Source: Trueperaceae bacterium (GTDB lineage Bacteria; Deinococcota; Deinococci; Deinococcales; Trueperaceae). From it: a stretch of 64,000 nucleotides of DNA. Positions 1 through 64,000 of the stretch are shown here, in pieces; the first letter of the stretch is position 1; each line of letters starts with the position of its first letter. Position numbers and translations under genes: made by a program. The stretch lies in assembly GCA_040905465.1 (NCBI GenBank), contig JBBDRK010000054.1:12697-76696 (forward strand), in the 5' to 3' direction. The notes below the pieces were generated by a model. It did not search any database and was not told the DNA's origin. It was given only the letters and a program-made list of their open reading frames with translations.

Positions 1-106
1 GTTTTGGGCGTGGCCGCCCCGCCGCTCTTTGGGATGACCTCGGAAGAGCTGCTCGCTTTGAGCGCCGCACACGCCTACTGACTGCGTGGTTGCTCGGTCT
101 GGTGGC

Positions 107-634
107 CTAACGCCAGAGCCCGAGCAGCCGCCTGATACTGACCACTTGACCGAGGTGATAGGCGTTGTGGTCCGCCACCAGGAAGACCTGTCGCAGGTAG
201 GTTCGTCCCTCACCGTGCGGGATTTCATCGGTGAGGTCGAGCGCAGGATCCCGCACCACGTCGCGAACCTGCTCGAGCTCTGCCCGGAACCCGGCTAGAG
301 TGGCGTGCCACAGCCGTTCGCGCTCGGCCTCGGATGCCGTTCCTGGGTGAGCGGGCGGCCAGAGTCCCTCGGGGAAGGGAGGCGAGCGCCATGCAGGGTC
401 AATGGTGTAATGCAGGATGTCTTCCTGGGCCAGCCGCATGTGCTCGAGCAGCTCCCACACCGAGTGCAGCTTCGGCTCACTCACCCCCGCACCGTTGGCC
501 GCCCGGTCGGTCACGGCTGGCCTGAGGAATGCGTCGTCGATCTCCAGCCCGCCGATAGCTTGGTCGAGCGTGATATGAGCGCTCCCCATCTCGAGCAGTT
601 CGAGCAGGGCCCGGCGAAGTACGTCATCTTTCAT
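107..634 (-). CDS. DinB family protein
   Basis: His motifs (AHIT, HSVWELLEH, HNAYHLGQ) typical of DinB/DinB_2; ATG at 634 chosen over the ORF-track start at 649. Confidence 0.8.
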   Translation of the reverse strand: MKDDVLRRALLELLEMGSAHITLDQAIGGLEIDDAFLRPAVTDRAANGAGVSEPKLHSVWELLEHMRLAQEDILHYTIDPAWRSPPFPEGLWPPAHPGTASEAERERLWHATLAGFRAELEQVRDVVRDPALDLTDEIPHGEGRTYLRQVFLVADHNAYHLGQVVSIRRLLGLWR

Positions 635-743
635 GGCATCTCCCGTCAAGCCACCTGGCCAGAGCGGGCGGCAACTGCGCGTCGACCAGGAAACGCATTA
701 GGCGACTCGAAGTACCGCCAGAGTCGCTTACGACAGATCGTTC

Positions 744-1103
744 CTACTCAGAGTCAGGCGCCCATTGCAGCAGCGCCCGCACCTTGGGAAGCCGGGCGTC
801 CATCTCCACATAGATCACGACAACCGCGCCACCGAACACGACGCGCCACCGTTCGTCCTCGAGTTCCCACGCTTCGAACCCCACCGCTTCGCGGCTGCGT
901 TTGAAGTCGCGCAGCCTGGCCGCCAGCGTCAGGTTGGAATCTTCGTCACCGTCGCTTGAGAGCCAAGTGAAAGGCTCTCGCCCACGACCGAAATCGGTCG
1001 CACGCCTGTAGTCGGTGCACTGGCCTTGGTTCCCGGCCAGCATCTCCTTCTGGAGGTCTTGCTTCGCCAGCGAGACCATCTGTTTCCTCTTTCCCTGCCC
1101 CAC
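744..1103 (-). CDS. Hypothetical protein, possibly frameshifted with true start at 1167
   Basis: 119-aa ORF with no recognised motif; a GAGGT RBS precedes ATG 1167 in another frame. Confidence 0.3.
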   Translation of the reverse strand: MGQGKRKQMVSLAKQDLQKEMLAGNQGQCTDYRRATDFGRGREPFTWLSSDGDEDSNLTLAARLRDFKRSREAVGFEAWELEDERWRVVFGGAVVVIYVEMDARLPKVRALLQWAPDSE

Positions 1104-1447
1104 GCGTCAGGACGCCCAAGGTCAATGGAGGCAACTGCTGAATGCGTCGCGGGATGGAACGCTTCATTCTACCTCACACACATGCCTGAAGTTGTGGTGT
1201 GAGGCCACTTGCTGCCGTAAGCCGACGGCGGCGTGAAGGGGCGGGAACTCTCGTGGACCGCATTGCTAGCTACGAGCGGTATCATTCACGGCATCGGCAG
1301 CTTGTTCACGGTCAGGGCGGCTCGAACGTTTCGGCGAGTCCGCGCGAGAAGGCGTTTTATGTCCCCAGCAACAGCCTCGACTGCTGCAAGATTCGCGAGA
1401 AGCGTCCCGGAGAGCAGGATCTCGTTGAGCTCGGAAGCTTCCGCCCG

Positions 1448-3013
1448 ATGATGCAGGGGCAGCAGGACGGCAGCCGGCTTCGCCTTGCTGAACTGCTTGG
1501 CGCGCTCTCGCTTATTACCGACCTGGGCATGGGCCAGCCCGCCGAAGAGGCGATGCGCGCCTGTTTGCTCGCCACCGGTCTCGCCCGCAGGATGGACCTG
1601 GCCGAGACGGAGGTGGCCGACATCTACTACGTCGGCCTGCTCAAGTACCTCGGCTGCACCGCCTACGCCCACGAAGAGGCCGTGCTCTTCGGCGGGGACG
1701 ACATCGCCTTGCGCTCCCGTGGCGCGCGGGTGGATTTCGCAAATCCGCGAGAGGCGCTGCCTTTCGTACTCCTGGAACCCGGCCGTCACGCCCCGCTGCC
1801 CAGGCGCCTTCTCATAGTCGCTCGCGGCATGGCTCTCGGGTCCCACTTCGGCAGCCGGATGACCGCCTCCCATTGTGAAGTGGCTGCCATGCTGGCCCGT
1901 CGTCTGGGCCTTCCCCAACGAGTGCAGGTTGCCTTGTACCAGGTCATGGAGCGTTGGGACGGCAATGGTGGGCCGCAACGGCTGGCCGGCAACGACACGG
2001 TTCTGGCCGCACGATTCGCTCTGCTGGCTAGTCGGGTAGTCGCCTTCGCACGCATCGGCGGAATCGAGGGGGCCTCGGCGATGGTGCGCGACTGGAGGAA
2101 CGGCTTCTTCGATCCGGAGCTGGCGGACGTGTTTCTCCGGTTCGGTCCCGAGTTGCTGCGCGAAATCGACGCAGCGGACGTGTACCGAGCCGTGGTGGAG
2201 GCCGAACCACAGCCGCGGCAGCAGATCTCCGAATCTCACCTCGACTCGCTGGCCGAAACCTTTGCCGACATGGTCGACCTGAAAGTACCGTTCCTTCGCG
2301 GCCATTCCCGAGGAGTGGCTGCTTTGGCCGAGGCGGCAGCACGTGGGTCGGGACTCGCGGCGGCCGACGTCACCGCGTTACACCGAGCGGCGCTGCTGCA
2401 CGATGTCGGTAGGGTAGGAGTCGCGAACGGCACCTGGGAAAGACCCGGTCCGCTGGGAAGGGGCGAGTGGGAGAAGGTCCGGCTGCACCCCTATCACAGT
2501 GAACGCATCCTCTCCTGCGCACCGGTGCTGGAGCCGCTCGCGTCCATCGCCGGCATGCACCATGAACGCCTCGACGGCTCCGGTTACCACCGCCAGGCGA
2601 AAGCGGCGTCGCTACCGCCGGCAGCGCTCATTCTCGCGGCGGCCGACGCCTTCCAGGCGATGACTCAGGAGCGGCCGTACCGCAGGGCGCTGTCGGCAGA
2701 CGCTGCGAGCGGCGAGTTGCTGGCGGAAGTCCGGCACGGCCGGCACGATGGCGAAGCGGTGCAGGCAGTGCTCTCGGCCGCCGGGCACGCAGGCGGGAGC
2801 AGGCGCCGGGAGTGGCCCGCCGGCTTGACCGACCGCCAGGTCGAGGTTCTCGCGCTTCTCGCCCGCGGCGCTTCCAATAAGCAGGTGGCGAAGGAACTCG
2901 GCATCTCGCCCAAGACGGTGGGTCATCACGTTCAGCACATCTACGACAAGATAGGTGTTTCTACCAGGGCCGGTGCCGCGGTATTCGCCATGGAGCATTC
3001 ACTCCTTGGTTGA
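1448..3013 (+). CDS. HD-GYP domain protein with C-terminal LuxR HTH
   Basis: Degenerate first HD domain (ERWDG), LLHDVG and HHERLDGSGYH, C-terminal LTDRQVEVL...ISPKTVGHHVQHIYDKIGV. Confidence 0.9.
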   Translation: MMQGQQDGSRLRLAELLGALSLITDLGMGQPAEEAMRACLLATGLARRMDLAETEVADIYYVGLLKYLGCTAYAHEEAVLFGGDDIALRSRGARVDFANPREALPFVLLEPGRHAPLPRRLLIVARGMALGSHFGSRMTASHCEVAAMLARRLGLPQRVQVALYQVMERWDGNGGPQRLAGNDTVLAARFALLASRVVAFARIGGIEGASAMVRDWRNGFFDPELADVFLRFGPELLREIDAADVYRAVVEAEPQPRQQISESHLDSLAETFADMVDLKVPFLRGHSRGVAALAEAAARGSGLAAADVTALHRAALLHDVGRVGVANGTWERPGPLGRGEWEKVRLHPYHSERILSCAPVLEPLASIAGMHHERLDGSGYHRQAKAASLPPAALILAAADAFQAMTQERPYRRALSADAASGELLAEVRHGRHDGEAVQAVLSAAGHAGGSRRREWPAGLTDRQVEVLALLARGASNKQVAKELGISPKTVGHHVQHIYDKIGVSTRAGAAVFAMEHSLLG

Positions 3014-3105
3014 CCACCCGGCGTAGGGCGAACACCCGATGATCGCCACGTTCGGCGTTCTTATCCTGTTCTCGAGGAGCGCCATTCGACCTTGGCACGA
3101 AAGGG

Positions 3106-3417
3106 GTGATAACCGTGGTGATGACGGTGTTGGAATCGCACGTGGCAGCGGACAAGTGGGAGGCAATCGGAGGGGGCGTCGAAGCCGCAAGGAACCGACT
3201 GCCGCCCCAGATGGTGCGGACATATCTCGCGCAGAGCACGAGTGACAAGACGCTCTGGAGGATTGTGTCCGTCTGGAAGAGCCGCGAGGCACTCGAGGAG
3301 TACCAGCGTTCGACTGAAACGCCCGGCGGCGTCCTGCTTTTTCGAAACGTCGGTGCCGAGCCGACCCTGGCCGTATTCGACGTTGTCGTGCATGCCGGCG
3401 CGGATACGCCGCGCTAA
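3106..3417 (+). CDS. Small antibiotic-biosynthesis-monooxygenase-like (dimeric alpha/beta barrel) protein
   Basis: WRIVSVWKSREALEEY motif; 103 aa. Confidence 0.6.
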   Translation: MITVVMTVLESHVAADKWEAIGGGVEAARNRLPPQMVRTYLAQSTSDKTLWRIVSVWKSREALEEYQRSTETPGGVLLFRNVGAEPTLAVFDVVVHAGADTPR

Positions 3418-3473
3418 ACCCGAAAGGAAAACCGGGAGTCGAAGGTGCTTGCACCAGAAAGAAGGAGGCAATA

Positions 3474-4340
3474 ATGGAAACCGTGACCTCGAGCGACGGA
3501 ACGAGAATTGCCTACGAACGCAGCGGCGGCGGACCCCCGCTCGTCCTGGTACACGGTGCGGCAGGCACGCACAGCCGTTGGGCGCCGGTGTTGCCGGCGC
3601 TCGAGAAGCGTTTCACGGTATACGCGGTCGACCGGCGCGGGCGCGGCGAAAGCGGCGACAACGAGCCATACGCCATCGAGCGAGAGTTCGAGGATGTTGC
3701 CGCCGTCGTCGATTCGGTGGGAGAACCTGTCAGCCTGCTCGGCCACTCCTTCGGGGCCGTCTGCGCTCTCGAGGCCGCCATGTTCACCAGGAACATCCGC
3801 CGGCTGATCCTGCACGAGCCACCTCATCCGCTTCCGGTAGAAGATATCCTCCCAGACGGAATCATCGATCGGCTCGAGGCGCTGCTCGATGCGGGTGACC
3901 GAGAGGGCGTTGTTGCCGCGTTCGCGCTGGAGGTCATGCGGATGCCGGCCGAGGAGTTCGAGGCATTCAAGACGTTGCCCGCCGGGCAAGCTGCGGTGGC
4001 CGCCGCCAACACGTTGCCGCGAGAACTGCAGGTGCGTTACCGCTTCGAGGGGGCGCGGTTCAGCGGAATGCATGCCCCCTCGTTGCTCCTTCTGGGCAGT
4101 GAAAGCCCACCGTTTTATGCCGCTGCCACGGAGACTGTTGCGGCCGCACTGCCTGAGAGTCGGATCGCGGTCATGCCGGGCGCGGAACATGTCGCCATCT
4201 ACAGCGCTCCCGAAGTGTTCCTGAAGGAAGTAATCGGGTTCCTGAGCGAGGTGGCGGGGGGCCGCCCACGCCGGCTGCCACAGGAGCGTGACGAGGCCGT
4301 AACGCTCCCGCTTCCCGGGCAGGCTCCTGGCGAACTCTGA
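3474..4340 (+). CDS. Alpha/beta hydrolase
   Basis: LVLVHG, DRRGRGES, GHSFG nucleophile elbow, GAEH; AAGGAGG RBS. Confidence 0.9.
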   Translation: METVTSSDGTRIAYERSGGGPPLVLVHGAAGTHSRWAPVLPALEKRFTVYAVDRRGRGESGDNEPYAIEREFEDVAAVVDSVGEPVSLLGHSFGAVCALEAAMFTRNIRRLILHEPPHPLPVEDILPDGIIDRLEALLDAGDREGVVAAFALEVMRMPAEEFEAFKTLPAGQAAVAAANTLPRELQVRYRFEGARFSGMHAPSLLLLGSESPPFYAAATETVAAALPESRIAVMPGAEHVAIYSAPEVFLKEVIGFLSEVAGGRPRRLPQERDEAVTLPLPGQAPGEL

Positions 4341-4381
4341 TTCGGGCAGATTGCCCGTAATGCTGGCCGCCGCCAGCTGCT

Positions 4382-5014
4382 CTAGCCCGCGTGGGCCAGG
4401 GTTCGCAAGGTGTCGAGCACGTCACGCCAGTGCTCACGCATGGCCTGCCGGGTGGCGGCGTCGGCGAGTCGTTCGTGATGGAAGCCGACCGTGCAACGCT
4501 CACCCTTGTCGGTCAGGTCGAGTTGCAGGGTCGATGGGCGGCTCCATGTCTTCGGCTGCCAGGTGAGGCGGACGCGCCTTCCGGGCCGGACCGTACGCAC
4601 TTCACCGCGAGTCCCGTCTGCCGTTTCATAGTGCTCGCCGGGCTCGAGCCGAAACGACTCGCTCGCGCCCAGCCAGGCGTCCCTGCCCGGCCCGGCCAGG
4701 AGAAGCTCCCAGGCGCGTGCCGCGGGTATCGCGAGCGTGCGCTGCGCGCCCACCTGGAAGCCCACGTCGGCGGTCTCGCCGACCTCGGCGCGTTTTCCCC
4801 GCGCCTTCTCGTACTCGACGGTAACGCCCTGTTGCCACCAGCCGCTCGCCACCCCGGCCTGGTCACGAAGCCAGGAGACGATCTCCTTGTGGCTCATGTC
4901 GGCTGCGCCGGCGGCATCCAGCACCTCGAACCACTCCTGCCAGGTCCGTCCCGTGACTCGTTGCACCGCTTCCGCTGAGATGCCGGGAACGTAATCGTTG
5001 GACTTTGCGGTCAT
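4382..5014 (-). CDS. SRPBCC/AHSA1-like protein with DUF4287-like N-terminus
   Basis: AVQRVTGRTWQEWF, GWWQQGVTVEYE, HERL...MREHWR; TATACT 6 nt upstream of ATG 5014. Confidence 0.75.
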   Translation of the reverse strand: MTAKSNDYVPGISAEAVQRVTGRTWQEWFEVLDAAGAADMSHKEIVSWLRDQAGVASGWWQQGVTVEYEKARGKRAEVGETADVGFQVGAQRTLAIPAARAWELLLAGPGRDAWLGASESFRLEPGEHYETADGTRGEVRTVRPGRRVRLTWQPKTWSRPSTLQLDLTDKGERCTVGFHHERLADAATRQAMREHWRDVLDTLRTLAHAG

Positions 5015-5179
5015 CGTCCGAGTATAGTCTGCATTCGTTGGCAGCGCCCCTGCCTGGTGCCGCATCCGGACTACTGCTCCGGCCGGTCCACGGTTCGACC
5101 GGTTGCTGACCGGCATTCCGACGGTCGCGACGTTCGATTCGAACGGGTGCCGAAGCGCTGCCGACGGTATAACAAAGGC

Positions 5180-6496
5180 ATGGGCGATAGCGACCGGGCC
5201 GAACGGGAACGGTCTCAGCTGCTGGCGCGCGAGCAGCAGGCAAGGCATGAAGCCGAGCGGTCCCGAGCCGAGGCGGAAGCCGAGCGCGAGAAATTGGCGA
5301 ACGAGGTCGTCGAGCGCAACAGGGTAGAGGCAGAGTTGCGTGAGAGTGAGGCGCGGCTCCGGCTCACGCTGCAATCGGGTGAGATCGGCGCCTGGGACCT
5401 CGACCTGCAGACACTAACTGCGACCAGATCGCTGGAACACGACAAGATCTTCGGTTACCGCGAGATGCTGCCGGAATGGAGCTACGGCAAGTTCCTCGGC
5501 GTCCATGTCCACCCCGACGATCGAGCTCATGTAGACGCCACCTTCCAACGAGTCATGGATACCTACGATGACTGGGACTTCGAGTGCAGGATCATCCGGG
5601 TCGATGGGAACGTGCGCTGGATCTGGGCTCGCGGGAGTGTTCACCGCAACCACGCCGGCGAGCCGGTGCGGCTACTGGGCCTGGTGAAGGACATAACCGA
5701 CCGAAAGCAGGTCGAGCAGCGGCTGGGAACCGCTCGCGATCAATTGGAGCTGCGAGTCCAGGAGCGTACCGCCGAACTGGAATCACTCAACGCGGAACTG
5801 GAGAGCTTCAACTATTCAGTGTCGCACGACCTTCGTGCCCCGCTGCGGGGTATCGATGGATTCAGCCAGGCCCTTCTGGAAGACCATTGGGAGGAGCTGA
5901 ACGACAACGCGCGCCAGCACCTGCTGCGCATCCGCTCAGGGGCGGAACGGATGGGGCAACTGATCGACGATCTGCTCGACCTGTCCCGACTGTCGTCACG
6001 GCCGATAAGGCGGCGCCCGATCGACCTGACCAGGATGGCGGAAGAAATCGTTGCCGAACTCAGGACTCGCGATCCCGAACGGCGAGTCGAGGTCGAAGTG
6101 CAGGCGGCTGCGACGGCGGACGCGGACTTCGGCCTTGTGAGGACCATACTAGAAAACCTCCTCGGAAACGCCTGGAAGTTCACCCGGAAACGCGAGGATG
6201 CCCGGATCGAGTTCGGCATGCTGTCGTCCACCGAAGTTCCCGTCTTGTTCGTGCGGGACAACGGCGCCGGGTTCGACAACAAATACGCCGGCAAGCTGTT
6301 CGCCGCCTTTCAACGCCTGCACAGCGCCGAAGAGTTTTCCGGCACAGGGATCGGACTGGCCATCGTGCAGCGAATAGTTCGGCGCCACGGCGGGCGTGTC
6401 TGGGCGGAAGGTGAACCGGACAAGGGAGCCTCTTTCTACTTCACCCTGGGTCGCCCGGAAGGGGACGGGAATTACCAAGACATCAGCATGCGGTGA
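5180..6496 (+). CDS. Cytoplasmic PAS sensor histidine kinase
   Basis: PAS (VHPDDR, DITDRK), H-box SHDLRAPL, NLLGNAWKF, DNGAGF, GTGIGLA. Confidence 0.92.
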   Translation: MGDSDRAERERSQLLAREQQARHEAERSRAEAEAEREKLANEVVERNRVEAELRESEARLRLTLQSGEIGAWDLDLQTLTATRSLEHDKIFGYREMLPEWSYGKFLGVHVHPDDRAHVDATFQRVMDTYDDWDFECRIIRVDGNVRWIWARGSVHRNHAGEPVRLLGLVKDITDRKQVEQRLGTARDQLELRVQERTAELESLNAELESFNYSVSHDLRAPLRGIDGFSQALLEDHWEELNDNARQHLLRIRSGAERMGQLIDDLLDLSRLSSRPIRRRPIDLTRMAEEIVAELRTRDPERRVEVEVQAAATADADFGLVRTILENLLGNAWKFTRKREDARIEFGMLSSTEVPVLFVRDNGAGFDNKYAGKLFAAFQRLHSAEEFSGTGIGLAIVQRIVRRHGGRVWAEGEPDKGASFYFTLGRPEGDGNYQDISMR

Positions 6497-6502
6497 TATA
6501 TT
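6480..6502 (+). promoter_or_regulatory. Candidate ArsR/SmtB operator overlapping a -10 box
   Basis: Imperfect dyad ACATCA-N8-TGATAT (6480-6499) overlapping TATATT (6497-6502), directly upstream of the ArsR gene. Confidence 0.5.
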
Positions 6503-6916
6503 GTGATCGTGCTGGTCACATCGACGGACAACACAGACCTGAAGGCGAAGCTCTTTCGCGGCTTGGCCGACCCGACGCGGTTGGGGATCCTGGAAACGTT
6601 GGGCGACCGCCGACTGTGCGTCGGCGACATCATCGACGCCACCAATTTGAGCCAGTCGAACGTGTCCAATCACCTGTCGTGCCTCAAGGATTGCGGCCTG
6701 GTGAGCAGCGAGCGACAGGGCCGCAACGTCTACTACCGCATCAGCGACCGGCGGGTAAACGCGCTCCTGGAGCTTTCACGGGAGTTGCTTGCCGACGTCG
6801 CCAAGGGTGTTTACGAATGCACCCGTTACTCGCAGCCGTCGGGTTCGGCGAGCGTTGTCGAAGGGGAGCAGGCCGCCGACGTCGCCGTCGAAAGCCAGGA
6901 GATAGCTGGTGCCTGA
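6503..6916 (+). CDS. ArsR/SmtB metalloregulator, CmtR-like (start may be GTG 6509)
   Basis: [26 protein letters not shown] (alpha4 CxxxC as in CmtR); C-terminal Cys in YECTRY. Confidence 0.88.
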
Positions 6917-9128
6917 CGCTCTCACCCGCTCCCTGCCAGCGGCCAGGTTCGAAACCGTCGAGATCCCGGTGCTGGGCATGGACTGTGGCAACTGCGCGAA
7001 CAGCGTGCGCGGTGCAGTCGAGCGGATCCGGGGCGTCGAGTCGGTCGAAGTGCTGCTCGCCGGCCAGCGAGCCGTGGTGACTCTCGACGTGTCCCAGACG
7101 AACGAGCAGGAAATCCGTGGCGCGATTCGGTCGGTCGGTTATGAATCTCCGGAGCCCGACGCGGCCGACGGGGGCGCGGGAACGGAGCGCACTGTGGAGG
7201 CCGGGCGCGCGGCTGCCCTCAGCCGGTCCGCCCTGGCGCTGATGAGCCTCGTCTTCGGCGTGGTGCTGCTGGTGGTGGTAGTGGGCGAATGGCTGGGCGC
7301 CTCCGCTGCACTGACCGAGCGCGTGCCGCTCTGGCTGGGCGCGCTGCTGGTGGCTGCCTTCGGCTTTCCGGTGTTCCGCAAGGTAGCGGCCAGCTTGCTG
7401 CGTGGGCGAATAGTCTCGCACACCCTGATGAGCAGCGGGGCGATGGCCGCCCTGGCGATAGGCGAGTGGGTTACTGCGGCATTGGTCGTGTTCTTCATGC
7501 GCGTCGGCGACTACGCCGAGAGTTTCACCACCGAGAGGGCCAGGCGCTCGCTTCGCGACCTGACGGCGCTCGTCCCCAAGACGGCCCGGATCGAGCGAAG
7601 CGAATTGGTGGAAGAAGAGGTTCCGGTCGATGAATTGCGGCGGGGAGACCTGGTGGTCGTCCGGCCGGGTGAGACGATCCCTGTCGACGGCGAGGTGATC
7701 AGCGGCAGCGCAACTGTCGATCGCGCCGCGCTGACCGGGGAGTCGCTGGCGGTCGAGGTCACGCCGGGAACGCGAGTTTTCGCCGCGACCGTCGCCCGGC
7801 TCGGCAGCTTGCGGGTCCGGGTGGACGGCGTAGGTCGCGACACCACGTTCGGCCAGGTGCTCAGGCAGGTTGAACGGGCCGAGGCCAACCGCGGCGATAC
7901 CCAGCGGCTGGCGGACCGGTTCGCCGCCTGGTACCTGCCGGTGGTGGCGACAATCGCCGTTGCCACCTACTTGGTGCGCGGCGATCTGCTGGCGGCGGTT
8001 GCGGTCACTGTGGTCGCCTGCTCGTGCGCGTTCGCACTGGCGGCTCCGGTCGCGATGCTGGCGTCGATCGGTGCGGCCGCCAAGCGGGGCCTGCTGATCA
8101 AGGGCGGGAAGTATATCGAGGCTCTGGCCAGGGCCGACGTGCTTCTGATCGACAAGACCGGAACGGTGACGTCCGGACGGCAGCGGCTCAGCGACGTGAT
8201 GCCGCTGGCGGGTCGGACCGAGCAAGGAGTGCTGGAGTTGGCGGCAGCGGCCGAACGCGACAGTGAGCACTCGCTGGGACGGGCGGTTGTCCGCGCTGCC
8301 GAAGAACGCGGGCTGACACCGATCCGGTCCGAGGCCTTCGAGGCCATGCCGGGCTGGGGCGTTCGCGCCGCGGTAGCTGGCCGAACGGTAGAGGTCGGTT
8401 CTCGGCGACTGCTGCCGGGTCCGCTCCTCTCCGATGGCGTCCTGGCGAGGTCCGCAGCCAGGCTGGAGAACCAAGGCAAGACGCTGCTGTTCGTGCTGGT
8501 CGATGGTGAACCGGCCGGTCTGCTGGCGACCAGCGATACCTTGCGCCCCGGCGTGGCAGCCGCCATCGAAGCCGCCCGCGGGATGGGGATCCGCCGTGTA
8601 GAACTGCTTACCGGTGATAACCGGCGCAGCGCCCAGGCGGTCGCCGCCGAATTGGGTATCGCTTACCGCGCCGAGCTGCTGCCCGGGGAGAAGCTCGAAG
8701 CCGTGAAAGAACACCAGGCCGCTGGCAGGACCGTAGTGATGATCGGAGATGGAGTCAACGACGCCCCGGCGCTCGCCCAGGCAGACGTTGGCGTTGCCAT
8801 GGGCGCGGCCGGAACCGACGTGGCGATCGAAACGGCTCACGTGGCCTTGATGAGCGACGATTGGAGTCGCCTGCCGGAGCTCTTTTCCATCGCCAGGCGG
8901 ACGATGGGCGTTGTGCGGCTGAACATCGGTTTTACCGCGGTCTACAACCTCATAGGCATTTCACTCGCCGCTCTCGGATTCCTGCCGCCCATCTTCGCGG
9001 CGGCGCTGCAGTCGCTTCCCGACCTCGGCATCATGGGCAACTCGGCACGCCTGCTCCGCCAGGACGCTCCGCGAACGGCGCGCCCCAGCCCCGCCGCCGT
9101 GCTGGAATCACCGGTTGCACAGCCGTGA
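6909..9128 (+). CDS. Heavy-metal P1B-type ATPase with CSC motif
   Basis: [45 protein letters not shown]. Confidence 0.95.
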
Positions 9129-9216
9129 TGGAACGAAACGGTCGTTAGGCGTGCCTCGATCACCTGCGGCCGGCCACGGTTCGTGAGGGGCTTCGCTCCG
9201 TGTTCCCGGGAGGTCG

Positions 9217-10194
9217 ATGAAGCCACACGGACACAGTCACGATAATCTTCACGATAATCTTCACGATAATCAGGTAGCCGGGGCCAGCGACGGGCGAATC
9301 CTGGGCACGGTAGCCCTGAACCTGCTGCTGACCGTCGCCCAGGCCGTGGGCGGGTTCATCGCTGGGTCGGTGGCGCTGATGGCCGACGCCCTGCACAATC
9401 TCAACGACGCCATGGCCCTGGTGATCGTTTATGCAGCGCGCCGCATCAGCCGCCGCAGCCCCGACCGAACGCGTACGTTCGGTTACCGCCGAGCGCAAGT
9501 TGTCGGCGCCACCATCAACCTCGTCGCGCTGGCGGTGGTTGGGCTCTTCCTGGCCTACGAGTCGCTACTGCGACTCTTCGAACCCAGGGAGGTGGACGGA
9601 TGGATCATGATCGGGCTGGCCGGTGTTGCGCTGCTGGTCGACGCGATCACAGTGCTGCTGCTTTTCACGATGCGGCGCGGAAGCGTCAATGTGCGGGCCG
9701 CGTTCGCGCACAACCTCAGCGACGCACTGGCGTCGCTGGCGGTGTTGAGCGGCGGGATCGCGATTCTCACGCTTGGCTGGAACTGGTTGGACGGGTTCCT
9801 GTCACTCCTGATCGTCGGCTACATTTTCTGGCAGGTGGCGCGGATGCTGCCGGAGACGTTGCGGGTACTGATGGAGAGCACGCCGGCAGGACTCGACCTG
9901 AACGAGGTCGTTTCGGCGATGACGGTCATCGAAGGCGTGCAGGACGCCCACCACCTGCACGTCTGGTTGCTCGACGAGAACAGGTGCGCGCTGGAAGCGC
10001 ATGTGGTGATCGGGAGCGAACAGGTGACACGGATGGAGAAGATCAAGGGGGAGATCAGGCAACGCTTGCGAGAGGAGTTCGCCATCACCCACACCACGCT
10101 CGAACTCGAGCTCCCCGAGACCGCCGGTGAAGCCGGCCACGATACCGCGCTTGTGTCCGAGCATTGCAGCGATCCTCGACCCGCGGACGGTTGA
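9217..10194 (+). CDS. czcD: Cation diffusion facilitator (CzcD-like Zn/Co/Cd exporter)
   Basis: His-rich N-terminus, ADALHNLND, TFGYRR, HNLSD, HHLHVW. Confidence 0.88.
   Translation: MKPHGHSHDNLHDNLHDNQVAGASDGRILGTVALNLLLTVAQAVGGFIAGSVALMADALHNLNDAMALVIVYAARRISRRSPDRTRTFGYRRAQVVGATINLVALAVVGLFLAYESLLRLFEPREVDGWIMIGLAGVALLVDAITVLLLFTMRRGSVNVRAAFAHNLSDALASLAVLSGGIAILTLGWNWLDGFLSLLIVGYIFWQVARMLPETLRVLMESTPAGLDLNEVVSAMTVIEGVQDAHHLHVWLLDENRCALEAHVVIGSEQVTRMEKIKGEIRQRLREEFAITHTTLELELPETAGEAGHDTALVSEHCSDPRPADG
9238..9271 (+). repeat. 12-bp tandem repeat encoding HDNL
   Basis: CACGATAATCTT twice, plus partial CACGATAATC. Confidence 0.9.
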
Positions 10195-10197
10195 CGG

Positions 10198-10596
10198 ATG
10201 AAGCGGATGCCTGAGAACGAGGCCGCGGAGAATACCCTCGTCAGCTTCGTCCGGTCGAGCGAGCGACGAGTTGCCGGTGAACGCCTGCAGGTGTGGAAAT
10301 CCGAAGCTACGGGGCGGGAGTTCGAGGTCCGCGAGTCCAACTCGTACGCGCTCGGCGCTGATCTGACGCCGGGGTCGCCCGGGTACGTCACCTACGCCGG
10401 CAGCGCACCGACGGTTACCGAGCGGCCGTTGCCACGTAGCGAACGCCTGCGCCGGTACAACCGGCAGCGGATGCTGGCGCAGCAGTCGCAAGGGGAAGCG
10501 CGGCGGAAAGGGTCGTCGTTCCCGGTGGGCTGGCTGCTCGTGATGGTGCTGCTGCTGGCGATCTCGTGGGCGCTGTTCTCGCCGGCGGGCCGATAG
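10198..10596 (+). CDS. Hypothetical protein with C-terminal transmembrane helix
   Basis: 132-aa ORF directly after czcD; hydrophobic WLLVMVLLLAISWALF. Confidence 0.55.
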   Translation: MKRMPENEAAENTLVSFVRSSERRVAGERLQVWKSEATGREFEVRESNSYALGADLTPGSPGYVTYAGSAPTVTERPLPRSERLRRYNRQRMLAQQSQGEARRKGSSFPVGWLLVMVLLLAISWALFSPAGR

Positions 10597-10702
10597 CCGT
10601 ACGGTCGCTAAGCAGGGTCGACGGACTTCGCGTCAGAATGCGAATCAGGCGCTGGTGTGCCGGCGGTGACGGGGTGACAGTGGGGTGGGAGGTTGGGACC
10701 CC

Positions 10703-13309
10703 ATGGCACCGCTCGACGAGTACCGCAAGAAACGGGACTTCCGGCGCACGCCGGAGCCGGCCGGGCAGGTTTCCGCCTCGCCCGGAGAGGGCGGCGGACT
10801 CTTCGTGGTGCACAAGCACGCGACACAGCGGCTGCACTTCGACCTGCGGCTCGAGCAAGACGGCGTGCTGCGCAGTTGGGCCGTGCCGAAGGGGCCCAGT
10901 CTCGATCCCGGCGAGAAGCGCCTGGCGGTAGAGGTCGAGGATCATCCGCTCGAGTACGGCGAGTTCGAGGGTGTGATTCCCGAAGACGAGTACGGCGGCG
11001 GGACGGTCATGCTCTGGGACCGCGGTCATTGGCGGCCCCGCAAGAAGCCGAGCGACGACCGGCTCGACTTCGAGCTCGAAGGGCACAAGCTGACCGGTGC
11101 CTGGACGCTCGTGCGGATGAGCGGCGAACGGAGCGACGACGGCAAGAACTGGCTGCTCATCAAGCGGAGCGACGAGAGCGGCGCGAACGACGCTACCGAC
11201 GCGGCCGATACGGTCGACGCGAGTGTCATCACCGGCCGCACCATGCGGGAGATAGCTAGCGACCGAGACGCGATCTGGACCGCCAAGGGATCGCAGTCCC
11301 CGTCGCGCCCGCAGGCTCCGGATGCCGGGCGACTAGCGGGTTCTCGCAAGAGGGGGTTGGCCGCGGACCCCCAGCCGCAGCTCGCGAGCCTGGTGGACGA
11401 AGCTCCCGTCGGCGATGACTGGCTCCACGAGATCAAGTTCGACGGCTACCGCATCCTGGCGCGGCTCGAGCGCGAAGGTGACGAGCTAACCGCCAGGTTG
11501 CTGAGTCGCAACGGCAAGGACTGGACCGACCGGTTCGCCAAACTCGCGCCGGTGCTCGCCAGGCTGCCTGCCGACAGCGCTCTCGTCGACGGCGAAGTGG
11601 TCGCCTTTTCCGCCGACGGCAGCAGCAGCTTCCGAAGGCTGCAGGAGGCTCTCAGCGAAGGACGCACCGGTCACCTCGTGTATCAGGCGTTCGACCTGCT
11701 GTACCTGGGCGGCTACGACCTCACCGCCACTCCGTTGTTGGAACGCAAGCGCGCCTTGGCCGGGCTACTGGCGGGAGCCAGTCTGGGCGGCAGTGGAACA
11801 GTTCGCGTCACCGATCACCAGGTGGGAAAGGGACCGGCCTTCTTCGAGCAGGCGTGCGGACTCGGCCTGGAGGGGATCATCAGCAAGCGGCGCGACGCAC
11901 CCTATCGCCCGGGCCGGGGCAAGGACTGGGTCAAGGTCAAGTGCACCCGGCAGGAGGAGCTGCTGATCGGCGGTTTCAGCGACCCCTCTGGCTCGCGCGC
12001 AGGTTTCGGCGCCCTGCTGCTGGGCGGCTATGACGAAAGCGGAAAACTGGTCTATGCCGGCAAGGTCGGCACCGGCTTCAGTGACCGCCATCTGCGGGAG
12101 CTGCACGGCAGGCTCAGAGAGCTGGAGGTAGCAGAGGCGCCCTTCGATTCGGCGCCGTCCGGCCGGGGGGTGCACTGGGTTCGGCCGGTATTGGTGGCGG
12201 AGGTTGAGTTCACAGAGTGGACGCGCGACGGCGCCTTGCGGCACCCCAGTTTTCGGGGGTTGCGCGAGGACCGGGAGCCGGAGGAGATAAGGATGCCAGC
12301 GGCGATGTCGGTAAGCAAGCGGACGAAAGCCGGTTCCGGCAACTCCAAACGCGACGAGGGTGTCGAGAGCGGCAAACCCGTAGGCGAGCGCTCGGAACGA
12401 CGACCCAGGAAGGGTGAGGCCCAGGTGGCCGGGGTGCGGCTGAGCAGCCCCGACAGGGTGCTCTACCCCGAGCAGGGTGTCACCAAGCTGGCGCTGGCCC
12501 AGTACTACGAGGACATCGCCGAGTGGATCCTGCCCCACCTGGCTAACCGGCCGCTCTCGCTAGTGCGTTGCCCGCAAGGTCGCGAGAAGCAGTGCTTCTT
12601 CCAGAAACACCCGGACGAGGCGCTGGCCAAGGACACGGCAAGGGTCGAGATCGAGGAGTCCGACGGGCCGGCTCCGTACCTCTACGCGCGCACCCTGGCC
12701 GACATCGTTTCTCTGGTTCAGGCCGGTGTCCTCGAGTTGCACGTGTGGGGTAGCCGAGTGGATGATGTCGAGCGACCCGACATTCTTGTTTTCGACCTCG
12801 ACCCGGCGCCCGACGTTCCCTGGTCGGAGATGCTGCGCGCAGTGCGCGAGCTGCGTGATCGGCTGGCCGAGCTGGGCCTGGAGAGCTTCCCGCGCACCAC
12901 TGGAGGCAAGGGGCTGCACCTGGTGGTGCCGCTGGAGCGGGGACCGAGGTGGGACGAGGCCAAGGAGTTCGCCCATGCCGTGGCCAAGGCGCACGAGAGC
13001 GACGACCGCCGCCGGATCACCACCAATATGTCCAAAGCCAAGCGCCGCGGAAAGATCTTCCTCGACTACCTGCGCAACGGCCGCGGTGCCACAGCGATCG
13101 CCTCCTACTCCACCCGCTCGCGCGAAGGCGCGCCGGTGGCGGTGCCGGTGCGCTGGGACGAGCTTGGCGGAGCGATGCGGGCGGATCGCTACGACATAAG
13201 CAACCTGAGGCGGCGCCTGGCGGCGCTGAGATCCGATCCGTGGGCGGAGTTCGATGAGGCGCGTCGACCGCTCACCAAGAAGATGCTCGCCCGGGTCGGC
13301 CCGAAGTAG
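10703..13309 (+). CDS. ligD: NHEJ DNA ligase D (phosphoesterase-ligase-polymerase)
   Basis: PE domain (HFDLRLE, SWAVPKGPS), ligase EIKFDGYR and EGIISKR, Pol domain FDLDP, TTGGKGLH, IFLDYLRN. Confidence 0.97.
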   Translation: MAPLDEYRKKRDFRRTPEPAGQVSASPGEGGGLFVVHKHATQRLHFDLRLEQDGVLRSWAVPKGPSLDPGEKRLAVEVEDHPLEYGEFEGVIPEDEYGGGTVMLWDRGHWRPRKKPSDDRLDFELEGHKLTGAWTLVRMSGERSDDGKNWLLIKRSDESGANDATDAADTVDASVITGRTMREIASDRDAIWTAKGSQSPSRPQAPDAGRLAGSRKRGLAADPQPQLASLVDEAPVGDDWLHEIKFDGYRILARLEREGDELTARLLSRNGKDWTDRFAKLAPVLARLPADSALVDGEVVAFSADGSSSFRRLQEALSEGRTGHLVYQAFDLLYLGGYDLTATPLLERKRALAGLLAGASLGGSGTVRVTDHQVGKGPAFFEQACGLGLEGIISKRRDAPYRPGRGKDWVKVKCTRQEELLIGGFSDPSGSRAGFGALLLGGYDESGKLVYAGKVGTGFSDRHLRELHGRLRELEVAEAPFDSAPSGRGVHWVRPVLVAEVEFTEWTRDGALRHPSFRGLREDREPEEIRMPAAMSVSKRTKAGSGNSKRDEGVESGKPVGERSERRPRKGEAQVAGVRLSSPDRVLYPEQGVTKLALAQYYEDIAEWILPHLANRPLSLVRCPQGREKQCFFQKHPDEALAKDTARVEIEESDGPAPYLYARTLADIVSLVQAGVLELHVWGSRVDDVERPDILVFDLDPAPDVPWSEMLRAVRELRDRLAELGLESFPRTTGGKGLHLVVPLERGPRWDEAKEFAHAVAKAHESDDRRRITTNMSKAKRRGKIFLDYLRNGRGATAIASYSTRSREGAPVAVPVRWDELGGAMRADRYDISNLRRRLAALRSDPWAEFDEARRPLTKKMLARVGPK

Positions 13310-13338
13310 GGAAGATGGCGTGATCAAAGGAAGGGGAG

Positions 13339-13557
13339 GTGAGTGACTTGACGACCGAATCTGTAGCTGCAAACGGTTCGCCCTGGTGGCTCGAGCCGGG
13401 GGTCGAGGAGTGCGAACTCTGCCTGCGAAGAGTTCACTACGAGGTGCTGTACCACTGCAGCGAGTGCGACCGGCCGCTGTGCCCGAGCTGTAGCGTCGCC
13501 GTGCTGGAGCGGCGGGTAGTCGTGTGCGAAGGCTGCCACACCGCCGAGTCCGGCTGA
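13339..13557 (+). CDS. Small 8-Cys zinc-finger-like protein
   Basis: CELC, HCSEC, CPSC, CEGCH; GGAGG RBS; TGATG stop/start overlap with ku. Confidence 0.75.
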   Translation: MSDLTTESVAANGSPWWLEPGVEECELCLRRVHYEVLYHCSECDRPLCPSCSVAVLERRVVVCEGCHTAESG

Positions 13558-14333
13558 TGGCGGCGCGGGCGATGTGGAAAGGGGTGATCCGCTTCGGCGG
13601 GGCGGCCGTGCCTGTGAAGCTCTACTCGGCGCTGGAGGACCGGAGCGTGCACTTCCGGATGCTGCACGAGACCGACCATGTGCCGGTGAAGCAGCAGATG
13701 ATCAACCCCGAAACCGACCAGGAGGTGCCGTACGCCGATGCCCTGCGCGGCTTCGTGACCGACGACGGCGACCTGGTGATACTCGAGCCGGAGGAGCTCG
13801 AATCGGTCGAACCAGAAGCCTCGCGCGACATCGATATCTTGAGTTTCCTGCCACCGGAAGCGATCGATCACCGCTGGTATCTGCGCCCCTATTATCTCGG
13901 CCCCGACGGTCCCAGCGAGCCGTACTTCGCGCTCGTGACGGCGCTGGAGCGTGCCGGCCGCGAGGGCCTGGCGCGCTGGACCATGCGCAACAAGGAGTAT
14001 GTCGGGGCGTTGCGCCTGCACCGCGGCTACCCGATGCTGATCGCCTTGCGCAATGAGCAGCAGGTTGTACCGGTCGACGCACTGGAGGCGCCGGCCGGAG
14101 CCAAGCTCGACGACAAGGAGCTGGGTATGGCCCGGCAGCTCATGGAGATGCTGGAGGCGTCGTTCGAGCCGGAGGAGTACCGGGACGAGTACCGAGCCCG
14201 GGTGCTGGAGCTGATCGAGACCAAGGCCAAAGGCGGCGAGGTCGAAACCAGGCGGCGCCGCAAGACCCCGCGCTACGAGGACCTCTCCGGTGCCCTGCGG
14301 GCCAGCCTCGAGAAGGAGCGGATCCGTGCCTGA
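13557..14333 (+). CDS. ku: NHEJ Ku protein, copy 1
   Basis: RAMWKGVIRFG...VPVKLYSA, PYYLGPD, FEPEEYRDEY, LRASL. Confidence 0.92.
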   Translation: MAARAMWKGVIRFGGAAVPVKLYSALEDRSVHFRMLHETDHVPVKQQMINPETDQEVPYADALRGFVTDDGDLVILEPEELESVEPEASRDIDILSFLPPEAIDHRWYLRPYYLGPDGPSEPYFALVTALERAGREGLARWTMRNKEYVGALRLHRGYPMLIALRNEQQVVPVDALEAPAGAKLDDKELGMARQLMEMLEASFEPEEYRDEYRARVLELIETKAKGGEVETRRRRKTPRYEDLSGALRASLEKERIRA

Positions 14334-15204
14334 AGCGAAGAAATCGGAACGACCCCGCTTGCGGCCGTTCTGGTCGGGAACCATAGCGTTCGGACTGGTG
14401 AGCCTGCCGGTGAGCCTGTTCGTGGCGAATCGCGGCAAACGGGTTTCGCTGCGCCTGGTCGACGACGACGGCACGCCCCTCAGCCGCCGTTACCTCTGCC
14501 CGGCCGAGGAGAAGCCCCTGTCGAACGACGAGATCGTCCGCGGCTATGAAGTCGCAAAGGACGAGTTCGTGGTGGTGAGCGACGACGAACTCGACGCCCT
14601 GGCTCCGGAGAAGTCGCAGGAGATAGACCTGCGACGCTTCGTCGCCCTCAGCGGGATCGACCCGGTTTACTTCGAGCGGGCCTACTTCCTGGCGCCCGAC
14701 AAGGGGGCATCGAAGGCGTACCGGCTCCTGGCTCGGGCGATGGAGGAGAGCGGGCGCGCGGGCGTGGCCACTTTCGTGATGCGCGGCAAGGAGTACCTGG
14801 TGGCGATCATCGCCGAGAAGGGGATTCTTCGGGCGGAGACGCTGAGATTCCACGACGAGTTGCGTTCGCCCGAGCAGGTAGGGCTGCCCGCGCTGGAGGA
14901 GGTGGAGGCCGCGCGGGTCGAAGAGTTAGAACGGGAGATCGACGCGCTCGCCGACGAGGAGCTCGACCGGTCCGAACTGGCCGACCGCCAGGCAGACAGG
15001 ATGCTGGAGCTGGTGCAGCGCAAGCTCGAGAGCGGCGACGACGTGGTAGCGGCGCCGGAGGAGCTCGAACCCGAGGAGGGCGACCAGACGATCGACCTGA
15101 TGCAGGTCCTCAAGCAGAGCCTCGAGGAGATCGCGCCGGAGGGAGATCAAGCGGCCGACTCCGGCCGGCGCTCGAAACATCGTGAAGGGAGAGGTGTGAG
15201 ATGA
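14326..15204 (+). CDS. ku: NHEJ Ku protein, copy 2
   Basis: RPFWSGTIAFGLVSLPV, IDPVYFERAYFLAP, KAYRLL, IDLMQVLKQSL. Confidence 0.93.
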   Translation: MPEAKKSERPRLRPFWSGTIAFGLVSLPVSLFVANRGKRVSLRLVDDDGTPLSRRYLCPAEEKPLSNDEIVRGYEVAKDEFVVVSDDELDALAPEKSQEIDLRRFVALSGIDPVYFERAYFLAPDKGASKAYRLLARAMEESGRAGVATFVMRGKEYLVAIIAEKGILRAETLRFHDELRSPEQVGLPALEEVEAARVEELEREIDALADEELDRSELADRQADRMLELVQRKLESGDDVVAAPEELEPEEGDQTIDLMQVLKQSLEEIAPEGDQAADSGRRSKHREGRGVR

Positions 15205-15710
15205 ACACGCACGCGACGAGCGAAGGGATACTGGGCAGCAACGAAGGCAAGAAGCGCGAGAAGATCGTGGAACTGTTGAAACGGGCCTACTTCGCGGAAC
15301 TGGAAACGGTGATGAACTACGTGACCAACTCGATCAATCCCGACGGGGTGCGGGCGCAGGAGATAATCGAGGCGCTCGAGCAGGACATCGGCGAGGAGCT
15401 GCAACACGCCCAGCAGTTCGGCCGGCGAATCAAGGAGCTCTACGGCGTGGTCCCGGGCTCGCACGAGTTCCAGGCGAGCCAGCAGAGCCTCCAGCCGCCC
15501 GCCAAGCAGACCGACGTCGTGCACGTGATCAGAGGGGTGATCGAGGCCGAGACCCGAGCGATCGAACTGTACACGCGCATCGTCGACGAGACCGACCGGA
15601 TCGACCCGGTCACCAACGATATGGTCATCGGCATCCTGCGCGACGAGCAAGGGCATCGCCGGCTATTCGAGGGCTTCCTGCGCGAGTACGAGATGGAAGG
15701 CCTTGCCTGA
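15201..15710 (+). CDS. Ferritin-like (bacterioferritin/DPSL-type) diiron protein
   Basis: E...EELQH and EAE...DEQGH paired motifs; ATGA overlap with ku2. Confidence 0.85.
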   Translation: MNTHATSEGILGSNEGKKREKIVELLKRAYFAELETVMNYVTNSINPDGVRAQEIIEALEQDIGEELQHAQQFGRRIKELYGVVPGSHEFQASQQSLQPPAKQTDVVHVIRGVIEAETRAIELYTRIVDETDRIDPVTNDMVIGILRDEQGHRRLFEGFLREYEMEGLA

Positions 15711-15888
15711 ACAGGACTCAATCTGAACCCGCTTTACGCGGGGTAGAGTGGCCTCGATGCGTGCCGGTAGAGCCGGGCGGTGTCGGCTGGCGCGGCAGAG
15801 GTAGGAGCGCGTGGGCGCCGGCGTTGTCGTCGGCGTATCCTTCAGCGGTCTTACCGGCGCGAGCGATCGCCAGATGACGGGAGTGCCG

Positions 15889-18258
15889 ATGCACGATTTG
15901 CAGGAAGAGACGGCGGTCAGCCGGCCCGGAAGCGAAGATGCGCTATTCGAACGGCACCTGCGTATGGTACGGGTTCTGCTGCTGGCGTTGCTGGCCGTCC
16001 TGCTGCTCATCATCGGATTGAACCTCGCGCTACTCGGGACGGACGGCCTCAGTAGAAGTGGAACCGGCCTGCTGCTGGTCGGGATGTCGATACTGGTGCT
16101 CCTCGCGCTTGCGCGAGTGCGCGTCAGGCGCCTCGGTCAGGCCGTGGGCCTGGTCGTCTTCGGCACGCTCGCCCTGCTGGCTCTGGAAACGGCGGAGGCG
16201 GGCATCTCCGCGAGTACCACCTTCCTCTTCGCCTATACCGTACCCATTGCCTTTGCGGGGCTGCTGGTCGGGCGCCTGGCCCTCGTCGGCACTGCGTTGG
16301 CGAGCGTCGGCATCGTCGTGGGAGTCCACCTGCTGGAGCGCGCCGGCAGCGGTCTCGTCGCTACCGACCCCGACGTCGGCTCGCCGGCCACAGTTGTCAT
16401 AGTGTTCGTCCTGATCGTCGGCTTGTTGTCGTTGGTGCTGGAACGGTTCGGGGTGGAACTCCGGAACGCCCACCAGGCTGCGTTGCGCCGTCAGAGCGAG
16501 CTGGCGCGACTGGTGGCAGTATTGGAGCGCGAAATCGAGGAGCGAAAACAGGCGGAAGTCGCGCGCGACCGCAGTGAGGAGCGGCTGAGCATAACGTCCG
16601 AGGCGGTGGGTATCGGTACCTGGAGTTGGGACCTGGAAACCGGCGAGCTCGTCTGGTCCGATTCAATGAAGGATCTCCTGGGAGTCCCTCGTGACGTAGT
16701 TCCCTCACTCGAACTCTTCATCGAGCTTGTCCATCCGGAGGATCGCCCGGTACTGGCAGAGATGAGTGCGTCACCCGACGAGTCGGTCGAGACAAGCGAG
16801 ATGACCTACCGCCTGCTCAGACGCGACGGCGGCGTGGCATGGGTCGCCGCCCGCTATCGCACCTTTCCAGGCGAGGACGGGCGCGGGCAGCAAGTCGGAG
16901 CGATGTACGAGATAACCGACCGCATGGAGGCCGCCCGAGAGCGGGAAAGCCTTCTCGAAAGGGAACGATCGGCGCGAGCGGCGGCCGAATCTTCGGGTGC
17001 CAAGCTCGCCTTCCTGGCGGAAGCGAGTCACCTGCTCGGGTCGTCTCTCGACTTCGCCGAGACGTTGAGTCGCCTCGGCGGGCTGATGGTTCCCCGCTGG
17101 GCCGACTGGTGCGCGGTAGATATCCTGGATGCCGACGGCAACGCGCAGCGCCTGTCGGTAACGCACCAGGATTCCTCGAAAGTCGAGGCTGCTCACGAGA
17201 TTCAACGGCGGTACCCGTCGCAACCGGACCGGCCCGGAACGGCCGCGACGCTGGCCAGTGGCGTCACCCAGTACCTGCCCGATATCAGCGATGCCGACCT
17301 GCAGGGGGTAGCCCAGGACGGGGAGCACCTGAGAAGACTCCGCGAATTGGGGTTTTCCTCGCTGGTGGTAGTCCCGCTGAACCTGCGGGGTAGAACGTTG
17401 GGAGCACTCAGCCTGGTTACGGCCGAGTCGGGCAAGCGTTACACGCAGGAGGATGTGCTGTTCTTCGAGGAGCTTGCGGGGCGCGCTGCTGTGGCCGTGG
17501 CGCACGCCCGGCTGTTCGCCGAGGTGCGGGAACTGAACCAGGAGCTCGAACGGCGGGTTGAACAGCGCACCAGCGAACTCAGCGACGCCCTGGGTGAGCT
17601 GGAGACCTTCGCCTACAGCGTCTCGCACGACTTGCGCGCGCCGCTGCGCGGCATAGACGGCTTCAGCCAGGCCCTGCTGGAGGATTATGCGGGCCGGTTG
17701 GACGACGAAGCCGTGCAGTATCTCGATCGGATACGCGGCGGGGCGCGCCGCATGGGGGAACTCATAGACGACCTGCTCAACCTCTCGCGCCTGTCGCAAG
17801 GGGAACTGAACGAGGAACAGGTAGATCTCGGCGCGCTCGCAGCCGAGATCGTGGCCGGCCTTCGGGCCGAGCAACCGGACCGTGATGTAACCGTCGAGAT
17901 AGCTCCGGAGCTGCACGCGCGCGGAGACTACCGGCTGCTACGAATCGCGCTCGAGAACATCATCGGCAACGCCTGGAAGTTCACCGCCCTGGCCCAGCAG
18001 CCGCGTATCGAGGTCGGGGCCACCAACGAGAATGGCAGTACGGTCTACTTCGTGCGCGACAACGGTACCGGCTTCGATATGAGCTACGTCGACAAGCTGT
18101 TCGCCCCGTTCCAACGGCTCCATTCACCCCAGAAGTTCGAGGGAACGGGTATTGGACTGGCTACGGCTCAACGGGTGCTGCGCCGTCACGGTGGCCGAAT
18201 CTGGGCCGAGAGCGTCGTGGACGATGGAGCCACCTTCTACTTCACCATCGGAACGTAA
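15889..18258 (+). CDS. Membrane PAS/GAF sensor histidine kinase
   Basis: About 6 TM helices, PAS (VHPEDR), GAF (ADWCAVD), SHDLRAPL, GNAWKF, GTGIGLA; start uncertain. Confidence 0.92.
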   Translation: MHDLQEETAVSRPGSEDALFERHLRMVRVLLLALLAVLLLIIGLNLALLGTDGLSRSGTGLLLVGMSILVLLALARVRVRRLGQAVGLVVFGTLALLALETAEAGISASTTFLFAYTVPIAFAGLLVGRLALVGTALASVGIVVGVHLLERAGSGLVATDPDVGSPATVVIVFVLIVGLLSLVLERFGVELRNAHQAALRRQSELARLVAVLEREIEERKQAEVARDRSEERLSITSEAVGIGTWSWDLETGELVWSDSMKDLLGVPRDVVPSLELFIELVHPEDRPVLAEMSASPDESVETSEMTYRLLRRDGGVAWVAARYRTFPGEDGRGQQVGAMYEITDRMEAARERESLLERERSARAAAESSGAKLAFLAEASHLLGSSLDFAETLSRLGGLMVPRWADWCAVDILDADGNAQRLSVTHQDSSKVEAAHEIQRRYPSQPDRPGTAATLASGVTQYLPDISDADLQGVAQDGEHLRRLRELGFSSLVVVPLNLRGRTLGALSLVTAESGKRYTQEDVLFFEELAGRAAVAVAHARLFAEVRELNQELERRVEQRTSELSDALGELETFAYSVSHDLRAPLRGIDGFSQALLEDYAGRLDDEAVQYLDRIRGGARRMGELIDDLLNLSRLSQGELNEEQVDLGALAAEIVAGLRAEQPDRDVTVEIAPELHARGDYRLLRIALENIIGNAWKFTALAQQPRIEVGATNENGSTVYFVRDNGTGFDMSYVDKLFAPFQRLHSPQKFEGTGIGLATAQRVLRRHGGRIWAESVVDDGATFYFTIGT

Positions 18259-18412
18259 CCGCAGGGGTGCACGTCCGGCAAGCGGGAGGCCCCGGGTAGC
18301 GCACCCGCCCGATCGGCGTCCGGCTCGGGCACTCCTGGCGATCATCGCTGCTCGTCGTCCAAGATCACCCAATCGGCTACCTGGTTACAATCGCCACAGG
18401 CTAGGAGGGAAC

Positions 18413-19078
18413 ATGTACTTCAGGGCGATGATCGCCGAGGCAGTCGGCACCTTCACGCTTGTTTTCGTCGGAGTAGGGGCGATAGCGAACGACGCAGGAC
18501 TCCTGGGAGTCGCGTTCGCCCATGGTCTGGCCATCGCCGTGATGGTAGCGGCCACGGCCGCCATTTCGGGTGGGCACCTCAACCCTGCCGTTACCATTGG
18601 CCTGCTGGCCACCGGCCGCATCGGTGCAGGCCGGGCGGTCGCCTACGTTAGCGCGCAGCTGTTAGGAGCGCTTGCCGCAGCCGGGCTGCTGCTGGCGGTC
18701 CTGCCAGACCTGGTGGTACCGATTGCGATCGGCACTCCTGCGCCGGGGCCCGACCTCGGTGCCGGTCAGGTGCTGGTGGTCGAAGGAGTGCTCACGTTCC
18801 TGCTGATGTTCGTGATCTTCGGCACGGCAGCGGTTCGGGCCGAGCCGCTGGTCGGTGGCCTCTTTATCGGGCTCACGGTCACGCTCGACATTCTCATGGG
18901 AGGACCGCTGACCGGTGCCGCGATGAACCCGGCCCGACACTTCGGTCCGGCGCTCTTCGCCGGTGGAGAGTATCTCGCCCAGTCCTGGATCTACTGGCTG
19001 GCCCCGGTGACCGGGTCGGTGGCGGCGTCGTTGTTGTACCACCACGTACTGAAGAGCCCCGCCGAAGCTGCCGAGTGA
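18413..19078 (+). CDS. Aquaporin (MIP family)
   Basis: SGGHLNPAVT and AMNPARHFGP; AGGAGG RBS. Confidence 0.95.
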   Translation: MYFRAMIAEAVGTFTLVFVGVGAIANDAGLLGVAFAHGLAIAVMVAATAAISGGHLNPAVTIGLLATGRIGAGRAVAYVSAQLLGALAAAGLLLAVLPDLVVPIAIGTPAPGPDLGAGQVLVVEGVLTFLLMFVIFGTAAVRAEPLVGGLFIGLTVTLDILMGGPLTGAAMNPARHFGPALFAGGEYLAQSWIYWLAPVTGSVAASLLYHHVLKSPAEAAE

Positions 19079-19149
19079 CTTAGGTCGCGCCCCGCTCTAT
19101 TCTCCGTTGCGCCCCCTGGTTAGTCTCGCAATGAAGGGGGCGCACCAAA

Positions 19150-19680
19150 ATGATCGAACACCAGGTCCAGCACGACCAGTCGAGTAACCGACCGGTGACG
19201 GCGGGTTACTCCGAGCAACCGGCACCGCTCGGTTCCTATGCCGGCTTCCTGGCGGCATTCGGGGCAGGCTTCCTCGGCTTCCTGGCGGCCAGCCGTAGGC
19301 TCGACCGGCCACTGCCCGAACGTTTCTCGACCCAGGACGTGCTTTTGCTCGGCGTGGCCACCCACAAGCTCACCCGCATCGTCACCAGAGATTGGGTGAC
19401 GAGCCCGCTTCGGGCCCCGTTTACCAGCTATGAAGGCTCGACTGGCGGCGGTGAGGTCAAGGAACGGCCACGTGGCCGGGGCTTCCAGCGCGCCACCGGC
19501 GAATTGCTCACCTGCCCGTGGTGCTTCGCGCCATGGACCGCCGCCGGACTCGGTTACGGGCTGGTATTGGCACCTCGGGGTACCCGCTTCGTAGCGACTT
19601 TGTTCGCTGCGGTTGCATTATCGGACTATCTCCAACACGGTTACAACCGGGTGAAGCAGCTGTCCACCTCTGGGAAATAG
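19150..19680 (+). CDS. DUF1360 family membrane protein
   Basis: ATHKLTR..TRDWVTSPLRAPF, GELLTCPWC. Confidence 0.85.
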   Translation: MIEHQVQHDQSSNRPVTAGYSEQPAPLGSYAGFLAAFGAGFLGFLAASRRLDRPLPERFSTQDVLLLGVATHKLTRIVTRDWVTSPLRAPFTSYEGSTGGGEVKERPRGRGFQRATGELLTCPWCFAPWTAAGLGYGLVLAPRGTRFVATLFAAVALSDYLQHGYNRVKQLSTSGK

Positions 19681-19858
19681 TGTGCCGAAGGGGTACCGCC
19701 GGCTGAGTCAGGTGTCACTCCGCACTCCTACCACATGCTTCTATCATGAACATAGTGTCATTCCTTACGGTGTCGAGCGTGGGCACAGCGGAATTGCATC
19801 ACAGGGGCTCGCGGGGACCGAGGAGGGTCTCGCAGCCCGGGCCCGGGGAGGAGTTGGG

Positions 19859-20269
19859 GTGGGGGAACCGTTCCTGCTGCTGATCGATGAGAATCCCGAC
19901 GACGTCTACCTGATGCTGCGGGAGTTGAGAAGGCTCGAGCCACATCTGCGGGTGCACGTCATAACCGATAGCGCGGTAGCGCTGTCTTACCTGCGGGAGA
20001 CGAACGAACTGCCGGCAGCTCTGCTGCTGGGGCTGAAGTTCATAAGGCTCTCCGGTCTCGAGTTGCTCGCCGAGATCCGCTCGTTGGAGCAGACTCGGAA
20101 CCTGCCGGTCGTGATGCTCACCGCCGGTCGCGAGGAGCGCGAACGGGTTTGTCGTGAGGTTACCGGATCGAAGCCGGTCGCCTGCTTGAACAAGCCGCTG
20201 GACCGCGGCCTGGTCGCGTCCACGCTCGACGCTCTCGGAATACGGGTCGTTCCCGCGTTGGCCGGCTGA
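19859..20269 (+). CDS. Single-domain response regulator, atypical (pseudo-receiver)
   Basis: LLLIDENPDD, LPVVMLT, LNKP; phosphoacceptor position reads LLLGLK instead of LLLDL. Confidence 0.75.
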   Translation: MGEPFLLLIDENPDDVYLMLRELRRLEPHLRVHVITDSAVALSYLRETNELPAALLLGLKFIRLSGLELLAEIRSLEQTRNLPVVMLTAGREERERVCREVTGSKPVACLNKPLDRGLVASTLDALGIRVVPALAG

Positions 20270-20364
20270 GGTTCTCGGCCCGCCGGCGCGGGCACGGGTA
20301 CACGGTACTCGCCTACGGTCGTCTCGCTTTACCGAGGCTAGCCTGAGCCGATGGGGAGGCAGAG

Positions 20365-21387
20365 ATGACCCGGCCAGACAGCTATCGACTAGACAGCAAC
20401 AGAACAGACGGCAACAGACCGGACAGCGACCTCCACGAGGCGGGACGAGTTCCCGCCGACATGGTGAGGCACCGCAGGTCCGGCGTCGCAAGCGCAATCC
20501 AGGAGGCCCCTCGCGTCGGCGAGAAGGTGCTCGATCGAAGCGGGGACTCTCTCATCGCCGCCGGCCGGGCGTTACACCAGATGGTGCTGCGCGGCGGAGA
20601 GCGGTCGCGCCGAACGGCTGATCTGCTGCACGGGACCTGGTTGGGTCACCCGCTGCATCCGGTACTCACCGACATCACCATCGGCGCCTGGACGTTCGGC
20701 GCCGTGTTCGACGGGGTCGGGGCCGTGACAGGGGATCGCCGCACGCAGCAGTTCGGTGACCGGCTCACCGCCATCGGTACCGCTTCCGCCATTCCGACCG
20801 CCCTGGCCGGAATTACCGACTACTCGACCGTTCCCAAACCCGCCGCCCGCACGGCGACAGTGCACGCCGTCCTCAACGGCACGTCGCTCGGTCTTTACGC
20901 CCTCTCGCTCTATCAGCGGAGGAAGGGGCGTCGCGGGAGCGGCCTGGCGTTGTCCGCCGTCGCTCTCGGGGCGACCATGTTCTCGGCATGGCTGGGTGGT
21001 CACCTCGTGTATCGCGACCGCGTCGGAGTCGACCACGGCGAGCGTTTCGACGGCCCTCGCCAGTGGACGGGCGTGCTGGAGGCGGGTGCACTCGAAGTCG
21101 GCGGGTCCAGACGGGTGGAGGTCGATGGCAAGGCGGTAATGCTTTACCGAGACAGCCGGCGGGTCTACGCGATCGGCGCTGTGTGCAGCCATGCAGCGGG
21201 CCCGCTGGAGGAGGGTGAGGTTCGGGGATGCTTCGTTCAGTGCCCGTGGCACGACTCTGTCTTCGACATGCGTGACGGCTCGTTGAAGCACGGCCCGGCT
21301 ACCGCTCCGCAAGCGGCATTCGAGACGCGGATCAGCGGCGGCCGGATCGAACTGAGGGTTGCCAACGAACCGGCCGGGACGCACTGA
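20365..21387 (+). CDS. DUF2231 membrane domain fused to a Rieske [2Fe-2S] domain
   Basis: LHGTWLGHPLHP, WLGGHLVY; CSHAAG...CPWHDS. Confidence 0.9.
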   Translation: MTRPDSYRLDSNRTDGNRPDSDLHEAGRVPADMVRHRRSGVASAIQEAPRVGEKVLDRSGDSLIAAGRALHQMVLRGGERSRRTADLLHGTWLGHPLHPVLTDITIGAWTFGAVFDGVGAVTGDRRTQQFGDRLTAIGTASAIPTALAGITDYSTVPKPAARTATVHAVLNGTSLGLYALSLYQRRKGRRGSGLALSAVALGATMFSAWLGGHLVYRDRVGVDHGERFDGPRQWTGVLEAGALEVGGSRRVEVDGKAVMLYRDSRRVYAIGAVCSHAAGPLEEGEVRGCFVQCPWHDSVFDMRDGSLKHGPATAPQAAFETRISGGRIELRVANEPAGTH

Positions 21388-21419
21388 GAGGGTGCTCCGG
21401 CGTAGGCTGGGGGACAGGG

Positions 21420-21764
21420 TCATTCGGGCAGGTCCGCTTGCTCGTCGCTCGCTCGAACCTCGAGCCGAATCAGGCTCTCGCTCGGCCGGACCTCCTCGGT
21501 ATTCGCGCCGCAACGCTCGACCGCGGTAATTTCCACCTCCAGGCTCACTTCGTCCCAACGCCGGGCCTCGGCCGTCTCGTCGCAGGCAGGTCCCTGGTAG
21601 GTAAGCGCCGCGCCGGGCCGGAAGAGCTCTCGCAGATCGTCGTAACCGAGGCTCCCCGTGTGAGGCCGCCACGCGCCACGACCACGCACTATTGCGCCGG
21701 ATGCGTCTCGGACCAGCGTCAGGCCACCCAAACCGTCGAGCAGCCCCAGTTTGCACTCCCCCAA
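21420..21764 (-). CDS. Hypothetical protein
   Basis: 114-aa ORF with protein-like composition and no recognised motif. Confidence 0.45.
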   Translation of the reverse strand: MGECKLGLLDGLGGLTLVRDASGAIVRGRGAWRPHTGSLGYDDLRELFRPGAALTYQGPACDETAEARRWDEVSLEVEITAVERCGANTEEVRPSESLIRLEVRASDEQADLPE

Positions 21765-21803
21765 CCGCGGTGGGTAGCGTACTGCAGTGTCGGCGGTTTC
21801 CGT

Positions 21804-21878
21804 ACCGTCGCTTTCGGCACCATAGATGTCGGCACCGTCGCTTTCGGCACCGTCGTTTACGACACTGTCGAGTTCGTG
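21804..21878. repeat. 15-bp degenerate tandem repeat, 5 copies
   Basis: ACCGTCGCTTTCGGC / ACCATAGATGTCGGC / ACCGTCGCTTTCGGC / ACCGTCGTTTACGAC / ACTGTCGAGTTCGTG. Confidence 0.8.
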
Positions 21879-22156
21879 GCTCGTGATCGCTCACCCCTTC
21901 GCTTGCCGCCGTCAAACCCGGTCAGAACCGGCCTGACTGGCATAGCAGCACCGGCGTTGCGCCCCCGGCTGGAGATCAGCTTAGGGCGCCAACTTGTGTC
22001 AATGCGGAGAGGATGATGAGGGCCGACTGCATGCGTGCCTCGGTCCTCCCGGTAAGCCGCTTCCCGGCGGTATCCCTGCTTGCATCCGCCGTTCATGTTC
22101 GCTCATCGGCACCGAGGCCGCGCTATTGGCCGAACGTCCTGAACGTCTACACCTGC

Positions 22157-22185
22157 TTGCGTCACCCCCTCGCGTGAGCTATAAT
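22157..22185 (+). promoter_or_regulatory. Sigma70-type promoter for rplU-rpmA-obgE
   Basis: TTGCGT-17 nt-TATAAT. Confidence 0.7.
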
Positions 22186-22370
22186 CTTCTTTCTGGCGGC
22201 AGCGCGCCGACCGAGCCGGACTGCTCAGCTTGCAGTTCAATGGCCGATAGGAGCGCACGGCCAATGGCGCTCCACAAAGTACGGCGCATGATCCGAGCAT
22301 GGGTGGACGGAGTGGGGCCAAGTTCGTGCGATTCAGAATGGACCGGCACGGTTCGTGGAGGTAGCAGAGC

Positions 22371-22676
22371 ATGTTCGCAATAATCAAGTCTGGCGGCAAG
22401 CAGTACCGCGTGAGCGAGGGCGAGGTCCTCAGGCTGGAAGGCCTGGCGGCCGAGCCGGGTGAAACAGTCGAACTGCCGGTTCTGATGACCGGTGGCGACA
22501 GCGTTCGCGTCGGTACGCCCTTGGTCGACGGAGCCGTGGTCAAGGCCGAAGTGCTCTCGCACGGTCGCGGTGCCAAGCTGCACATCTACAAGTTCAAGGC
22601 GAAGGCCAATTACCGGCGCAAGACCGGCCACCGCCAGCCCTATACTGAAGTCCGGATAACCGGGCTCGAGGGCTAG
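22371..22676 (+). CDS. rplU: 50S ribosomal protein L21
   Basis: MFAIIKSGGKQYRV...GHRQPYT. Confidence 0.98.
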   Translation: MFAIIKSGGKQYRVSEGEVLRLEGLAAEPGETVELPVLMTGGDSVRVGTPLVDGAVVKAEVLSHGRGAKLHIYKFKAKANYRRKTGHRQPYTEVRITGLEG

Positions 22677-22703
22677 GCGCCGAGCGATAGCGAGGAGACC
22701 GCC

Positions 22704-22982
22704 ATGGCACACAAAAAGGGCGTAGGTAGTTCAAAGAACGGGCGCGACAGTGAGTCCAAGCGTCTGGGCGTAAAACGTTTCGACGGGCAGGTCGTGACCG
22801 CCGGCAGCATCATCGTGCGCCAACGCGGTACCCGCTTCCACCCGGGCAGAAACGTCGGGGTCGGCAAGGACTTCACGTTGTTCGCACTCCGCGACGGCGT
22901 TGTCAGTTTCCGTAATCACGGTGCCAAGGGGCGATTCGTGAACATCATAGGTACCGATTCGGAGGCGCTGGCCGCCGACTGA
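22704..22982 (+). CDS. rpmA: 50S ribosomal protein L27
   Basis: [22 protein letters not shown]. Confidence 0.99.
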
Positions 22983-23103
22983 GGTTTCAGCGTACGCGCG
23001 GGTTGCGCACAGCAGGGACACCCTGTTGCTGCCTCTCGCTACACATCGGGACACGTCAGGACACGCGGCTCTCCGGGGCCGCGTTCGTTCGTCGAGGAGC
23101 AAA

Positions 23104-24519
23104 GTGGCATTCAGGGATACGCTCGATATAGTTGTTCAGGGTGGAAAGGGCGGCGACGGTGGCCTCTCTTTCCTGCGCCTGAAATACATGCCCAAAGGCG
23201 GCCCGGACGGCGGTCACGGGGGCGACGGCGGGAGCGTGTACCTGGAAGCGGTCGAAGATGTCACGTCGCTCGACCGGCTGTTGGGGCGCAGCTCCTACAG
23301 GGCCGAGACGGGTATGCAGGGCGAGGGCAGGAACAAGGCCGGCACCAGCGGCAAAGACCTGACTCTGCCGGTGCCGGTTGGCACTACCGTGCTCGACCGC
23401 GACAGCGGAGAGACGGTGGCCGACCTAGTGGAGGTGGGGGAACGGGCGCTGGTCGCGCGGGGCGGCTTGGGCGGCCGCGGTAATGCGTCTTTCGCCTCGT
23501 CACGAAGGCAGGCGCCGCGCTTCCATGAGTATGGGACGCCCGGCGAGAGGCGGCGACTGCATCTGGAGTTGCGGACCATTGCCGATGCCGGGCTGGTCGG
23601 TTATCCCAACGCCGGTAAGTCGAGCCTGCTGGCTGCCCTGTCGAACGCCAGGCCGGCTATCGCCTCGTATCCGTTTACTACCCTCTCCCCGAACCTGGGA
23701 GTGGTCGAAAGCAAGTCTGACCGGCTCACTCTGGCAGACATACCGGGCATCATCGAAGATGCTCACAAGGGCAAGGGACTCGGTCTCGAGTTCCTGCGTC
23801 ACATATCCCGAACCAGACTTCTCGTTTTCGTCCTGGACATCGCCGAGGAGCCGCGCGAGCAACTGGAGGCGCTGCGGCACGAGATCCGGGAGTACGATCC
23901 GGTGTTGCTGGAGCTTCCCGCGCTCGTCGTGCTCAACAAGACGGATCTGGCCGAGTCGACCGAGATCGGCGAGATCGAGAAGCAGGTTGCGCAGTCCGGT
24001 ATGCCGGTAGTGACCACGTCGGCCGAACGGAGCGACGGACTCGATACTCTGCGGGACGCCCTGTTCGCTCTGCTGCCCGAGCGACCCGTGATCGTTGCCA
24101 GAGACCAGAAGGTGTCTACCGTACGTGCCGAGCCGATCCAGGTTCAGCGGGACATGGCGGGCACCGGCTGGCGGGTGACCGGCGAGGAGCTAGAAAACGT
24201 GGTCGCCCGTTTCGACCCCGGCAACAGCGAAGCTGTCGCCTATCTGCAGCACCACTTCAAGTCGATGGGGGTCAACCGCCTGCTGGCCAGGGCCGGTGCC
24301 CAGGACGGCGAAGAGGTCCACATAGGCGGTGCGGTGTTCGAGTATTTCGACGAGGCGGCTGCGGACGAGACGCGTGCCTCGGAAGCACGTGCCGACAAGG
24401 CTCGTGGACGAGAGCATCGAGCCGAACAGAGCGGGAACAGTGTTACGGAGGTCGACGAAGCCGATGAGCCGGAGTCCTCGGGCGACGGTTACGGATCCGC
24501 CGGTGACGAAGACGCCTAA
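23104..24519 (+). CDS. obgE: GTPase ObgE/CgtA
   Basis: Gly-rich Obg domain, [25 protein letters not shown] after GAGGAG. Confidence 0.97.
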
Positions 24520-24601
24520 CGGGATATCGGCAGGCGGTTGGGTAGCTGCCTAGCGGGCCTCCCCTGGCTACGAGGCTCAGTGCTATCGTTCTATCGGGTG
24601 C

Positions 24602-24657
24602 GCCCGGGTGAAGGCATCCAGGTGAAGGCGCCCGGGCGGAGGCGGCCCGGTGATACG
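24602..24657. repeat. 14-bp degenerate tandem repeat, 3-4 copies
   Basis: GCCCGGGTGAAGGC / ATCCAGGTGAAGGC / GCCCGGGCGGAGGC / GGCCCGGTGATACG. Confidence 0.65.
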
Positions 24658-24847
24658 GTTAGCCCGTATCGTGCCGTGAACGTGATTAGATAGTGGAGGG
24701 GCGTACCTCGATACTGGGGTGTCGTGTCGCTATCTCGTGTTCGTCTCCACGGTCGATTGAGCGCGATCGCGGGATTGGGGACGATCGACCGGGCCAGACG
24801 CCGACCACCTCGTCGGAACGTTCGGCCGCTATCTCGATCAGCCAGTA

Positions 24848-25453
24848 GTGGGAGAGGATCACTTGCAGGAAGCCTTCTTCGCAGTCAGCACTCCATTCGA
24901 TCGGTCCGGTGTGGCACACTTCCGGACGCGAGTAGAGCGGATGGTCACGCCAGCTCGCTTCCAACATATTCTCAGAGTGGCTGGCTTGGCCCAGTCGATT
25001 GCCGCCGGCAACGGTTTCGACGATGGAGAAAGGCACTGCACGCTGTTGGGTGCAGTGCTTCACGACGCCGCGCGTGACCTGCCGGCCGAGGAACTGTTTC
25101 GGCTGGCGCCGCCTCGCAACGACCTCGAGAGTCGTCATCCGCTGGCCGTCCACGGCCGGGCAGGACGGGCTCTGGCAGAGCAGTGGGGCGTGCACGATCA
25201 CAGGGTTCTGGGTGCGATAAGTGGCCATGTATTCGGTGTCGCGCCCGACGACCGAGTCGGCATGGCTGTGTATGTCGCCGATGTCTCCGAGCCGGGTCGT
25301 GGAGTCAACGAAGACATCCGAGAGATGGCCATCTGCGACCTGGCGGTTGCCTATCGACTGGCTGTCGAGACGAAGGTCCTCTACCTGCAGAGCAACGGCA
25401 AGGCCGTGCATCCCGAGACGCTGAAGGTGTATGAAGAGATTCATAACGCCTGA
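24848..25453 (+). CDS. yqeK: HD-family Ap4A hydrolase YqeK
   Basis: RFQHILRV, LHDAAR, HGRAG, YVADVSEPGR; obg-rsfS neighbourhood. Confidence 0.85.
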   Translation: MGEDHLQEAFFAVSTPFDRSGVAHFRTRVERMVTPARFQHILRVAGLAQSIAAGNGFDDGERHCTLLGAVLHDAARDLPAEELFRLAPPRNDLESRHPLAVHGRAGRALAEQWGVHDHRVLGAISGHVFGVAPDDRVGMAVYVADVSEPGRGVNEDIREMAICDLAVAYRLAVETKVLYLQSNGKAVHPETLKVYEEIHNA

Positions 25454-26735
25454 CAACTCGCGATGGGCGCAACTCGCGGGCCTTGTGCTCGCTATCATCG
25501 GCCTGTGCGGGTTCTGGCTTACGCGTGACGTAGAGCGCGTGACGCTGACGCCCGAGCAGCAGGCGCTGGTCAACCCGGCGGGTGAAGACTTCCATGCCAG
25601 TTTCGTAGTGGCCGGTCGTGACTACGATATCGACAGCTACGCCAGTCCGTGTGAGTGGGACGGCGATACATGCGTGCGGGAACATGCCGGGACGTTCCGT
25701 CTCGGCGGCAGAACCGACACCATCCTCTATGTGAACATCGCCGGCGACGATCTCAGCCTGATCGCGATCCCTCGCGACGTCTGGCTTCCGCAGTGGAAGG
25801 CGCGCATCAACTCCATGTACGGCTACCAGCGGGCGGAAGGGCTCAAGCGCAGCGTCGAGGAGATCGTCGGCGTGCCCATCGATTACTACGCGATCATCAA
25901 TATCGATATCTTCGAGGACCTGGTCGACGCCGTCGGTGGTGTCGAGGTCAACATCCCCTACGACATGTATTACCGCGACAATGCGGCGGGGTTGGTGATC
26001 GATTTCGATGAAGGGCCGACGCACCTCAGTGGCTCCGATGCCGCCAAGTTCGTTCGTTACCGCAACACCCGCCGTGCCGACTACGACAGGATCGATAACG
26101 TGAAGCGCCTGGCGTACGCCCTGCTGGCCCGCGTGAAGGAGCTGAACGTTCGAGCTGTGGGTACCGTGCCGGCGCTGGTGGACAGCTTCTTCAAGGATGT
26201 CGAGACCAACGCCAGTCCGGCGTTGGTCCGCCAGATACTACCGCGGCTCGCCCGGCTAAGGATCGCCCGCACGGCAACGCTGCCTACCGAGGAGATCGTT
26301 CTCGAGGACGGAAGTCAGGTTCTGGAATACCGGCCCGAAGCGGTCGAGCAGTTCCTGGCCTCTACGCTGGGTGGCACTCCACGCGCCTTGGTGGAGCCGC
26401 CGGCGGCGACCCTGCTGATCACCAATCGCAGTGGCGAGGAGGGGCTGGAGACGTGGTACAGGGAGAGGCTGATCACGCTCGGAGTTCCGGAGGAGCGCGT
26501 GATCACGCGAAGCGCTTCGACCGACCCCGGGCCGTCGCGGCTGCTCGCCACCGGACGCCACTGGCGCGACGCCGACTTCTATTCCGCGCTCCTGAGCGCC
26601 GGCAAGGTGCAGATGGACAGCCTGCCGATAGTAGGCAGGCAGCAGGCCGACCTCGAGTTCGTTCTGGGGCACGACGCCGCCGCGATTCCGGGTCGCAACG
26701 GTGCAGCCGCACTGGCTGAGACGCAAAGGGAGTAG
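25431..26735 (+). CDS. LCP (LytR-CpsA-Psr) family protein
   Basis: N-terminal TM, RTDTI, IPRD, LVDAVGGVEV, FVRYR. Confidence 0.92.
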   Translation: MKRFITPDNSRWAQLAGLVLAIIGLCGFWLTRDVERVTLTPEQQALVNPAGEDFHASFVVAGRDYDIDSYASPCEWDGDTCVREHAGTFRLGGRTDTILYVNIAGDDLSLIAIPRDVWLPQWKARINSMYGYQRAEGLKRSVEEIVGVPIDYYAIINIDIFEDLVDAVGGVEVNIPYDMYYRDNAAGLVIDFDEGPTHLSGSDAAKFVRYRNTRRADYDRIDNVKRLAYALLARVKELNVRAVGTVPALVDSFFKDVETNASPALVRQILPRLARLRIARTATLPTEEIVLEDGSQVLEYRPEAVEQFLASTLGGTPRALVEPPAATLLITNRSGEEGLETWYRERLITLGVPEERVITRSASTDPGPSRLLATGRHWRDADFYSALLSAGKVQMDSLPIVGRQQADLEFVLGHDAAAIPGRNGAAALAETQRE

Positions 26736-26737
26736 AT

Positions 26738-27094
26738 TTGAAAGACAGCACGGCCGTTCCTGAAGAAGTCCAACTCATAGTCGATGCTCTCGACGACCGG
26801 CTTGCCAAGGACATCGTGGTGATGGACCTGCGCGAGGTTTCGGAGACGCTCGACTACTTCATTCTCGCTACCGGTGAGTCGGTTCCGCAGTTGAAGGCCT
26901 TGGAAGACAGCGTGCGGGGCAAGCTCAAGGACAACGGCGTGCGCCCGCGTGGCGTCGAGGGACCGTCCAACCGGTGGATACTGCTCGACTATGGCCATGT
27001 GGTCGCCCATATCATGAGTCCTGATGCACGCGACTTCTACGACCTAGAGGGCCTCTGGGCCGACGCGCAGCGGCTAGAGGTCGTCGCCCGCTGA
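26738..27094 (+). CDS. rsfS: Ribosome silencing factor
   Basis: DYFILATG, WILLDYG, FYDLEGLW. Confidence 0.95.
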   Translation: MKDSTAVPEEVQLIVDALDDRLAKDIVVMDLREVSETLDYFILATGESVPQLKALEDSVRGKLKDNGVRPRGVEGPSNRWILLDYGHVVAHIMSPDARDFYDLEGLWADAQRLEVVAR

Positions 27095-27097
27095 ACC

Positions 27098-27436
27098 TTG
27101 CGCCACTGGGCCGAGGAACTCGCGCGAGATCATCTCGCGGCGCTCGGTTACACGGTCCTCGAGGAAAACTACGTGGTTCGTGGAGGCGAGATCGACCTGG
27201 TGATGCTGCACGACCGCACCCTGGTATTCGTGGAGGTTCGGCAGCGCAACCGCGCCGATTACGGTTCGGCCGGCGAGTCGCTCGCTCCACGCAAGCTTGC
27301 GCTCGTGCGGCGGGCCGCCCGCATGTACCTGGCGAAGCGGTTCGGACGTGATGACCTGCCGGTGCGAATCGACGCCGTACTGGTGCACGGCAGCAAGAGT
27401 CGCAATCGCATCGAGCACCTGACGGGAATTGGCTGA
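27098..27436 (+). CDS. YraN (UPF0102) family nuclease-like protein
   Basis: GEIDLV, FVEVRQR, RIDAV. Confidence 0.9.
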   Translation: MRHWAEELARDHLAALGYTVLEENYVVRGGEIDLVMLHDRTLVFVEVRQRNRADYGSAGESLAPRKLALVRRAARMYLAKRFGRDDLPVRIDAVLVHGSKSRNRIEHLTGIG

Positions 27437-27439
27437 ACG

Positions 27440-28129
27440 GTGCCGGGCACAGGCGCGCGCCTTCTACGCCAAACGATAGGTGCGTCACTCATTTTCTGTG
27501 CCGCCGTGATCTCGTACGCACAGTTCTCGTACGTTCACGCTCAAAGAGCCGGCGGGCTGGAGGGAGTCCGGGTGAGCGAACTGCGTGCCGTCCGCAACTC
27601 GTACCTAGATTACTGGGGGGAATTGGAAGCGAGCGGGGTGGTCGGGCTCGAGCGTTTCGCCCGGACCGTGCAGCGGGTGGTCGACACCCGTGCCGCCGGC
27701 GTTTCCGCCTCCTCCGAGACCGCCGTCCGCCTGATTCTCGACGACCTGGTGGACCTGTTCGTCGATCAGGATTTCCGGCTGGAGAAGGCCGTGGTGATGT
27801 CCACCCCCTCGGTGCTGGCTGGTGACGCGCTGCGAGAAGGTCGGGACGACCTGAACGGTTTCGCTCACCGGTTCCGGGCCGGCGAGGGGAGGTTCCGTCA
27901 CTTCGCGCTCAATGCCGCCGCCGCCTACACTGCGCCGAACGCCCTGGTGGACCTCGCCGCGCGCCTGCGCGGCGGCGACCTGCGGTCGACGTCGCCGGAC
28001 AGCAAGGCGGATACGGCGACCAACCTGGTGGGCAGGGCTTTCGCCGAGCTCCTGCGAGAGAGGCCACTGGCAGAGATAGCGGACGGCCAGGCGGTGCAGT
28101 CGTGGCTGCTCGACCGGTTCGGCGAGTAG
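27440..28129 (+). CDS. Hypothetical exported protein
   Basis: Signal-like N-terminus; FRHF and DSKADTATNLVGR motifs. Confidence 0.7.
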   Translation: MPGTGARLLRQTIGASLIFCAAVISYAQFSYVHAQRAGGLEGVRVSELRAVRNSYLDYWGELEASGVVGLERFARTVQRVVDTRAAGVSASSETAVRLILDDLVDLFVDQDFRLEKAVVMSTPSVLAGDALREGRDDLNGFAHRFRAGEGRFRHFALNAAAAYTAPNALVDLAARLRGGDLRSTSPDSKADTATNLVGRAFAELLRERPLAEIADGQAVQSWLLDRFGE

Positions 28130-28140
28130 GGCGACCTATA

Positions 28141-28773
28141 ATGAGTACCGTGCTCGTGAAGATATGTGGCATCACCAGCCCTCGCGACGCCGAGGCGGCC
28201 GAACGGGCCGGAGCCGACGCGATCGGGCTCATGTTCGTGTCGGAATCTGCGCGCTACATCGACACCGACCGTGCCCGGGAGATCGCGGGCGCGGTCGGCC
28301 CGTCGGTCAGGACCGTGGGAGTCTTCCGCAACGCCCCACTCGAGCGCGTGCTCGACGCTGCCGCCGAACTCCGGTTGGATGCTGTCCAACTGCACGGTGA
28401 CGAGGATGACGCCTACCTGGCGCGGGTTCGCGCGAGCCTCCCGGTGATCCGCGCGCTGTCGTTTCATCCAGGCCTCGGCCGGACTCGGGTCGAGGCGATC
28501 GAGGCCGACGCGGTGTTGCTGGACGGCTTGGTACCGGGCAGCGGCGAGTCCTTCGACTGGAGGCTGGCGAGCGAGCTGCGCGGGTTCTCCCGCCTGGTCC
28601 TGGCGGGCGGCCTGCACCCGGGAAACGTGGCGGCAGGCATCGAGGCCCTGGATCCGTACGGTGTCGACGTGAGTTCCGGGGTGGAGTCGAGTCAGGGGGT
28701 GAAGGACCACGATCTCCTGCGGAAGTTCGTTCAGGCGGCGCGCCCAGGCTCGCGCAAGTCGACGAGCCGATGA
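28141..28773 (+). CDS. trpF: Phosphoribosylanthranilate isomerase
   Basis: VKICGIT, VQLHGDE, LAGGL, VDVSSGVE. Confidence 0.96.
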   Translation: MSTVLVKICGITSPRDAEAAERAGADAIGLMFVSESARYIDTDRAREIAGAVGPSVRTVGVFRNAPLERVLDAAAELRLDAVQLHGDEDDAYLARVRASLPVIRALSFHPGLGRTRVEAIEADAVLLDGLVPGSGESFDWRLASELRGFSRLVLAGGLHPGNVAAGIEALDPYGVDVSSGVESSQGVKDHDLLRKFVQAARPGSRKSTSR

Positions 28774-28852
28774 GCGCTTCCACTGTTGCCAAGTTCGGGA
28801 GCGGAAGCGGGGCCTGCCCGCGTAACACGCGTGCCCGAGAAGGATCTCTCAC

Positions 28853-29024
28853 TTTTCCACACTTATCCACAGGTAACGTCGAGGCTGTGGAAAACACCAA
28901 GACGCGCGTGCTGCACAATGCTCACATAAAGGATGCCGTCCAGGACGCAATAACTCCGGTTTTCACCGAAGTCGATGTTCTAACAGAAACCTCATACTGT
29001 TGTCAAGAGGGTAAGTTATCCACA
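28853..29024. promoter_or_regulatory. DnaA-box cluster
   Basis: TTATCCACA at 28863 and 29016; TTTTCCACA at 28853; inverted TGTGGAAAA at 28886; AT-richer intergenic DNA. Confidence 0.75.
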
Positions 29025-29125
29025 ACACCGGCGAGGCGCGCCGAAGAAGCGATCTGGAGCGTTCCAGGCGTACGAGGCGGCACGTACGAACCACCCTTCA
29101 GCGCCTGGCGGCGGAGGTAGTCGGC

Positions 29126-29434
29126 ATGAAAACGGCAGTCATCAACGACGCTCGCAAGTTCTCGCTCGAGGGCATCCGCAAGAACGAACTGTTGCAGACC
29201 GATGACCTGGACGTCTCCCTGTTGTGCTTCGAAGCCGGTCAACGAGACGAGGAGAGCGTTCACGACTCGAGCTCGCTATATCAGGTGCTCGAGGGCGAGG
29301 CGCTGATCCATCAGGGAGGCGACCGCGAAAGGCTGGGCAAGGGCAAGGTCGTGGCGGTGCCAGCCGGCTTGCCCCACATCCTGGAGAATGCCGGTGGAGG
29401 TCTACTGGTGGTGCTCGCCGCCAGGGTGCGCTGA
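29126..29434 (+). CDS. Cupin domain protein
   Basis: YQVLEGEA, VPAGLPH; GGAGG RBS. Confidence 0.8.
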   Translation: MKTAVINDARKFSLEGIRKNELLQTDDLDVSLLCFEAGQRDEESVHDSSSLYQVLEGEALIHQGGDRERLGKGKVVAVPAGLPHILENAGGGLLVVLAARVR

Positions 29435-31116
29435 TGCCGGCTCGAGAGGGCCGGCTGAACAGCGGTGTGACCCTGGAGGAGCGCCGCGATCAGCCGTTTC
29501 GTGAAAGCCACGAGGCGTGGCTGGGACTTGCGCGACAGGTCGAGGCCGACCGGCAGGCGTTGCGTGCCGGTGGGGGCGAGCGCGCGGTGGCGAGGCAACA
29601 CGAGCGGGGCCGCCTGACAGCCCGCGAACGCATTGCCCTGTTGCTGGACGAAGGCGCGGAGTTCGATGAGCTCATGACGTTCGCCGGTTGGCGGATGTAC
29701 CCGGAGGAGGGAGGAGCACCCTCTGGCGGGGTGATCACCGGGATAGGCCCGATTCTGGACCGCGACTGGCTAGTAGTCGCCAACGACGCCACCGTCAAGG
29801 CCGGCGCCTTCTTCCCCATTACCGCCAAGAAGGTTATCCGGGCACAGACCATCGCCATGGAGAACCGGCTGCCGCTCGTGTATCTGGTCGATTCGGCTGG
29901 CGTCTACCTGCCGATGCAGGATGAGATCTTTCCGGACCAGGACGACTTCGGTCGGGTGTTCTACCTGAACGCCCGCCTGAGCGCCCGGGGCGTGCCGCAG
30001 ATAGCGGCGATAATGGGCAACTGCGTCGCCGGCGGAGCCTATCTGCCGGTCATGAGCGACACGCTGCTCATGACGGAGGGATCGGGTCTCTACCTCGCCG
30101 GTCCGGCGCTGGTGAAAGCGGCCATCGGCCAGGAGGTCGACAGCGAGTCGCTCGGAGGAGCGGCCATGCACGCGGAGATCTCCGGTACGGTCGACTACCA
30201 CGAGCCCGACGACCGGGCCGCGTTGCGACGCATCCGCCGTCTGGCCGGTAACTACGCCGTCGGCGGCGAAGCGCCCTGGGCAAGGCAGCGCCGGCCCGCC
30301 ACCGCACCCGCCGAACCGGAGAAGGACCTGACCGGCATCGTGCCGGCACAGGGCGGCAGCCGCCCCTACGAGATGCGCGAGCTGATAGCTCGCCTGGTCG
30401 ACGGCTCGCAGTTCGACGAGTACAAGGCACGCTACGGCAAGACGCTGGTGTGCGGTCACGCCCGGCTGGGCGGTTTTCCGGTGGGGATAGTGGCGAATCA
30501 GCGCCGTGCGGTGAAGACGCGCGGTCGTCTCGAGGTGGGTGGCGTCATTTATGCCGACGCAGCGGACAAGGCGGCCAGGTTCATCCTCAACTGCAATCAG
30601 GGCGGCGTGCCGCTGCTCTTCATCCACGACGTAAGCGGGTTCATGGTCGGCCGCGACAGTGAGGAGCAAGGGATCATCAGGCGCGGCGCCAAGCTCGTCA
30701 ACGCGGTCAGCAACTCGGTAGTGCCGCGCATCTCGTTGATAGTGGGCGGTTCCTACGGTGCCGGCCACTACGCGATGAGCGGGCGCGCCTACGCTCCGCG
30801 ATTCCTGTTCGCCTGGCCCAGCGCACGCTATGCGGTCATGGGTGGCCAACAGGCGGCCAAGACCATACTCGACATACAGGCAGCGCAACTGCGCCGGCGC
30901 GGCGAGAAGCCCGATGACCACACCCTCGAACAGCTCTATCGGCGAATCCGCAGCGACTACGACGAAGCGCTCGACGTTCGTTACGCCGCCGCGCGACTCT
31001 GGGTCGACGAGGTGATCTTGCCTCTGGAGACGCGCCGGCGGCTGATCCGGGCGCTCGAAGCATGTGCTCGGAACCCCGATAGCGAGGAGTTCAAGCTAGG
31101 CGTATTCCAGGTGTGA
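29434..31116 (+). CDS. Acyl-CoA carboxylase carboxyltransferase (beta) subunit, MCCase-like
   Basis: ARERIALLLD, ANDATVKAG, GNCVAGGAY, GSYGAG, KLGVFQV. Confidence 0.93.
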   Translation: MPAREGRLNSGVTLEERRDQPFRESHEAWLGLARQVEADRQALRAGGGERAVARQHERGRLTARERIALLLDEGAEFDELMTFAGWRMYPEEGGAPSGGVITGIGPILDRDWLVVANDATVKAGAFFPITAKKVIRAQTIAMENRLPLVYLVDSAGVYLPMQDEIFPDQDDFGRVFYLNARLSARGVPQIAAIMGNCVAGGAYLPVMSDTLLMTEGSGLYLAGPALVKAAIGQEVDSESLGGAAMHAEISGTVDYHEPDDRAALRRIRRLAGNYAVGGEAPWARQRRPATAPAEPEKDLTGIVPAQGGSRPYEMRELIARLVDGSQFDEYKARYGKTLVCGHARLGGFPVGIVANQRRAVKTRGRLEVGGVIYADAADKAARFILNCNQGGVPLLFIHDVSGFMVGRDSEEQGIIRRGAKLVNAVSNSVVPRISLIVGGSYGAGHYAMSGRAYAPRFLFAWPSARYAVMGGQQAAKTILDIQAAQLRRRGEKPDDHTLEQLYRRIRSDYDEALDVRYAAARLWVDEVILPLETRRRLIRALEACARNPDSEEFKLGVFQV

Positions 31117-31180
31117 GCGCACCGGGCTTCACGCGTAGACTTGCCGGTGTGAGACAACGGCTCCGTCATTGGACGGGCGA

Positions 31181-32866
31181 ATGAGCGTCGGCTTCCTCGC
31201 CCCCCAGTTCCTGTGGGCGCTGCTGGCGCTGCCGTTGGTGGTCGTTCTTCACTTCCTGCGCACCCGCAGGCGCCCGCACCTGGTCTCTGCCCTGTTCCTG
31301 TGGCGCAAGGCGCGCGAGGCGGCCGATGACCGCCGGCGCACGTCACCTACCTGGCTGCTGCTCCTGCAGCTGCTCTTCGCGGCCTTGGCGGCCCTGGCCC
31401 TGGCACGGCCGCTCGTGTCGTTCGAGGGCCGCCCGGACCGGGTGGTGGTGATCGACGCTTCGGCCAGCATGACCGCCCGCGCCCCCGCCGGAACCCGTCT
31501 CGACGAGGCCCGAAGCGTGGCTGAGGAACTCATGGCCGGCAGCGGCCGGGTCGCTCTGGTGCGCGCGGGGCTGGAGGCGGGCGTGAGTGTTCCGCTCACG
31601 GCAGAACGGATCGACCTGCGGCGCGCCTTGCAGGCGTTCGAGGCAGGCGATCGGGACGCCGACCTGGTCAGGGCGCTCGCATTGGCCCACGCCCTCGTGC
31701 CCGAAGGGGAGGTGCACCTGATCAGCGACGGTCCGTCGCCGCCTGCGCGCGGCTTCTTCTACCATCCGGTGGGCGCAAGAGCCGTGAACTACGGGATCAC
31801 CACGTTCGACAGCAGCCTCGGCCAGGCCTACGTTGCGGTCACCTCGAACGACCCGCGCCCTCAGGAGATACCGGTCGAGCTGGTGCGGGACGGCAGCGTA
31901 CTCGCCCGCACTACGCTGCTGGTGCCGGCGATGGGACAGTCGGGAGTGACCTTTCCGGTAGCCGAAGCCGACGGATTCATCGCCGCGCGACTGCAGGTGC
32001 CGCCACAGGACGCCCTGGCGCTCGACGATGTTGCATATGCGGGGCAGCGACGGTTGACGGTAGCCGTGGGCGAGGAGTCGGCGTCGGTCACCCGGGCCCT
32101 GCAGTCGCTGTCGGGCATCGAGTATCGGGTCACGGTCAACGCCGGGGAGGTGACGGCCGACGCGCGGGTCCTGTTCGGAGTCGCCGACGACGAGCTTCCC
32201 CCCGGCAACGTGCTGGTCTTCCGGGCGGCGGCCGAGGAGCCCCGCTACCTGGCGATCCGCGACTGGGATCAGAGCGACAGCCTGCTGCGCTTCGTCGACC
32301 TGCGGGACGTCGTGGTGGGTATATCGCCCGAAGCGCCGAGCGAGGACGAACCGGGCTGGGAAACCTTGGCCCGGGCCGCCAACCTCACCCCGGTCCTGAG
32401 CCGAAGGCGAAACGACGACGGCACCGTGATACGGGCCTCATTTCATCCGAGCCAGACCGACCTGGTCCTGCGACCGGCATTCCCGGCGTTCATGGCCAAC
32501 GCGATGAATGAGTTCCGGGGCCTCTCTACCGTTCCGTTGGGCGCGACCGTAGGCCAGGCGGTAGACGCCGAAGGACGGACGGTGGGGCGAATCCTGGCGC
32601 CCGGCGTCTACCGGCTGCCAGACGGTACGGACGACGGCACGAACGCAGGGATGGTCGCAGCCAGCCTGCTGTCGGCAGGCGAAACGCGCCTGCCCTCACC
32701 GGAAGCGGCGCCCGCCCGGGCCGCCGAGCGGACCGGTGACAGCTCAGAGACGGTGAGTGCCAACCGCGGGCTGGCTCTGTGGCTGGCGCTGGCCGCGGCC
32801 GCCCTGCTGCTGCTGGAGTGGATCGCCTGGTCGCGGGGCGCGACCGGCTGGTTGAGAGGAAATTGA
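31181..32866 (+). CDS. BatA and VWA domain membrane protein
   Basis: FLAPQFLWAL, LALARP, DASASM MIDAS motif, C-terminal LLLEW TM. Confidence 0.85.
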   Translation: MSVGFLAPQFLWALLALPLVVVLHFLRTRRRPHLVSALFLWRKAREAADDRRRTSPTWLLLLQLLFAALAALALARPLVSFEGRPDRVVVIDASASMTARAPAGTRLDEARSVAEELMAGSGRVALVRAGLEAGVSVPLTAERIDLRRALQAFEAGDRDADLVRALALAHALVPEGEVHLISDGPSPPARGFFYHPVGARAVNYGITTFDSSLGQAYVAVTSNDPRPQEIPVELVRDGSVLARTTLLVPAMGQSGVTFPVAEADGFIAARLQVPPQDALALDDVAYAGQRRLTVAVGEESASVTRALQSLSGIEYRVTVNAGEVTADARVLFGVADDELPPGNVLVFRAAAEEPRYLAIRDWDQSDSLLRFVDLRDVVVGISPEAPSEDEPGWETLARAANLTPVLSRRRNDDGTVIRASFHPSQTDLVLRPAFPAFMANAMNEFRGLSTVPLGATVGQAVDAEGRTVGRILAPGVYRLPDGTDDGTNAGMVAASLLSAGETRLPSPEAAPARAAERTGDSSETVSANRGLALWLALAAAALLLLEWIAWSRGATGWLRGN

Positions 32867-32941
32867 CTCCGGACTAGCGTACGTCGATTCACTACCGCCT
32901 CCTTCCATGGTTGCTAGGCTGATGAGCGGAGGAGCCCCCCT

Positions 32942-34003
32942 GTGGTCCGTAGCGATCTCAGCCTGCCGATAGTCATAGCCTTCCTAATTGCTGCGGGACT
33001 GCTGACGCTCAGTACGGCCGCGCCGTCCAACGAGTTCATGCGTCAGTTGCTGTTCTTGGCGGTGTCGGTCGGCGGCTGCGTCCTGGTGCTGTGGGCGGGT
33101 CGCCGGCGGGTGCTCAGGTTCGCGTTTCCGCTGTACTGGCTCACCATCTTCCTGCTGTTGTTGACCCGGGTCATCGGGACCGAGGTAAACGGCGCGCGAT
33201 CATGGCTCGACCTGGGTCCGTTGCCGGGGTTCCAACCATCGGAGTTGTCGAAGATAGCGCTCATCATGGCGCTGGCGGTCACCCTCCACGACCGGCCGAT
33301 TCGCGGTTTCGGAGCTTATGTTCGTCCGGTACTGCTGATGCTGTTGCCGGTCGGCCTTGTCCTGGCCGAGCCCGACCTCGGCAGCGGGCTGGTGCTGGCG
33401 GCCATTGGCGGCGGGCTGCTCCTGGTCAGGGGAATTCCCTGGAGGCACCTGGTTCTGTTCGTCGCCCTGTTCGCGGTAGCCGTTCCCACGGTGGCGTTGC
33501 CGAACCTCAAACCACACCAAAGGGCCCGCCTGGTGTCGTTCCTGAACCCGGCGGCAGACCCCCAGGGAAGCGGATATCAGGTCATCCAGTCGACGATCGC
33601 GGTTGGTTCGGGCGGCCTGCTCGGCAAGGGTTACAAGCAGGGAACCCAGTCGCAGCTCGGCTTCATCCCCTACCGGCATACCGACTTCATCTTCCCTGTG
33701 CTCGCCGAGGAGGGGGGCTTCCTGTCAGCGGTGGCTCTGTTGCTGCTCTACGGCCTGCTCTTCTGGCGGTTGGTGGCGATGGCGGCGGAGTGCCCATTCG
33801 AGCGGGACCAGTTCATCATCATCGGCGTTCTGGTGCTCATCGGCTTCCAGGTAATCGTGAACGTGGGCGTAACGCTGGGGCTTGCCCCGGTCACCGGGAT
33901 AACGCTGCCGCTGGTGTCGTATGGCGGCACCAGCCTGGTATCGACGATGATGGCGCTGGCGCTCGCCTACGTTGCCCACAGGGACCGTTATGGCGACTGG
34001 TAG
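32942..34003 (+). CDS. rodA: SEDS peptidoglycan glycosyltransferase RodA
   Basis: QPSELSK, EPDLG, HTDFIF, GITLPLVSYGGTS. Confidence 0.9.
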   Translation: MVRSDLSLPIVIAFLIAAGLLTLSTAAPSNEFMRQLLFLAVSVGGCVLVLWAGRRRVLRFAFPLYWLTIFLLLLTRVIGTEVNGARSWLDLGPLPGFQPSELSKIALIMALAVTLHDRPIRGFGAYVRPVLLMLLPVGLVLAEPDLGSGLVLAAIGGGLLLVRGIPWRHLVLFVALFAVAVPTVALPNLKPHQRARLVSFLNPAADPQGSGYQVIQSTIAVGSGGLLGKGYKQGTQSQLGFIPYRHTDFIFPVLAEEGGFLSAVALLLLYGLLFWRLVAMAAECPFERDQFIIIGVLVLIGFQVIVNVGVTLGLAPVTGITLPLVSYGGTSLVSTMMALALAYVAHRDRYGDW

Positions 34004-34062
34004 CGGCCTCGGCCGGCGCGGCTCACGTTTCGCAGCGCCACACTGCTGCTACAGTGGCGGCG

Positions 34063-34593
34063 ATGAGACTAAAAGGTGTCTTGATAACCTTCGTGGTGGT
34101 CGTGGGCCTGATCTTCGCGGCGGTGAACTGGCAGGTGCTGTTCGCGGCCACTCCCGTCAACCTACTGGTCGCGACGGTGGAAGTGCCACTGGGAATCTCG
34201 CTGCTGGCGTTCGCCGTGGGCCTGAGTCTGCTCTTCTTTTTGGCGGCGCTTTGGGAGCGTGCCGGTCAGTTGCGTCAGGTAACCCATCAGGAGCGGCTCA
34301 TCGAGGAGTTGCGGGTGCGACTCGACCGCCAGCAGTCGGCGGAGATCGCCTCGCTGGAGGGCGTTCTGGTAGATCGCACCGACCTGATTCGGCAACAGCT
34401 GGAGAACGACAGCGGGCGCGTGGAGGCCAATTTGCGCGAGAGCCTGCTCGAGCTGGAGGAGAGGCTGAACTCGCGAATGGAGACGCTCCAGGAGCGGGTG
34501 GTGATGGTGCGCAACGAGCTGGCGGCCGACATCGGCGAGTTGGAGGGCCGGCTGCAGGGCCCGGATCGCGACGAGGTGCCGGAAACGGGCTGA
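34063..34593 (+). CDS. LapA-like (DUF1049) membrane protein with coiled-coil tail
   Basis: Two N-terminal TMs (FAAVNW...VPLG), long acidic coiled coil. Confidence 0.7.
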   Translation: MRLKGVLITFVVVVGLIFAAVNWQVLFAATPVNLLVATVEVPLGISLLAFAVGLSLLFFLAALWERAGQLRQVTHQERLIEELRVRLDRQQSAEIASLEGVLVDRTDLIRQQLENDSGRVEANLRESLLELEERLNSRMETLQERVVMVRNELAADIGELEGRLQGPDRDEVPETG

Positions 34594-35099
34594 GCGGTCG
34601 GCTGACCTTGGTCCTGTCGTTTCTGCTGGTCGTTGTTCAGGTCGCCTTCGCACAGTCTCTGCTGGCGGCCTCCGGCGAGGTGCCGAGAGAGCTCGGAGCC
34701 GGCGATAGCGGCATCGTGCACCTCAACTTTCGTCTCGACGATCCCGGCCTTAGGTTCGACCGGGGCGTGCTGTTCCTGAACATCGTGGAGAACAGTCGCG
34801 AGCGGAACTACCCGCAAGCGGCGCATAGGGTGTTCTCGGGCGCGTCGGAGGAGCCTGCGATCTTTCGGCGGGTGTTTGACGCCTCCGAACTGTCCGAAGG
34901 GCTGGAGACGGTCCTGCGGTTCCAGACTCGTGGGCGTGCGCCCCCTGGCGAGTACGTGCTGGTGGTCCAGCTCTTCGGTGGAGACCAGACCGATCCGCAC
35001 CGGGTGCGCGCGGAGGACAAGTTGGGGCATGCGTCGTTTCCGTTCCGGATAGTCGATGGCCGTGCCGCTGCCGCCTCGTCACCGGTCGAGAAGGACTGA
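34590..35099 (+). CDS. Hypothetical secreted protein (CTG 34590 or TTG 34608 start)
   Basis: Signal peptide ending AFA-Q; beta-rich mature part. Confidence 0.65.
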   Translation: MSGRLTLVLSFLLVVVQVAFAQSLLAASGEVPRELGAGDSGIVHLNFRLDDPGLRFDRGVLFLNIVENSRERNYPQAAHRVFSGASEEPAIFRRVFDASELSEGLETVLRFQTRGRAPPGEYVLVVQLFGGDQTDPHRVRAEDKLGHASFPFRIVDGRAAAASSPVEKD

Positions 35100-35171
35100 G
35101 CGCCAACCGGGTCGCTCGAAGCGCCACCGTCCGCTACCGGCCCCGGCCGCGGATTCTGATACCTTTACGAT

Positions 35172-35507
35172 ATGAACGAGACGCTGGACAAGGACGTTCT
35201 GCGCGAGCAGATACTGGAGGCCCTCAAGGTCGTCAAGGATCCGGAGATCCCGGTGAACGTGGTGGATCTGGGCCTGATCTACGACGTGCGCATCGAAGAG
35301 GACGGAGCGGTAGATATCGACATGACCCTCACGAGCATGGGCTGCCCTGTCCAGGACATGATCGAGGCAGACACCGAGTTGGCGGCGATGAAGGTAGAAG
35401 GTGTCCGGCGGGTGAATGTCGAGTTCGTCTGGTCGCCGCCCTGGTCGCCCCAGAAGATGACCGATGACGGCAAGAAGCAGATGAAGATGTTCGGCTTCAA
35501 CATCTGA
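35172..35507 (+). CDS. DUF59/SufT-like Fe-S assembly protein
   Basis: DPEIPVNVVDLGLIY, MTLTSMGCP, VWSPPW. Confidence 0.93.
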   Translation: MNETLDKDVLREQILEALKVVKDPEIPVNVVDLGLIYDVRIEEDGAVDIDMTLTSMGCPVQDMIEADTELAAMKVEGVRRVNVEFVWSPPWSPQKMTDDGKKQMKMFGFNI

Positions 35508-35557
35508 ACACGCGCTCCCGTGTCCCCTGAACGGCGTGCGCCGGGTAAGCTGGCCGC

Positions 35558-36178
35558 ATGTTTCTGCGCTGGTGGCGTCGCCGTGATCCGCTCGAGAGGG
35601 CCTGGAAGAACGTCACCAGCCGGCTCGGACTGGTAGCTGCCGAGGACGGCACTGCCGTGGTCACCGAAATGCTGGACTTGCCCGGCGACGTGGTACTCGG
35701 AGCCGTCCATCGGCTGGATCGGGCCGGCGATCTGCAAGCCTACGCCTTCTGGTACCGCCGCTCCCCGCACTCCCGCTCACGTGAACAGGTCGTGGTGATC
35801 GCCTGCCTGCTGGTGGCGGCGAGCCCTATCTCGCCGGTCTCCTGGCGAGCATCACGCAAGCTGCACAATGTCATCGCTTCACTTCAGGCCAGCGCCACCG
35901 GCGGCGAGGTGATCGCGGTCGAAGGCGCCGAAGAGTTCAATCAGCGGGTGACGGTGGTTGCGCGCGAAGGCGAACGCCTGCGCGGGCTGCTTACGCCGGC
36001 AGTCCGGCGCGTTCTCGAGCGCGCGGTCACCAGGCTGGATCCGCCGCCGGCGATAACGGTGGGGGAGAGCAGCATCCTGCTGGCTGCTACCTCGGCCGAA
36101 CCCGCGCTCGACACGGTCGAGTTCCTGTTGAGCGACGTTCTGAGCCTCTATGCTGCCCTGAACGGCGACCCAGGCTGA
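35558..36178 (+). CDS. Hypothetical protein
   Basis: 206-aa ORF; TAAGCT 6 nt upstream of ATG. Confidence 0.65.
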   Translation: MFLRWWRRRDPLERAWKNVTSRLGLVAAEDGTAVVTEMLDLPGDVVLGAVHRLDRAGDLQAYAFWYRRSPHSRSREQVVVIACLLVAASPISPVSWRASRKLHNVIASLQASATGGEVIAVEGAEEFNQRVTVVAREGERLRGLLTPAVRRVLERAVTRLDPPPAITVGESSILLAATSAEPALDTVEFLLSDVLSLYAALNGDPG

Positions 36179-36222
36179 GCGGGCCGCGGTTCCTGCAGCC
36201 GAATTGCCGGCAGCAGGCCGGG

Positions 36223-36681
36223 TCAGTCGCGGTGATACGGATGGCCGGCGCGGATCGTCTCCGCGCGATAGAGCTGCTCGAGCAGCACCAGGCGCGCCAG
36301 TTCGTGGGGAAGCGTCAGCGGCGAGAGGCTCCAGAGCTCGTCGGCGCGATCCCTGACCACATCGGCCAGGCCTCCCGCCCCACCCACGAGCAGCGTCAGC
36401 ATGCTGACGCCGGCAAGCTCGAGCTCGTCGAGCCGGCCAGCGAGCTCCCGGCTGCGAAAGCCCCTGCCCCGTTCATCCAGGGCCGCGACCCGCCCTTCGC
36501 TCAGCGCCAGCAGTGACGCCGCTTCCGCCTGTGGCACCTGGTGGGGAGCGCCGCCCCGGCCCTCTTTCACCTCGACCATCTCGGTGCGTCCGAACACCTG
36601 CAACCGGTCGAGATAGTGCTGACAGGCCTGCTGGTAGAATCCCCGGCGCAATTTGCCGACGGCGGCTATTCGGTAGCGCAC
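36223..36681 (-). CDS. rlmH: 23S rRNA pseudouridine-1915 N3-methyltransferase
   Basis: LDERG, LTLPHELARLVLLEQLYRA, GHPYHR. Confidence 0.96.
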   Translation of the reverse strand: MRYRIAAVGKLRRGFYQQACQHYLDRLQVFGRTEMVEVKEGRGGAPHQVPQAEAASLLALSEGRVAALDERGRGFRSRELAGRLDELELAGVSMLTLLVGGAGGLADVVRDRADELWSLSPLTLPHELARLVLLEQLYRAETIRAGHPYHRD

Positions 36682-36721
36682 GCGGCTCCGGCGCCGGTCG
36701 GCGGCCGAAGCAATCGTGCCG

Positions 36722-37642
36722 TCAGGACCGTTCCTCGGGTCGGCCGGCTCCGGTGCCCGGTTCCGCGTCCCTGTTAGCGTCCTCCTTGGCAGGCGGCAGC
36801 TCGAGTCCGAGCTTGTCCATGAATTCGCGCTGGCGGCTGCGGCGCATTCCGCTCGCCGCCAGTCCGGCCAGGAGCTTGTCCATGTCGATCGCTTCGCGGA
36901 CCAGGTCGAGCTCGCCGCGCGCCAGCGATCGACCCTGCAAGATGTGCTCCTCGAAGGCTTGGTAAGCCATGGGAGCCACCGCCTGCACGCATCGGGCGAT
37001 CGCGTCTCCGTACGCCCTTATTTCGAACTGCGCGTGCCAGTCCATCCGCAGCCGCAGGAAGTGGAACAGGTTGTGCAGGTCCTGCTTCCAGTAGAACTCG
37101 GTATACAGGCCCACCGGAAGGACCTCGCGCGCCATCTCGCGGGCCACGCCGGCTTCCAGCAACTCGTTGTAGGTCTGGTAGCTCCGGCGCAGGGCGGTGT
37201 CGAAAGCTTCGCTGGCGTACTGTGCCGCCGCCGGTTCCACCGGTCCCTCGCCAACCTGGCGACTGCGCTTGCCCTGTGCCCGCACCTGCTCGGGGGTCGG
37301 AAGGTAGAACTCGTCGGGCAGGACGGAATATCTGCCGCTGACCTCGTTCGCGCTCGCGGTGCGGTGTCGCATCGCTTGCCTGGCGACGAAGATCGGAGCC
37401 TTTATGTGCAGGGTCAGCTCCACCATTTCGAACGGAGACGTGTGGCGGTTTCGGAGCAGGAAGTCGATCAGCGCGGCGTCTTCGCGCACGGTCTTGGTGC
37501 CCTCGCCGTAGGAGACCCGCGCCGCCTGGACTATTCGGGCGTCGTTTCCCAGGTAGTCCACCAACCGGACGAAGCCGTGATCCAGCACTCGAATCGGGCT
37601 GTCCAGCATGGCGTCCGCGGCAGGTGAGCTGTTTCTGGCCAT
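36722..37642 (-). CDS. thyX: Flavin-dependent thymidylate synthase
   Basis: RHRTASANEVSGRY, HTSPFE, HAQFEIR; TACAAT upstream of ATG 37642. Confidence 0.96.
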   Translation of the reverse strand: MARNSSPAADAMLDSPIRVLDHGFVRLVDYLGNDARIVQAARVSYGEGTKTVREDAALIDFLLRNRHTSPFEMVELTLHIKAPIFVARQAMRHRTASANEVSGRYSVLPDEFYLPTPEQVRAQGKRSRQVGEGPVEPAAAQYASEAFDTALRRSYQTYNELLEAGVAREMAREVLPVGLYTEFYWKQDLHNLFHFLRLRMDWHAQFEIRAYGDAIARCVQAVAPMAYQAFEEHILQGRSLARGELDLVREAIDMDKLLAGLAASGMRRSRQREFMDKLGLELPPAKEDANRDAEPGTGAGRPEERS

Positions 37643-37819
37643 GAGAGATTGTACCCCGCGCGCCCCGGTCTGAAACTTCCGGATCGCATGAGATGCCGAT
37701 AGGAGTTCAGCTTCCTTTGCCCGGCCACTCTCATGAAAGTGTGATGAGAAACACCTCGAGAAGAGGTAAAATTCACGCGCAAAACCCGTTGTAATCGGCC
37801 TCATTGGGGCCTCACCACA

Positions 37820-37848
37820 TTGACAGAGGCATCCCCCTATGTGATACT
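37820..37848 (+). promoter_or_regulatory. Strong promoter of the S-layer gene
   Basis: TTGACA-17 nt-GATACT with extended TGn. Confidence 0.75.
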
Positions 37849-38049
37849 TTCCCTGGATTTGCGTGAGATCGGGGTCGCACCGGAAGGAGGTGCACCACTT
37901 GAACCGGCTTCGAGAGAACGCATATTCCGGCGGGAACGGTTCACGGACCGAGGCTTTCGGAGGAAACACGGAAACTCCATTTGCCACCGTCCCATGTCAA
38001 CCCCGCCGCAACGAGCACAACTTCATCAAGTTCAAGGGGTACACCAAGA

Positions 38050-40827
38050 ATGAAAAAACTTCTGATTACGCTCCTGGCTGCTTTGATCGCCAGCGGTGCC
38101 TACGCTCAGTTTCCGGACATTCCGGATAACCACTGGGCCGCCGACGCCGTTGCCGAGATCACCGAGCTAGGAATCATCATCGGCTTCCCCGACGGGACCT
38201 TCCGTGGTAATGAGGCGTTCACCCGCTATCAGTCCGCGCTGGTGGTCTCCCGACTGCTCGACGTCATCAACGAAGACCTCGACGCCCGCATGGCCCTGTC
38301 CGAAGAGGACCAGGCTTCTTTGCGCAACGCGTTGCAGGAACTCGCTTCCGACGTTGCCGCCCAGGGAGTCCGTCTCTCCTCGGTGGAGAGCTCGGTCGCC
38401 TCGCTGTCAGACGACGTCTCCGGCAACACCAGCCGCCTCGACGAACTCGAGAGCATGCTCGGTGATCTCGGTGATACCGATCCCGACGTTGTGCGCGACC
38501 TGCTCAACCAGCTCGCTTCGCAGCGGGTAGCCGTCGACACCGCCCAGGCACAGGCCGAAGCGGCCGAGGCGCTCGCCAACGACGCAAGCGACGCGGCCAA
38601 CGCCGCGGCTGCTCGCGCCCGGCAGAACGCCGACGCCATCTCCGCCCTGAACTCTGTTGTCCAGGGACTCGGCGACCGCATCAGCTCCCTGGAGCAGGCT
38701 GCCGGTCGTCCCGCCGCCCCCGGCGCCCCGGGCGTGCCCGCTGGTCTGACCGACCGCGTGTCTCGCAACGAGGCGGACATCGCCAACATTCGCGAGTTCG
38801 TTATCCTCCTCCGTCGTGATCAGGTCGCCCTGCGTGACCGTGTCTCGGCCCTGGAAGCGGAAACCGCTCGCATCGACTCGCTCGAAGAGCGCGTCACCGC
38901 GCTCGAAGAGAACCCGCTGGGCCTCTCCGGATCGATCAGCGTCGACTACCGCGTAGAGCGGATCATCGGCGAAGCGTTCGACGTCGACCGTGCCTACGGT
39001 CTCAACAACGACCGTGACATGGGCGCTTCGGTGTTCAGCAGCGGCGCCGTGGACGTTGACGGAGACGACAACACCGACGAGGTCGGTGAAAGGGCACAGG
39101 ATCGCGCCGACATCACCGGCGAAGATCAGCCCGTCGAAGCGACACTCGACCTGAGCGCCGACTTCGGCAACCTGTTCGACGCCGCCGGCTCGCCCAGCGC
39201 CTTGAACCAGTTCAGCGCCGCGGTCAGCATCGACCTCAAGAAGGCCGTGGGCCTTACCGGCACCGACGGTAACCTGTTCGACGGTTATGTCTTCCACGTC
39301 GACGAGTTCACCGTTACCTTCGACCCCATCGGCGGCGATCCGCTCACCTTCACCTACGGTGAGGAAGTGTCCGTCGAGTTCACTCCGTACGTCTTCGGCC
39401 TGGACGAGCAGCCCGGCTTCGTCGTTTCGATCGGCACGCCTGACTTCCTGGCGTTCCTCGACCCGACGCTGACCGCCGCTCACACCGGTCAGGACACCGA
39501 CACCGACGGCGAGCTCGACTTCTTCAAGTCCGGCGTTCGCCTGACTATGAGCCCGTTCGAAGGCTTCACCCTCGGCGCCTCGTACGCACAGGCCGCCGAG
39601 AATGCCGAAGACAAGGACGACGTCCTCAACAACAACGTGGACACCACCGTCTACGGCGTCGACGGCTCCGTCAGCCTGAGCATCTTCGACCTGGGCTTCG
39701 AGTACGCGACCGGCACTATCGAAGGGGCCACCCCGGCCACCAAGAACGTGCTGTTCGTCGAGCTCGACGTTGACGCAACCGCTCTGCCGTTGCTCAACGA
39801 GCTCAGCGCCAACTACCGTGACGTCCCTGGCGCCTGGGGCCCCTACGGCCTCGTCGACGGCAACGACCCGACCTACGATTACGATCAGGCCGGCTTCATG
39901 GTTGCCGCGGGCCTCGGCCTCTTCATCCTCGATGTCGATGCCTACTTCGACTCGTACCGCACGGGCAGCCCGTCCGCTACCGTCAGCGCCTTCGGCGTGG
40001 ACGTGAGCGCCGACCTGTTCGCAGGCTTTGCCCTCACCGGCTTCTACCACCAGGCCTCGGTCAACGGTTCTGCCGTCGACTCCACGGCCAGCCCGGTCGA
40101 CGCTTCCGAAGCAATGGTTGTCGGCGCTTCGGTCGAGCGCGACGACAACGGCTATGACACCGGCTTCGGTGTTGGGCTCGTTCACGACGGCGCCGGCGAA
40201 AACGCGCTCATCAGCGGCCTGAACCTCGAGGTGGCCTACAGCCAGCTCGAAGCCGACTTCAGCCGCAGCGAGCTGCTGGCTGCCGCCGACATGGATCTGT
40301 CCATCACCATCCTCAACCTCACCCCGTACGTTTCGTACGAGACCAGCACGGACAGCGACGTCGACGTCACCTCGGTCGACAGCACCGAGATGAAGGTCGG
40401 CACCGGCCTGTCCACCGCACCTCTGGGAGTGTTCTTCTCCCCGAGCCTGGAAGCTGCCGTGAACTACCGTACGGCCAGCTACTCTGACGCCGGCAGCGGC
40501 GCTGCCGACTTCACCGCCACTGAAATGCAGTGGAGCGTCGGACTCGTCCTCAACGAGTTCCTGTTCGACAACAGCAGCCTGACCGCCAAGTACGGCTCCT
40601 GGAACGGCACCAACGTCGGCGCTGGCGATCTCGGTGGCGAAGGTGCCACTGACATCTCCGGCAGCGACACCGCCGGTACCGGTGACCAGTCCGTCAGCGG
40701 CTACGAGCTCGCCTGGACCTACTTCGACCTCGAAGTGGCCTACGGCGTGTACGTTGCGGACGAGGGCGGCGCTGCCGACCCGAGCTCCGGCCAGGTCTTC
40801 TCGATCGCTTACGCGGTCGACTTCTAA
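38050..40827 (+). CDS. slpA: SlpA-type S-layer/outer-membrane protein (SLH, coiled coil, beta-barrel)
   Basis: Signal peptide, SLH FPDIPDNHWA...GFPDGTFRG..TRYQ, long coiled coil, acidic beta-strand region, C-terminal Phe, strong codon bias. Confidence 0.88.
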   Translation: MKKLLITLLAALIASGAYAQFPDIPDNHWAADAVAEITELGIIIGFPDGTFRGNEAFTRYQSALVVSRLLDVINEDLDARMALSEEDQASLRNALQELASDVAAQGVRLSSVESSVASLSDDVSGNTSRLDELESMLGDLGDTDPDVVRDLLNQLASQRVAVDTAQAQAEAAEALANDASDAANAAAARARQNADAISALNSVVQGLGDRISSLEQAAGRPAAPGAPGVPAGLTDRVSRNEADIANIREFVILLRRDQVALRDRVSALEAETARIDSLEERVTALEENPLGLSGSISVDYRVERIIGEAFDVDRAYGLNNDRDMGASVFSSGAVDVDGDDNTDEVGERAQDRADITGEDQPVEATLDLSADFGNLFDAAGSPSALNQFSAAVSIDLKKAVGLTGTDGNLFDGYVFHVDEFTVTFDPIGGDPLTFTYGEEVSVEFTPYVFGLDEQPGFVVSIGTPDFLAFLDPTLTAAHTGQDTDTDGELDFFKSGVRLTMSPFEGFTLGASYAQAAENAEDKDDVLNNNVDTTVYGVDGSVSLSIFDLGFEYATGTIEGATPATKNVLFVELDVDATALPLLNELSANYRDVPGAWGPYGLVDGNDPTYDYDQAGFMVAAGLGLFILDVDAYFDSYRTGSPSATVSAFGVDVSADLFAGFALTGFYHQASVNGSAVDSTASPVDASEAMVVGASVERDDNGYDTGFGVGLVHDGAGENALISGLNLEVAYSQLEADFSRSELLAAADMDLSITILNLTPYVSYETSTDSDVDVTSVDSTEMKVGTGLSTAPLGVFFSPSLEAAVNYRTASYSDAGSGAADFTATEMQWSVGLVLNEFLFDNSSLTAKYGSWNGTNVGAGDLGGEGATDISGSDTAGTGDQSVSGYELAWTYFDLEVAYGVYVADEGGAADPSSGQVFSIAYAVDF

Positions 40828-40853
40828 GAAGTCAACCGGTAAACGAAGCAGTT

Positions 40854-40885
40854 GCGAGCCCCGCGAAAGCGGGGCTCGCTCTTCT
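40854..40885 (+). terminator. Intrinsic terminator after slpA
   Basis: GCGAGCCCCGC-GAAA-GCGGGGCTCGC followed by TCTTCT. Confidence 0.85.
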
Positions 40886-40981
40886 GTGAGGGCGCCCGGC
40901 CGGACGCCCTCTTGGCGTGGCAAGCGTCTTGCCGGCTGCGGCATACGCTGTCGGTTGCGGGTCCGGCCGCACTGGGCAGCG

Positions 40982-41854
40982 CTAGGCGATCACCCGTAGC
41001 GACGCCGGTTGCAGCTCGACGTCGATCCGGTCGGCCGGAGGCTGCAGCTCGCCCTCCAGGTGGGCGGGCCGTGGCACGCTCCAGATGATCGAAAGTTCCC
41101 GGCCGCGCAAAAGCCGCACGCCCGGCCGGTTCAGATGGGTGCCGGCCAGTACCCGCGGAAGTATTCCGAGTGCACCCAGGCGGCCGAAATCCCCGGCGAT
41201 CACGATGTCGAGCAGGCCGTCGTCGAGGCAGGCTTCGGGGGCCAACGGAAACGAACCGCCGCTGCGCGGGCCGTTCTGGGCGGATACCAGCAACGTCGGT
41301 CCGGTGTGCACCAGCGCCCCGTCGACGGTTATCTCCGCCGGCACACTCGCCAGACGCGCCAGCGCGCGGAATATGCCGTACAGATAGGCGTTTCGCTCGC
41401 GCAGCGGCCAGGGCGCCCGCAACGCGGCCACCGCGACTTCGGCGTCGAAACCGGTACCGGCGGCGTTGACGAACCGCATGCCGTTGGCCAGCCCGGTGTC
41501 CACGAGCCGGGCGCGGCCGAACAGGACACGGTCAACGGCGGCCTCCAGGTCGTACCTGGCGATTCCCAGGGCGTGGGCGAAGTCGTCACCCGATCCGGCC
41601 GGAAGTACCCCCAGCGTTCGGCCGGTAGCGGTGCAGGCAGCTGCCACCTCCTGTACCGTCCCATCGCCGCCGAGCGCAATGACGGTGGTGTCCTCGGGCA
41701 GGGACTCGGTGTACCGCGTGGCGTCGCCCGGTGCAGCGGTGATGAATTCGTGCGCTTGCCGTCCCGCCGCTTCGAAGCGTGAGCGCACCCGGGCGAGCGC
41801 GTCTCTGACCCGGCCTTTGCCGGCTACCGGGTTAAATATCACGTGATAGGTCAC
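40982..41854 (-). CDS. Diacylglycerol/lipid kinase (YegS/DgkB family)
   Basis: NPVAG, GGDGT, PAGSGDDFA, GTGFDA. Confidence 0.9.
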   Translation of the reverse strand: MTYHVIFNPVAGKGRVRDALARVRSRFEAAGRQAHEFITAAPGDATRYTESLPEDTTVIALGGDGTVQEVAAACTATGRTLGVLPAGSGDDFAHALGIARYDLEAAVDRVLFGRARLVDTGLANGMRFVNAAGTGFDAEVAVAALRAPWPLRERNAYLYGIFRALARLASVPAEITVDGALVHTGPTLLVSAQNGPRSGGSFPLAPEACLDDGLLDIVIAGDFGRLGALGILPRVLAGTHLNRPGVRLLRGRELSIIWSVPRPAHLEGELQPPADRIDVELQPASLRVIA

Positions 41855-41927
41855 TTCCAGAGATTGTAGCCCTCATACCTGCGACCATCTTCTCGGTCTG
41901 GCGCCACCGCTGCGTTACGCTTGCACC

Positions 41928-42425
41928 ATGGAAACCGGAGAGCACGTACTGATGGCCATCCACAAGACTCTCACAGCCCAGAAGAGGCTGGCGGAACGGG
42001 CGCTCGAGCAGCTCGACAGCGCTGACTTTCATTGGACGCCCGACAGCGAGTCGAACAGTATCGCGATCATAGTCAAGCACGTGGCCGGCAACATGCGCTC
42101 GCGCTGGACGGACTTTCTCACCAGCGATGGCGAAAAGCCCGACCGCAACCGCGACGGCGAGTTCATCGACGATCTCGGCTCTGCCGAGCAGGTCCTGGCA
42201 GTTTGGGAGGAGGGCTGGGAGCGGCTCTTCGACACGCTGGCGACGTTGACGCCCGAGCAGTTGCAGCGCACGGTGACGGTGGTAGGCCGCGAGCACACGG
42301 TTACCGAGGCCCTACTGGGCCAGCTCGGCCACTACGCCCAGCACGTCGGTCAGATCGTCTACCTGGCAAAGCTGCGTCTGGGCGAGCGCTGGCAGACGGT
42401 GTCGATTCCCAGGCGGCGGGCTTAA
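41928..42425 (+). CDS. DUF1572 (DinB-like) protein
   Basis: SNSIAIIVKHVAGNMRSRWTDFLTSDGEKPDRNRDGEF. Confidence 0.9.
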   Translation: METGEHVLMAIHKTLTAQKRLAERALEQLDSADFHWTPDSESNSIAIIVKHVAGNMRSRWTDFLTSDGEKPDRNRDGEFIDDLGSAEQVLAVWEEGWERLFDTLATLTPEQLQRTVTVVGREHTVTEALLGQLGHYAQHVGQIVYLAKLRLGERWQTVSIPRRRA

Positions 42426-42461
42426 TTCGGCCAGGGTGCGACCGGCGTTACAATCGGTGTC

Positions 42462-43130
42462 ATGACCGATCCGCGGGAACTGTTCCGGCTAGGCGGCATT
42501 CCGTCCGAGCTCGCCGAACTCTTGCAGGTAGAGTACGTCTGGCAGGTGCTCGAGCGACTCGACAGGTTCGGCCCGAGCATCGGTCACGAGCTTCGCGGCA
42601 ACGTCCACCCGACAGCGATAGTGAACGGAGCGGCGTACGTGGCCGAGGACGCCGAGATAGGGCCGTACGCATTGATCGACGGCCCGGCCTGGATCGGACC
42701 GGGCGCGTTCGTGGGCCACGCTGCGTTCGTACGCGGCCCGGTAGTGCTCATGGCCGGGGCCAGAGTGGGGCACGCCAGCGAGGTGAAGCGCTCGGTCCTA
42801 TTGCCCGGCGCCCGGGCACCACACTTCAACTACGTCGGCGACAGCGTCCTGGGGCATGCCGTGAACCTCGGCGCCGGCGTGAAGATAGCTAACTTCAAGA
42901 CGTTCGGCGACGCAATTCGCATGGACGGCCAGGAGACCGGGCTGCGCAAGTTGGGCGCCGCCGTGGGCGACGACGTATCCATCGGCTGCAACGCGGTGCT
43001 CTCGCCGGGCACGATCGTCGGTCCGCGCAGCGTGATCTACAACGGCGCGTTGGTTCGCGGAACGATCCCGCCCGCCACTGTCGTAAAGGCGCGCCTGGAA
43101 CACGAACAGGTTCCGCTCGATGGTGACTGA
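42462..43130 (+). CDS. Hexapeptide-repeat acyltransferase (GlmU C-terminal-like)
   Basis: Left-handed beta-helix repeats, HFNYVGDS, RKLGA. Confidence 0.85.
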   Translation: MTDPRELFRLGGIPSELAELLQVEYVWQVLERLDRFGPSIGHELRGNVHPTAIVNGAAYVAEDAEIGPYALIDGPAWIGPGAFVGHAAFVRGPVVLMAGARVGHASEVKRSVLLPGARAPHFNYVGDSVLGHAVNLGAGVKIANFKTFGDAIRMDGQETGLRKLGAAVGDDVSIGCNAVLSPGTIVGPRSVIYNGALVRGTIPPATVVKARLEHEQVPLDGD

Positions 43131-43233
43131 AGTGGATGCGCCGGCTGCCCCGGCCTCCTGCCGCCGGCCGTTACTGCGAGGCGCCGATCCCCTGGGACTC
43201 GACGAACAGGAGCGGGCTACCGGGTTCTGTGTC

Positions 43234-43764
43234 TCAGGTGGCGGGCTCGAGCAGCCCGTAGTTGCCGTCGTGCCGAAGGTAGATCACGTTGATCTCCTCC
43301 GTCTCGAGGTTGCGAAACATGAAGAAGCTGTGGCCGAGGGCCTCCATCTGCACGGCGGCGTCCTCGGGCGCCATCGGTCGCAGCACATGGCGTTTGACCC
43401 GTACGATAGCCGGCCCGTCCGGTTCCGGTTCGGGCAGCGGCGGTAACGGCGGCTCCTCGCTGCGCTTGGCCTGGAACTTGCCCTTGAAGCGCTTGAGCTG
43501 GCGCTCGAGCTTGTCGATGACCTTGTCGACCGCCGCGTAGCTGTCCAGGCCCCGCTCCTCGGCCCTGATCAAGCCGTTCGGGACGCGAACCTGCACCTCG
43601 ACGCGAGCAGGATCCTCGACCCCGTCACCTCCGTACGACATCACCACGCGGGCGTCCATAATCTGGTCCGAGAAGCGCTCCAGCTTGCTGAGCTTGTCCT
43701 CGGCGTATGTGCGCATCGCGTCGGTGATCTCGAGGTTGCGACCGATCAGCTCGTAGATGTTCAT
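43234..43764 (-). CDS. hpf: Long ribosome hibernation promoting factor
   Basis: GRNLEITDA, DKLERQL, EDAAVQMEALGHSFFMF. Confidence 0.94.
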   Translation of the reverse strand: MNIYELIGRNLEITDAMRTYAEDKLSKLERFSDQIMDARVVMSYGGDGVEDPARVEVQVRVPNGLIRAEERGLDSYAAVDKVIDKLERQLKRFKGKFQAKRSEEPPLPPLPEPEPDGPAIVRVKRHVLRPMAPEDAAVQMEALGHSFFMFRNLETEEINVIYLRHDGNYGLLEPAT

Positions 43765-43898
43765 GTCGCTCCTTCCGAGAAGGCCCGCTGCCTCCCCAAG
43801 CCCGCCAGATTTGGACGTAAGTCTATCACCTGGTCCGCTCGGGGTTCGGCGCGTTCGAAAGGCGGCAGGCAGGCCCACAGATGGGCAGCCGCACCCGC

Positions 43899-44147
43899 TC
43901 AGGACGCTTCGGCGTTGCTCAGCGGCAGGTTGGCGACGAAGACCATTCGGTCGCCCTGCTGCTCCACCTTCACGTCGTAATCGGTTTCGCTTGCCGGGAA
44001 GTAACGGCCGATCACTTCGAGCAGCTCGTTCTTGAGATCCTCTATCCGCCCCGGGCTGAGATTGGCTCGGTCGTAGGACAGCACCAGCTTCAGCCGTTCC
44101 TTGAGCTCGTCCTTGCTCTTGCGGCGACCGAACAGTCGGAACATCAT
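43899..44147 (-). CDS. minE: Cell division topological specificity factor
   Basis: KERLKLVLSYDR, ELLEVIGRY, ANLP. Confidence 0.93.
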   Translation of the reverse strand: MMFRLFGRRKSKDELKERLKLVLSYDRANLSPGRIEDLKNELLEVIGRYFPASETDYDVKVEQQGDRMVFVANLPLSNAEAS

Positions 44148-44953
44148 GAGCCTCCGAAGAGCCGGCGAAGGCCGGAGAAGAGACCGGCGTTCTGCTCCAT
44201 TGCCGCGAACGGAATCTCCTCGCCGTTCAACCGGCGGGCGATCTGGCGAAAGGCGTTGCCGGCGCCGTTCTTGGAGCTCTCGTCGAGACTGGCTGGACTG
44301 CCGATGTTGGTCGATACCAGGACGCGTTCATCTTCGGGGACTATCCCGATCAGCTTTACACCGAGTATCTCCAGGACATCATCGACCTCGAGCATGTCTC
44401 CGCGCTTCACCATTTCGGGGCGCAGCCGGTTCACCACCAGCCGTACCTCGGTAATCTCCCGCGCCTCGAGCAGGCCGATGATCCGGTCTGCATCGCGCAC
44501 GCTCGACACCTCCGGGTTCACCACCACCAGCGCGCCTTCGGCTGCTCCGGCGGCCGTCTGGAAGCCCGATTCGATGCCGGCGGGAGAATCGATCAGGATC
44601 CGGTCGAATTCCTCCTCCTCGAGGAGGCGCTTGACAGTGTCCTGCATCAGCTCGACCGACAGCGCGCTCTTGTCGCGGGTCTGAGAAGCAGCCAGAAGGT
44701 GGAGGTTGGGTGTGCGCTTGTCGCGGATGAGCGCCTGCTTGAGCTTGCAACGACCCTCGAAGACATCGATGAGATCGTAGACTACGCGCCCTTCGAGGCC
44801 CATGACCACATCGAGGTTGCGCAGACCGACGTCGGTGTCGATGACCACTACCTTCTCGCCCAGGTTGGCGAGAGCGGCACCTACGTTGGCGGTGGTGGTC
44901 GTCTTGCCGACTCCTCCTTTGCCTGACGTCACCACAATGGCTTTGGCTTTCAC
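44144..44953 (-). CDS. minD: Septum site-determining ATPase
   Basis: SGKGGVGKTT, GLRNLD, DSPAGIE, C-terminal amphipathic helix. Confidence 0.97.
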   Translation of the reverse strand: MKAKAIVVTSGKGGVGKTTTTANVGAALANLGEKVVVIDTDVGLRNLDVVMGLEGRVVYDLIDVFEGRCKLKQALIRDKRTPNLHLLAASQTRDKSALSVELMQDTVKRLLEEEEFDRILIDSPAGIESGFQTAAGAAEGALVVVNPEVSSVRDADRIIGLLEAREITEVRLVVNRLRPEMVKRGDMLEVDDVLEILGVKLIGIVPEDERVLVSTNIGSPASLDESSKNGAGNAFRQIARRLNGEEIPFAAMEQNAGLFSGLRRLFGGS

Positions 44954-45114
44954 TGTTCGGGCCTCCTAAGATCGGCGCTTGGGATGCGCGAGTTGCATTG
45001 TTGGAACACGACGGCAGGTGGTTGTCAACGCAGCACTATAACATTGTTGCCGGCGCTACCAACGGCCCTACCGGCCGCCTGCGTGGCGGGCGAAAATGCG
45101 TCGCAGACACGACA

Positions 45115-47385
45115 TTACGCCAGGCTGAGATTGGCATAGCGCACCAACAGCCGCTTGGGTCCCGCCTTGTCGAAAATAACGGTAATCTCCGCCCGGACCC
45201 CTTCACCCGAGACCCCTACGACAGTACCGCTGCCGAACTTCGGATGGCTCACCTTCTCGCCACCGCGGAAGCTGATCTCGCTCGATCTGACACCGTTTTC
45301 GGCTACTCCGCCTTCGGTGCCCGCCAGGCTGGGCGGTTGCCAAAGCTGCCGCGAGAACTTGCTGAGCTGGGCCACCTCGTTCAGCTCCTGGCCCAGCAGG
45401 TCGATCTCGCACAGCATCCCCTTTGGCACGTCCTGGAGGAAGCGGCTGGGGCGCGCCATGTCGGTACGACCGAACGACATTCGCGACTCGCAGTGCACCA
45501 GGAACAGCTCCTCCTGGGCCCGCGTGATGCCCACGTAGAGAAGCCGACGCTCCTCTTCGAGTTCGTGGAGGCTGGCCGTCGAGGACCGGTGCGGAATGAG
45601 GTTCTCCTCGAGACCCACCAGGAACACTACCGGGAACTCCAGGCCCTTGGCGTTGTGGAGGGTCATGAGCGTCACAGCTTCGTCCGGTACGTCGTCGTTC
45701 ACCGCCTTTACCGCCCGGTCGTCCAGGCTGGCCATCAGCGATGCTTCGTCGAGGAACTGGCCGATTGAGCCGCCGCCATCCTCCTCCTGCCACTCGATCA
45801 CCGCGTTGAGCAGCTCTTCCAGGTTCTCCAGCCGCCCTTGGGAGTCGAACGAACCCTCGTCCTTGAGAGCCTGCATGTAGCCGCTCTGGTCCATCACCGC
45901 CTTGAGGAACTGGGCGGCGCCCAAGGTGTCGGCCGCCTCGGTCAGGTCGGTCATCAGCTCCATGAATTCGTCGATGCGCCTGACCGCCGGAGTGCCGGGC
46001 AGGATTTCGTCTACTTTGCGCAGCGCGTCGACGAACCGCATCGTGTTGCCGGCGGCCCAGGATGTCAGCTTCTCCTCGCTGGTCTTGCCGATGCCGCGCT
46101 TGGGTCGGTTGAGGATCCGCTTCCAGGCGATGTCGTCAGACGCGTTGAGCGCCGCCCTGGCATAGGAGAGGATGTCCTTGACCTCACGCCGCTCGTAGAA
46201 CCCTACTCCACCGACGATCTTGGCGGGAATCGACGCGCGCCGCATCGCCTCCTCGAGCACGCGGGACTGCGAGTTGGTGCGGTAGAGCACGGCGAAATCG
46301 TTCGGGCTCAGCTTCCGTTCGGCCATCAACCGCTCCACCGTGCGGGCCACGAAGTCGGACTCGCTGCGGTGGTCGGTGGCGCGGTAGATCCGTACCTTCT
46401 CGCCGGCGCCCTTGACCGGCTTCAGATCCTTTTCCAGTCGCCCCTGATTGTGGAGGATGAGGGCGTTGGCCAGCTCGAGCACCGAGCCGATCGAGCGGTA
46501 GTTGAGCTCCAGTTGGTAGACGGTGGCTTCGGGATAGTCCTTCTGGAAGTCGAGGATATTGCGTATGTCCGCACCCCGAAACGAGTAGACCGACTGGTCG
46601 GGATCCCCCACCACCATCAGGTTCCGGTCGGCCGCCCCGGCGAGCTGCGAGGTCAGCTTGTACTGAACCGCGTTGGTGTCCTGGTATTCGTCGACGTGCA
46701 CGAACAGGGCGCGTTGCCGAACGAGATCCAGCACCTCTGGGCGGGTCTCGAAGAGCTCGACGGTGCGACCGAGTATGTCGTTGAAGTCGACGGCGTTGGC
46801 CTGGCGCAGGCGCGACTGGTAGCGGCCGTACGCCTCGGAAACGAGGTTGAGTTGCATTCCGGCCACCATGCTGCCGAACAGGCGCTCGCCCTCGCTTTCC
46901 AGCCCTTCCGGGCTCAGCAGGTTCGACTTCGCGCGATCGATCAGCGAACGCAACACCCTCGGGTTGGCGTCCGCCATGCCCTGCACGCTCGCCAGGATCT
47001 CCTTGAGCACCTCGAGCTGGTCGGTGTCGTCGTAGATGGCGAAACCGTTCCGCAATCCGATCAGTTCGCCGTAGGTGCGCAGCACCCGCAGGCAGGCCGA
47101 GTGAAAGGTGGCTACCCACAGGTCACGGGCGCTGGGACCTATCAGCTCGACCACCCGCTCGCGGAGTTCGCCCGCGGCCTTGTTGGTGAAGGTTACCGCC
47201 AGGATCTGCTGCGGCAGCACGCCGCGCTCTTCCATCAGATAAGCGACGCGCTGCACAATGGTGCGCGTCTTGCCGGAACCGGCGCCGGCCACGACCAGCG
47301 CCGGGCCTTCGAAATGCAGCACCGCGGCGCGCTGCTGGTCGTTCAGTTTCTCGAGTAGGGGATGATCGGGGATAGCTTCGGACAC
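45115..47385 (-). CDS. uvrD: UvrD/PcrA ATP-dependent DNA helicase
   Basis: AGAGSGKT, DEYQD, NYRS, KGLEF, YVGITRA, C-terminal HPKFG. Confidence 0.95.
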   Translation of the reverse strand: MSEAIPDHPLLEKLNDQQRAAVLHFEGPALVVAGAGSGKTRTIVQRVAYLMEERGVLPQQILAVTFTNKAAGELRERVVELIGPSARDLWVATFHSACLRVLRTYGELIGLRNGFAIYDDTDQLEVLKEILASVQGMADANPRVLRSLIDRAKSNLLSPEGLESEGERLFGSMVAGMQLNLVSEAYGRYQSRLRQANAVDFNDILGRTVELFETRPEVLDLVRQRALFVHVDEYQDTNAVQYKLTSQLAGAADRNLMVVGDPDQSVYSFRGADIRNILDFQKDYPEATVYQLELNYRSIGSVLELANALILHNQGRLEKDLKPVKGAGEKVRIYRATDHRSESDFVARTVERLMAERKLSPNDFAVLYRTNSQSRVLEEAMRRASIPAKIVGGVGFYERREVKDILSYARAALNASDDIAWKRILNRPKRGIGKTSEEKLTSWAAGNTMRFVDALRKVDEILPGTPAVRRIDEFMELMTDLTEAADTLGAAQFLKAVMDQSGYMQALKDEGSFDSQGRLENLEELLNAVIEWQEEDGGGSIGQFLDEASLMASLDDRAVKAVNDDVPDEAVTLMTLHNAKGLEFPVVFLVGLEENLIPHRSSTASLHELEEERRLLYVGITRAQEELFLVHCESRMSFGRTDMARPSRFLQDVPKGMLCEIDLLGQELNEVAQLSKFSRQLWQPPSLAGTEGGVAENGVRSSEISFRGGEKVSHPKFGSGTVVGVSGEGVRAEITVIFDKAGPKRLLVRYANLSLA

Positions 47386-47615
47386 GGCGGGTCATCATAC
47401 CGCCTGTTTCCCGGACGGCCGGCTGTCCCCGAACCAACTCCGGCAGAGGTCCGACATCATAGTCCCAGGCGAAGTGAGCGGCTGCATTTGGCCGGCCGGT
47501 CGCTTGCATCTCGGGCGTGAATGTCTTACAGAAACCGTTTTCACCAAAACTTTGAGGTATATTCAGATGTTCCGGACAATGATATAGCAAACCCGAGGAC
47601 AGTTTAGGGGAACAC

Positions 47616-48734
47616 ATGAATCGATATGCACTTTTGTCTAACTACTTCTTAAGCCCCGTATGGCCCATACTATTAGTATTGGTTCTGGTCGGCTGCGGCG
47701 TCAGCGGAACGGACACCGATGGAACGAACACGGACGTCAGCGCTCCAGCGGTAGCTTCGACGAGTCCGGTTGGAGGCAGTTCCGGGGTGGCAACCAACAG
47801 CCAGGTCGTTGCCACCTTCGATGAAAAGCTGGACGCCACTACGCTCACGTCGGTCACTTTCACCTTGACGGGACCGGGCACGACGGCGGTTGCGGGCACG
47901 GTCAGCCACGACACCAGCATCACGACGGCCGTCTTTACGCCCGCCAGCGGGCTCGAGGCCGACACACTTTACACTGCTACTCTGGCGACCGGCATCGAGG
48001 ATGCCGCGGGCAACGCCCTGAGCAACGCCTTCGCGTGGACATTTACCACCGATCTGGTGGCCGCTGTCGGCGAGCCGGTATTCCTCGGCACGGCTGGCGA
48101 CTTCGTGATCCTGGCGAAGACGGCGATCTCGACCACCGGAACCACGGCTATCGTCGGAGATGTCGGACTGAGCCCTGCCGCGCAGAGCTACATCACCGGC
48201 TTTTCCGAGACACTTGACGCCTCGAACGAATTCGCGACGTCTGCCATCGTCACCGGGAAGATCTACGCCGCCGACATGGCGACCCCTACACCGGCCAAGA
48301 TGACAAGCGCCATCGGTGACATGGAAACCGCCTACACCGACGCCGCAGGGAGAACCTCGCCAGACTTCACCGAGGTCGGTGCCGGCGACATCAGCGGCAT
48401 GACCCTCACTCCGGGACTCTACAAGTGGGGCACCGGGGTTTCGGTCAATAGCGACGTCACACTGAACGGCGGCTCGAACGACGTCTGGATCTTTCAGATT
48501 GCGGAAGACCTCACGGTCGCGAGCGGCGTCCAGGTGACCCTGGCGGGCGGAGCCCTGCCGGAGAACATATTCTGGCAGGTCGCAGGCCAGGCGACGCTCG
48601 GAACGACGGCGGCCTTCAACGGGATCGTCCTGAGCAAGACGCAGGTCGTACTCGACACCGGCGCAACGGCAAGCGGCAGGCTGCTGGCGCAGACCGCGGT
48701 CACCCTGGACGCCAACGCCGTGACCGCCCCGTAG
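47616..48734 (+). CDS. Ice-binding protein (DUF3494) lipoprotein with Ig-like domain
   Basis: Lipobox LVGC, Big_5-like domain, LGTAGDFVILAKTAIS, AYTDAAGR, PGLYKW, WIFQI, NIFWQVAG, GRLLAQTAVTL. Confidence 0.92.
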   Translation: MNRYALLSNYFLSPVWPILLVLVLVGCGVSGTDTDGTNTDVSAPAVASTSPVGGSSGVATNSQVVATFDEKLDATTLTSVTFTLTGPGTTAVAGTVSHDTSITTAVFTPASGLEADTLYTATLATGIEDAAGNALSNAFAWTFTTDLVAAVGEPVFLGTAGDFVILAKTAISTTGTTAIVGDVGLSPAAQSYITGFSETLDASNEFATSAIVTGKIYAADMATPTPAKMTSAIGDMETAYTDAAGRTSPDFTEVGAGDISGMTLTPGLYKWGTGVSVNSDVTLNGGSNDVWIFQIAEDLTVASGVQVTLAGGALPENIFWQVAGQATLGTTAAFNGIVLSKTQVVLDTGATASGRLLAQTAVTLDANAVTAP

Positions 48735-48882
48735 GGCTCGCATTGGTCCCCCCGGCAAGGGTGTGCGACTCGAGAAAGTGCGTGTAACGGCTACCTGCCG
48801 CTACCTGAATGAGGTGAGAGGGCCGGTCTTCCGGCCCTCTCACATTCAGCGCCGGGGCGACCGCCCTAACGTAGAGTGACGC

Positions 48883-49659
48883 ATGTATGCTGCGCTCTGC
48901 TTCGACCTCGACGGAACCCTGGCCCGATTCGCGGGTGATTTCGACGAACTGCTCGACGGGTTGCGTACCGATCTGGGGCTGCTTGCCTGCGACTTCACGA
49001 CCTTCAGACGGCGGGTGTCGACGGAGTTGCGGCGTGAAGGGCCGCTCACGTTGCGCTCGGCGTTGAGGATCGCGCTCGAAGGGCTCGAGCTGCGGGTTCC
49101 CGACGATCTGGGTCCAGTGGTGGAGCGGACCGTGCTCGATTACGCGAACGCGATGGCGCTCAGGGAGGGCGCCGAGGCGCTCCTGGCCCGGCTCGACCGG
49201 CTGCGCGTCCCGATGGCGCTGATTAGCAACGGACCCGACGACATGCAGCGTGCCGCGCTTGCCGCACTGGGGATCGAGCGGTACTTCACGGTGGTGCTGA
49301 TTTCCGGTGACCCGGATGTGGCGGTGCGCAAGCCGCATCCGCGCATCTTCGACCTCGCCTGCAGCGGCCTCGCAACCTCGCCGGCCGACACCGTGATGAT
49401 CGGTGACGATCTCGAAAGCGACATAGCCGGGGCCCTCGCTTTCGGCATGGCCGCGATATTGGTGAGCGAGTCGGGCGACGAGTGGGCCGGTGCCGGCGCC
49501 GTCGGCCGGGCGGGCGCTGAGCTTGCCGCCGGCGGCCCGTGCGCCGAAGCCTCCGCTGGCGGTGCCGACGCCGCTGGCCGTGCCGGCGCCCAAACCGTGA
49601 CCGACCTCTCGGCCCTCGACTGCGTCCTGAAAGCGAGACTGAAAGCGAGAACCGCATGA
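48883..49659 (+). CDS. HAD-superfamily hydrolase
   Basis: FDLDGTL, ISNG, KPHPRIF, IGDDLESDI. Confidence 0.9.
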   Translation: MYAALCFDLDGTLARFAGDFDELLDGLRTDLGLLACDFTTFRRRVSTELRREGPLTLRSALRIALEGLELRVPDDLGPVVERTVLDYANAMALREGAEALLARLDRLRVPMALISNGPDDMQRAALAALGIERYFTVVLISGDPDVAVRKPHPRIFDLACSGLATSPADTVMIGDDLESDIAGALAFGMAAILVSESGDEWAGAGAVGRAGAELAAGGPCAEASAGGADAAGRAGAQTVTDLSALDCVLKARLKARTA

Positions 49660-50882
49660 GCGACGCAACCGGCGCGACCTCTTTCCGCCCGAGCGCCGGC
49701 GACTTCCTCGAGAACCCATATCCGACCTACGCCCGACTGAGACGCGAGACGCCGATCTTCTACCACGAACCGTGGCGAAAGTGGATTCTCACCCGCCACG
49801 CCGACATAGACGCGCTCCTGCGTGACCGCCGGCTCGGCAGGGTGATCCACCACCTGCTGGCGCCGGAGGAGTTGCCGTCGCAGGACCCCGAGCACGGCCC
49901 GTTCCGGGCGATCCAGGAAGGATCGCTGCTGGAGATCGAGCCGCCCGATCACACCCGCATCCGCTCGGTGGTCCACTCCGCCTTCACCCCCAGGCACGTG
50001 CGTGCGCTGCAGGCGCGGATCGAGGCCTTGTGCGAAACACTGGCGGACCGTCTGGCGGTCGTGCCGGAGCGGCGAGCAGACCTCATCCAGGTGTTCGCCG
50101 AGCCGCTGCCGGTCACCGTAATCGCCGAACTGCTCGGTATCCCCGAACCCGACCGCCACCGCCTGCTGCCATGGTCCAAGGCGATCATCGGAATGTTCGA
50201 GCCCGAGCGCACGGCCGCAGACGAGCGCGAGGCGGTGCGTGCGGCCGGAGAGTTCAGCGACTACCTGAGGTGGCTCGTTCCACGGAAGAGGCTCGAGCCG
50301 GCCGACGATCTGGTGACCAGGATGGTGGAGGTGCACGACCAGGATCCCGACCGCCTGAGCGAGTCGGAGATCGTCGCGAACTGCATCCTGTTCCTGGACG
50401 CCGGTCATGAGGCAGTCGTAAACGTTATCGGAAACGGCATGAAGGCCCTGCTCTCGCACCCGGCGGAACTCGACCGTCTGCGCGAAGACCGGGAACTGGT
50501 CGCGACCGCGGTGGAAGAGATGATGCGCTTCGATACGCCGCTGCAGTTCTTCGAGAGGTTCGCGCTCGAGGATATGGAATACCAGAGTCACCAATGGCCC
50601 AAAGGGACGAAACTGTGCCTTTACTATGCCAGCGCCAACCACGACGAGAGGGTCTTCGAGTCCCCGGAACGCTTCGACGTCGGACGCGATCCGAACCCGC
50701 ACCTGGCGTTTGGAATGGGGCTGCACTACTGCATCGGCGCGCCGCTGGCGCGCCTCGAGCTCTCGGTCGCCCTGCGGACCCTGCTTCGCCGCTTTCCCGA
50801 CCTGCGACTCGCCCAGCAGGAGTTTCGCTATCTGCCCAAGAACGTGTTCCGCTACCTGACCGAATTGCGGGTGGAGTATTGA
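49656..50882 (+). CDS. Cytochrome P450
   Basis: PPDHTRIR, AGHE, EEMMR, FGMGLHYCIG. Confidence 0.96.
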   Translation: MSDATGATSFRPSAGDFLENPYPTYARLRRETPIFYHEPWRKWILTRHADIDALLRDRRLGRVIHHLLAPEELPSQDPEHGPFRAIQEGSLLEIEPPDHTRIRSVVHSAFTPRHVRALQARIEALCETLADRLAVVPERRADLIQVFAEPLPVTVIAELLGIPEPDRHRLLPWSKAIIGMFEPERTAADEREAVRAAGEFSDYLRWLVPRKRLEPADDLVTRMVEVHDQDPDRLSESEIVANCILFLDAGHEAVVNVIGNGMKALLSHPAELDRLREDRELVATAVEEMMRFDTPLQFFERFALEDMEYQSHQWPKGTKLCLYYASANHDERVFESPERFDVGRDPNPHLAFGMGLHYCIGAPLARLELSVALRTLLRRFPDLRLAQQEFRYLPKNVFRYLTELRVEY

Positions 50883-50917
50883 GCGGGCTTGCCGGGCCGC
50901 TGCGATACACTGGGAAC

Positions 50918-51310
50918 ATGACAGACAAGGACAGAGCGTTCTACCGTGCCTGGGCCGAGATGCTGGACTGGATGCGGAAGTACGCCGAGGCCCGTGAAGT
51001 GGTGATGTTCGAAAAGGAAGCCGACTTTCCCGACTACATCTACCGGATGGAACGCCCCTACGACCTGCCGACCACGGTCATGTCGGCGAGCCTCTCGCAA
51101 CTCGACGGGACACCGGTCCTGATGGTCAACGCCAGCCCGCGCCACACAGTTTTCAAGGAGGTGGGACTGCATCCGTTCCAGTCGCATTCATACCGAAAGA
51201 TGAAGCTGTCCGCCGACGGCAGTGCGCTCGCCGAGGGCAAGAGGGTGTTCACGCGTGAGATGTTGGAGGCCCTGGCGGATGACCTGTTTCACCTAAAGGC
51301 CGAAGCCTGA
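50918..51310 (+). CDS. nqo15: NADH-quinone oxidoreductase subunit 15 (frataxin-like)
   Basis: FEKEADFPDYIYRMERPYDLPTT matches the Thermus Nqo15 signature as recalled. Confidence 0.9.
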   Translation: MTDKDRAFYRAWAEMLDWMRKYAEAREVVMFEKEADFPDYIYRMERPYDLPTTVMSASLSQLDGTPVLMVNASPRHTVFKEVGLHPFQSHSYRKMKLSADGSALAEGKRVFTREMLEALADDLFHLKAEA

Positions 51311-51522
51311 GCGACCCCCGCGACGCCTCCGAGCAGGCCGGCCTGGCGCGCGCCGCACGTGGCGGCATCTGTGCCGGCTGTCTTCACGCCCAACTGGTGC
51401 GCTCCGCTCGTGGCAGCGTGTTTCTTCTCTGTCGCCATCCGGATCTGCCCAAATACCCGCGACAGCCGGTGTTGAGCTGTCACGGCTTCGCTCCGCCGTC
51501 GAGGCTGGAGCCGACCGGTTAG
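51307..51522 (+). CDS. Small 4-Cys protein absent from the ORF track (probable CTG start)
   Basis: Open frame ...GGICAGCLHAQLVRSARGSVFLLCRHPDLPKYPRQPVLSCHGF...; CTGA overlap with the nqo15 stop. Confidence 0.6.
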   Translation: MSDPRDASEQAGLARAARGGICAGCLHAQLVRSARGSVFLLCRHPDLPKYPRQPVLSCHGFAPPSRLEPTG

Positions 51523-51607
51523 GTTCGACTGCGGCTCGAGCTCCCTCCCGCATCGAGGCTGCGCTCGCGGCCCGGTCTCGCCGCTACCGCCGGGCCGGCG
51601 CGTCCGC

Positions 51608-52651
51608 TCACTCGTGAGCCCGCCGCTCGCGGCCGGCGAGCGTATCGGCGAGGCGGCTCGCCAACAGCGGGGCAGTCAGGAAGCCGCGTCCACCGAACGC
51701 CCCCAGAAACCACAGGTCCGACTCCAGCTCTTCGACCATCGGCAGGTTGTTCGGGCGTTTTGCTCGCACGCCGGTCCAAACGTCAACGATCGGCGCTTCG
51801 GCCAAGGGTGGAATCATGCGCGCCGCCGATGCTCGGAGCAGCTCGGGAGCGTGCGGATCGCTGATGCCTGGATCCCGATGATTTCCACCCAGTAAAACCC
51901 GGTTTCCGGTCGATGCCAGGTATACCGAACCGGCAACGGGGTAGGGGAGGGGAGTGTCCGACGCCAGCGTGATCTGGTCGCCGGCGATTCGATCGAGCTG
52001 CGGAACCCGGGCCCCTGGAACGGAGCCGGCCCCCAGGCACAGAGCCACGCTCCGGGCAGCGATCGCTCCCCGTTCGGTGTGGGCGCGCCAGGTGCCATAG
52101 AGCCGCTCGAGCCGCTCGATCTCGCACTCCTCGATTACCTCGGCGCCCGTCGCGCGCACCGCCGAAACCAGGGCTGACAGGAGCCGCGAGGTGTCGACCC
52201 AGCCGCCGTCTTTCACCAGGAAGGCTCCCGCTGGCGCCCGGTACGCCTCCGGGAGTTCCGACTGACGCTCCATCCCGGGCAGCTCCTGCCAGGCGCGTGC
52301 CTGGCGGGCGTTCGAGGCTATCCGCAGGACTCCGCTGCGCCGCGCGCCAGGCTGTGCTCCGCCGGCTCGCAGCTCATCGGCTAGCCGCCAGAACGACGCA
52401 AGCCCCTCCAGGTCGTAGGGTCCCGGCTTTCCGCTGCGGCCGCGGTAAGGGTTGAGGAGCGCAGCGCCGACTGCCGAAGCCCCCAGGCGGCCGACGCGGC
52501 CGCGATCGACCAGCACGGCAGCTACGCCGCGTCGCGCCAGGGCATACGCCAGGCAGCAGCCGGCGATGCCGGCCCCGATCACAAGTACAGAAACCGGTCG
52601 GGGCGCAGTCGCCGACCGCCTCACGGTGCCAGCTTCAAGTGCCGGTCTCAC
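51608..52651 (-). CDS. FAD-dependent oxidoreductase (DAO family, MnmC oxidase-like); start uncertain
   Basis: VIGAGIAG, GAS, GVRA, GGRGF; near an MnmD-like gene. Confidence 0.8.
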   Translation of the reverse strand: MRPALEAGTVRRSATAPRPVSVLVIGAGIAGCCLAYALARRGVAAVLVDRGRVGRLGASAVGAALLNPYRGRSGKPGPYDLEGLASFWRLADELRAGGAQPGARRSGVLRIASNARQARAWQELPGMERQSELPEAYRAPAGAFLVKDGGWVDTSRLLSALVSAVRATGAEVIEECEIERLERLYGTWRAHTERGAIAARSVALCLGAGSVPGARVPQLDRIAGDQITLASDTPLPYPVAGSVYLASTGNRVLLGGNHRDPGISDPHAPELLRASAARMIPPLAEAPIVDVWTGVRAKRPNNLPMVEELESDLWFLGAFGGRGFLTAPLLASRLADTLAGRERRAHE

Positions 52652-52797
52652 GTGCCACGCTCACGTGCCAGTCTCATGGTGCCGGCTCCACGGCGCCGGT
52701 CTCGCGGCGCCGCCCTCACGGTGCAGGATTCATGGCACGGGCTCCAACGGTGCGGGCTCACCGTGCCGGCCTCACGGCGCCGGTCTCGCGCGGTACC
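52620..52797. repeat. 13-14 bp degenerate tandem array, about 12-13 copies, consensus CTCACGGTGCCGG(T/C)
   Basis: Units such as CTCACGGTGCCAGC, CTCACGTGCCAGT, CTCATGGTGCCGGC, CTCACGGCGCCGGT. Confidence 0.85.
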
Positions 52798-52853
52798 TCC
52801 CGGTCGGGCGGTATCATGGTCGCGGCCTCGAGCCGAGGGAGGGAGCTGACGTC

Positions 52854-53300
52854 GTGTACGAATTCCTCAAGGGCCTTCACAACCTCCTGCGCTGGGTAGT
52901 GCTGCTGGGTGGGGTCTGGGCACTGATCGCCGCGCTGCGCGGGCTTTTCAGTCGGGCGCAGTGGACCGCATCCGAGCGGAGAGCCGGGGCGATCTTCGCC
53001 GGCAGCCTTCACCTGCAGATACTCCTGGGCGTGCTGCTCTACCTGGTCAGCCCGATCGTCCGCGGTGGTTTCAGCGATTTCGGCGGGGCGATGGGTGATG
53101 ACGTCACCCGGTTCTTCCTGGTGGAGCATCTGGCGGTGATGATCCTGGCGGCTGTCGCCGCTCAGGTCGGACTCTCCACTGCCCGTCGCGCCACCGACGA
53201 CAGGCGGAGCTTCGTGCGGGCGTCGATCGGTTTCGGTTTGGCCATGCTGCTGATCCTCTACGGCATCCCCTGGTGGCGGCCGCTGCTGCCCTGGGCCTGA
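52854..53300 (+). CDS. Four-TM membrane protein with conserved His residues (cytochrome b-like)
   Basis: LHNLLRW, HLQILLG, FFLVEH, GIPW; GGAGGGAG RBS. Confidence 0.75.
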   Translation: MYEFLKGLHNLLRWVVLLGGVWALIAALRGLFSRAQWTASERRAGAIFAGSLHLQILLGVLLYLVSPIVRGGFSDFGGAMGDDVTRFFLVEHLAVMILAAVAAQVGLSTARRATDDRRSFVRASIGFGLAMLLILYGIPWWRPLLPWA

Positions 53301-53317
53301 GCATCGGGTCCCACTCA

Positions 53318-54013
53318 TTACCCGGTCGTCCTGAGCGCAATGAGCATCTCCCGCTTGCCGCCGGCAGGGCCGCTAACCTTGCTCACCTGCAGTCCGGCCG
53401 CCTGCAGCCGGCGCCTCACCTCGCCCTTCACGGTATAGGTGGCGAGGGTGCCTCCCGGTGCCAGCGCTGCGGCAAGCCTCGCCAGGAACTCCAGGCTCCA
53501 CAGCTCGGGGTTGGCGTCGGGACTGAAGGCGTCATGGTAGATGGCGTCGAATGCGTCTTCCTCCAGTTCGATCGCCGAGGCGTCGCCGAGCCGCAGTTCG
53601 AGCAGGGCGCCGGTGATCTCGCCGCGGTAGAGTCCCTCCGAAGGAGGCGGGCCGAGCCGTTCCCGGAACCGCAGATAGTCCTCCAACGGCGCGGCCGCAT
53701 ACTCGCCGTAACCGAGTTGCGACACCAGTGTCGCCGGCAACAGGTCACGCTCGAGCGCCACGTAGGCGAGGCGGGCGTTACCGGCGAGGGCTGTTTGGGC
53801 ACTGAGCAGGAAGTTCAGTCCAGTGCCGAAGCCCACCTCCAGGACCTTGGTAGCAAGGCCGGAGCGTAGCCGCCGATCGGCGCCGCTGCCGGCCAGGAAC
53901 ACGTGCAAGGATTCGGCCACGGCACCGTGCCGGGAATGGAACGTCTGATTGAACCCGGTACTGAACAAGGTGGCGCTTCCGTCGTCCGTCACCTGCCGCT
54001 CGAGCTCGTCCAC
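53318..54013 (-). CDS. mnmD: tRNA mnm5s2U34 methyltransferase (MnmC methyltransferase domain)
   Basis: FHSRHGA..ES.HVF, LEVGFGTGLN, DAFSPDANPELW, GKREM. Confidence 0.9.
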   Translation of the reverse strand: MDELERQVTDDGSATLFSTGFNQTFHSRHGAVAESLHVFLAGSGADRRLRSGLATKVLEVGFGTGLNFLLSAQTALAGNARLAYVALERDLLPATLVSQLGYGEYAAAPLEDYLRFRERLGPPPSEGLYRGEITGALLELRLGDASAIELEEDAFDAIYHDAFSPDANPELWSLEFLARLAAALAPGGTLATYTVKGEVRRRLQAAGLQVSKVSGPAGGKREMLIALRTTG

Positions 54014-54050
54014 AACGCCACTTTAGCGCACGGACGGGTAAGCTGGAGGT

Positions 54051-54779
54051 ATGCGCCGAGTGCTTGAAATGATGTGGTCATCGATTCTCTCGACTTGGAT
54101 GTCGGTGCGTGACTGGCTGGATGGACTCGCCGGAGACGCCGGCGTGTGGCTGGTCGTTCTCTTAGTGCTCCTGGTGCTGATGGTGCTGCTGCTTTTCCTG
54201 TTGCCGGGCGGAAGCCGAACGGCACGAAACGAAGCGAAACCGGAACTGCTGGTGTCGCGCGGGGAGGTGCGCTCGTTCGAGGACAGCAGCGTCACCGAGC
54301 TGTCGATGCACGTCAGCAACCTGGGCGATGGGGTCGTGCAGCTTCTCGAGGTCGCCCTGCGCAGCGACCTGATGCCCACGCCGGAGACAGTCGAACTGAG
54401 CGTGCTGGTGCCGCGCTCCCGCTCGGTAGACGTGCGCGTTCCGGTCGAGGAGTTGCACGGAGACAGCGGTTTCCTGGACCTCTACTTCTACACTCCCCAG
54501 ACGCGCAACCGCGGGTTCCGGCTGCGAGCCGCGCTCACCTGGGAGCCGTGGGAAGGTCGCTTCAAGGTCGAGCCGCTGGGCCAGCGGCTCGACGTAGCGA
54601 GGCGCCTGGCAAGCTCCCGAATCCAGCGGCGCCAGCGCGAAGAGTGGCGGCGCCGGCAGCGCGACCCGGGTGAGCAAGCGGCGGCGACGCCGTTGCAACC
54701 GGAGCCCGAGCCTGTCGCCGAATCGCCGGATGAAGGCGGCTCCGAACGGGAGCGGCTGGACTTTCCGTCCGACTTCTGA
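54051..54779 (+). CDS. Hypothetical membrane-anchored protein
   Basis: N-terminal TM followed by a soluble domain. Confidence 0.7.
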   Translation: MRRVLEMMWSSILSTWMSVRDWLDGLAGDAGVWLVVLLVLLVLMVLLLFLLPGGSRTARNEAKPELLVSRGEVRSFEDSSVTELSMHVSNLGDGVVQLLEVALRSDLMPTPETVELSVLVPRSRSVDVRVPVEELHGDSGFLDLYFYTPQTRNRGFRLRAALTWEPWEGRFKVEPLGQRLDVARRLASSRIQRRQREEWRRRQRDPGEQAAATPLQPEPEPVAESPDEGGSERERLDFPSDF

Positions 54780-55035
54780 ACGGGCGCTCCCGAACTAGGC
54801 GCCGCGCTCTACTCCAAGCGGCCTGCCCGTGCCTCACCCGGCGGCGGGCGTCAATGTCGGCAGGAGTGCCGGCGCCTGAAATCTGCGGCCGGGCGGCGGG
54901 CGCGTTCGGAGCGGATATGCTGTGGCGGTTACAGCAAATCACTCAGGAAAGCCTCTCCCTTTAGGGGGATGATTTGAGTGCTGCCGCTAGGGCAGTGTGT
55001 CTACACCGGCGAGAGAGTGTGCTATCGTGTAGTCT

Positions 55036-55434
55036 ATGGGTGACGGCTACAAACGCCATAAGGGGGCGGTTGCTGAATTGCGCTACCACCTGATCTGGGT
55101 ACCCCGTAGACGCCGCAAGGTGCTTGCTGGCGCTGTCGCCGAACGACTTGAAATGCTGCTGAGAGAGAAAGCCGCAGAGCTTGGCGTGGAGATTGAACAC
55201 CTGGCGATTCAACCCGACCATCTCCACCTGTTCGTGAACGCGCCGCCGTCTTTAGCGGTAGCGCAGATTGTGTTTCGGCTCAAAGGTTATACCTCTCGCA
55301 TTATTAGGCAAGAGTTTGCGCACCTTAAACGGATGCCGAGCATGTGGACAACGAGCTACTTTGCGAGCACGGCGGGCAAAGTCTCAGCATCCACCATTGA
55401 GCGTTACATTCAGCAGCAGAGCACCCGAGCATGA
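55036..55434 (+). CDS. tnpA: Y1 HUH transposase
   Basis: YHLIWVP, DHLHL (HUH), LKG, SYF, IERYI catalytic Tyr. Confidence 0.96.
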
Positions 55435-56628
55435 CGACGCACCGCAAGGTCTACCGCTTCCGGGTTGACCCAACCCCGGCTCAGGCTGAGCAGATGTACA
55501 GCATGGCGGGCGCCAAGCGGTTCGTGTTCAATTGGGCCCTGGCACGGCGCAAAGACCACTACGCCGAACACGGTGAGGGTCTTTCGGCGAAGGTGCTTTC
55601 GGCTGAGCTGACCGCTCTTAAGAAGCAGCCTGATAGCGAGTGGCTTAAGGGTGTGGATTCGCAGCTTCTACAGCAAGCCCTGAGGGATGTTGATCGGGCT
55701 TTTCAAAACTTTTTCGACAAGCGCGGCCGCTTCCCGCGCTTTAAGTCCAAGCGTCGTGAGATACCCTCGTTTCGCATCCCGCAGCGGGTCAAGGTCGAGG
55801 CTGGCAAAGTGTATGTCCCGAAAGTCGGTTGGGTGAAAGCACGTCAGTCTCAGCCGGTAGACTGCCCGACCAAGAGTGCAACGTTCAAGCGAGATGCCAC
55901 GCGACGTTGGTACGTGACCCTCACGGCTGAGTTCGAGATGCCCGAGGTACCGCTGCAACCTGCCGAACCTAACAACGTTGTCGGTATCGACCTCGGCTTA
56001 AGAGATTTCGCGGTGCTGAGCACAGGCGAGCGCATCGCCCCGCCCAAGCACTACCGGCAGTCAGAGCGCCGCTTAGCGAAAGCCCAGCGACGCCTGTCAC
56101 GTCGCCAGAAGGGAAGCAAAAACCGTGACAAAGCCCGCTTGACCGTCGCTCGAGTACACCTGAAAATCAGGAACCAACGTGCGGACTTTCTCCATAAGTT
56201 GACTACCTCGCTGGTTCGGAGTCGTGACGGGCTGTGCATCGAAGACCTCTCGTTTAGTGGCATGGCGAAAACCAAGCTTGCCAAAAGCGTGCTGGACGCT
56301 GGCCTCGCTGAGTTCCGCAGGCAGCTTGAGTACAAGTCGGTTTGGAACGGCAGGCACCTGGCAGTGATACACCGTTGGTATCCGAGCACCAAGCTTTGCC
56401 AAAAGTGCGGCACGCTAAACACCCTGACGCTAGCCGACAGAGTGTGCACCTGCACTTGCGGCGCTCATTACGACAGAGACTCAAACGCAGGCTCAGAACA
56501 TCCGAACTGAAGGTTTAAGGATGATGGAGGCTGCCGGACAGACAGACTCCCTAAACGCTTGTGGACGCGACGTCAGCCCTCGCTGTGTCGAGGCGGTTGC
56601 GGTTGAAGCAAGAATCCCCCCGCTTTAG
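55431..56628 (+). pseudogene. tnpB: RNA-guided nuclease TnpB, frameshifted near the C-terminus (uninterrupted ORF ends 56510)
   Basis: GIDLG, IEDL, Zn finger, DRD; removing one G at 56490-56491 restores NAAQNI...EARIPPL* ending at 56628. Confidence 0.85.
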
Positions 56629-56664
56629 CAAAGGGGAGTGTCAAGGAGGCTATATGAAGATCGA
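56490..56664 (+). ncRNA. Predicted TnpB omega/reRNA (right-end scaffold plus flanking guide); boundaries approximate
   Basis: Expected from IS605 biology: overlaps the tnpB 3' end and RE hairpin, with guide starting after TCAA. Confidence 0.5.
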
Positions 56665-57763
56665 ACGCGTGGAACTCCGGGAGCTGGCGGTGCGCCTGCG
56701 CTTCCGGTTCGAGACCAGTTTCGGTGTGGAGCAGGAGTTGCGGAAGGTGCTGCTTACCGCCTACGGCGATGGGTTGGAGGGTTACGGCGAGCTGACCAGC
56801 GGCGGCTGGCCGGGCTACAGCTACGAAACCGGCGACACCGGTTGGCTTGCGCTGGAGCGCTACTTGCTGCCGAGAGTGCTGGGTCGCGACTTCCGGACCC
56901 CCGCCCAACTCCTGCACGAGCTGCAGCCGATCCGCGGACACAACATGGCCGTGGCAACGCTGGAGACCGCTTTCTGGGACCTGCAGGCCAAGGCGGCCGG
57001 GCTGCCGCTGTGGGAGATGCTCGGCGGCCGTCGAACCGAGCACCCCGTCGGAGCGTCGATCGGAATCCAGGAGAGCGTCGAAGCCACCGTGGATTCCGCG
57101 CGTACGCATGCCGAACAGGGCTATCGTAGGTTGAAGTTCAAGATCAAGCCGGGGTGGGATGTGGAACCGCTGCGGGCGGTGCGCCAGGCGCTCCCCGACA
57201 TGCCGCTGACAGTCGATGCCAACAGCGCCTACCGCCTGACCGACGCGCGCGTCTTCCAGGAGCTCGACGAGCTGGGGCTCGACTACATCGAGCAGCCTCT
57301 CTCGCACGACGACCTGATCGACCACGCCTCGCTGCAGGCGATGCTGGCCACCCCGCTGTGCCTGGATGAGTCGATCCACTCACCGGAGGACGCCCGCAAG
57401 GGGCTCGAGCTCGGCGCGGGCCGGGTCATCAACGTCAAGCTCGGTCGCGTTCGGGGCCACCTGATGTCGCGCAGGGTCCACGACGTGGCGTTGTCGTTCG
57501 GCGCTCCGGTGTGGTGTGGCGGAATGCTCGAACTGGGAGTCGGCAGGGCCCACAACCTCCACCTGAGCTCGCTGGAGGGTTTCTCCCTGCCCGGAGATAC
57601 CGCGTCGGCCAGTCGTTACTGGGAAGAGGACATCGTGGAGCCGGTTTTGGACGCCGTCGACGGGGTACAGAAGATTCCAGAGGGCGCGGGTCTCGGCGTG
57701 CAGCTGCGCACCGATCTGATCGACCGGTTGACTGTGCGTAAGCAGGTAATCGATGCCCGTTGA
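56654..57763 (+). CDS. menC: o-succinylbenzoate synthase / N-acylamino acid racemase
   Basis: KFKIKPG, DANSAY, IEQP, LDES, WCGGMLE, PGDT. Confidence 0.85.
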   Translation: MKIERVELRELAVRLRFRFETSFGVEQELRKVLLTAYGDGLEGYGELTSGGWPGYSYETGDTGWLALERYLLPRVLGRDFRTPAQLLHELQPIRGHNMAVATLETAFWDLQAKAAGLPLWEMLGGRRTEHPVGASIGIQESVEATVDSARTHAEQGYRRLKFKIKPGWDVEPLRAVRQALPDMPLTVDANSAYRLTDARVFQELDELGLDYIEQPLSHDDLIDHASLQAMLATPLCLDESIHSPEDARKGLELGAGRVINVKLGRVRGHLMSRRVHDVALSFGAPVWCGGMLELGVGRAHNLHLSSLEGFSLPGDTASASRYWEEDIVEPVLDAVDGVQKIPEGAGLGVQLRTDLIDRLTVRKQVIDAR

Positions 57764-57781
57764 GCTCTCCTCGCGGCGCGG

Positions 57782-57976
57782 TCAGTACTCCGGTGACACG
57801 GGCATGACCAGCCACAAGACCAGGTACAGCAGCGCGCCGGTGCCGCCGAAGAAGAGCGCTACCGCGAACACTACCCGCACGAGCGTCGAATCGATTCCGA
57901 GATAGTGCGCCAGCCCGCCGCACACCCCGCCGATCATCCTGTCGGTTCGTGACCGCATGAGCTTCTTGTCGTTCAT
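57782..57976 (-). CDS. PspC domain protein
   Basis: RSRTDRMIGGVCGGLA, LYLVLWLVMP. Confidence 0.92.
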   Translation of the reverse strand: MNDKKLMRSRTDRMIGGVCGGLAHYLGIDSTLVRVVFAVALFFGGTGALLYLVLWLVMPVSPEY

Positions 57977-58124
57977 GGTTCGAATCTACCAGTCGAACGC
58001 CGCCTCTTGCGGCGAGACGCGCTGCTATTGCGCTTGGCGGTTCTCTGGGGGCTTTGCAATCTCGTTACCGAGGCCCCAGCCAAACTGAGGGTAAGGACGA
58101 TCGGCACCGCGGGGCCCCGCTCGC

Positions 58125-58424
58125 TCAACCGGTCAACGGCGCTCGGCAGCGCACGCAGTAACCCTGGTCGGGCACGCGCTCGCTACAGCTCGGGCAGACC
58201 AGGGAGCCGCTGACGACGGCGCGTACGCCCCGCTGTGCAAGTTCGCCGGCGATGAGGATAGCGTCCTCCTCGGTGACGTCTTTGACCGTCAGTTCCACCT
58301 CTCCCGCGCGCGCCGTCACCATGAATGTGCCCGATCGGTACGGCTGCGCGCCGGAGCCGCGGTTCCCCTCGCCGACGGCGTCCCGCACCTCCTGGAAGAA
58401 CTCCCACAGATCCCGTTCCGCCAT
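58125..58424 (-). CDS. Hypothetical protein with C-terminal zinc ribbon
   Basis: CPSC...YCVRC. Confidence 0.65.
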   Translation of the reverse strand: MAERDLWEFFQEVRDAVGEGNRGSGAQPYRSGTFMVTARAGEVELTVKDVTEEDAILIAGELAQRGVRAVVSGSLVCPSCSERVPDQGYCVRCRAPLTG

Positions 58425-58486
58425 GGCGCAATGGTAGCTCGAGCTTCGCCGACACCGCTGCGTGGAGGCCACCGATAGACTGTGTC

Positions 58487-59437
58487 ATGGAGACCCGAAC
58501 AAGGCCACGAATGCTGGACAGCCTGATTGGCAATACGCCCGTGGTACGCCTCGTGCGTGTAATCGAGCCGGGCATGGCCGAGGTGTGGATCAAGCTCGAG
58601 GGCCACAACCCCGCCGGCAGCATAAAGGACCGAACCGCACTGGGCTTGATCGACGACGCCGAGGAGCGGGGCGTGCTGCGACCGGGTTCGGGCCAGACCA
58701 TCGTGGAACCGACCTCTGGGAATACCGGCATCGGCCTGGCTTTCCTATCGGCCGTTCGCGGCTACCGTTGCCTGATCGTGCTCCCTGACACCATGAGCGA
58801 GGAACGGGTCCGGACGCTCCGTGCCTTTGGAGCCGAGCTCGAGTTCACTCCCGGCGAACTGCGCATGCAGGGGGCGATTCCACGGGCCCAGGAGCTCGCC
58901 GAGGAGTTGGGCGGATGGATGCCCAATCAGTTCGAGAATCCTGCGAATCCCGCCTATCACCAGCGGGTAACAGGTCCGGAGCTGTGGGCGCAGATGCAAG
59001 GACGGGTCGACGCCTTCGTATGGGCTTCGGGAACGGGTGGCTCGATCAGCGGTATCGGCCGCTATCTCAAGGAGATGAAGCCCGACACCAGGGTCGTGGC
59101 GGTGGAGCCGGCGCGTAGCGCCGTGATCAACGGATTCGAGAAAGGGCAGCACAAGTTCCAGGGGATGGGCCCCGGCTTCATTCCGGGAAACCTCGACCTC
59201 GACCTGCTCGACGGCTGCCGCATGGTCTACGAGGAGGACGCCTTCCCGTTGGCCCGGCGTCTCGCCGCCGAGGAGGGGATATTCGTCGGCATGTCGTCCG
59301 GAGCAACAGTGTTCGCCGCTCTGGACGTCGCGCGCGAGCTGGGCCCCGGCAAGGTGGTGGTGACGATGGCGGCCGACACTGGGGCGCGCTACATATCCAC
59401 CGAGCTCTTCGACAACGAGCACTCCGGAGCGGTTTAG
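58487..59437 (+). CDS. cysK: Cysteine synthase A
   Basis: IGNTP, NPAGSIKDR, EPTSGNTG, GTGG, GMGPGFIP. Confidence 0.95.
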   Translation: METRTRPRMLDSLIGNTPVVRLVRVIEPGMAEVWIKLEGHNPAGSIKDRTALGLIDDAEERGVLRPGSGQTIVEPTSGNTGIGLAFLSAVRGYRCLIVLPDTMSEERVRTLRAFGAELEFTPGELRMQGAIPRAQELAEELGGWMPNQFENPANPAYHQRVTGPELWAQMQGRVDAFVWASGTGGSISGIGRYLKEMKPDTRVVAVEPARSAVINGFEKGQHKFQGMGPGFIPGNLDLDLLDGCRMVYEEDAFPLARRLAAEEGIFVGMSSGATVFAALDVARELGPGKVVVTMAADTGARYISTELFDNEHSGAV

Positions 59438-60231
59438 GCCGGCGTCTCCTGCAGCTCCAGCAACTCGACGAGCGGGTCGTGCAGCCTGCCGTTGGTGGCG
59501 ATGAGAACGGGGTCGCCGAGGTCGTAACCCCCGCCGTCGCCGCCGCTCACGCGACCACCTGCTTCCGCGATGATCAGCACCCCGGCTGCCACGTCCCAGG
59601 GATTGAGGGTGAGTTCCCAGAAGCCGTCCAGGCGGCCGCAGGCGACGAAACAAAGGTCGAGGGCGGCCGCGCCCGGCCGCCTGATCGCCCGTACCCTCGG
59701 GAGAACTCGCATCAGGACCCGGGCGTTGTCCATCAGCTTGTCGCGGTCGTAGGAGAATCCGGTAGACAGTAGCGCACGGCCGGGGTCGGGCTCGCTCGAA
59801 ACTCTTATGGGCGCCCCGTCGAGGAAGGCTCCGGCTCCCCTGACCGCGCTGAACATCTCGTGGTGAACGCTGTCGAGCACCACTCCCACCTCGATCTTTC
59901 CGGCGATCTCGAGAGCGATCGACACGCAGTAGAACGGGAAGCCGTGCGCATAGTTGACGGTGCCGTCGAGCGGGTCGACGATCCAGCGATACTCGGCCTC
60001 GCTGCCCGGCCCGCCCATCTCCTCGCCCAGCACCGCGTGTCCCGGATGACGCTCCTCGACGATCTCCCGGATGCGCTGTTCGCACAACCTGTCGACTTTC
60101 GTCACCAGATCGGTGTCGTTCGACTTGGTAGTCACGTCCAGCTCGCCACCGACGTAGAAACGGTGGATGCGCGCGGCTTCCTGGGCGGCGAGGACGGCGG
60201 TTCGTAAGTATTCGGTCTGCTGATCGGTCAT
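59434..60231 (-). CDS. suhB: Inositol monophosphatase family protein
   Basis: GEE, WIVDPLDGTVNY, WDVAAG. Confidence 0.9.
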   Translation of the reverse strand: MTDQQTEYLRTAVLAAQEAARIHRFYVGGELDVTTKSNDTDLVTKVDRLCEQRIREIVEERHPGHAVLGEEMGGPGSEAEYRWIVDPLDGTVNYAHGFPFYCVSIALEIAGKIEVGVVLDSVHHEMFSAVRGAGAFLDGAPIRVSSEPDPGRALLSTGFSYDRDKLMDNARVLMRVLPRVRAIRRPGAAALDLCFVACGRLDGFWELTLNPWDVAAGVLIIAEAGGRVSGGDGGGYDLGDPVLIATNGRLHDPLVELLELQETPA

Positions 60232-60326
60232 GCGGGTCACTATACCGGCGGCGCGGGCGGCCGATTTCGTTCGGGCACCAGGCGGGCTCACACACTGCCG
60301 TCACCGCCGCCGTCTCCAGCGATTTC

Positions 60327-60355
60327 TTGACATGCGGTCCGTGCCCGCCTACAGT
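60327..60355 (+). promoter_or_regulatory. Sigma70-type promoter
   Basis: TTGACA-17 nt-TACAGT. Confidence 0.6.
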
Positions 60356-60491
60356 ATGCTCGCCGACATCCGCCATCGCGATCGGCAGGTGAACGAGCTG
60401 GTGGAGGCGCTGGCCCGGGCACGGGAGCGGATTGCCGGCGAGGCAGCGGCGTGACCGCCGGCAAGGAAACCGGTTGCGAGGAGCCGACGAC

Positions 60492-60830
60492 ATGACACCG
60501 AAAAAGAGTGTGCTCGAGCAGTTGCCGGTGGAGAACCCGAACGCAGCGATCGAGCGGCGCCGGCTGACTGGGGAGCGACTCGAGCTGATCGACTACCGCT
60601 ACCAGCCGGGCTCGACCTTCCCGATGCACGCTCACGAATCGGAGCAGCTCACGGTGGTGCTCGCCGGCGAGCTGGTGTTCGTTTTCGAGGAGGGGGAGGA
60701 GCGACTGCAGCCCGGCGAGGCGCTGCTGATCGAGGGGGGCCGGCCCCACGGTGCCTACGTCCCGGCAGGGGCGTCGGTCACGCACACCTACAACGTGTTC
60801 ACACCGGTACGGGAGCGACCGCCCGGCTGA
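60492..60830 (+). CDS. Cupin domain protein
   Basis: PMHAHESEQ, GRPHG. Confidence 0.85.
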   Translation: MTPKKSVLEQLPVENPNAAIERRRLTGERLELIDYRYQPGSTFPMHAHESEQLTVVLAGELVFVFEEGEERLQPGEALLIEGGRPHGAYVPAGASVTHTYNVFTPVRERPPG

Positions 60831-60840
60831 GCGGCGAGGA

Positions 60841-62211
60841 TCAGTCCGACTCGGTCGTCCCCACCGGCCGCACGTCGTCGTCGCGCCGCTCTACCATGTC
60901 CGCATCGTCCACCAGCCGCTGGGTCCGGTTTACTATCTCGGCCGGCGACGGCACCATCTCGGCGATAAGCCGCGCGTGTCGGTCGAACGTCAGGTAGCTG
61001 TAGGTCCAGTTGACCAGAGCGTTGAAACGGTTCTGGTGGCCCGGCAAATAGATCAGGTGGATGAACAACCATCCCAGCCAGCCGAGGAAACCGGTCAGCC
61101 GCAGGTTGCCGAACCTCCGCGAGAGTTGGGCCACGCCGGCGTCCCGGCCGATGATCGCCATCGATCCCGGGTCGTCGTAACGGAACTCCCGGCTCTCTTC
61201 GCCGTTGACTCGGCGCAGCACCTCGCGCGCCGCATGCTTGCCTTGTTGGATCGCCACCTGGGCCACCTGGGGATAGGGGGATCCGTCGGCATCGGTGGCG
61301 CCCGAGGCGTCGCCGGCCACGAAGACGTGGTTCCGCCGTGGCAACGAAAGGTTTCCGTTAACGGCCACCCGCCCGCCGCGGGTGAGTTCCACGTCGAGCG
61401 AATCCACCAGCGGATGGCCCCGCACCCCGGCGGCCCAGATGAGCGTTCGGGTGGGGATGACCTCGCCGTCGGCGAGCACCGCGCTGCCGGCGCGGACTTC
61501 CGCGACGGCCGTGTCGAGCCGTACTTCCACGCCGCGGCGCTGCAGGGTGTCGGCGGTATAGCGTTGCAGGCGCGGCGCGTAGGGAATGAGCAGGCGGTCG
61601 GTCATCTCCAGCAGGATCACCCGAGCGCGACCCACATCGAGCCGTGGGTAGTCGCGCGGCAGCACCCGCCGGAACAGCTCGACCAGCGCGCCGGCCATCT
61701 CCACACCCGTGGGGCCGCCACCGACGATGACGAAGTTGAGCGCACCGTCGTCGATCAGCGCCGGGTCCGCGGCCGCCCGCTCGAACTGGCGGAGGATGTG
61801 CGAGCGGATGTTGACGGCCTCGCTGAGGCTCTTGAGGAAGTAGCCATGGCGCCGTACGCCGGGAATGCCGAAGTCGTTATAGACCGCTCCGACCCCGACT
61901 ATCAGGTAGTCGAAGCGAACGTTCCCGCCGCTGCGCAGTCTGAGCTCGTCGGTCTGCCAGTCGACGCCGGTAACCGTCGCCTGGCGGAACTCGAAGTTCG
62001 CCTGGCGGCGGAATATTCCGCGGACGGTGCGGGCTATCTCCTCGGGCTCGAGCTGGGCGGTGGCCACCTGATAGAGCAGCGGCTGGAAAGTGTGGTAGTT
62101 GTGCTGGTCGATCAGCAACACGCGCACCGGCGCGTCGCGCAGCATCTTGGCGGCGTAGAGGCCGGCGAATCCGGCGCCGATGATGGCTACCGTCGGCCGT
62201 TCAGTCGTCAT
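60841..62211 (-). CDS. ndh: Type II NADH dehydrogenase
   Basis: GAGFAG, FQPLLYQVAT, GGGPTGVE, AQVAIQQG. Confidence 0.92.
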   Translation of the reverse strand: MTTERPTVAIIGAGFAGLYAAKMLRDAPVRVLLIDQHNYHTFQPLLYQVATAQLEPEEIARTVRGIFRRQANFEFRQATVTGVDWQTDELRLRSGGNVRFDYLIVGVGAVYNDFGIPGVRRHGYFLKSLSEAVNIRSHILRQFERAAADPALIDDGALNFVIVGGGPTGVEMAGALVELFRRVLPRDYPRLDVGRARVILLEMTDRLLIPYAPRLQRYTADTLQRRGVEVRLDTAVAEVRAGSAVLADGEVIPTRTLIWAAGVRGHPLVDSLDVELTRGGRVAVNGNLSLPRRNHVFVAGDASGATDADGSPYPQVAQVAIQQGKHAAREVLRRVNGEESREFRYDDPGSMAIIGRDAGVAQLSRRFGNLRLTGFLGWLGWLFIHLIYLPGHQNRFNALVNWTYSYLTFDRHARLIAEMVPSPAEIVNRTQRLVDDADMVERRDDDVRPVGTTESD

Positions 62212-62223
62212 CGCGCGGCACCT

Positions 62224-63105
62224 TCAGTCCGCCATTTCGAGGGCGATCCTGCGTCCCGTCGGAGTATCGGCCAGCCCGCCCTCACCGGTTTCCCGTAACT
62301 CGGGAGGCAGCAGCCGGCCGACCGAGGCCATCGCCTGCACGACTTCGTCGGGCGGGATGGGCGATTCGACGCCGGCGATCGCCAGTTGTGCCGACGCCAC
62401 CGCATGGACGCTGAAAAAGGCGTTGCGGCTCACGCACGGAACCTCGACATAGCCGCCGACCGGATCGCACACCAGGCCGATGCTGTTCATGAGGGTCTGG
62501 GCGGCGGCGTGTACCGACTGGTGGGCGTTGCCGCCGAGAAGCTCGCAGACGGCTGCAGCGGCCATGGCGGCCGACGAGCCGATCTCCGCCTGGCAGCCGC
62601 CGGTCGAACCGGCGATGAACATTTTGCGGCCGATGATCTGCCCGATGCCGGCCGCCAGAACCAACGGTCCCAGAAGTTGCTCGTCGTCGTAACCAAGGTG
62701 ATCCGCCACTCCCAGGAGGGCGCCAGGAAGCGTCCCGGCGCTGCCGGCCGTGGGCGCGGCGACGATACGCCCCATGCGGGCGTTCTCCTCGTTGACGGCC
62801 ATTGCGTAAGCCTGCACGCGCTTCAGCAACGGGGACGCCAGCAGATCATCGGCCTCCCACAGCCGTTTGGCGTTCCAGCCGACCATGCCCGTCCGGCTCG
62901 GTTTGTCGCTGCTCAGTCCGCGGGCTACCGAACCCCGCATCTCGCTCAACCGGTTGCGCATGCTCGCCAGCAGCGCTTCCCGGGCCGCCTCGTCGTCCCC
63001 GGCTTCCTCGGAGAGGACAGCCGCCGATGCCGCCCCGGTGAATGCCGCCAGTTGGTTCAGATTCAGTTCGTCTTTATCGTTGCTCACGTGCGCCCCCTTC
63101 GCCAC
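62224..63105 (-). CDS. sdaAA: L-serine dehydratase alpha subunit; start uncertain
   Basis: [40 protein letters not shown]. Confidence 0.93.
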
Positions 63106-63763
63106 TCATTACCTCCGGCAACATCCTCACCCAGCCTACGTAGGGCAGCCGGCTCAGGTAATCGAGCACGTATTGCGACAGGTGCTTGTCGATCTCGACC
63201 GACATCATCGCCTGACCCCCACGCTTCCTCCGGGCGGAGTGGAGCCTGCCGATGTTGCCTTCGTCGTCGGCGATCACCCGCGCGACCCGCGCGATAACCC
63301 CGGGCCGGTCGTCGTGCTGAACGAGCAGGGCGAAGCAGTTGCCGGAGAAGTCGATCTCGAAGCCGTTGACTTCGAACACGCGCACGAGGCCGCCGCCGAG
63401 GCTCGACCCGGCCATGCTGAGCCGTTCGGCCGCGCTCGTCAGTTCGATTCGAACGCTGTTGGGATGCACGTCGCCGAGGTCGCGGCTGTCGAATTCGAAG
63501 CCGATGCCGGCGTCACGGGCGAGTTGCGTGGCATCGGGGATTCGCGGATCGGCTGGGAACATCCCCAGAAGGCCCGCCAGCAGGGCCCGGTCGGTGCCGT
63601 GCCCCTTGGCCGTCTTGGCGAATGAACCGTGGAGGGTGAGACGCGCGGTCAAAGGCGCCGAATCCAGCATGCGCCGAGCCAGCAACGCCAATCGGCACGC
63701 GCCGGCGGTGTGCGAACTCGACGGTCCGATCATCACCGGTCCGATTACGTCGAGGAGTCCCAT
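63074..63763 (-). CDS. sdaAB: L-serine dehydratase beta subunit with ACT domain
   Basis: [30 protein letters not shown]. Confidence 0.95.
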
Positions 63764-63897
63764 GGCTACGTGAGCAGCCTAGCAGATGCATGGGCTCCCC
63801 TCATGGAGCCGGGCTTTCAGATAGCCGCGTCTCGGCTTGGTGTCAGACCACGCTGCCTCGGTCGATACCGGCCGGTGGACCGGCGCAATCACGATTG

Positions 63898-64000
63898 TCA
63901 ACCTCGGACCCGCTCCTTGAGGCTCTTACCCGGTTTGAAGGCGGGGTACTTGCTGGCAGGGATGGCGATCTTGGTCCGGGTACCCGGCTTCACGCCGCTT
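63898..64000 (-). CDS. hup: DNA-binding protein HU, 3' end only (not in ORF track)
   Basis: Reverse strand reads SGVKPGTRTKIAIPASKYPAFKPGKSLKERVRG*. Confidence 0.9.
   Translation of the reverse strand, partial: SGVKPGTRTKIAIPASKYPAFKPGKSLKERVRG

What the first reader, a model, noticed from the sequence alone, without database searches (positions are those of the whole stretch)
10703..15710. Five-gene NHEJ operon: ligD, 8-Cys Zn finger, ku, ku, ferritin-like
Seen: ligD is followed within 30 bp by four genes with overlapping stops and starts, so this is probably one transcript. Established: minimal bacterial NHEJ is a homodimeric Ku plus LigD, and Deinococcus radiodurans has no canonical Ku. 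Inference: this is an expanded, possibly imported break-repair module in a Deinococcota genome. It would couple end joining to an accessory Zn protein and to iron/peroxide control.
Basis: partly seen in the sequence, partly recalled or inferred. Interest (0 to 1): 0.75.

Follow-up and report, generated by a model that had tools for sequence, protein, structure and literature searches.

The report
Two-subunit bacterial Ku repair clamp
This DNA-break repair operon encodes two different Ku proteins whose sequences indicate that they work as one lopsided two-subunit ring, as in human cells and unlike the symmetric ring of textbook bacteria; a small zinc-finger gene often travels with them, and the ferritin gene is only a local neighbour.

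Summary
All five genes and their overlaps are real. The conserved unit is the kuA-kuB pair (my labels): adjacent in 85 of 86 KuA-seeded and 71 of 80 KuB-seeded loci across several phyla, forming two clean clades separate from Sinorhizobium Ku3/Ku4. Two sequence results point to a heterodimer. (1) A cross-subunit bridge contact known from Ku cryo-EM co-varies between KuA and KuB (ranks 2 and 3 of 50,850 pairs), not within either chain. (2) Ku-Ku synapsis residues are split reciprocally between the two chains, so only an A/B ring has one complete synaptic arm; the other arm keeps the DNA-gripping residues. Inferred: a polar, non-filament-forming Ku. The 8-Cys gene (FYVE-like fold, no named family) lies directly before kuA in 88 of 130 loci and was found nowhere else, but is often lost. 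The ferritin-like gene occurs only in this genus; its overlap with kuB is local. This scan noted the zinc-finger-ku-ku trio twice before on other DNA; those notes, as displayed, do not mention the co-variation or arm partition.

The parts
10703..13309 (+). ligD, 868 aa, phosphoesterase-ligase-polymerase
   Evidence: PF13298, PF01068, PF04679, PF21686 and TIGR02776/02777/02778/02779 over cut-off; ligase and polymerase motif residues present (motif identities recalled)
13339..13557 (+). 72-aa 8-Cys zinc-finger protein (WW-x-x-G, four CxxC), FYVE/RIM-like predicted fold, acidic; optional companion of kuA
   Evidence: Family alignment; 610 representatives at E<=0.001, and 147 of the best 150 are 110 aa or shorter; model pLDDT 86.9; best fold matches RIM/FYVE fingers, Z 5-6
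13557..14333 (+). kuA (upstream Ku, 258 aa; my label, unrelated to Streptomyces KuA)
   Evidence: TIGR02772 243 bits; own clade 100/100
13599..13607 (+). KuA hairpin-1 G15-A16-A17, in place of the L-V-N synapsis loop
   Evidence: Aligned to B. subtilis L30-V31-N32; Leu at this column in 0% of 125 KuA
13665..13667 (+). KuA His37, inferred partner of KuB Cys58 across the bridge
   Evidence: Inter-chain coupling rank 2 of 50,850; H and C agree in 102 of 108 pairs
14118..14141 (+). KuA helix alpha3 (E188-L195), canonical sling half of the synaptic face
   Evidence: 4 of 4 key residues kept in 124 of 125 KuA and 0 of 135 KuB
14326..15204 (+). kuB (downstream Ku, 292 aa); lacks the C-terminal Rho_N-type tail that both congeners carry
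   Evidence: TIGR02772 245 bits; own clade 100/100; tail in congeners
14395..14400 (+). KuB hairpin-1 L24-V25, canonical barrel half of the synaptic face
   Evidence: Leu in 99% of 135 KuB; 4 of 4 barrel residues in 128 of 135 KuB and 0 of 125 KuA
14497..14499 (+). KuB Cys58 (bridge)
14863..14865 (+). KuB Arg180, equivalent to B. subtilis R188, supplied in trans to DNA-binding motif 2
   Evidence: Basic in 100% of KuB and 0% of KuA
15201..15710 (+). Ferritin-like (bacterioferritin/DPSL-like) gene, 169 aa; genus-level neighbour, not part of the conserved module
   Evidence: PF00210; below DPSL cut-offs; 3 of 101 family genomes; 2 of 180 loci

Best explanation
This is an NHEJ module whose Ku ring is a dedicated KuA/KuB heterodimer with two unlike arms. 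Known from solved bacterial Ku: each arm is the barrel of one subunit plus the sling of the other. Shown here in sequence: the two genes travel together, form separate clades and co-vary at a cross-subunit contact. Barrel B plus sling A holds the full Ku-Ku synapsis surface, and barrel A plus sling B holds the basic residues of DNA-binding motif 2. Inferred: the ring loads on a DNA end with a fixed polarity, grips the duplex with one arm and pairs head-to-head through the other arm with the ring on the second end. It cannot build the long filaments of homodimeric Ku, and it recruits LigD mainly through KuB's canonical C-terminal helix. In many relatives KuB alone carries a small helical Rho_N-type tail, placed like the SAP domain of Ku70. 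The zinc-finger protein is most likely a dispensable Ku-binding adaptor or cap (my odds about 45%; binding untested). The ferritin-like gene is a neighbouring stress gene of this genus, at most co-transcribed here.
For: Pairing: kuB follows kuA in 85 of 86 loci, the miss being a contig end. kuA precedes kuB in 71 of 80 KuB-seeded loci, and 8 of the 9 misses have under 300 bases upstream. In an unselected Halomonadaceae sample 30 of 31 Ku-bearing genomes (of 201) have two Ku matches. The pair are the only Ku matches in 36 of 50 genomes. Tree: KuA and KuB each 100/100; their distances correlate, r=0.815, 0 of 2000 permutations. Co-variation: the cross-protomer contact His35-Cys48 of PMC12658125 ranks 2 and 3 of 50,850 between the chains, but 44,474 and 6,304 of 48,841 within them. 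Single Kus carry H-C (16 of 42) or D-N (16 of 42) there, and the window splits these as A-H37/B-C58 and B-D46/A-N50. KuA has Cys there in 0 of 108; independent pairs go 5.7 the same way and 0 opposite, median p 0.031. Partition: all synaptic residues listed in PMC12784961 give barrel B>A (0 of 221 shifts as high) and sling A>B (2 of 221); K23 and K36 are basic in 98% and 97% of KuA against 1% and 1% of KuB; R188 in 0% against 100%. L30G abolishes B. subtilis Ku oligomers without loss of DNA binding (PMC12784961), and KuA has Gly there. Rho_N-type tail: 76 of 134 KuB, 0 of 124 KuA, 1 of 44 others.
Against: No protein was made, bound or modelled as a complex. The DNA-motif-2 barrel set alone is not significant (40 of 221 shifts as low). 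Of 8 literature contacts tested, only His35-Cys48 ranks at the top in both orientations; most of the other 7 are unremarkable. The co-variation set is small (effective size 65), and the second and third couplings tested on the tree are not significant (median p 0.125 and 0.25). The sequences are kin and were gathered by similarity to the window's proteins. PMC12784961 calls helices alpha2 and alpha3 peripheral and poorly conserved, and one Mtb helix double mutant did not disrupt filaments (PMC12658125), so KuB's altered alpha3 need not block B-B contacts. Which arm faces the break is inference; the paper offers two synapsis models. ligD is directly upstream in only 56 of 130 loci. No Ku column co-varies significantly with zinc-finger presence (best median p 0.22).
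Confidence: 0.72

Rival explanations
1. KuA and KuB are two independent homodimers with divided jobs (one caps ends, one bridges them) kept together by co-regulation.
For: Both pass the full-length Ku model and keep the ring core and a C-terminal helix. A hairpin-less homodimer would still bind DNA (L30G). Streptomyces paralogues each work alone in vitro (PMC5124664).
Against: The bridge contact co-varies between the chains and not within them. An A-A ring would most often pair H-N or D-N and a B-B ring D-C; H-N and D-C occur in 0 of 42 single Kus. Neither chain alone has a whole synaptic face.
Confidence: 0.1
2. The pair is a heterodimer but functionally symmetric; the sequence differences are drift or fix heterodimer specificity and give no polarity.
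For: The DNA-motif set alone is not significant. Several DNA-contact residues (H19, R126, Y128, R161) are kept in both chains. Alanine models kept the synaptic arrangement in PMC12784962.
Against: The losses are near-absolute and reciprocal at the published interface (0 of 221 shifts), and hairpin mutants abolish oligomers in two species.
Confidence: 0.13
3. One reading: a five-gene system that couples end joining to a zinc protein and to iron/peroxide control.
For: All five genes overlap or nearly so here, and both congeners keep the ferritin-like gene within about 1 kb downstream of kuB.
Against: The ferritin-like gene is in 3 of 101 family genomes, all one genus, and 2 of 180 loci (many are short downstream). 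One congener has an opposite-strand rhodanese gene between them. The family is large on its own (8000 hits).
Confidence: 0.05

Closest known systems
Sinorhizobium meliloti ku3-ku4 operon with LigD4 (PMC6379672; passages and section 26 read)
   Same: Two tandem ku genes that always co-occur, proposed to form a heterodimer on genetic grounds. The tandem pSymB pair, which I take as Ku3/Ku4 from their tails, shows a weaker echo of the split: one lacks the hairpin Leu, the other has an altered alpha3.
   Different: Not orthologous: Ku3/Ku4 group with S. meliloti Ku2 (100/96), apart from KuA and KuB, and are 28% identical to them. It is a minor second system there, whereas KuA/KuB are the only Ku matches in 36 of 50 genomes. 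No 8-Cys gene in the fetched ku3-ku4 loci.
Homodimeric Ku-LigD of Bacillus subtilis and Mycobacterium (PMC12784961, PMC12658125, PMC12784962; passages read, plus sections 16-17 of the first)
   Same: Same Ku core family, bridge contacts and C-terminal helix, and a three-domain LigD.
   Different: One gene, two identical arms, filaments on DNA. Here the synapsis and DNA-grip residues are split between two genes.
Eukaryotic Ku70/Ku80
   Same: Heterodimeric ring that binds ends with a defined polarity, lacks the bacterial filament interface and has a small helical tail on one subunit (PMC4889933, PMC12784961 passages).
   Different: No vWA domain here. The pair are bacterial-type Ku; no eukaryotic sequence was put in my tree, so a separate origin is inferred from family membership only.
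FYVE / RIM / Rab-effector zinc fingers (for the 72-aa protein)
   Same: Eight Cys and a similar predicted fold (best Foldseek E 7e-3; Z 6.0, rmsd 1.9 over 50 residues to the RIM finger).
   Different: Stand-alone, acidic (net -7), bacterial, with a WW-x-x-G lead-in and no R(R/K)HHC lipid motif in 150 of 150 listed hits (motif recalled). Z 6 is a middling match.

Membership tests
Bacterial Ku (TIGR02772, PF02735) | Score over the curated cut-off, both proteins | tested here: met
   243 and 245 bits against 150
Canonical homodimeric bacterial Ku | Hairpin GLVN and alpha2 plus alpha3 synaptic residues in one chain | tested here: not met
   Barrel set complete in 0 of 125 KuA; sling set complete in 0 of 135 KuB; 39 and 36 of 44 other Kus
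Canonical homodimeric bacterial Ku | Homodimer in solution | not testable with these tools
   Needs purified protein
LigD | PE, ligase and polymerase domains | tested here: met
S. meliloti Ku3-Ku4 system | Two ku genes in tandem that co-occur | tested here: met
S. meliloti Ku3-Ku4 system | Orthology to Ku3 and Ku4 | tested here: not met
   Separate supported clades
S. meliloti Ku3-Ku4 system | Both genes needed in one pathway | not testable with these tools
   Needs deletions
S. meliloti Ku3-Ku4 system | EcfG/RpoE2 promoter | not tested
   Only a sigma-70 scan was run, with 0 sites
Ku70/Ku80 | N-terminal vWA domain | tested here: not met
   Only PF02735 on either protein
Ku70/Ku80 | Heterodimer with polarity | tested here: inconclusive
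   Supported by co-variation and residue partition; not shown physically
FYVE domain | Eight zinc ligands in CxxC pairs | tested here: met
   Eight Cys invariant in 35 of 35 rows
FYVE domain | FYVE fold | tested here: inconclusive
   No Foldseek match at E<=0.001; Z 5-6; Pfam below cut-off
FYVE domain | R(R/K)HHC phosphoinositide motif (recalled) | tested here: not met
   0 of 150 listed hits; the window protein lacks it
DPSL (DPS-like ferritin) | Score over NF009990 or NF040955 cut-off | tested here: not met
   57.9 against 158 and 54.9 against 250; the protein has no Cys

The most novel reading that the evidence does not exclude
Bacteria evolved, apart from both Ku70/80 and Ku3/Ku4, an obligate polar Ku heterodimer that splits end synapsis and duplex gripping between its two arms and cannot form filaments. 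It carries a SAP-like tail on one subunit and takes a FYVE-fold zinc finger as a third subunit, for instance to cap the non-synaptic arm or release the trapped ring after ligation.
Probability: 0.33. Interest if true: 0.85.

Novelty: new variant of a known kind. Interest (0 to 1): 0.7.

Why it matters
Recent cryo-EM papers propose that filament formation by symmetric Ku may be universal in bacteria (PMC12784961), and the one proposed bacterial heterodimer rests on genetics alone (PMC6379672). This family predicts a natural exception with residue-level expectations. It is the sole Ku in many culturable Halomonadaceae, so the question of why a Ku homodimer becomes a polar heterodimer can be tested with two small proteins. 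A non-filament Ku would also separate true end synapsis from stacking along DNA, which those papers could not fully resolve. The zinc finger would be a rare dedicated accessory factor of bacterial NHEJ.

Tried and rejected
RNA: no RNA holder was listed. No KuA relative was confirmed in viral contigs. The zinc-finger alignment gave no pattern for a metagenome scan, so its exclusivity was tested by genome searches only. A single-sequence search for the finger found just 2 proteins; the profile found 610. The Atlas gave only unnamed clusters as best hits. Ku columns that track zinc-finger presence: none significant (output partly cut). Sigma-70 promoter and terminator scan: nothing above chance. 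Recent import: GC is flat, no tRNA in the window, no integrase among 40 chosen ORFs scanned, the only mobile-element hit being about 40 kb away; direction of transfer was not determined. Rejected: orthology to S. meliloti Ku3/Ku4; the ferritin gene as a module part; FYVE lipid binding; DPSL membership. Literature searches listed no paper on this pair or the finger by title or abstract start; I opened 8 papers in passages and no supplements. The library lacks most subscription papers, and the Ku trees in the figures and supplements of PMC4889933 and PMC6379672 could already contain these clades.
Full report
Observation. The five ORFs are as described: ligD 10703-13309, a 72-aa protein with four CxxC pairs at 13339-13557, two ku genes at 13557-14333 and 14326-15204, and a ferritin-like gene at 15201-15710. 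Junctions are +29, -1, -8 and -4 bases. LigD carries phosphoesterase, ligase and polymerase domains, and both Ku proteins pass TIGR02772. I call them KuA (upstream) and KuB (downstream); these labels are mine and unrelated to Streptomyces KuA/KuB. They are 28% identical and are the genome's only Ku matches. An Nqo15 hit in the window, 82-83% identical ferritin homologues named Trueperaceae and the tree place the genome in Trueperaceae, Deinococcota.

What is conserved. I examined 86 loci: 80 fetched with KuA from named genomes and 6 from relatives. kuB follows kuA in 85 of 86, the miss being a contig end; ligD is in 58 and the ferritin gene in 2. In the reverse test, 80 metagenome loci fetched with KuB have kuA upstream in 71. 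Eight of the 9 misses have under 300 bases upstream, and the ninth ends its upstream ORF in a stretch that by eye resembles a KuA tail. Hosts include Gammaproteobacteria, Gemmatimonadota, Acidobacteriota, Myxococcota, Thermodesulfobacteriota, Planctomycetota and Trueperaceae. In samples not chosen for the pair, 31 of 201 Halomonadaceae genomes have Ku and 30 of these have two. Of 251 Deinococcota genomes 12 have Ku, all in the window's family; 11 have two in tandem and one lies at a contig edge. In 50 of the 80 genomes behind the KuA loci, the pair are the only Ku matches in 36. The pair is uncommon in Gammaproteobacteria at large: 29 of 300 genomes have Ku (this tally includes three unpublished genomes not otherwise used), and the full-length Kus of 23 of them fall outside both clades.

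Phylogeny. In a 90-row tree (23 KuA, 23 KuB, 44 others; a subset of 304 aligned rows) KuA and KuB are each one clade at 100/100. The tandem Kus of S. meliloti pSymB, which I identify as Ku3 and Ku4 from the tails described in PMC6379672, group with S. meliloti Ku2 elsewhere. This is therefore a second, separate paired-Ku lineage. KuA and KuB distances correlate over 72 pairs (r=0.815, 0 of 2000 permutations); kin share history, so this alone shows only joint inheritance.

Evidence that A pairs with B. The Mtb Ku structure has His35 of one protomer meeting Cys48 and Cys51 of the other at the bridge (PMC12658125, passages). I ran coupling analysis on 137 paired rows (effective size 65) and noticed this contact among the top hits; I then tested the 8 cross-protomer pairs named in that passage. 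His35-Cys48 ranks 2 (KuA H37 with KuB C58) and 3 (KuB D46 with KuA N50) of 50,850 inter-chain pairs. The same columns rank 44,474 and 6,304 of 48,841 within chains. Mutual information gives ranks 2 and 35. The other 7 pairs are mostly unremarkable, the best being ranks 214 and 770. Single-copy Kus carry H-C in 16 of 42 and D-N in 16 of 42 at these columns, and never H-N or D-C. Across 108 non-redundant pairs, KuA His and KuB Cys are both present in 48, both absent in 54 and discordant in 6, with 10 changes each on a tree built without those columns. Independent pairs go 5.7 the same way and 0 the other, median p 0.031, and KuA itself has Cys there in 0 of 108. Two further top couplings did not reach significance on the tree (median p 0.125 and 0.25).

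Evidence for unlike arms. In B. subtilis Ku the dimer-dimer face is built from hairpin 1 and helix alpha2 of one protomer and helix alpha3 of the other. DNA-binding motif 2 is built from H19-K23, K36, K106, R126, Y128 and R161 of one protomer and R188 of the other (PMC12784961). L30G abolishes oligomers but not DNA binding, and L13A/V14A does likewise in Mtb. Over 125 KuA, 135 KuB and 44 other Kus, four barrel residues I picked are complete in 128 KuB, 0 KuA and 39 others, and four alpha3 residues in 124 KuA, 0 KuB and 36 others. To avoid picking, I scored every residue the paper lists against 42 other Kus: the barrel set favours KuB (0 of 221 circular shifts as high), the sling set favours KuA (2 of 221), and the combined score is beaten by 0 of 221. 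K23 and K36 are basic in 98% and 97% of KuA against 1% and 1% of KuB; R188 in 0% against 100%. The DNA-motif barrel set as a whole is not significant (40 of 221). Thus barrel B plus sling A makes one full synaptic arm with a weakened DNA grip, barrel A plus sling B makes a full DNA-grip arm without the synaptic surface, and neither homodimer would assemble a whole synaptic face. Polarity, head-to-head pairing and lack of filaments are inferred from this. Caveats: alpha2 and alpha3 are called peripheral in the paper, one helix mutant in Mtb kept filaments, and two synapsis geometries are open.

Tails. KuB keeps the canonical C-terminal helix that binds LigD in B. subtilis (PMC4889933); KuA's is partly altered and follows a basic linker (median +6 against -5). 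A Rho_N-type tail occurs on 76 of 134 KuB, 0 of 124 KuA and 1 of 44 others. A SAP domain is known on Ku70 and on one Streptomyces Ku (PMC5124664); the likeness of Rho_N to SAP is recalled. The window's KuB lacks the tail that both congeners have, and those congeners separate kuB from the ferritin gene by about 100 bases or by an opposite-strand rhodanese gene. The kuB-ferritin overlap is therefore probably a local deletion product (inference; the DNA alignment did not resolve a breakpoint).

The zinc finger. It defines an unnamed family: eight invariant Cys, an invariant Asp and a WW-x-x-G lead-in, with 610 representatives at E<=0.001, and 147 of the best 150 are small stand-alone proteins. 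The model (pLDDT 86.9) resembles RIM/FYVE fingers at middling scores; the protein is acidic and lacks the lipid motif. Of 130 scorable loci (of 161), 88 have it before kuA: 39 with ligD directly upstream and 49 without. Its stop overlaps the kuA start by one base in 39 of 88. It was found only there: one copy in 30 of 50 genomes; 22 of 201 Halomonadaceae, 21 before an intact kuA and one before a truncated kuA; 3 of 251 Deinococcota. The last two searches scored only 31 and 25 candidates per genome. It is dispensable over time: 36 of 67 rows have it, with 15 changes on the tree, and both congeners lack it. A Ku-binding adaptor is my best guess; nothing here shows binding.

The ferritin-like gene. 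It is PF00210, below DPSL cut-offs, weakly like DPSL and bacterioferritin structures, and belongs to a large family. It occurs in 3 of 101 family genomes, all this genus, and in 2 of 180 loci scanned with a profile (some loci repeat a place and many are short downstream). It is not part of the conserved module.

Origin. Patchy spread and nearness to gammaproteobacterial copies fit old transfer, as is general for NHEJ (PMC7719229). GC is flat, the 14 Trueperaceae rows need 2 changes on the tree, and one clade is not rejected (p-AU 0.058). Donor and direction are undetermined.

Prior knowledge. A bacterial Ku heterodimer was proposed from genetics for Ku3-Ku4 (PMC6379672; passages and section 26). 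Six searches listed nothing on this lineage or the finger; PMC11936186 passages mention no such pair. I read passages of 8 papers and no supplements, and subscription papers are mostly missing. Two earlier notes of this scan describe the finger-ku-ku trio in other genomes; I had reached that reading before seeing them. A word search for the synapsis partition found nothing.

Verdict. A real NHEJ operon whose core is a separate lineage of paired Ku, most likely a polar heterodimer (0.72), with an optional unnamed zinc-finger companion and an incidental ferritin neighbour. New variant of a known kind; interest 0.7.

Noticed in passing
window 6503-10194 (+): ArsR regulator, heavy-metal P-type ATPase and CDF cation-efflux genes lie just upstream of ligD; not found at this place in either congener's fetched region.
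   Followed up: partly
window 10198-10596 (+): 132-aa ORF with a C-terminal hydrophobic stretch and no family match, 106 bases before ligD; no match in the 86 related loci.
   Followed up: partly
window 15865-21387 (+): PAS/GAF histidine kinase, response regulator and DUF2231-Rieske genes follow the ferritin gene and are syntenic in both congeners; aquaporin and DUF1360 genes are only in the window.
   Followed up: partly
L103 (S. meliloti pSymB ku3-ku4): Ku3 has Glu at the hairpin Leu and Ku4 has an altered alpha3, a weaker and possibly convergent form of the same split. One pair only.
   Followed up: no
L261, L245 and L065 (Halomonadaceae): kuB is interrupted after about 46 matched residues, with the rest about 36 kb away on the same contig, suggesting an insertion into kuB.
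   Followed up: no
L263 (G415) and L021: Decaying modules: a zinc finger before a truncated kuA, and a truncated zinc-finger remnant before an intact pair.
   Followed up: no
L017 4376-5239 (G007): Only the polymerase part of LigD matches before the Ku pair in this relative; L019 lacks a match to the phosphoesterase domain.
   Followed up: no
window 55431-56510 (+): IS605-type TnpB gene.
   Followed up: no
window 45115-47385 (-): UvrD/PcrA helicase about 30 kb from the operon; a search listing links Ku to UvrD1 in mycobacteria. Probably incidental.
   Followed up: no

Follow-up and report, generated by a model that had tools for sequence, protein, structure and literature searches.

An eight-cysteine protein encoded directly ahead of paired Ku genes in several bacterial phyla, and its predicted site on the Ku ring

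Descriptions of bacterial end joining give it two components, a Ku homodimer and LigD (PMC12784961 and PMC12784962, available text of both). In B. subtilis Ku, according to the accessible part of PMC12784961, an arm motif contacts DNA through residues H19, T20, M21, W22, K23, K36, K106, R126, Y128 and R161; residue R188 of the other protomer joins these contacts. DNA binding is lost in the R49A/K79A and R126A/R161A/R188A mutants (same source).

A different arrangement occurs in S. meliloti. The available portion of PMC6379672 describes ku3 and ku4 as two diverged paralogues that share one operon and always co-occur. Genetics indicate that both are needed in one pathway, a heterodimer has been proposed, and the pair is induced by stress at the level of transcription (same source). 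Other proteins act on Ku from outside. Vaccinia C16/C4 sterically block access of DNA to the preformed Ku ring (PMC9674614, in the text available). APLF, WRN and MRI dock on Ku via a short Pro/Trp motif with the core R-X-X-P-X-W (PMC4831024, in the excerpt available).

Here, we describe znf, a small gene immediately upstream of two diverged ku genes. From sequence comparisons, its product (Znf) is best regarded as a third component tied to two-paralogue Ku; it is conserved, unnamed and undescribed, and occurs in several phyla. The original prediction knew of no characterised NHEJ factor of this kind, and our searches agree. In the full-text literature, we found no relevant report linking bacterial ku to a gene for a zinc-finger or cysteine-rich protein, nor any of a DNA mimic of bacterial Ku. 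Two surveys of Ku and NHEJ evolution mention no such gene in the portions available (PMC11936186; PMC7719229).

Genes of the window locus

The window is the whole stretch of DNA that was analysed (64,000 nucleotides). The relevant features are as follows.

10685..13309, plus strand: ligD, 874 aa; Pfam LigD_N, DNA_ligase_A_M, DNA_ligase_A_C and LigD_Prim-Pol
13335..13339, plus strand: GGAGG ribosome-binding site, read from the sequence, abutting GTG 13339
13339..13557, plus strand: znf, an ORF with a GTG start, 72 aa, encoding an eight-Cys protein (zinc binding predicted)
13557..14333, plus strand: ku1, 258 aa; Pfam Ku 2e-31; TIGR02772 243.1 bits
14290..15204, plus strand: ku2, up to 304 aa, start uncertain; Pfam Ku 8e-42; TIGR02772 245.2 bits
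15201..15710, plus strand: ferritin-like gene; Pfam Ferritin 6e-14, Rubrerythrin 8e-6

As predicted, a 72-aa ORF with four CxxC pairs (C25/C28, C40/C43, C48/C51 and C63/C66) lies between ligD and ku. The flanking genes were also correctly named. LigD of the window carries the phosphoesterase, ligase and Prim-Pol domains (Pfam). Ku1 and Ku2, at 243 and 245 bits, both exceed the equivalog cut-off for bacterial Ku (TIGR02772, 150 bits). GC content by codon position in the znf frame is 0.64/0.52/0.80, a pattern like that of ligD, ku1 and ku2. Across 146 aligned family members, none of the eight cysteines varies, and conservation is at least 90% at W17, G21 and D44. Hence, the ORF at 13339..13557 is a real gene, far beyond chance.

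The znf stop codon (TGA, 13555-13557) and the ku1 start codon (ATG, 13557-13559) share the A at 13557, giving TGATG. The coupling to ku1 proposed from this overlap holds generally; wherever a locus contains both genes, between -29 and +9 nt separate the znf stop from the Ku1 start. Translated from ATG 13557, ku1 begins MAARAMWKG. This start fits, because the consensus of Ku1 orthologues is MAARAIWKG. The ribosome-binding site, described at first as good, stood only in part. The GGAGG is present at 13335-13339 but overlaps the G of the znf GTG, leaving a spacing of 0. The TTG at 13348, in the same frame, is 8 nt behind GGAGG and would give a Znf of 69 aa. Given this spacing, the true znf start may be TTG 13348 instead of GTG 13339.

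Downstream, the listed GTG start of ku2 overlaps the end of ku1 by 44 nt, and the ATG of the ferritin-like gene overlaps the ku2 stop codon (ATGA). A ferritin-like gene also lies 3' of ku2 in a second genome of the same genus (G002). No such neighbour was seen in the genome and metagenome flanks of other znf loci. In the window's genus, the operon probably ends with the ferritin-like gene. Scanning positions 10000-16200 for promoters and terminators gave no more than shuffled sequence gives.

The Znf family and its genomic neighbours

A word-indexed protein search returned no more than the window Znf and one 78% relative. With HMMER, a search of 1.84 billion representatives identified 198 representative clusters at E<=1e-3, including 12 at E<=1e-10. 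The full motif, C-x2-C-x11-C-x2-C-x4-C-x2-C-x9-15-C-x2-C, is present in 146 of the 152 retrieved proteins, with lengths of 58-112 aa. The x11 and x4 spacers are constant in 146/146. Six proteins were kept out of the alignment: P0038, P0043 and P0054 are long, repetitive and Cys-rich, and P0078, P0127 and P0138 resemble the family but lack a regular last CxxC pair. Mean identity across phyla is ~45%. Besides the invariant cysteines, P15, W16, L18, E23, E35, P46, P49 and P64 are majority residues; D44 is conserved in 143/146 members and E35 in 114/146. Members are mostly acidic, with a median net charge of -5 and a median pI of 4.74; 129/146 are negative overall and 124/146 in the finger core.

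No match to Znf was above threshold in Pfam, NCBIfam, PADLOC or PHROGs. Five of 10 clusters checked bear the source name 'hypothetical protein' and the remaining five are nameless; matches in the ESM Atlas are unnamed clusters only. No protein of 197-2000 aa matched the family profile, which is weak evidence that fused forms do not occur. A tblastn search of 72,556 plasmid records with Znf was empty, and plasmid Ku genes are <40% identical to the window Ku1. Two matches on viral contigs were ruled out as true Znf. A second weak match in the window's own genome (E 0.017) failed the family profile.

We then consider location. Among 60 relatives of the window, three other genera of its family carry znf, which in each case has ligD on one side and ku1-ku2 on the other. 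Scanning 185,579 species genomes for the pattern gave 21 znf loci with at least 5 phylum labels. Their titles name Trueperaceae, Gemmatimonadales, Longimicrobiales, several Acidobacteriota, Thermomicrobiales, Planctomycetales and a 'proteobacterium'. A Ku1-type gene is directly 3' of znf, on the same strand, in 21/21 of these loci. A Ku2-type gene then follows in all 20 whose contig continues. In metagenomes, 48 loci were found, and Ku1 is directly downstream in 40, which are all of the testable family loci. Four true members end at a contig edge, where context is unreadable (L038, L046, L052 and L070). Four candidates were rejected as B-box-like heads of other proteins (L073, L077, L078 and L081). 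Loci partly represent the same or near-same DNA across collections (for example, L002/L009 and L003/L012) and are not independent; 40 distinct Ku1 sequences are available besides that of the window. The lineages with znf are from soil and sediment and belong to several phyla.

LigD is less regular. It is within the 4-kb flank in 8/21 genome loci, four times upstream on the same strand and four times downstream on the other strand. No other flanking gene was conserved among the 77 ORFs from 16 of 20 loci listed for the scan. Hence, the constant genomic partner of znf is the Ku1-Ku2 pair and LigD is adjacent only sometimes. Co-occurrence with ku and ligD, a check suggested at the outset, was thus borne out for ku (21/21 and 40/40) but not for ligD, and znf itself is optional. 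Homologues are not randomly located; in every testable locus they lie ahead of a Ku1-type gene. We also compared pairwise identities over 26 loci. Co-variation was 0.63 for Znf and Ku1, 0.61 for Znf and Ku2, and 0.82 for Ku1 and Ku2. Such values reflect only shared history and single out no partner.

Ku1 and Ku2 are ~30% identical, with a cross-identity of 27-38% (tblastn). Ku2 forms a clade apart from Ku1 (support 100/100), and the two genes are adjacent in every locus whose contig continues. The pair therefore has the layout of the proposed heterodimer-type Ku: two diverged paralogues, adjacent and always together.

Where znf occurs, it goes with such pairs. Of the window's relatives, counting its own genome (61 genomes), nine contain Ku genes, in every case an adjacent pair, and 4/9 have znf. 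The five relatives without znf, which include G001 and G002 of the window's own genus, keep ligD-ku1-ku2, and no CxxC ORF lies between these genes. In G001, a Cys-poor ORF of 33 aa bridges ligD and ku1, overlapping both. The end of ligD in G002 ('..SG*' then TGATG) was considered as a possible trace of a znf deletion; it resembles the end of the window znf, but with different codons.

Among the 81 genomes of a Pyrinomonadaceae-type sample, those with a strong match (E<=1e-16) are exactly the seven that have a tandem Ku pair (7/7), and every match is directly beside the pair. All seven also carry a third Ku gene, which stands alone on a different contig and has no znf beside it. A genome with a lone Ku only (G074) had no strong match. 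Weaker matches in this sample (3e-5 to 9e-4) were in frames of ~250-570 aa elsewhere and were discarded as other proteins. In a Gemmatimonadales sample (81 genomes), 73 genomes have Ku, mostly as one lone copy. Tandem Ku pairs, defined by coordinates, are present in 19, and znf is directly upstream in 15/19. At the other four pairs (G157, G195, G216 and G223), znf is absent and there is no CxxC ORF. The sole match in a pair-less genome of this sample, G205, is a decayed piece of znf beside a 57-residue fragment of Ku1. Three genomes are flagged as unpublished, namely one with znf (G175), one with a znf-less pair (G223) and one with a lone Ku (G147); minus unpublished genomes, the count is 14/17. 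Two more flagged genomes (G078 and G082) have no Ku and weak matches only.

In a maximum likelihood tree of Ku1 (49 rows), the window's relatives form one clade (100/100), in which lineages with and without znf are interleaved. The groupings are (G014,(window,(G001,G002))), with support 99/94, and (G025,(G007,G016)), with support 90/77. Every other clade of the tree carries znf. By this reading of the tree, there were at least three changes in znf, most simply three losses. The gene is thus dispensable, and a Ku pair can work without Znf. Because lineages lose znf yet keep the Ku pair, Znf would be a modulator and not a core part.

Fold of Znf and its predicted site on Ku

We modelled Znf with AlphaFold2 from the 146-row alignment. 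Mean pLDDT was 83.5 and pTM was 0.56, with block means of 94 to 96 for residues 21-50. The model comprises two hairpins and, from the last CxxC onwards, a C-terminal helix. Profile searches of PDB sequences gave weak matches to two-zinc cross-brace fingers, including the FYVE domain of ALFY (3e-5). Other weak matches were the RING-like finger of cellulose synthase, melanophilin and NOT4. The Trp and all four Cys pairs of Znf align column for column with the ALFY FYVE domain (6w9n). Searching the PDB with Foldseek found nothing at E<=1e-3; the top rows were FYVE and PHD fingers. A fold search independent of Foldseek identified 15 chains at Z>=2, none of which reached Z>=5. FYVE or Rab-effector type fingers account for 9/15. 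The best match was the RIM zinc finger (Z 3.0, rmsd 2.0 A over 39 residues), and structural rows for rabphilin, melanophilin and RIM reached a Z of only 2.1-3.0.

A FYVE- or B-box-like fold with two zincs had been proposed from the spacing of the cysteines. The FYVE-type ligand spacing (x11 / x4 / x9-15) is indeed present in 146/146 aligned members, and the weak profile and fold matches point the same way. All Pfam scores, however, are below cut-off. The window Znf scored 13.3 bits against FYVE (PF01363; gathering cut-off 27.8), 18.0 bits against FYVE_2 (PF02318; cut-off 27.2), 14.5 bits against B-box (PF00643; cut-off 24.1) and 13.6 bits against zf_RING-like (cut-off 27). Across the family, FYVE_2 was the commonest weak match (40/146 members, best E 9e-6). 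Weak matches to FYVE were found in 9/146 members and to Prok-RING_1 in 2/146.

FYVE fingers have a basic R(R/K)HHCR phosphoinositide pocket ahead of the third Cys. This motif is absent before C40 of Znf; position 38 is Y/V, position 39 is R/H/Y and there is no basic run. Znf resembles FYVE and FYVE_2 in its eight predicted zinc ligands and the inner C-x2-C-x4-C-x2-C spacing, and the ALFY domain in having a Trp ~8 residues ahead of the first Cys. Unlike FYVE fingers, it is bacterial, stand-alone, acidic and Ku-linked, without the basic lipid-binding motif. On the modelled fold, Znf looks like a FYVE-type two-zinc finger and is a member of no Pfam family.

As the original prediction had suggested, we also modelled Znf in complex. 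The input was Ku1 (41 rows), Ku2 residues 22-278 (35 rows), Znf as the scored chain (146 rows) and two zinc ions. Znf was placed on Ku1 and Ku2 with an ipSAE of 0.86 (runs 0.85, 0.87 and 0.86), compared to 0.02 for the best of three controls. Replacing Znf with two unrelated small proteins gave 0.00 and 0.00; replacing Ku1 with an unrelated protein gave 0.02. In a benchmark, the same ipSAE mark was reached by 116/157 solved complexes and 2/215 mismatched pairs, counts that are only a rough guide here because custom alignments and zinc were used. The runs agreed in at least 71% of contacts, and the pLDDT of Znf was at least 76. We know of no solved complex of this kind for the model to remember. 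The prediction supports, but does not show, binding of Znf to Ku1 and Ku2.

The confident interface includes the following residues.

Ku1: 4, 6, 24, 26-28, 30, 32-35, 44, 46, 48, 59, 110, 112
Ku2: 45, 47-50, 53-54, 56, 66, 79-80, 82, 84, 87-90, 98, 130, 164-167
Znf: 13-18, 22-24, 27-31, 33-35, 38-44, 49-50, 52, 54, 56, 59-61

Positions in Ku1 and Ku2 are largely equivalent. Hence, one copy of Znf is predicted to sit on the pseudo-twofold axis. In znf-less lineages, a test for relaxed constraint flagged Ku1 E169 and L176, and Ku2 I179 and D189. None is in the predicted interface and so the test gives it no support.

To relate the interface to DNA binding, we used B. subtilis Ku. Ku1 aligns to its core (9vnq_A) with an E of 7e-35 and ~35% identity. 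The B. subtilis construct starts at Met18; numbering is chain index + 17, confirmed at each named residue. Ku2 was matched to Ku1 by eye on conserved motifs. Equivalent residues are listed below.

B. subtilis L48, R49, S50: Ku1 F33, R34, M35; Ku2 L54, R55, L56
B. subtilis K60, Y61: Ku1 K45, Q46; Ku2 R66, R67
B. subtilis K79: Ku1 R64; Ku2 R84
B. subtilis H19 to K23: Ku1 R4 to K8; Ku2 not listed
B. subtilis R126, Y128: Ku1 R110, Y112; Ku2 R130, Y132
B. subtilis R161: Ku1 R144; Ku2 R165

The modelled interface contains 8/15 mapped DNA-contact positions of Ku1 (R4, M6, F33, R34, M35, Q46, R110 and Y112) and 6/15 of Ku2 (L54, L56, R66, R84, R130 and R165), 14/30 in total. From the interface sizes (17/258 residues of Ku1 and 23/257 of Ku2), ~1 is expected by chance in each. 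Pairs with low predicted error include Znf D44 with Ku1 R110, Znf E35 with Ku2 R165, and Znf W17 with Ku2 R84. The B. subtilis counterpart of Ku2 R165 is an Arg that enters the minor groove (PMC12784961, accessible part). Ku1 and Ku2 both retain the basic and aromatic residues of the DNA contacts. Hence, the Ku1-Ku2 pair should still bind DNA. The simplest reading of the model is that acidic Znf would occupy the DNA path of the Ku ring, where placement inside the ring derives from residue mapping at ~35% identity to B. subtilis Ku and not from coordinate geometry.

Possible roles of Znf and comparison with known Ku systems

We infer the following plug function, with its possible roles and release. 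Znf would be a small acidic two-zinc protein, with a cross-brace fold of FYVE-like type, made together with Ku1 by translational coupling. A single copy would bind the heterodimer-type Ku1-Ku2 ring on its pseudo-twofold axis, where it would mask parts of the ring expected to hold DNA, namely basic residues at the inner bottom and a portion of one arm. Znf would thereby be a DNA-competitive plug, or DNA mimic. We give an even chance to Znf being a stoichiometric acidic plug of this sort, acting as an assembly chaperone or gatekeeper. As a chaperone, Znf would shield the basic channel and favour the Ku1-Ku2 hetero-pair over homo-pairs. Such preference, exerted by a single asymmetric ligand on the dyad, would explain why there is no znf beside a lone Ku. 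As a gatekeeper, Znf would prevent Ku from loading on undamaged DNA, and would itself be displaced by DNA ends, a signal or stress. A self-encoded plug that blocks DNA entry would need a release step. Oxidation is a candidate trigger, given that the zinc sites are all Cys.

These elements could be combined as a three-part Ku. The heterodimer ring would have its own zinc-thiolate DNA-mimic plug, which fits only the hetero-pair and is expelled by oxidative or desiccation stress, or by a DNA end, so gating end joining at the protein level. We regard this full scheme as rather unlikely.

The acidic plug is not the only reading of the complex. Znf could bind the Ku pair as a positive adaptor or clamp, stabilising the heterodimer or recruiting LigD or another factor, with no competition for DNA. 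Coupling, synteny and the complex score fit this equally, and the nearest folds (zinc fingers of RIM, rabphilin and melanophilin) are protein-protein modules. An adaptor for Ku and LigD was among the functions first suggested, and znf lies between ligD and ku1 in the window. The Ku half of that suggestion fits the controlled complex prediction. The LigD half fares worse, with LigD in the fetched flank of only 8/21 genome loci, in four of them downstream on the other strand, and no other flanking gene is conserved. An adaptor would also have to account for predicted contacts on DNA-contact positions of both subunits. We consider a purely positive adaptor rather unlikely.

Thiolate-zinc centres can serve as redox sensors in other proteins. 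Znf might be a redox or zinc switch, a redox switch being another of the functions first suggested. Oxidative or desiccation stress would oxidise the eight thiolates, and the loss of zinc would unfold Znf and so release or activate Ku. Every predicted zinc ligand is an invariant Cys, and none is His; all-Cys zinc sites, however, are mostly structural. The operon in the window's genus probably ends with a ferritin-like gene, but this neighbour is confined to that genus. In S. meliloti, stress induction of ku3-ku4 occurs at transcription (PMC6379672, available portion). We think a switch of this type unlikely as a separate explanation. It could be layered on the plug model as the release step, so that stress that causes breaks would gate end joining.

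Far less probable is that Znf binds or senses DNA ends or nicks independently, as zinc fingers of other repair enzymes do. A zinc finger within a repair operon would suit this idea, which was also raised originally, and one of the weak fold matches (Z 2.2) is to a DNA-bound GATA finger. Free-standing DNA-end binding is nevertheless unlikely because the family is acidic (median net charge -5; core negative in 124/146), and there is no conserved basic patch. In the Pyrinomonadaceae and Gemmatimonadales samples, znf was never found away from the Ku pair, with the G205 remnant as the exception. Since Znf is predicted to lie on DNA-contact residues of Ku, it would compete with DNA and not bind it. 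A role in cis, as an upstream ORF that sets ku1 translation, or as a small autoregulator of the operon, is very improbable: znf does overlap or nearly abut the ku1 start in every locus with both genes, and the Cys-poor ORF of G001 also overlaps at both ends, but a mere coupling device would not retain eight Cys, W17, G21 and D44 across phyla at ~45% identity, a confident fold and specific predicted interface would be unexpected, and Znf has no DNA-binding features.

If the acidic plug is correct, there are several consequences. Znf would be a natural protein inhibitor or chaperone of the Ku ring. It would provide a handle on why some bacteria retain heterodimer-type Ku, and a simple three-protein system for studying control of Ku loading on DNA. 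Annotators gain a name for ~200 clusters of 'hypothetical proteins'.

Among described systems, the ku1-ku2 genes of the window are most like S. meliloti ku3-ku4 in having the same operon layout. Unlike the window, the ku3-ku4 operon has no zinc-finger gene described in the available portion of PMC6379672. The P15-W16-W17 of the Znf family recalls the Ku-binding motif of APLF, WRN and MRI. We rejected this likeness as weak; R-X-X-P-X-W fits 17/146 members and P-X-W fits 88/146. The eukaryotic motif is short and targets the vWA domain of Ku80, which is absent from bacterial Ku, whereas the Trp of Znf is predicted to sit in a folded zinc domain. The closest working analogue of Znf would instead be vaccinia C16. 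The common principle is blocking of the Ku ring, which for Znf is predicted. C16/C4 is a viral antagonist of host Ku70/80, a large dimer of unrelated fold. Znf would be encoded by the cell itself, within the operon of the Ku that it blocks.

Genes flanking the ligD-znf-ku1-ku2 cluster

We inspected the genes on either side of the window's end-joining cluster, in which the gene for the eight-cysteine zinc protein (Znf) directly precedes ku1 and ku2. The flanking features are as follows.

6909-10194: genes for a heavy-metal P-type ATPase (HMA domain present) and for a CDF-type cation-efflux transporter, just 5' of ligD
15201-15710: ferritin-like/rubrerythrin-like gene, ATG overlapping the ku2 stop (ATGA)

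The operon order is ligD-znf-ku1-ku2-ferritin-like. The ferritin-like gene likewise follows ku2 in G002, a genome of the same genus that has the ku pair and lacks Znf. No such gene was seen after ku2 in the examined loci of other genera or phyla. The end of ku1 and the listed GTG start of ku2 overlap by 44 nt (14290-14333). The true ku2 start is uncertain because the conserved Ku2 core begins only near residue 25.

The CDF transporter has a zinc-transporter dimerisation domain and a His-rich head, HDNLHDNLHDN. Any tie between metal export by the ATPase and CDF proteins and the zinc protein encoded downstream of them is purely speculative.

Variant, decayed and look-alike zinc proteins

One family member, from Gemmatimonadales, is extended.

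L010, 4001-4333: Znf member with a Gly/Ala-rich tail of ~60 aa

The tail is encoded by a GGTGGCGCGGGT-like DNA repeat, and the open reading frame that includes it stops 1 nt short of the ku1 GTG. The Gemmatimonadales-order genome G205 has a decayed copy of the module (L085; C96, 51600-52700). Here, a partial zinc protein lies beside a 57-residue Ku1 fragment. This zinc protein keeps its C-terminal two thirds but lacks the WW head and first CxxC. Otherwise, G205 has a lone Ku only.

In G001, of the window's genus, there is no Znf gene. The ligD-ku1 spacer (L030, contig C25) is ~100 nt and encloses a Cys-poor open reading frame of 33 aa. This frame overlaps both neighbours, with its ATG on the ligD stop and its TGA on the ku1 ATG. 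It could represent either a remnant or a device for coupling.

Pattern scans for the family also return false matches. The metagenome loci L073, L077 and L078 are one source; they encode unrelated proteins with a B-box-like head followed by hydrophobic stretches. The local motif C-x2-C-D-R-P-x-C-x2-C is common to these proteins and the Znf family.

A third, lone Ku

Genomes with Znf-Ku1-Ku2 usually encode a third, lone Ku elsewhere (G061, G062, G065, and the Pyrinomonadaceae-type and Gemmatimonadales-order samples). In the same genomes, the lone Ku has the higher score against the Pfam model. Given this third Ku, two end-joining sets may coexist, as is the case in S. meliloti.
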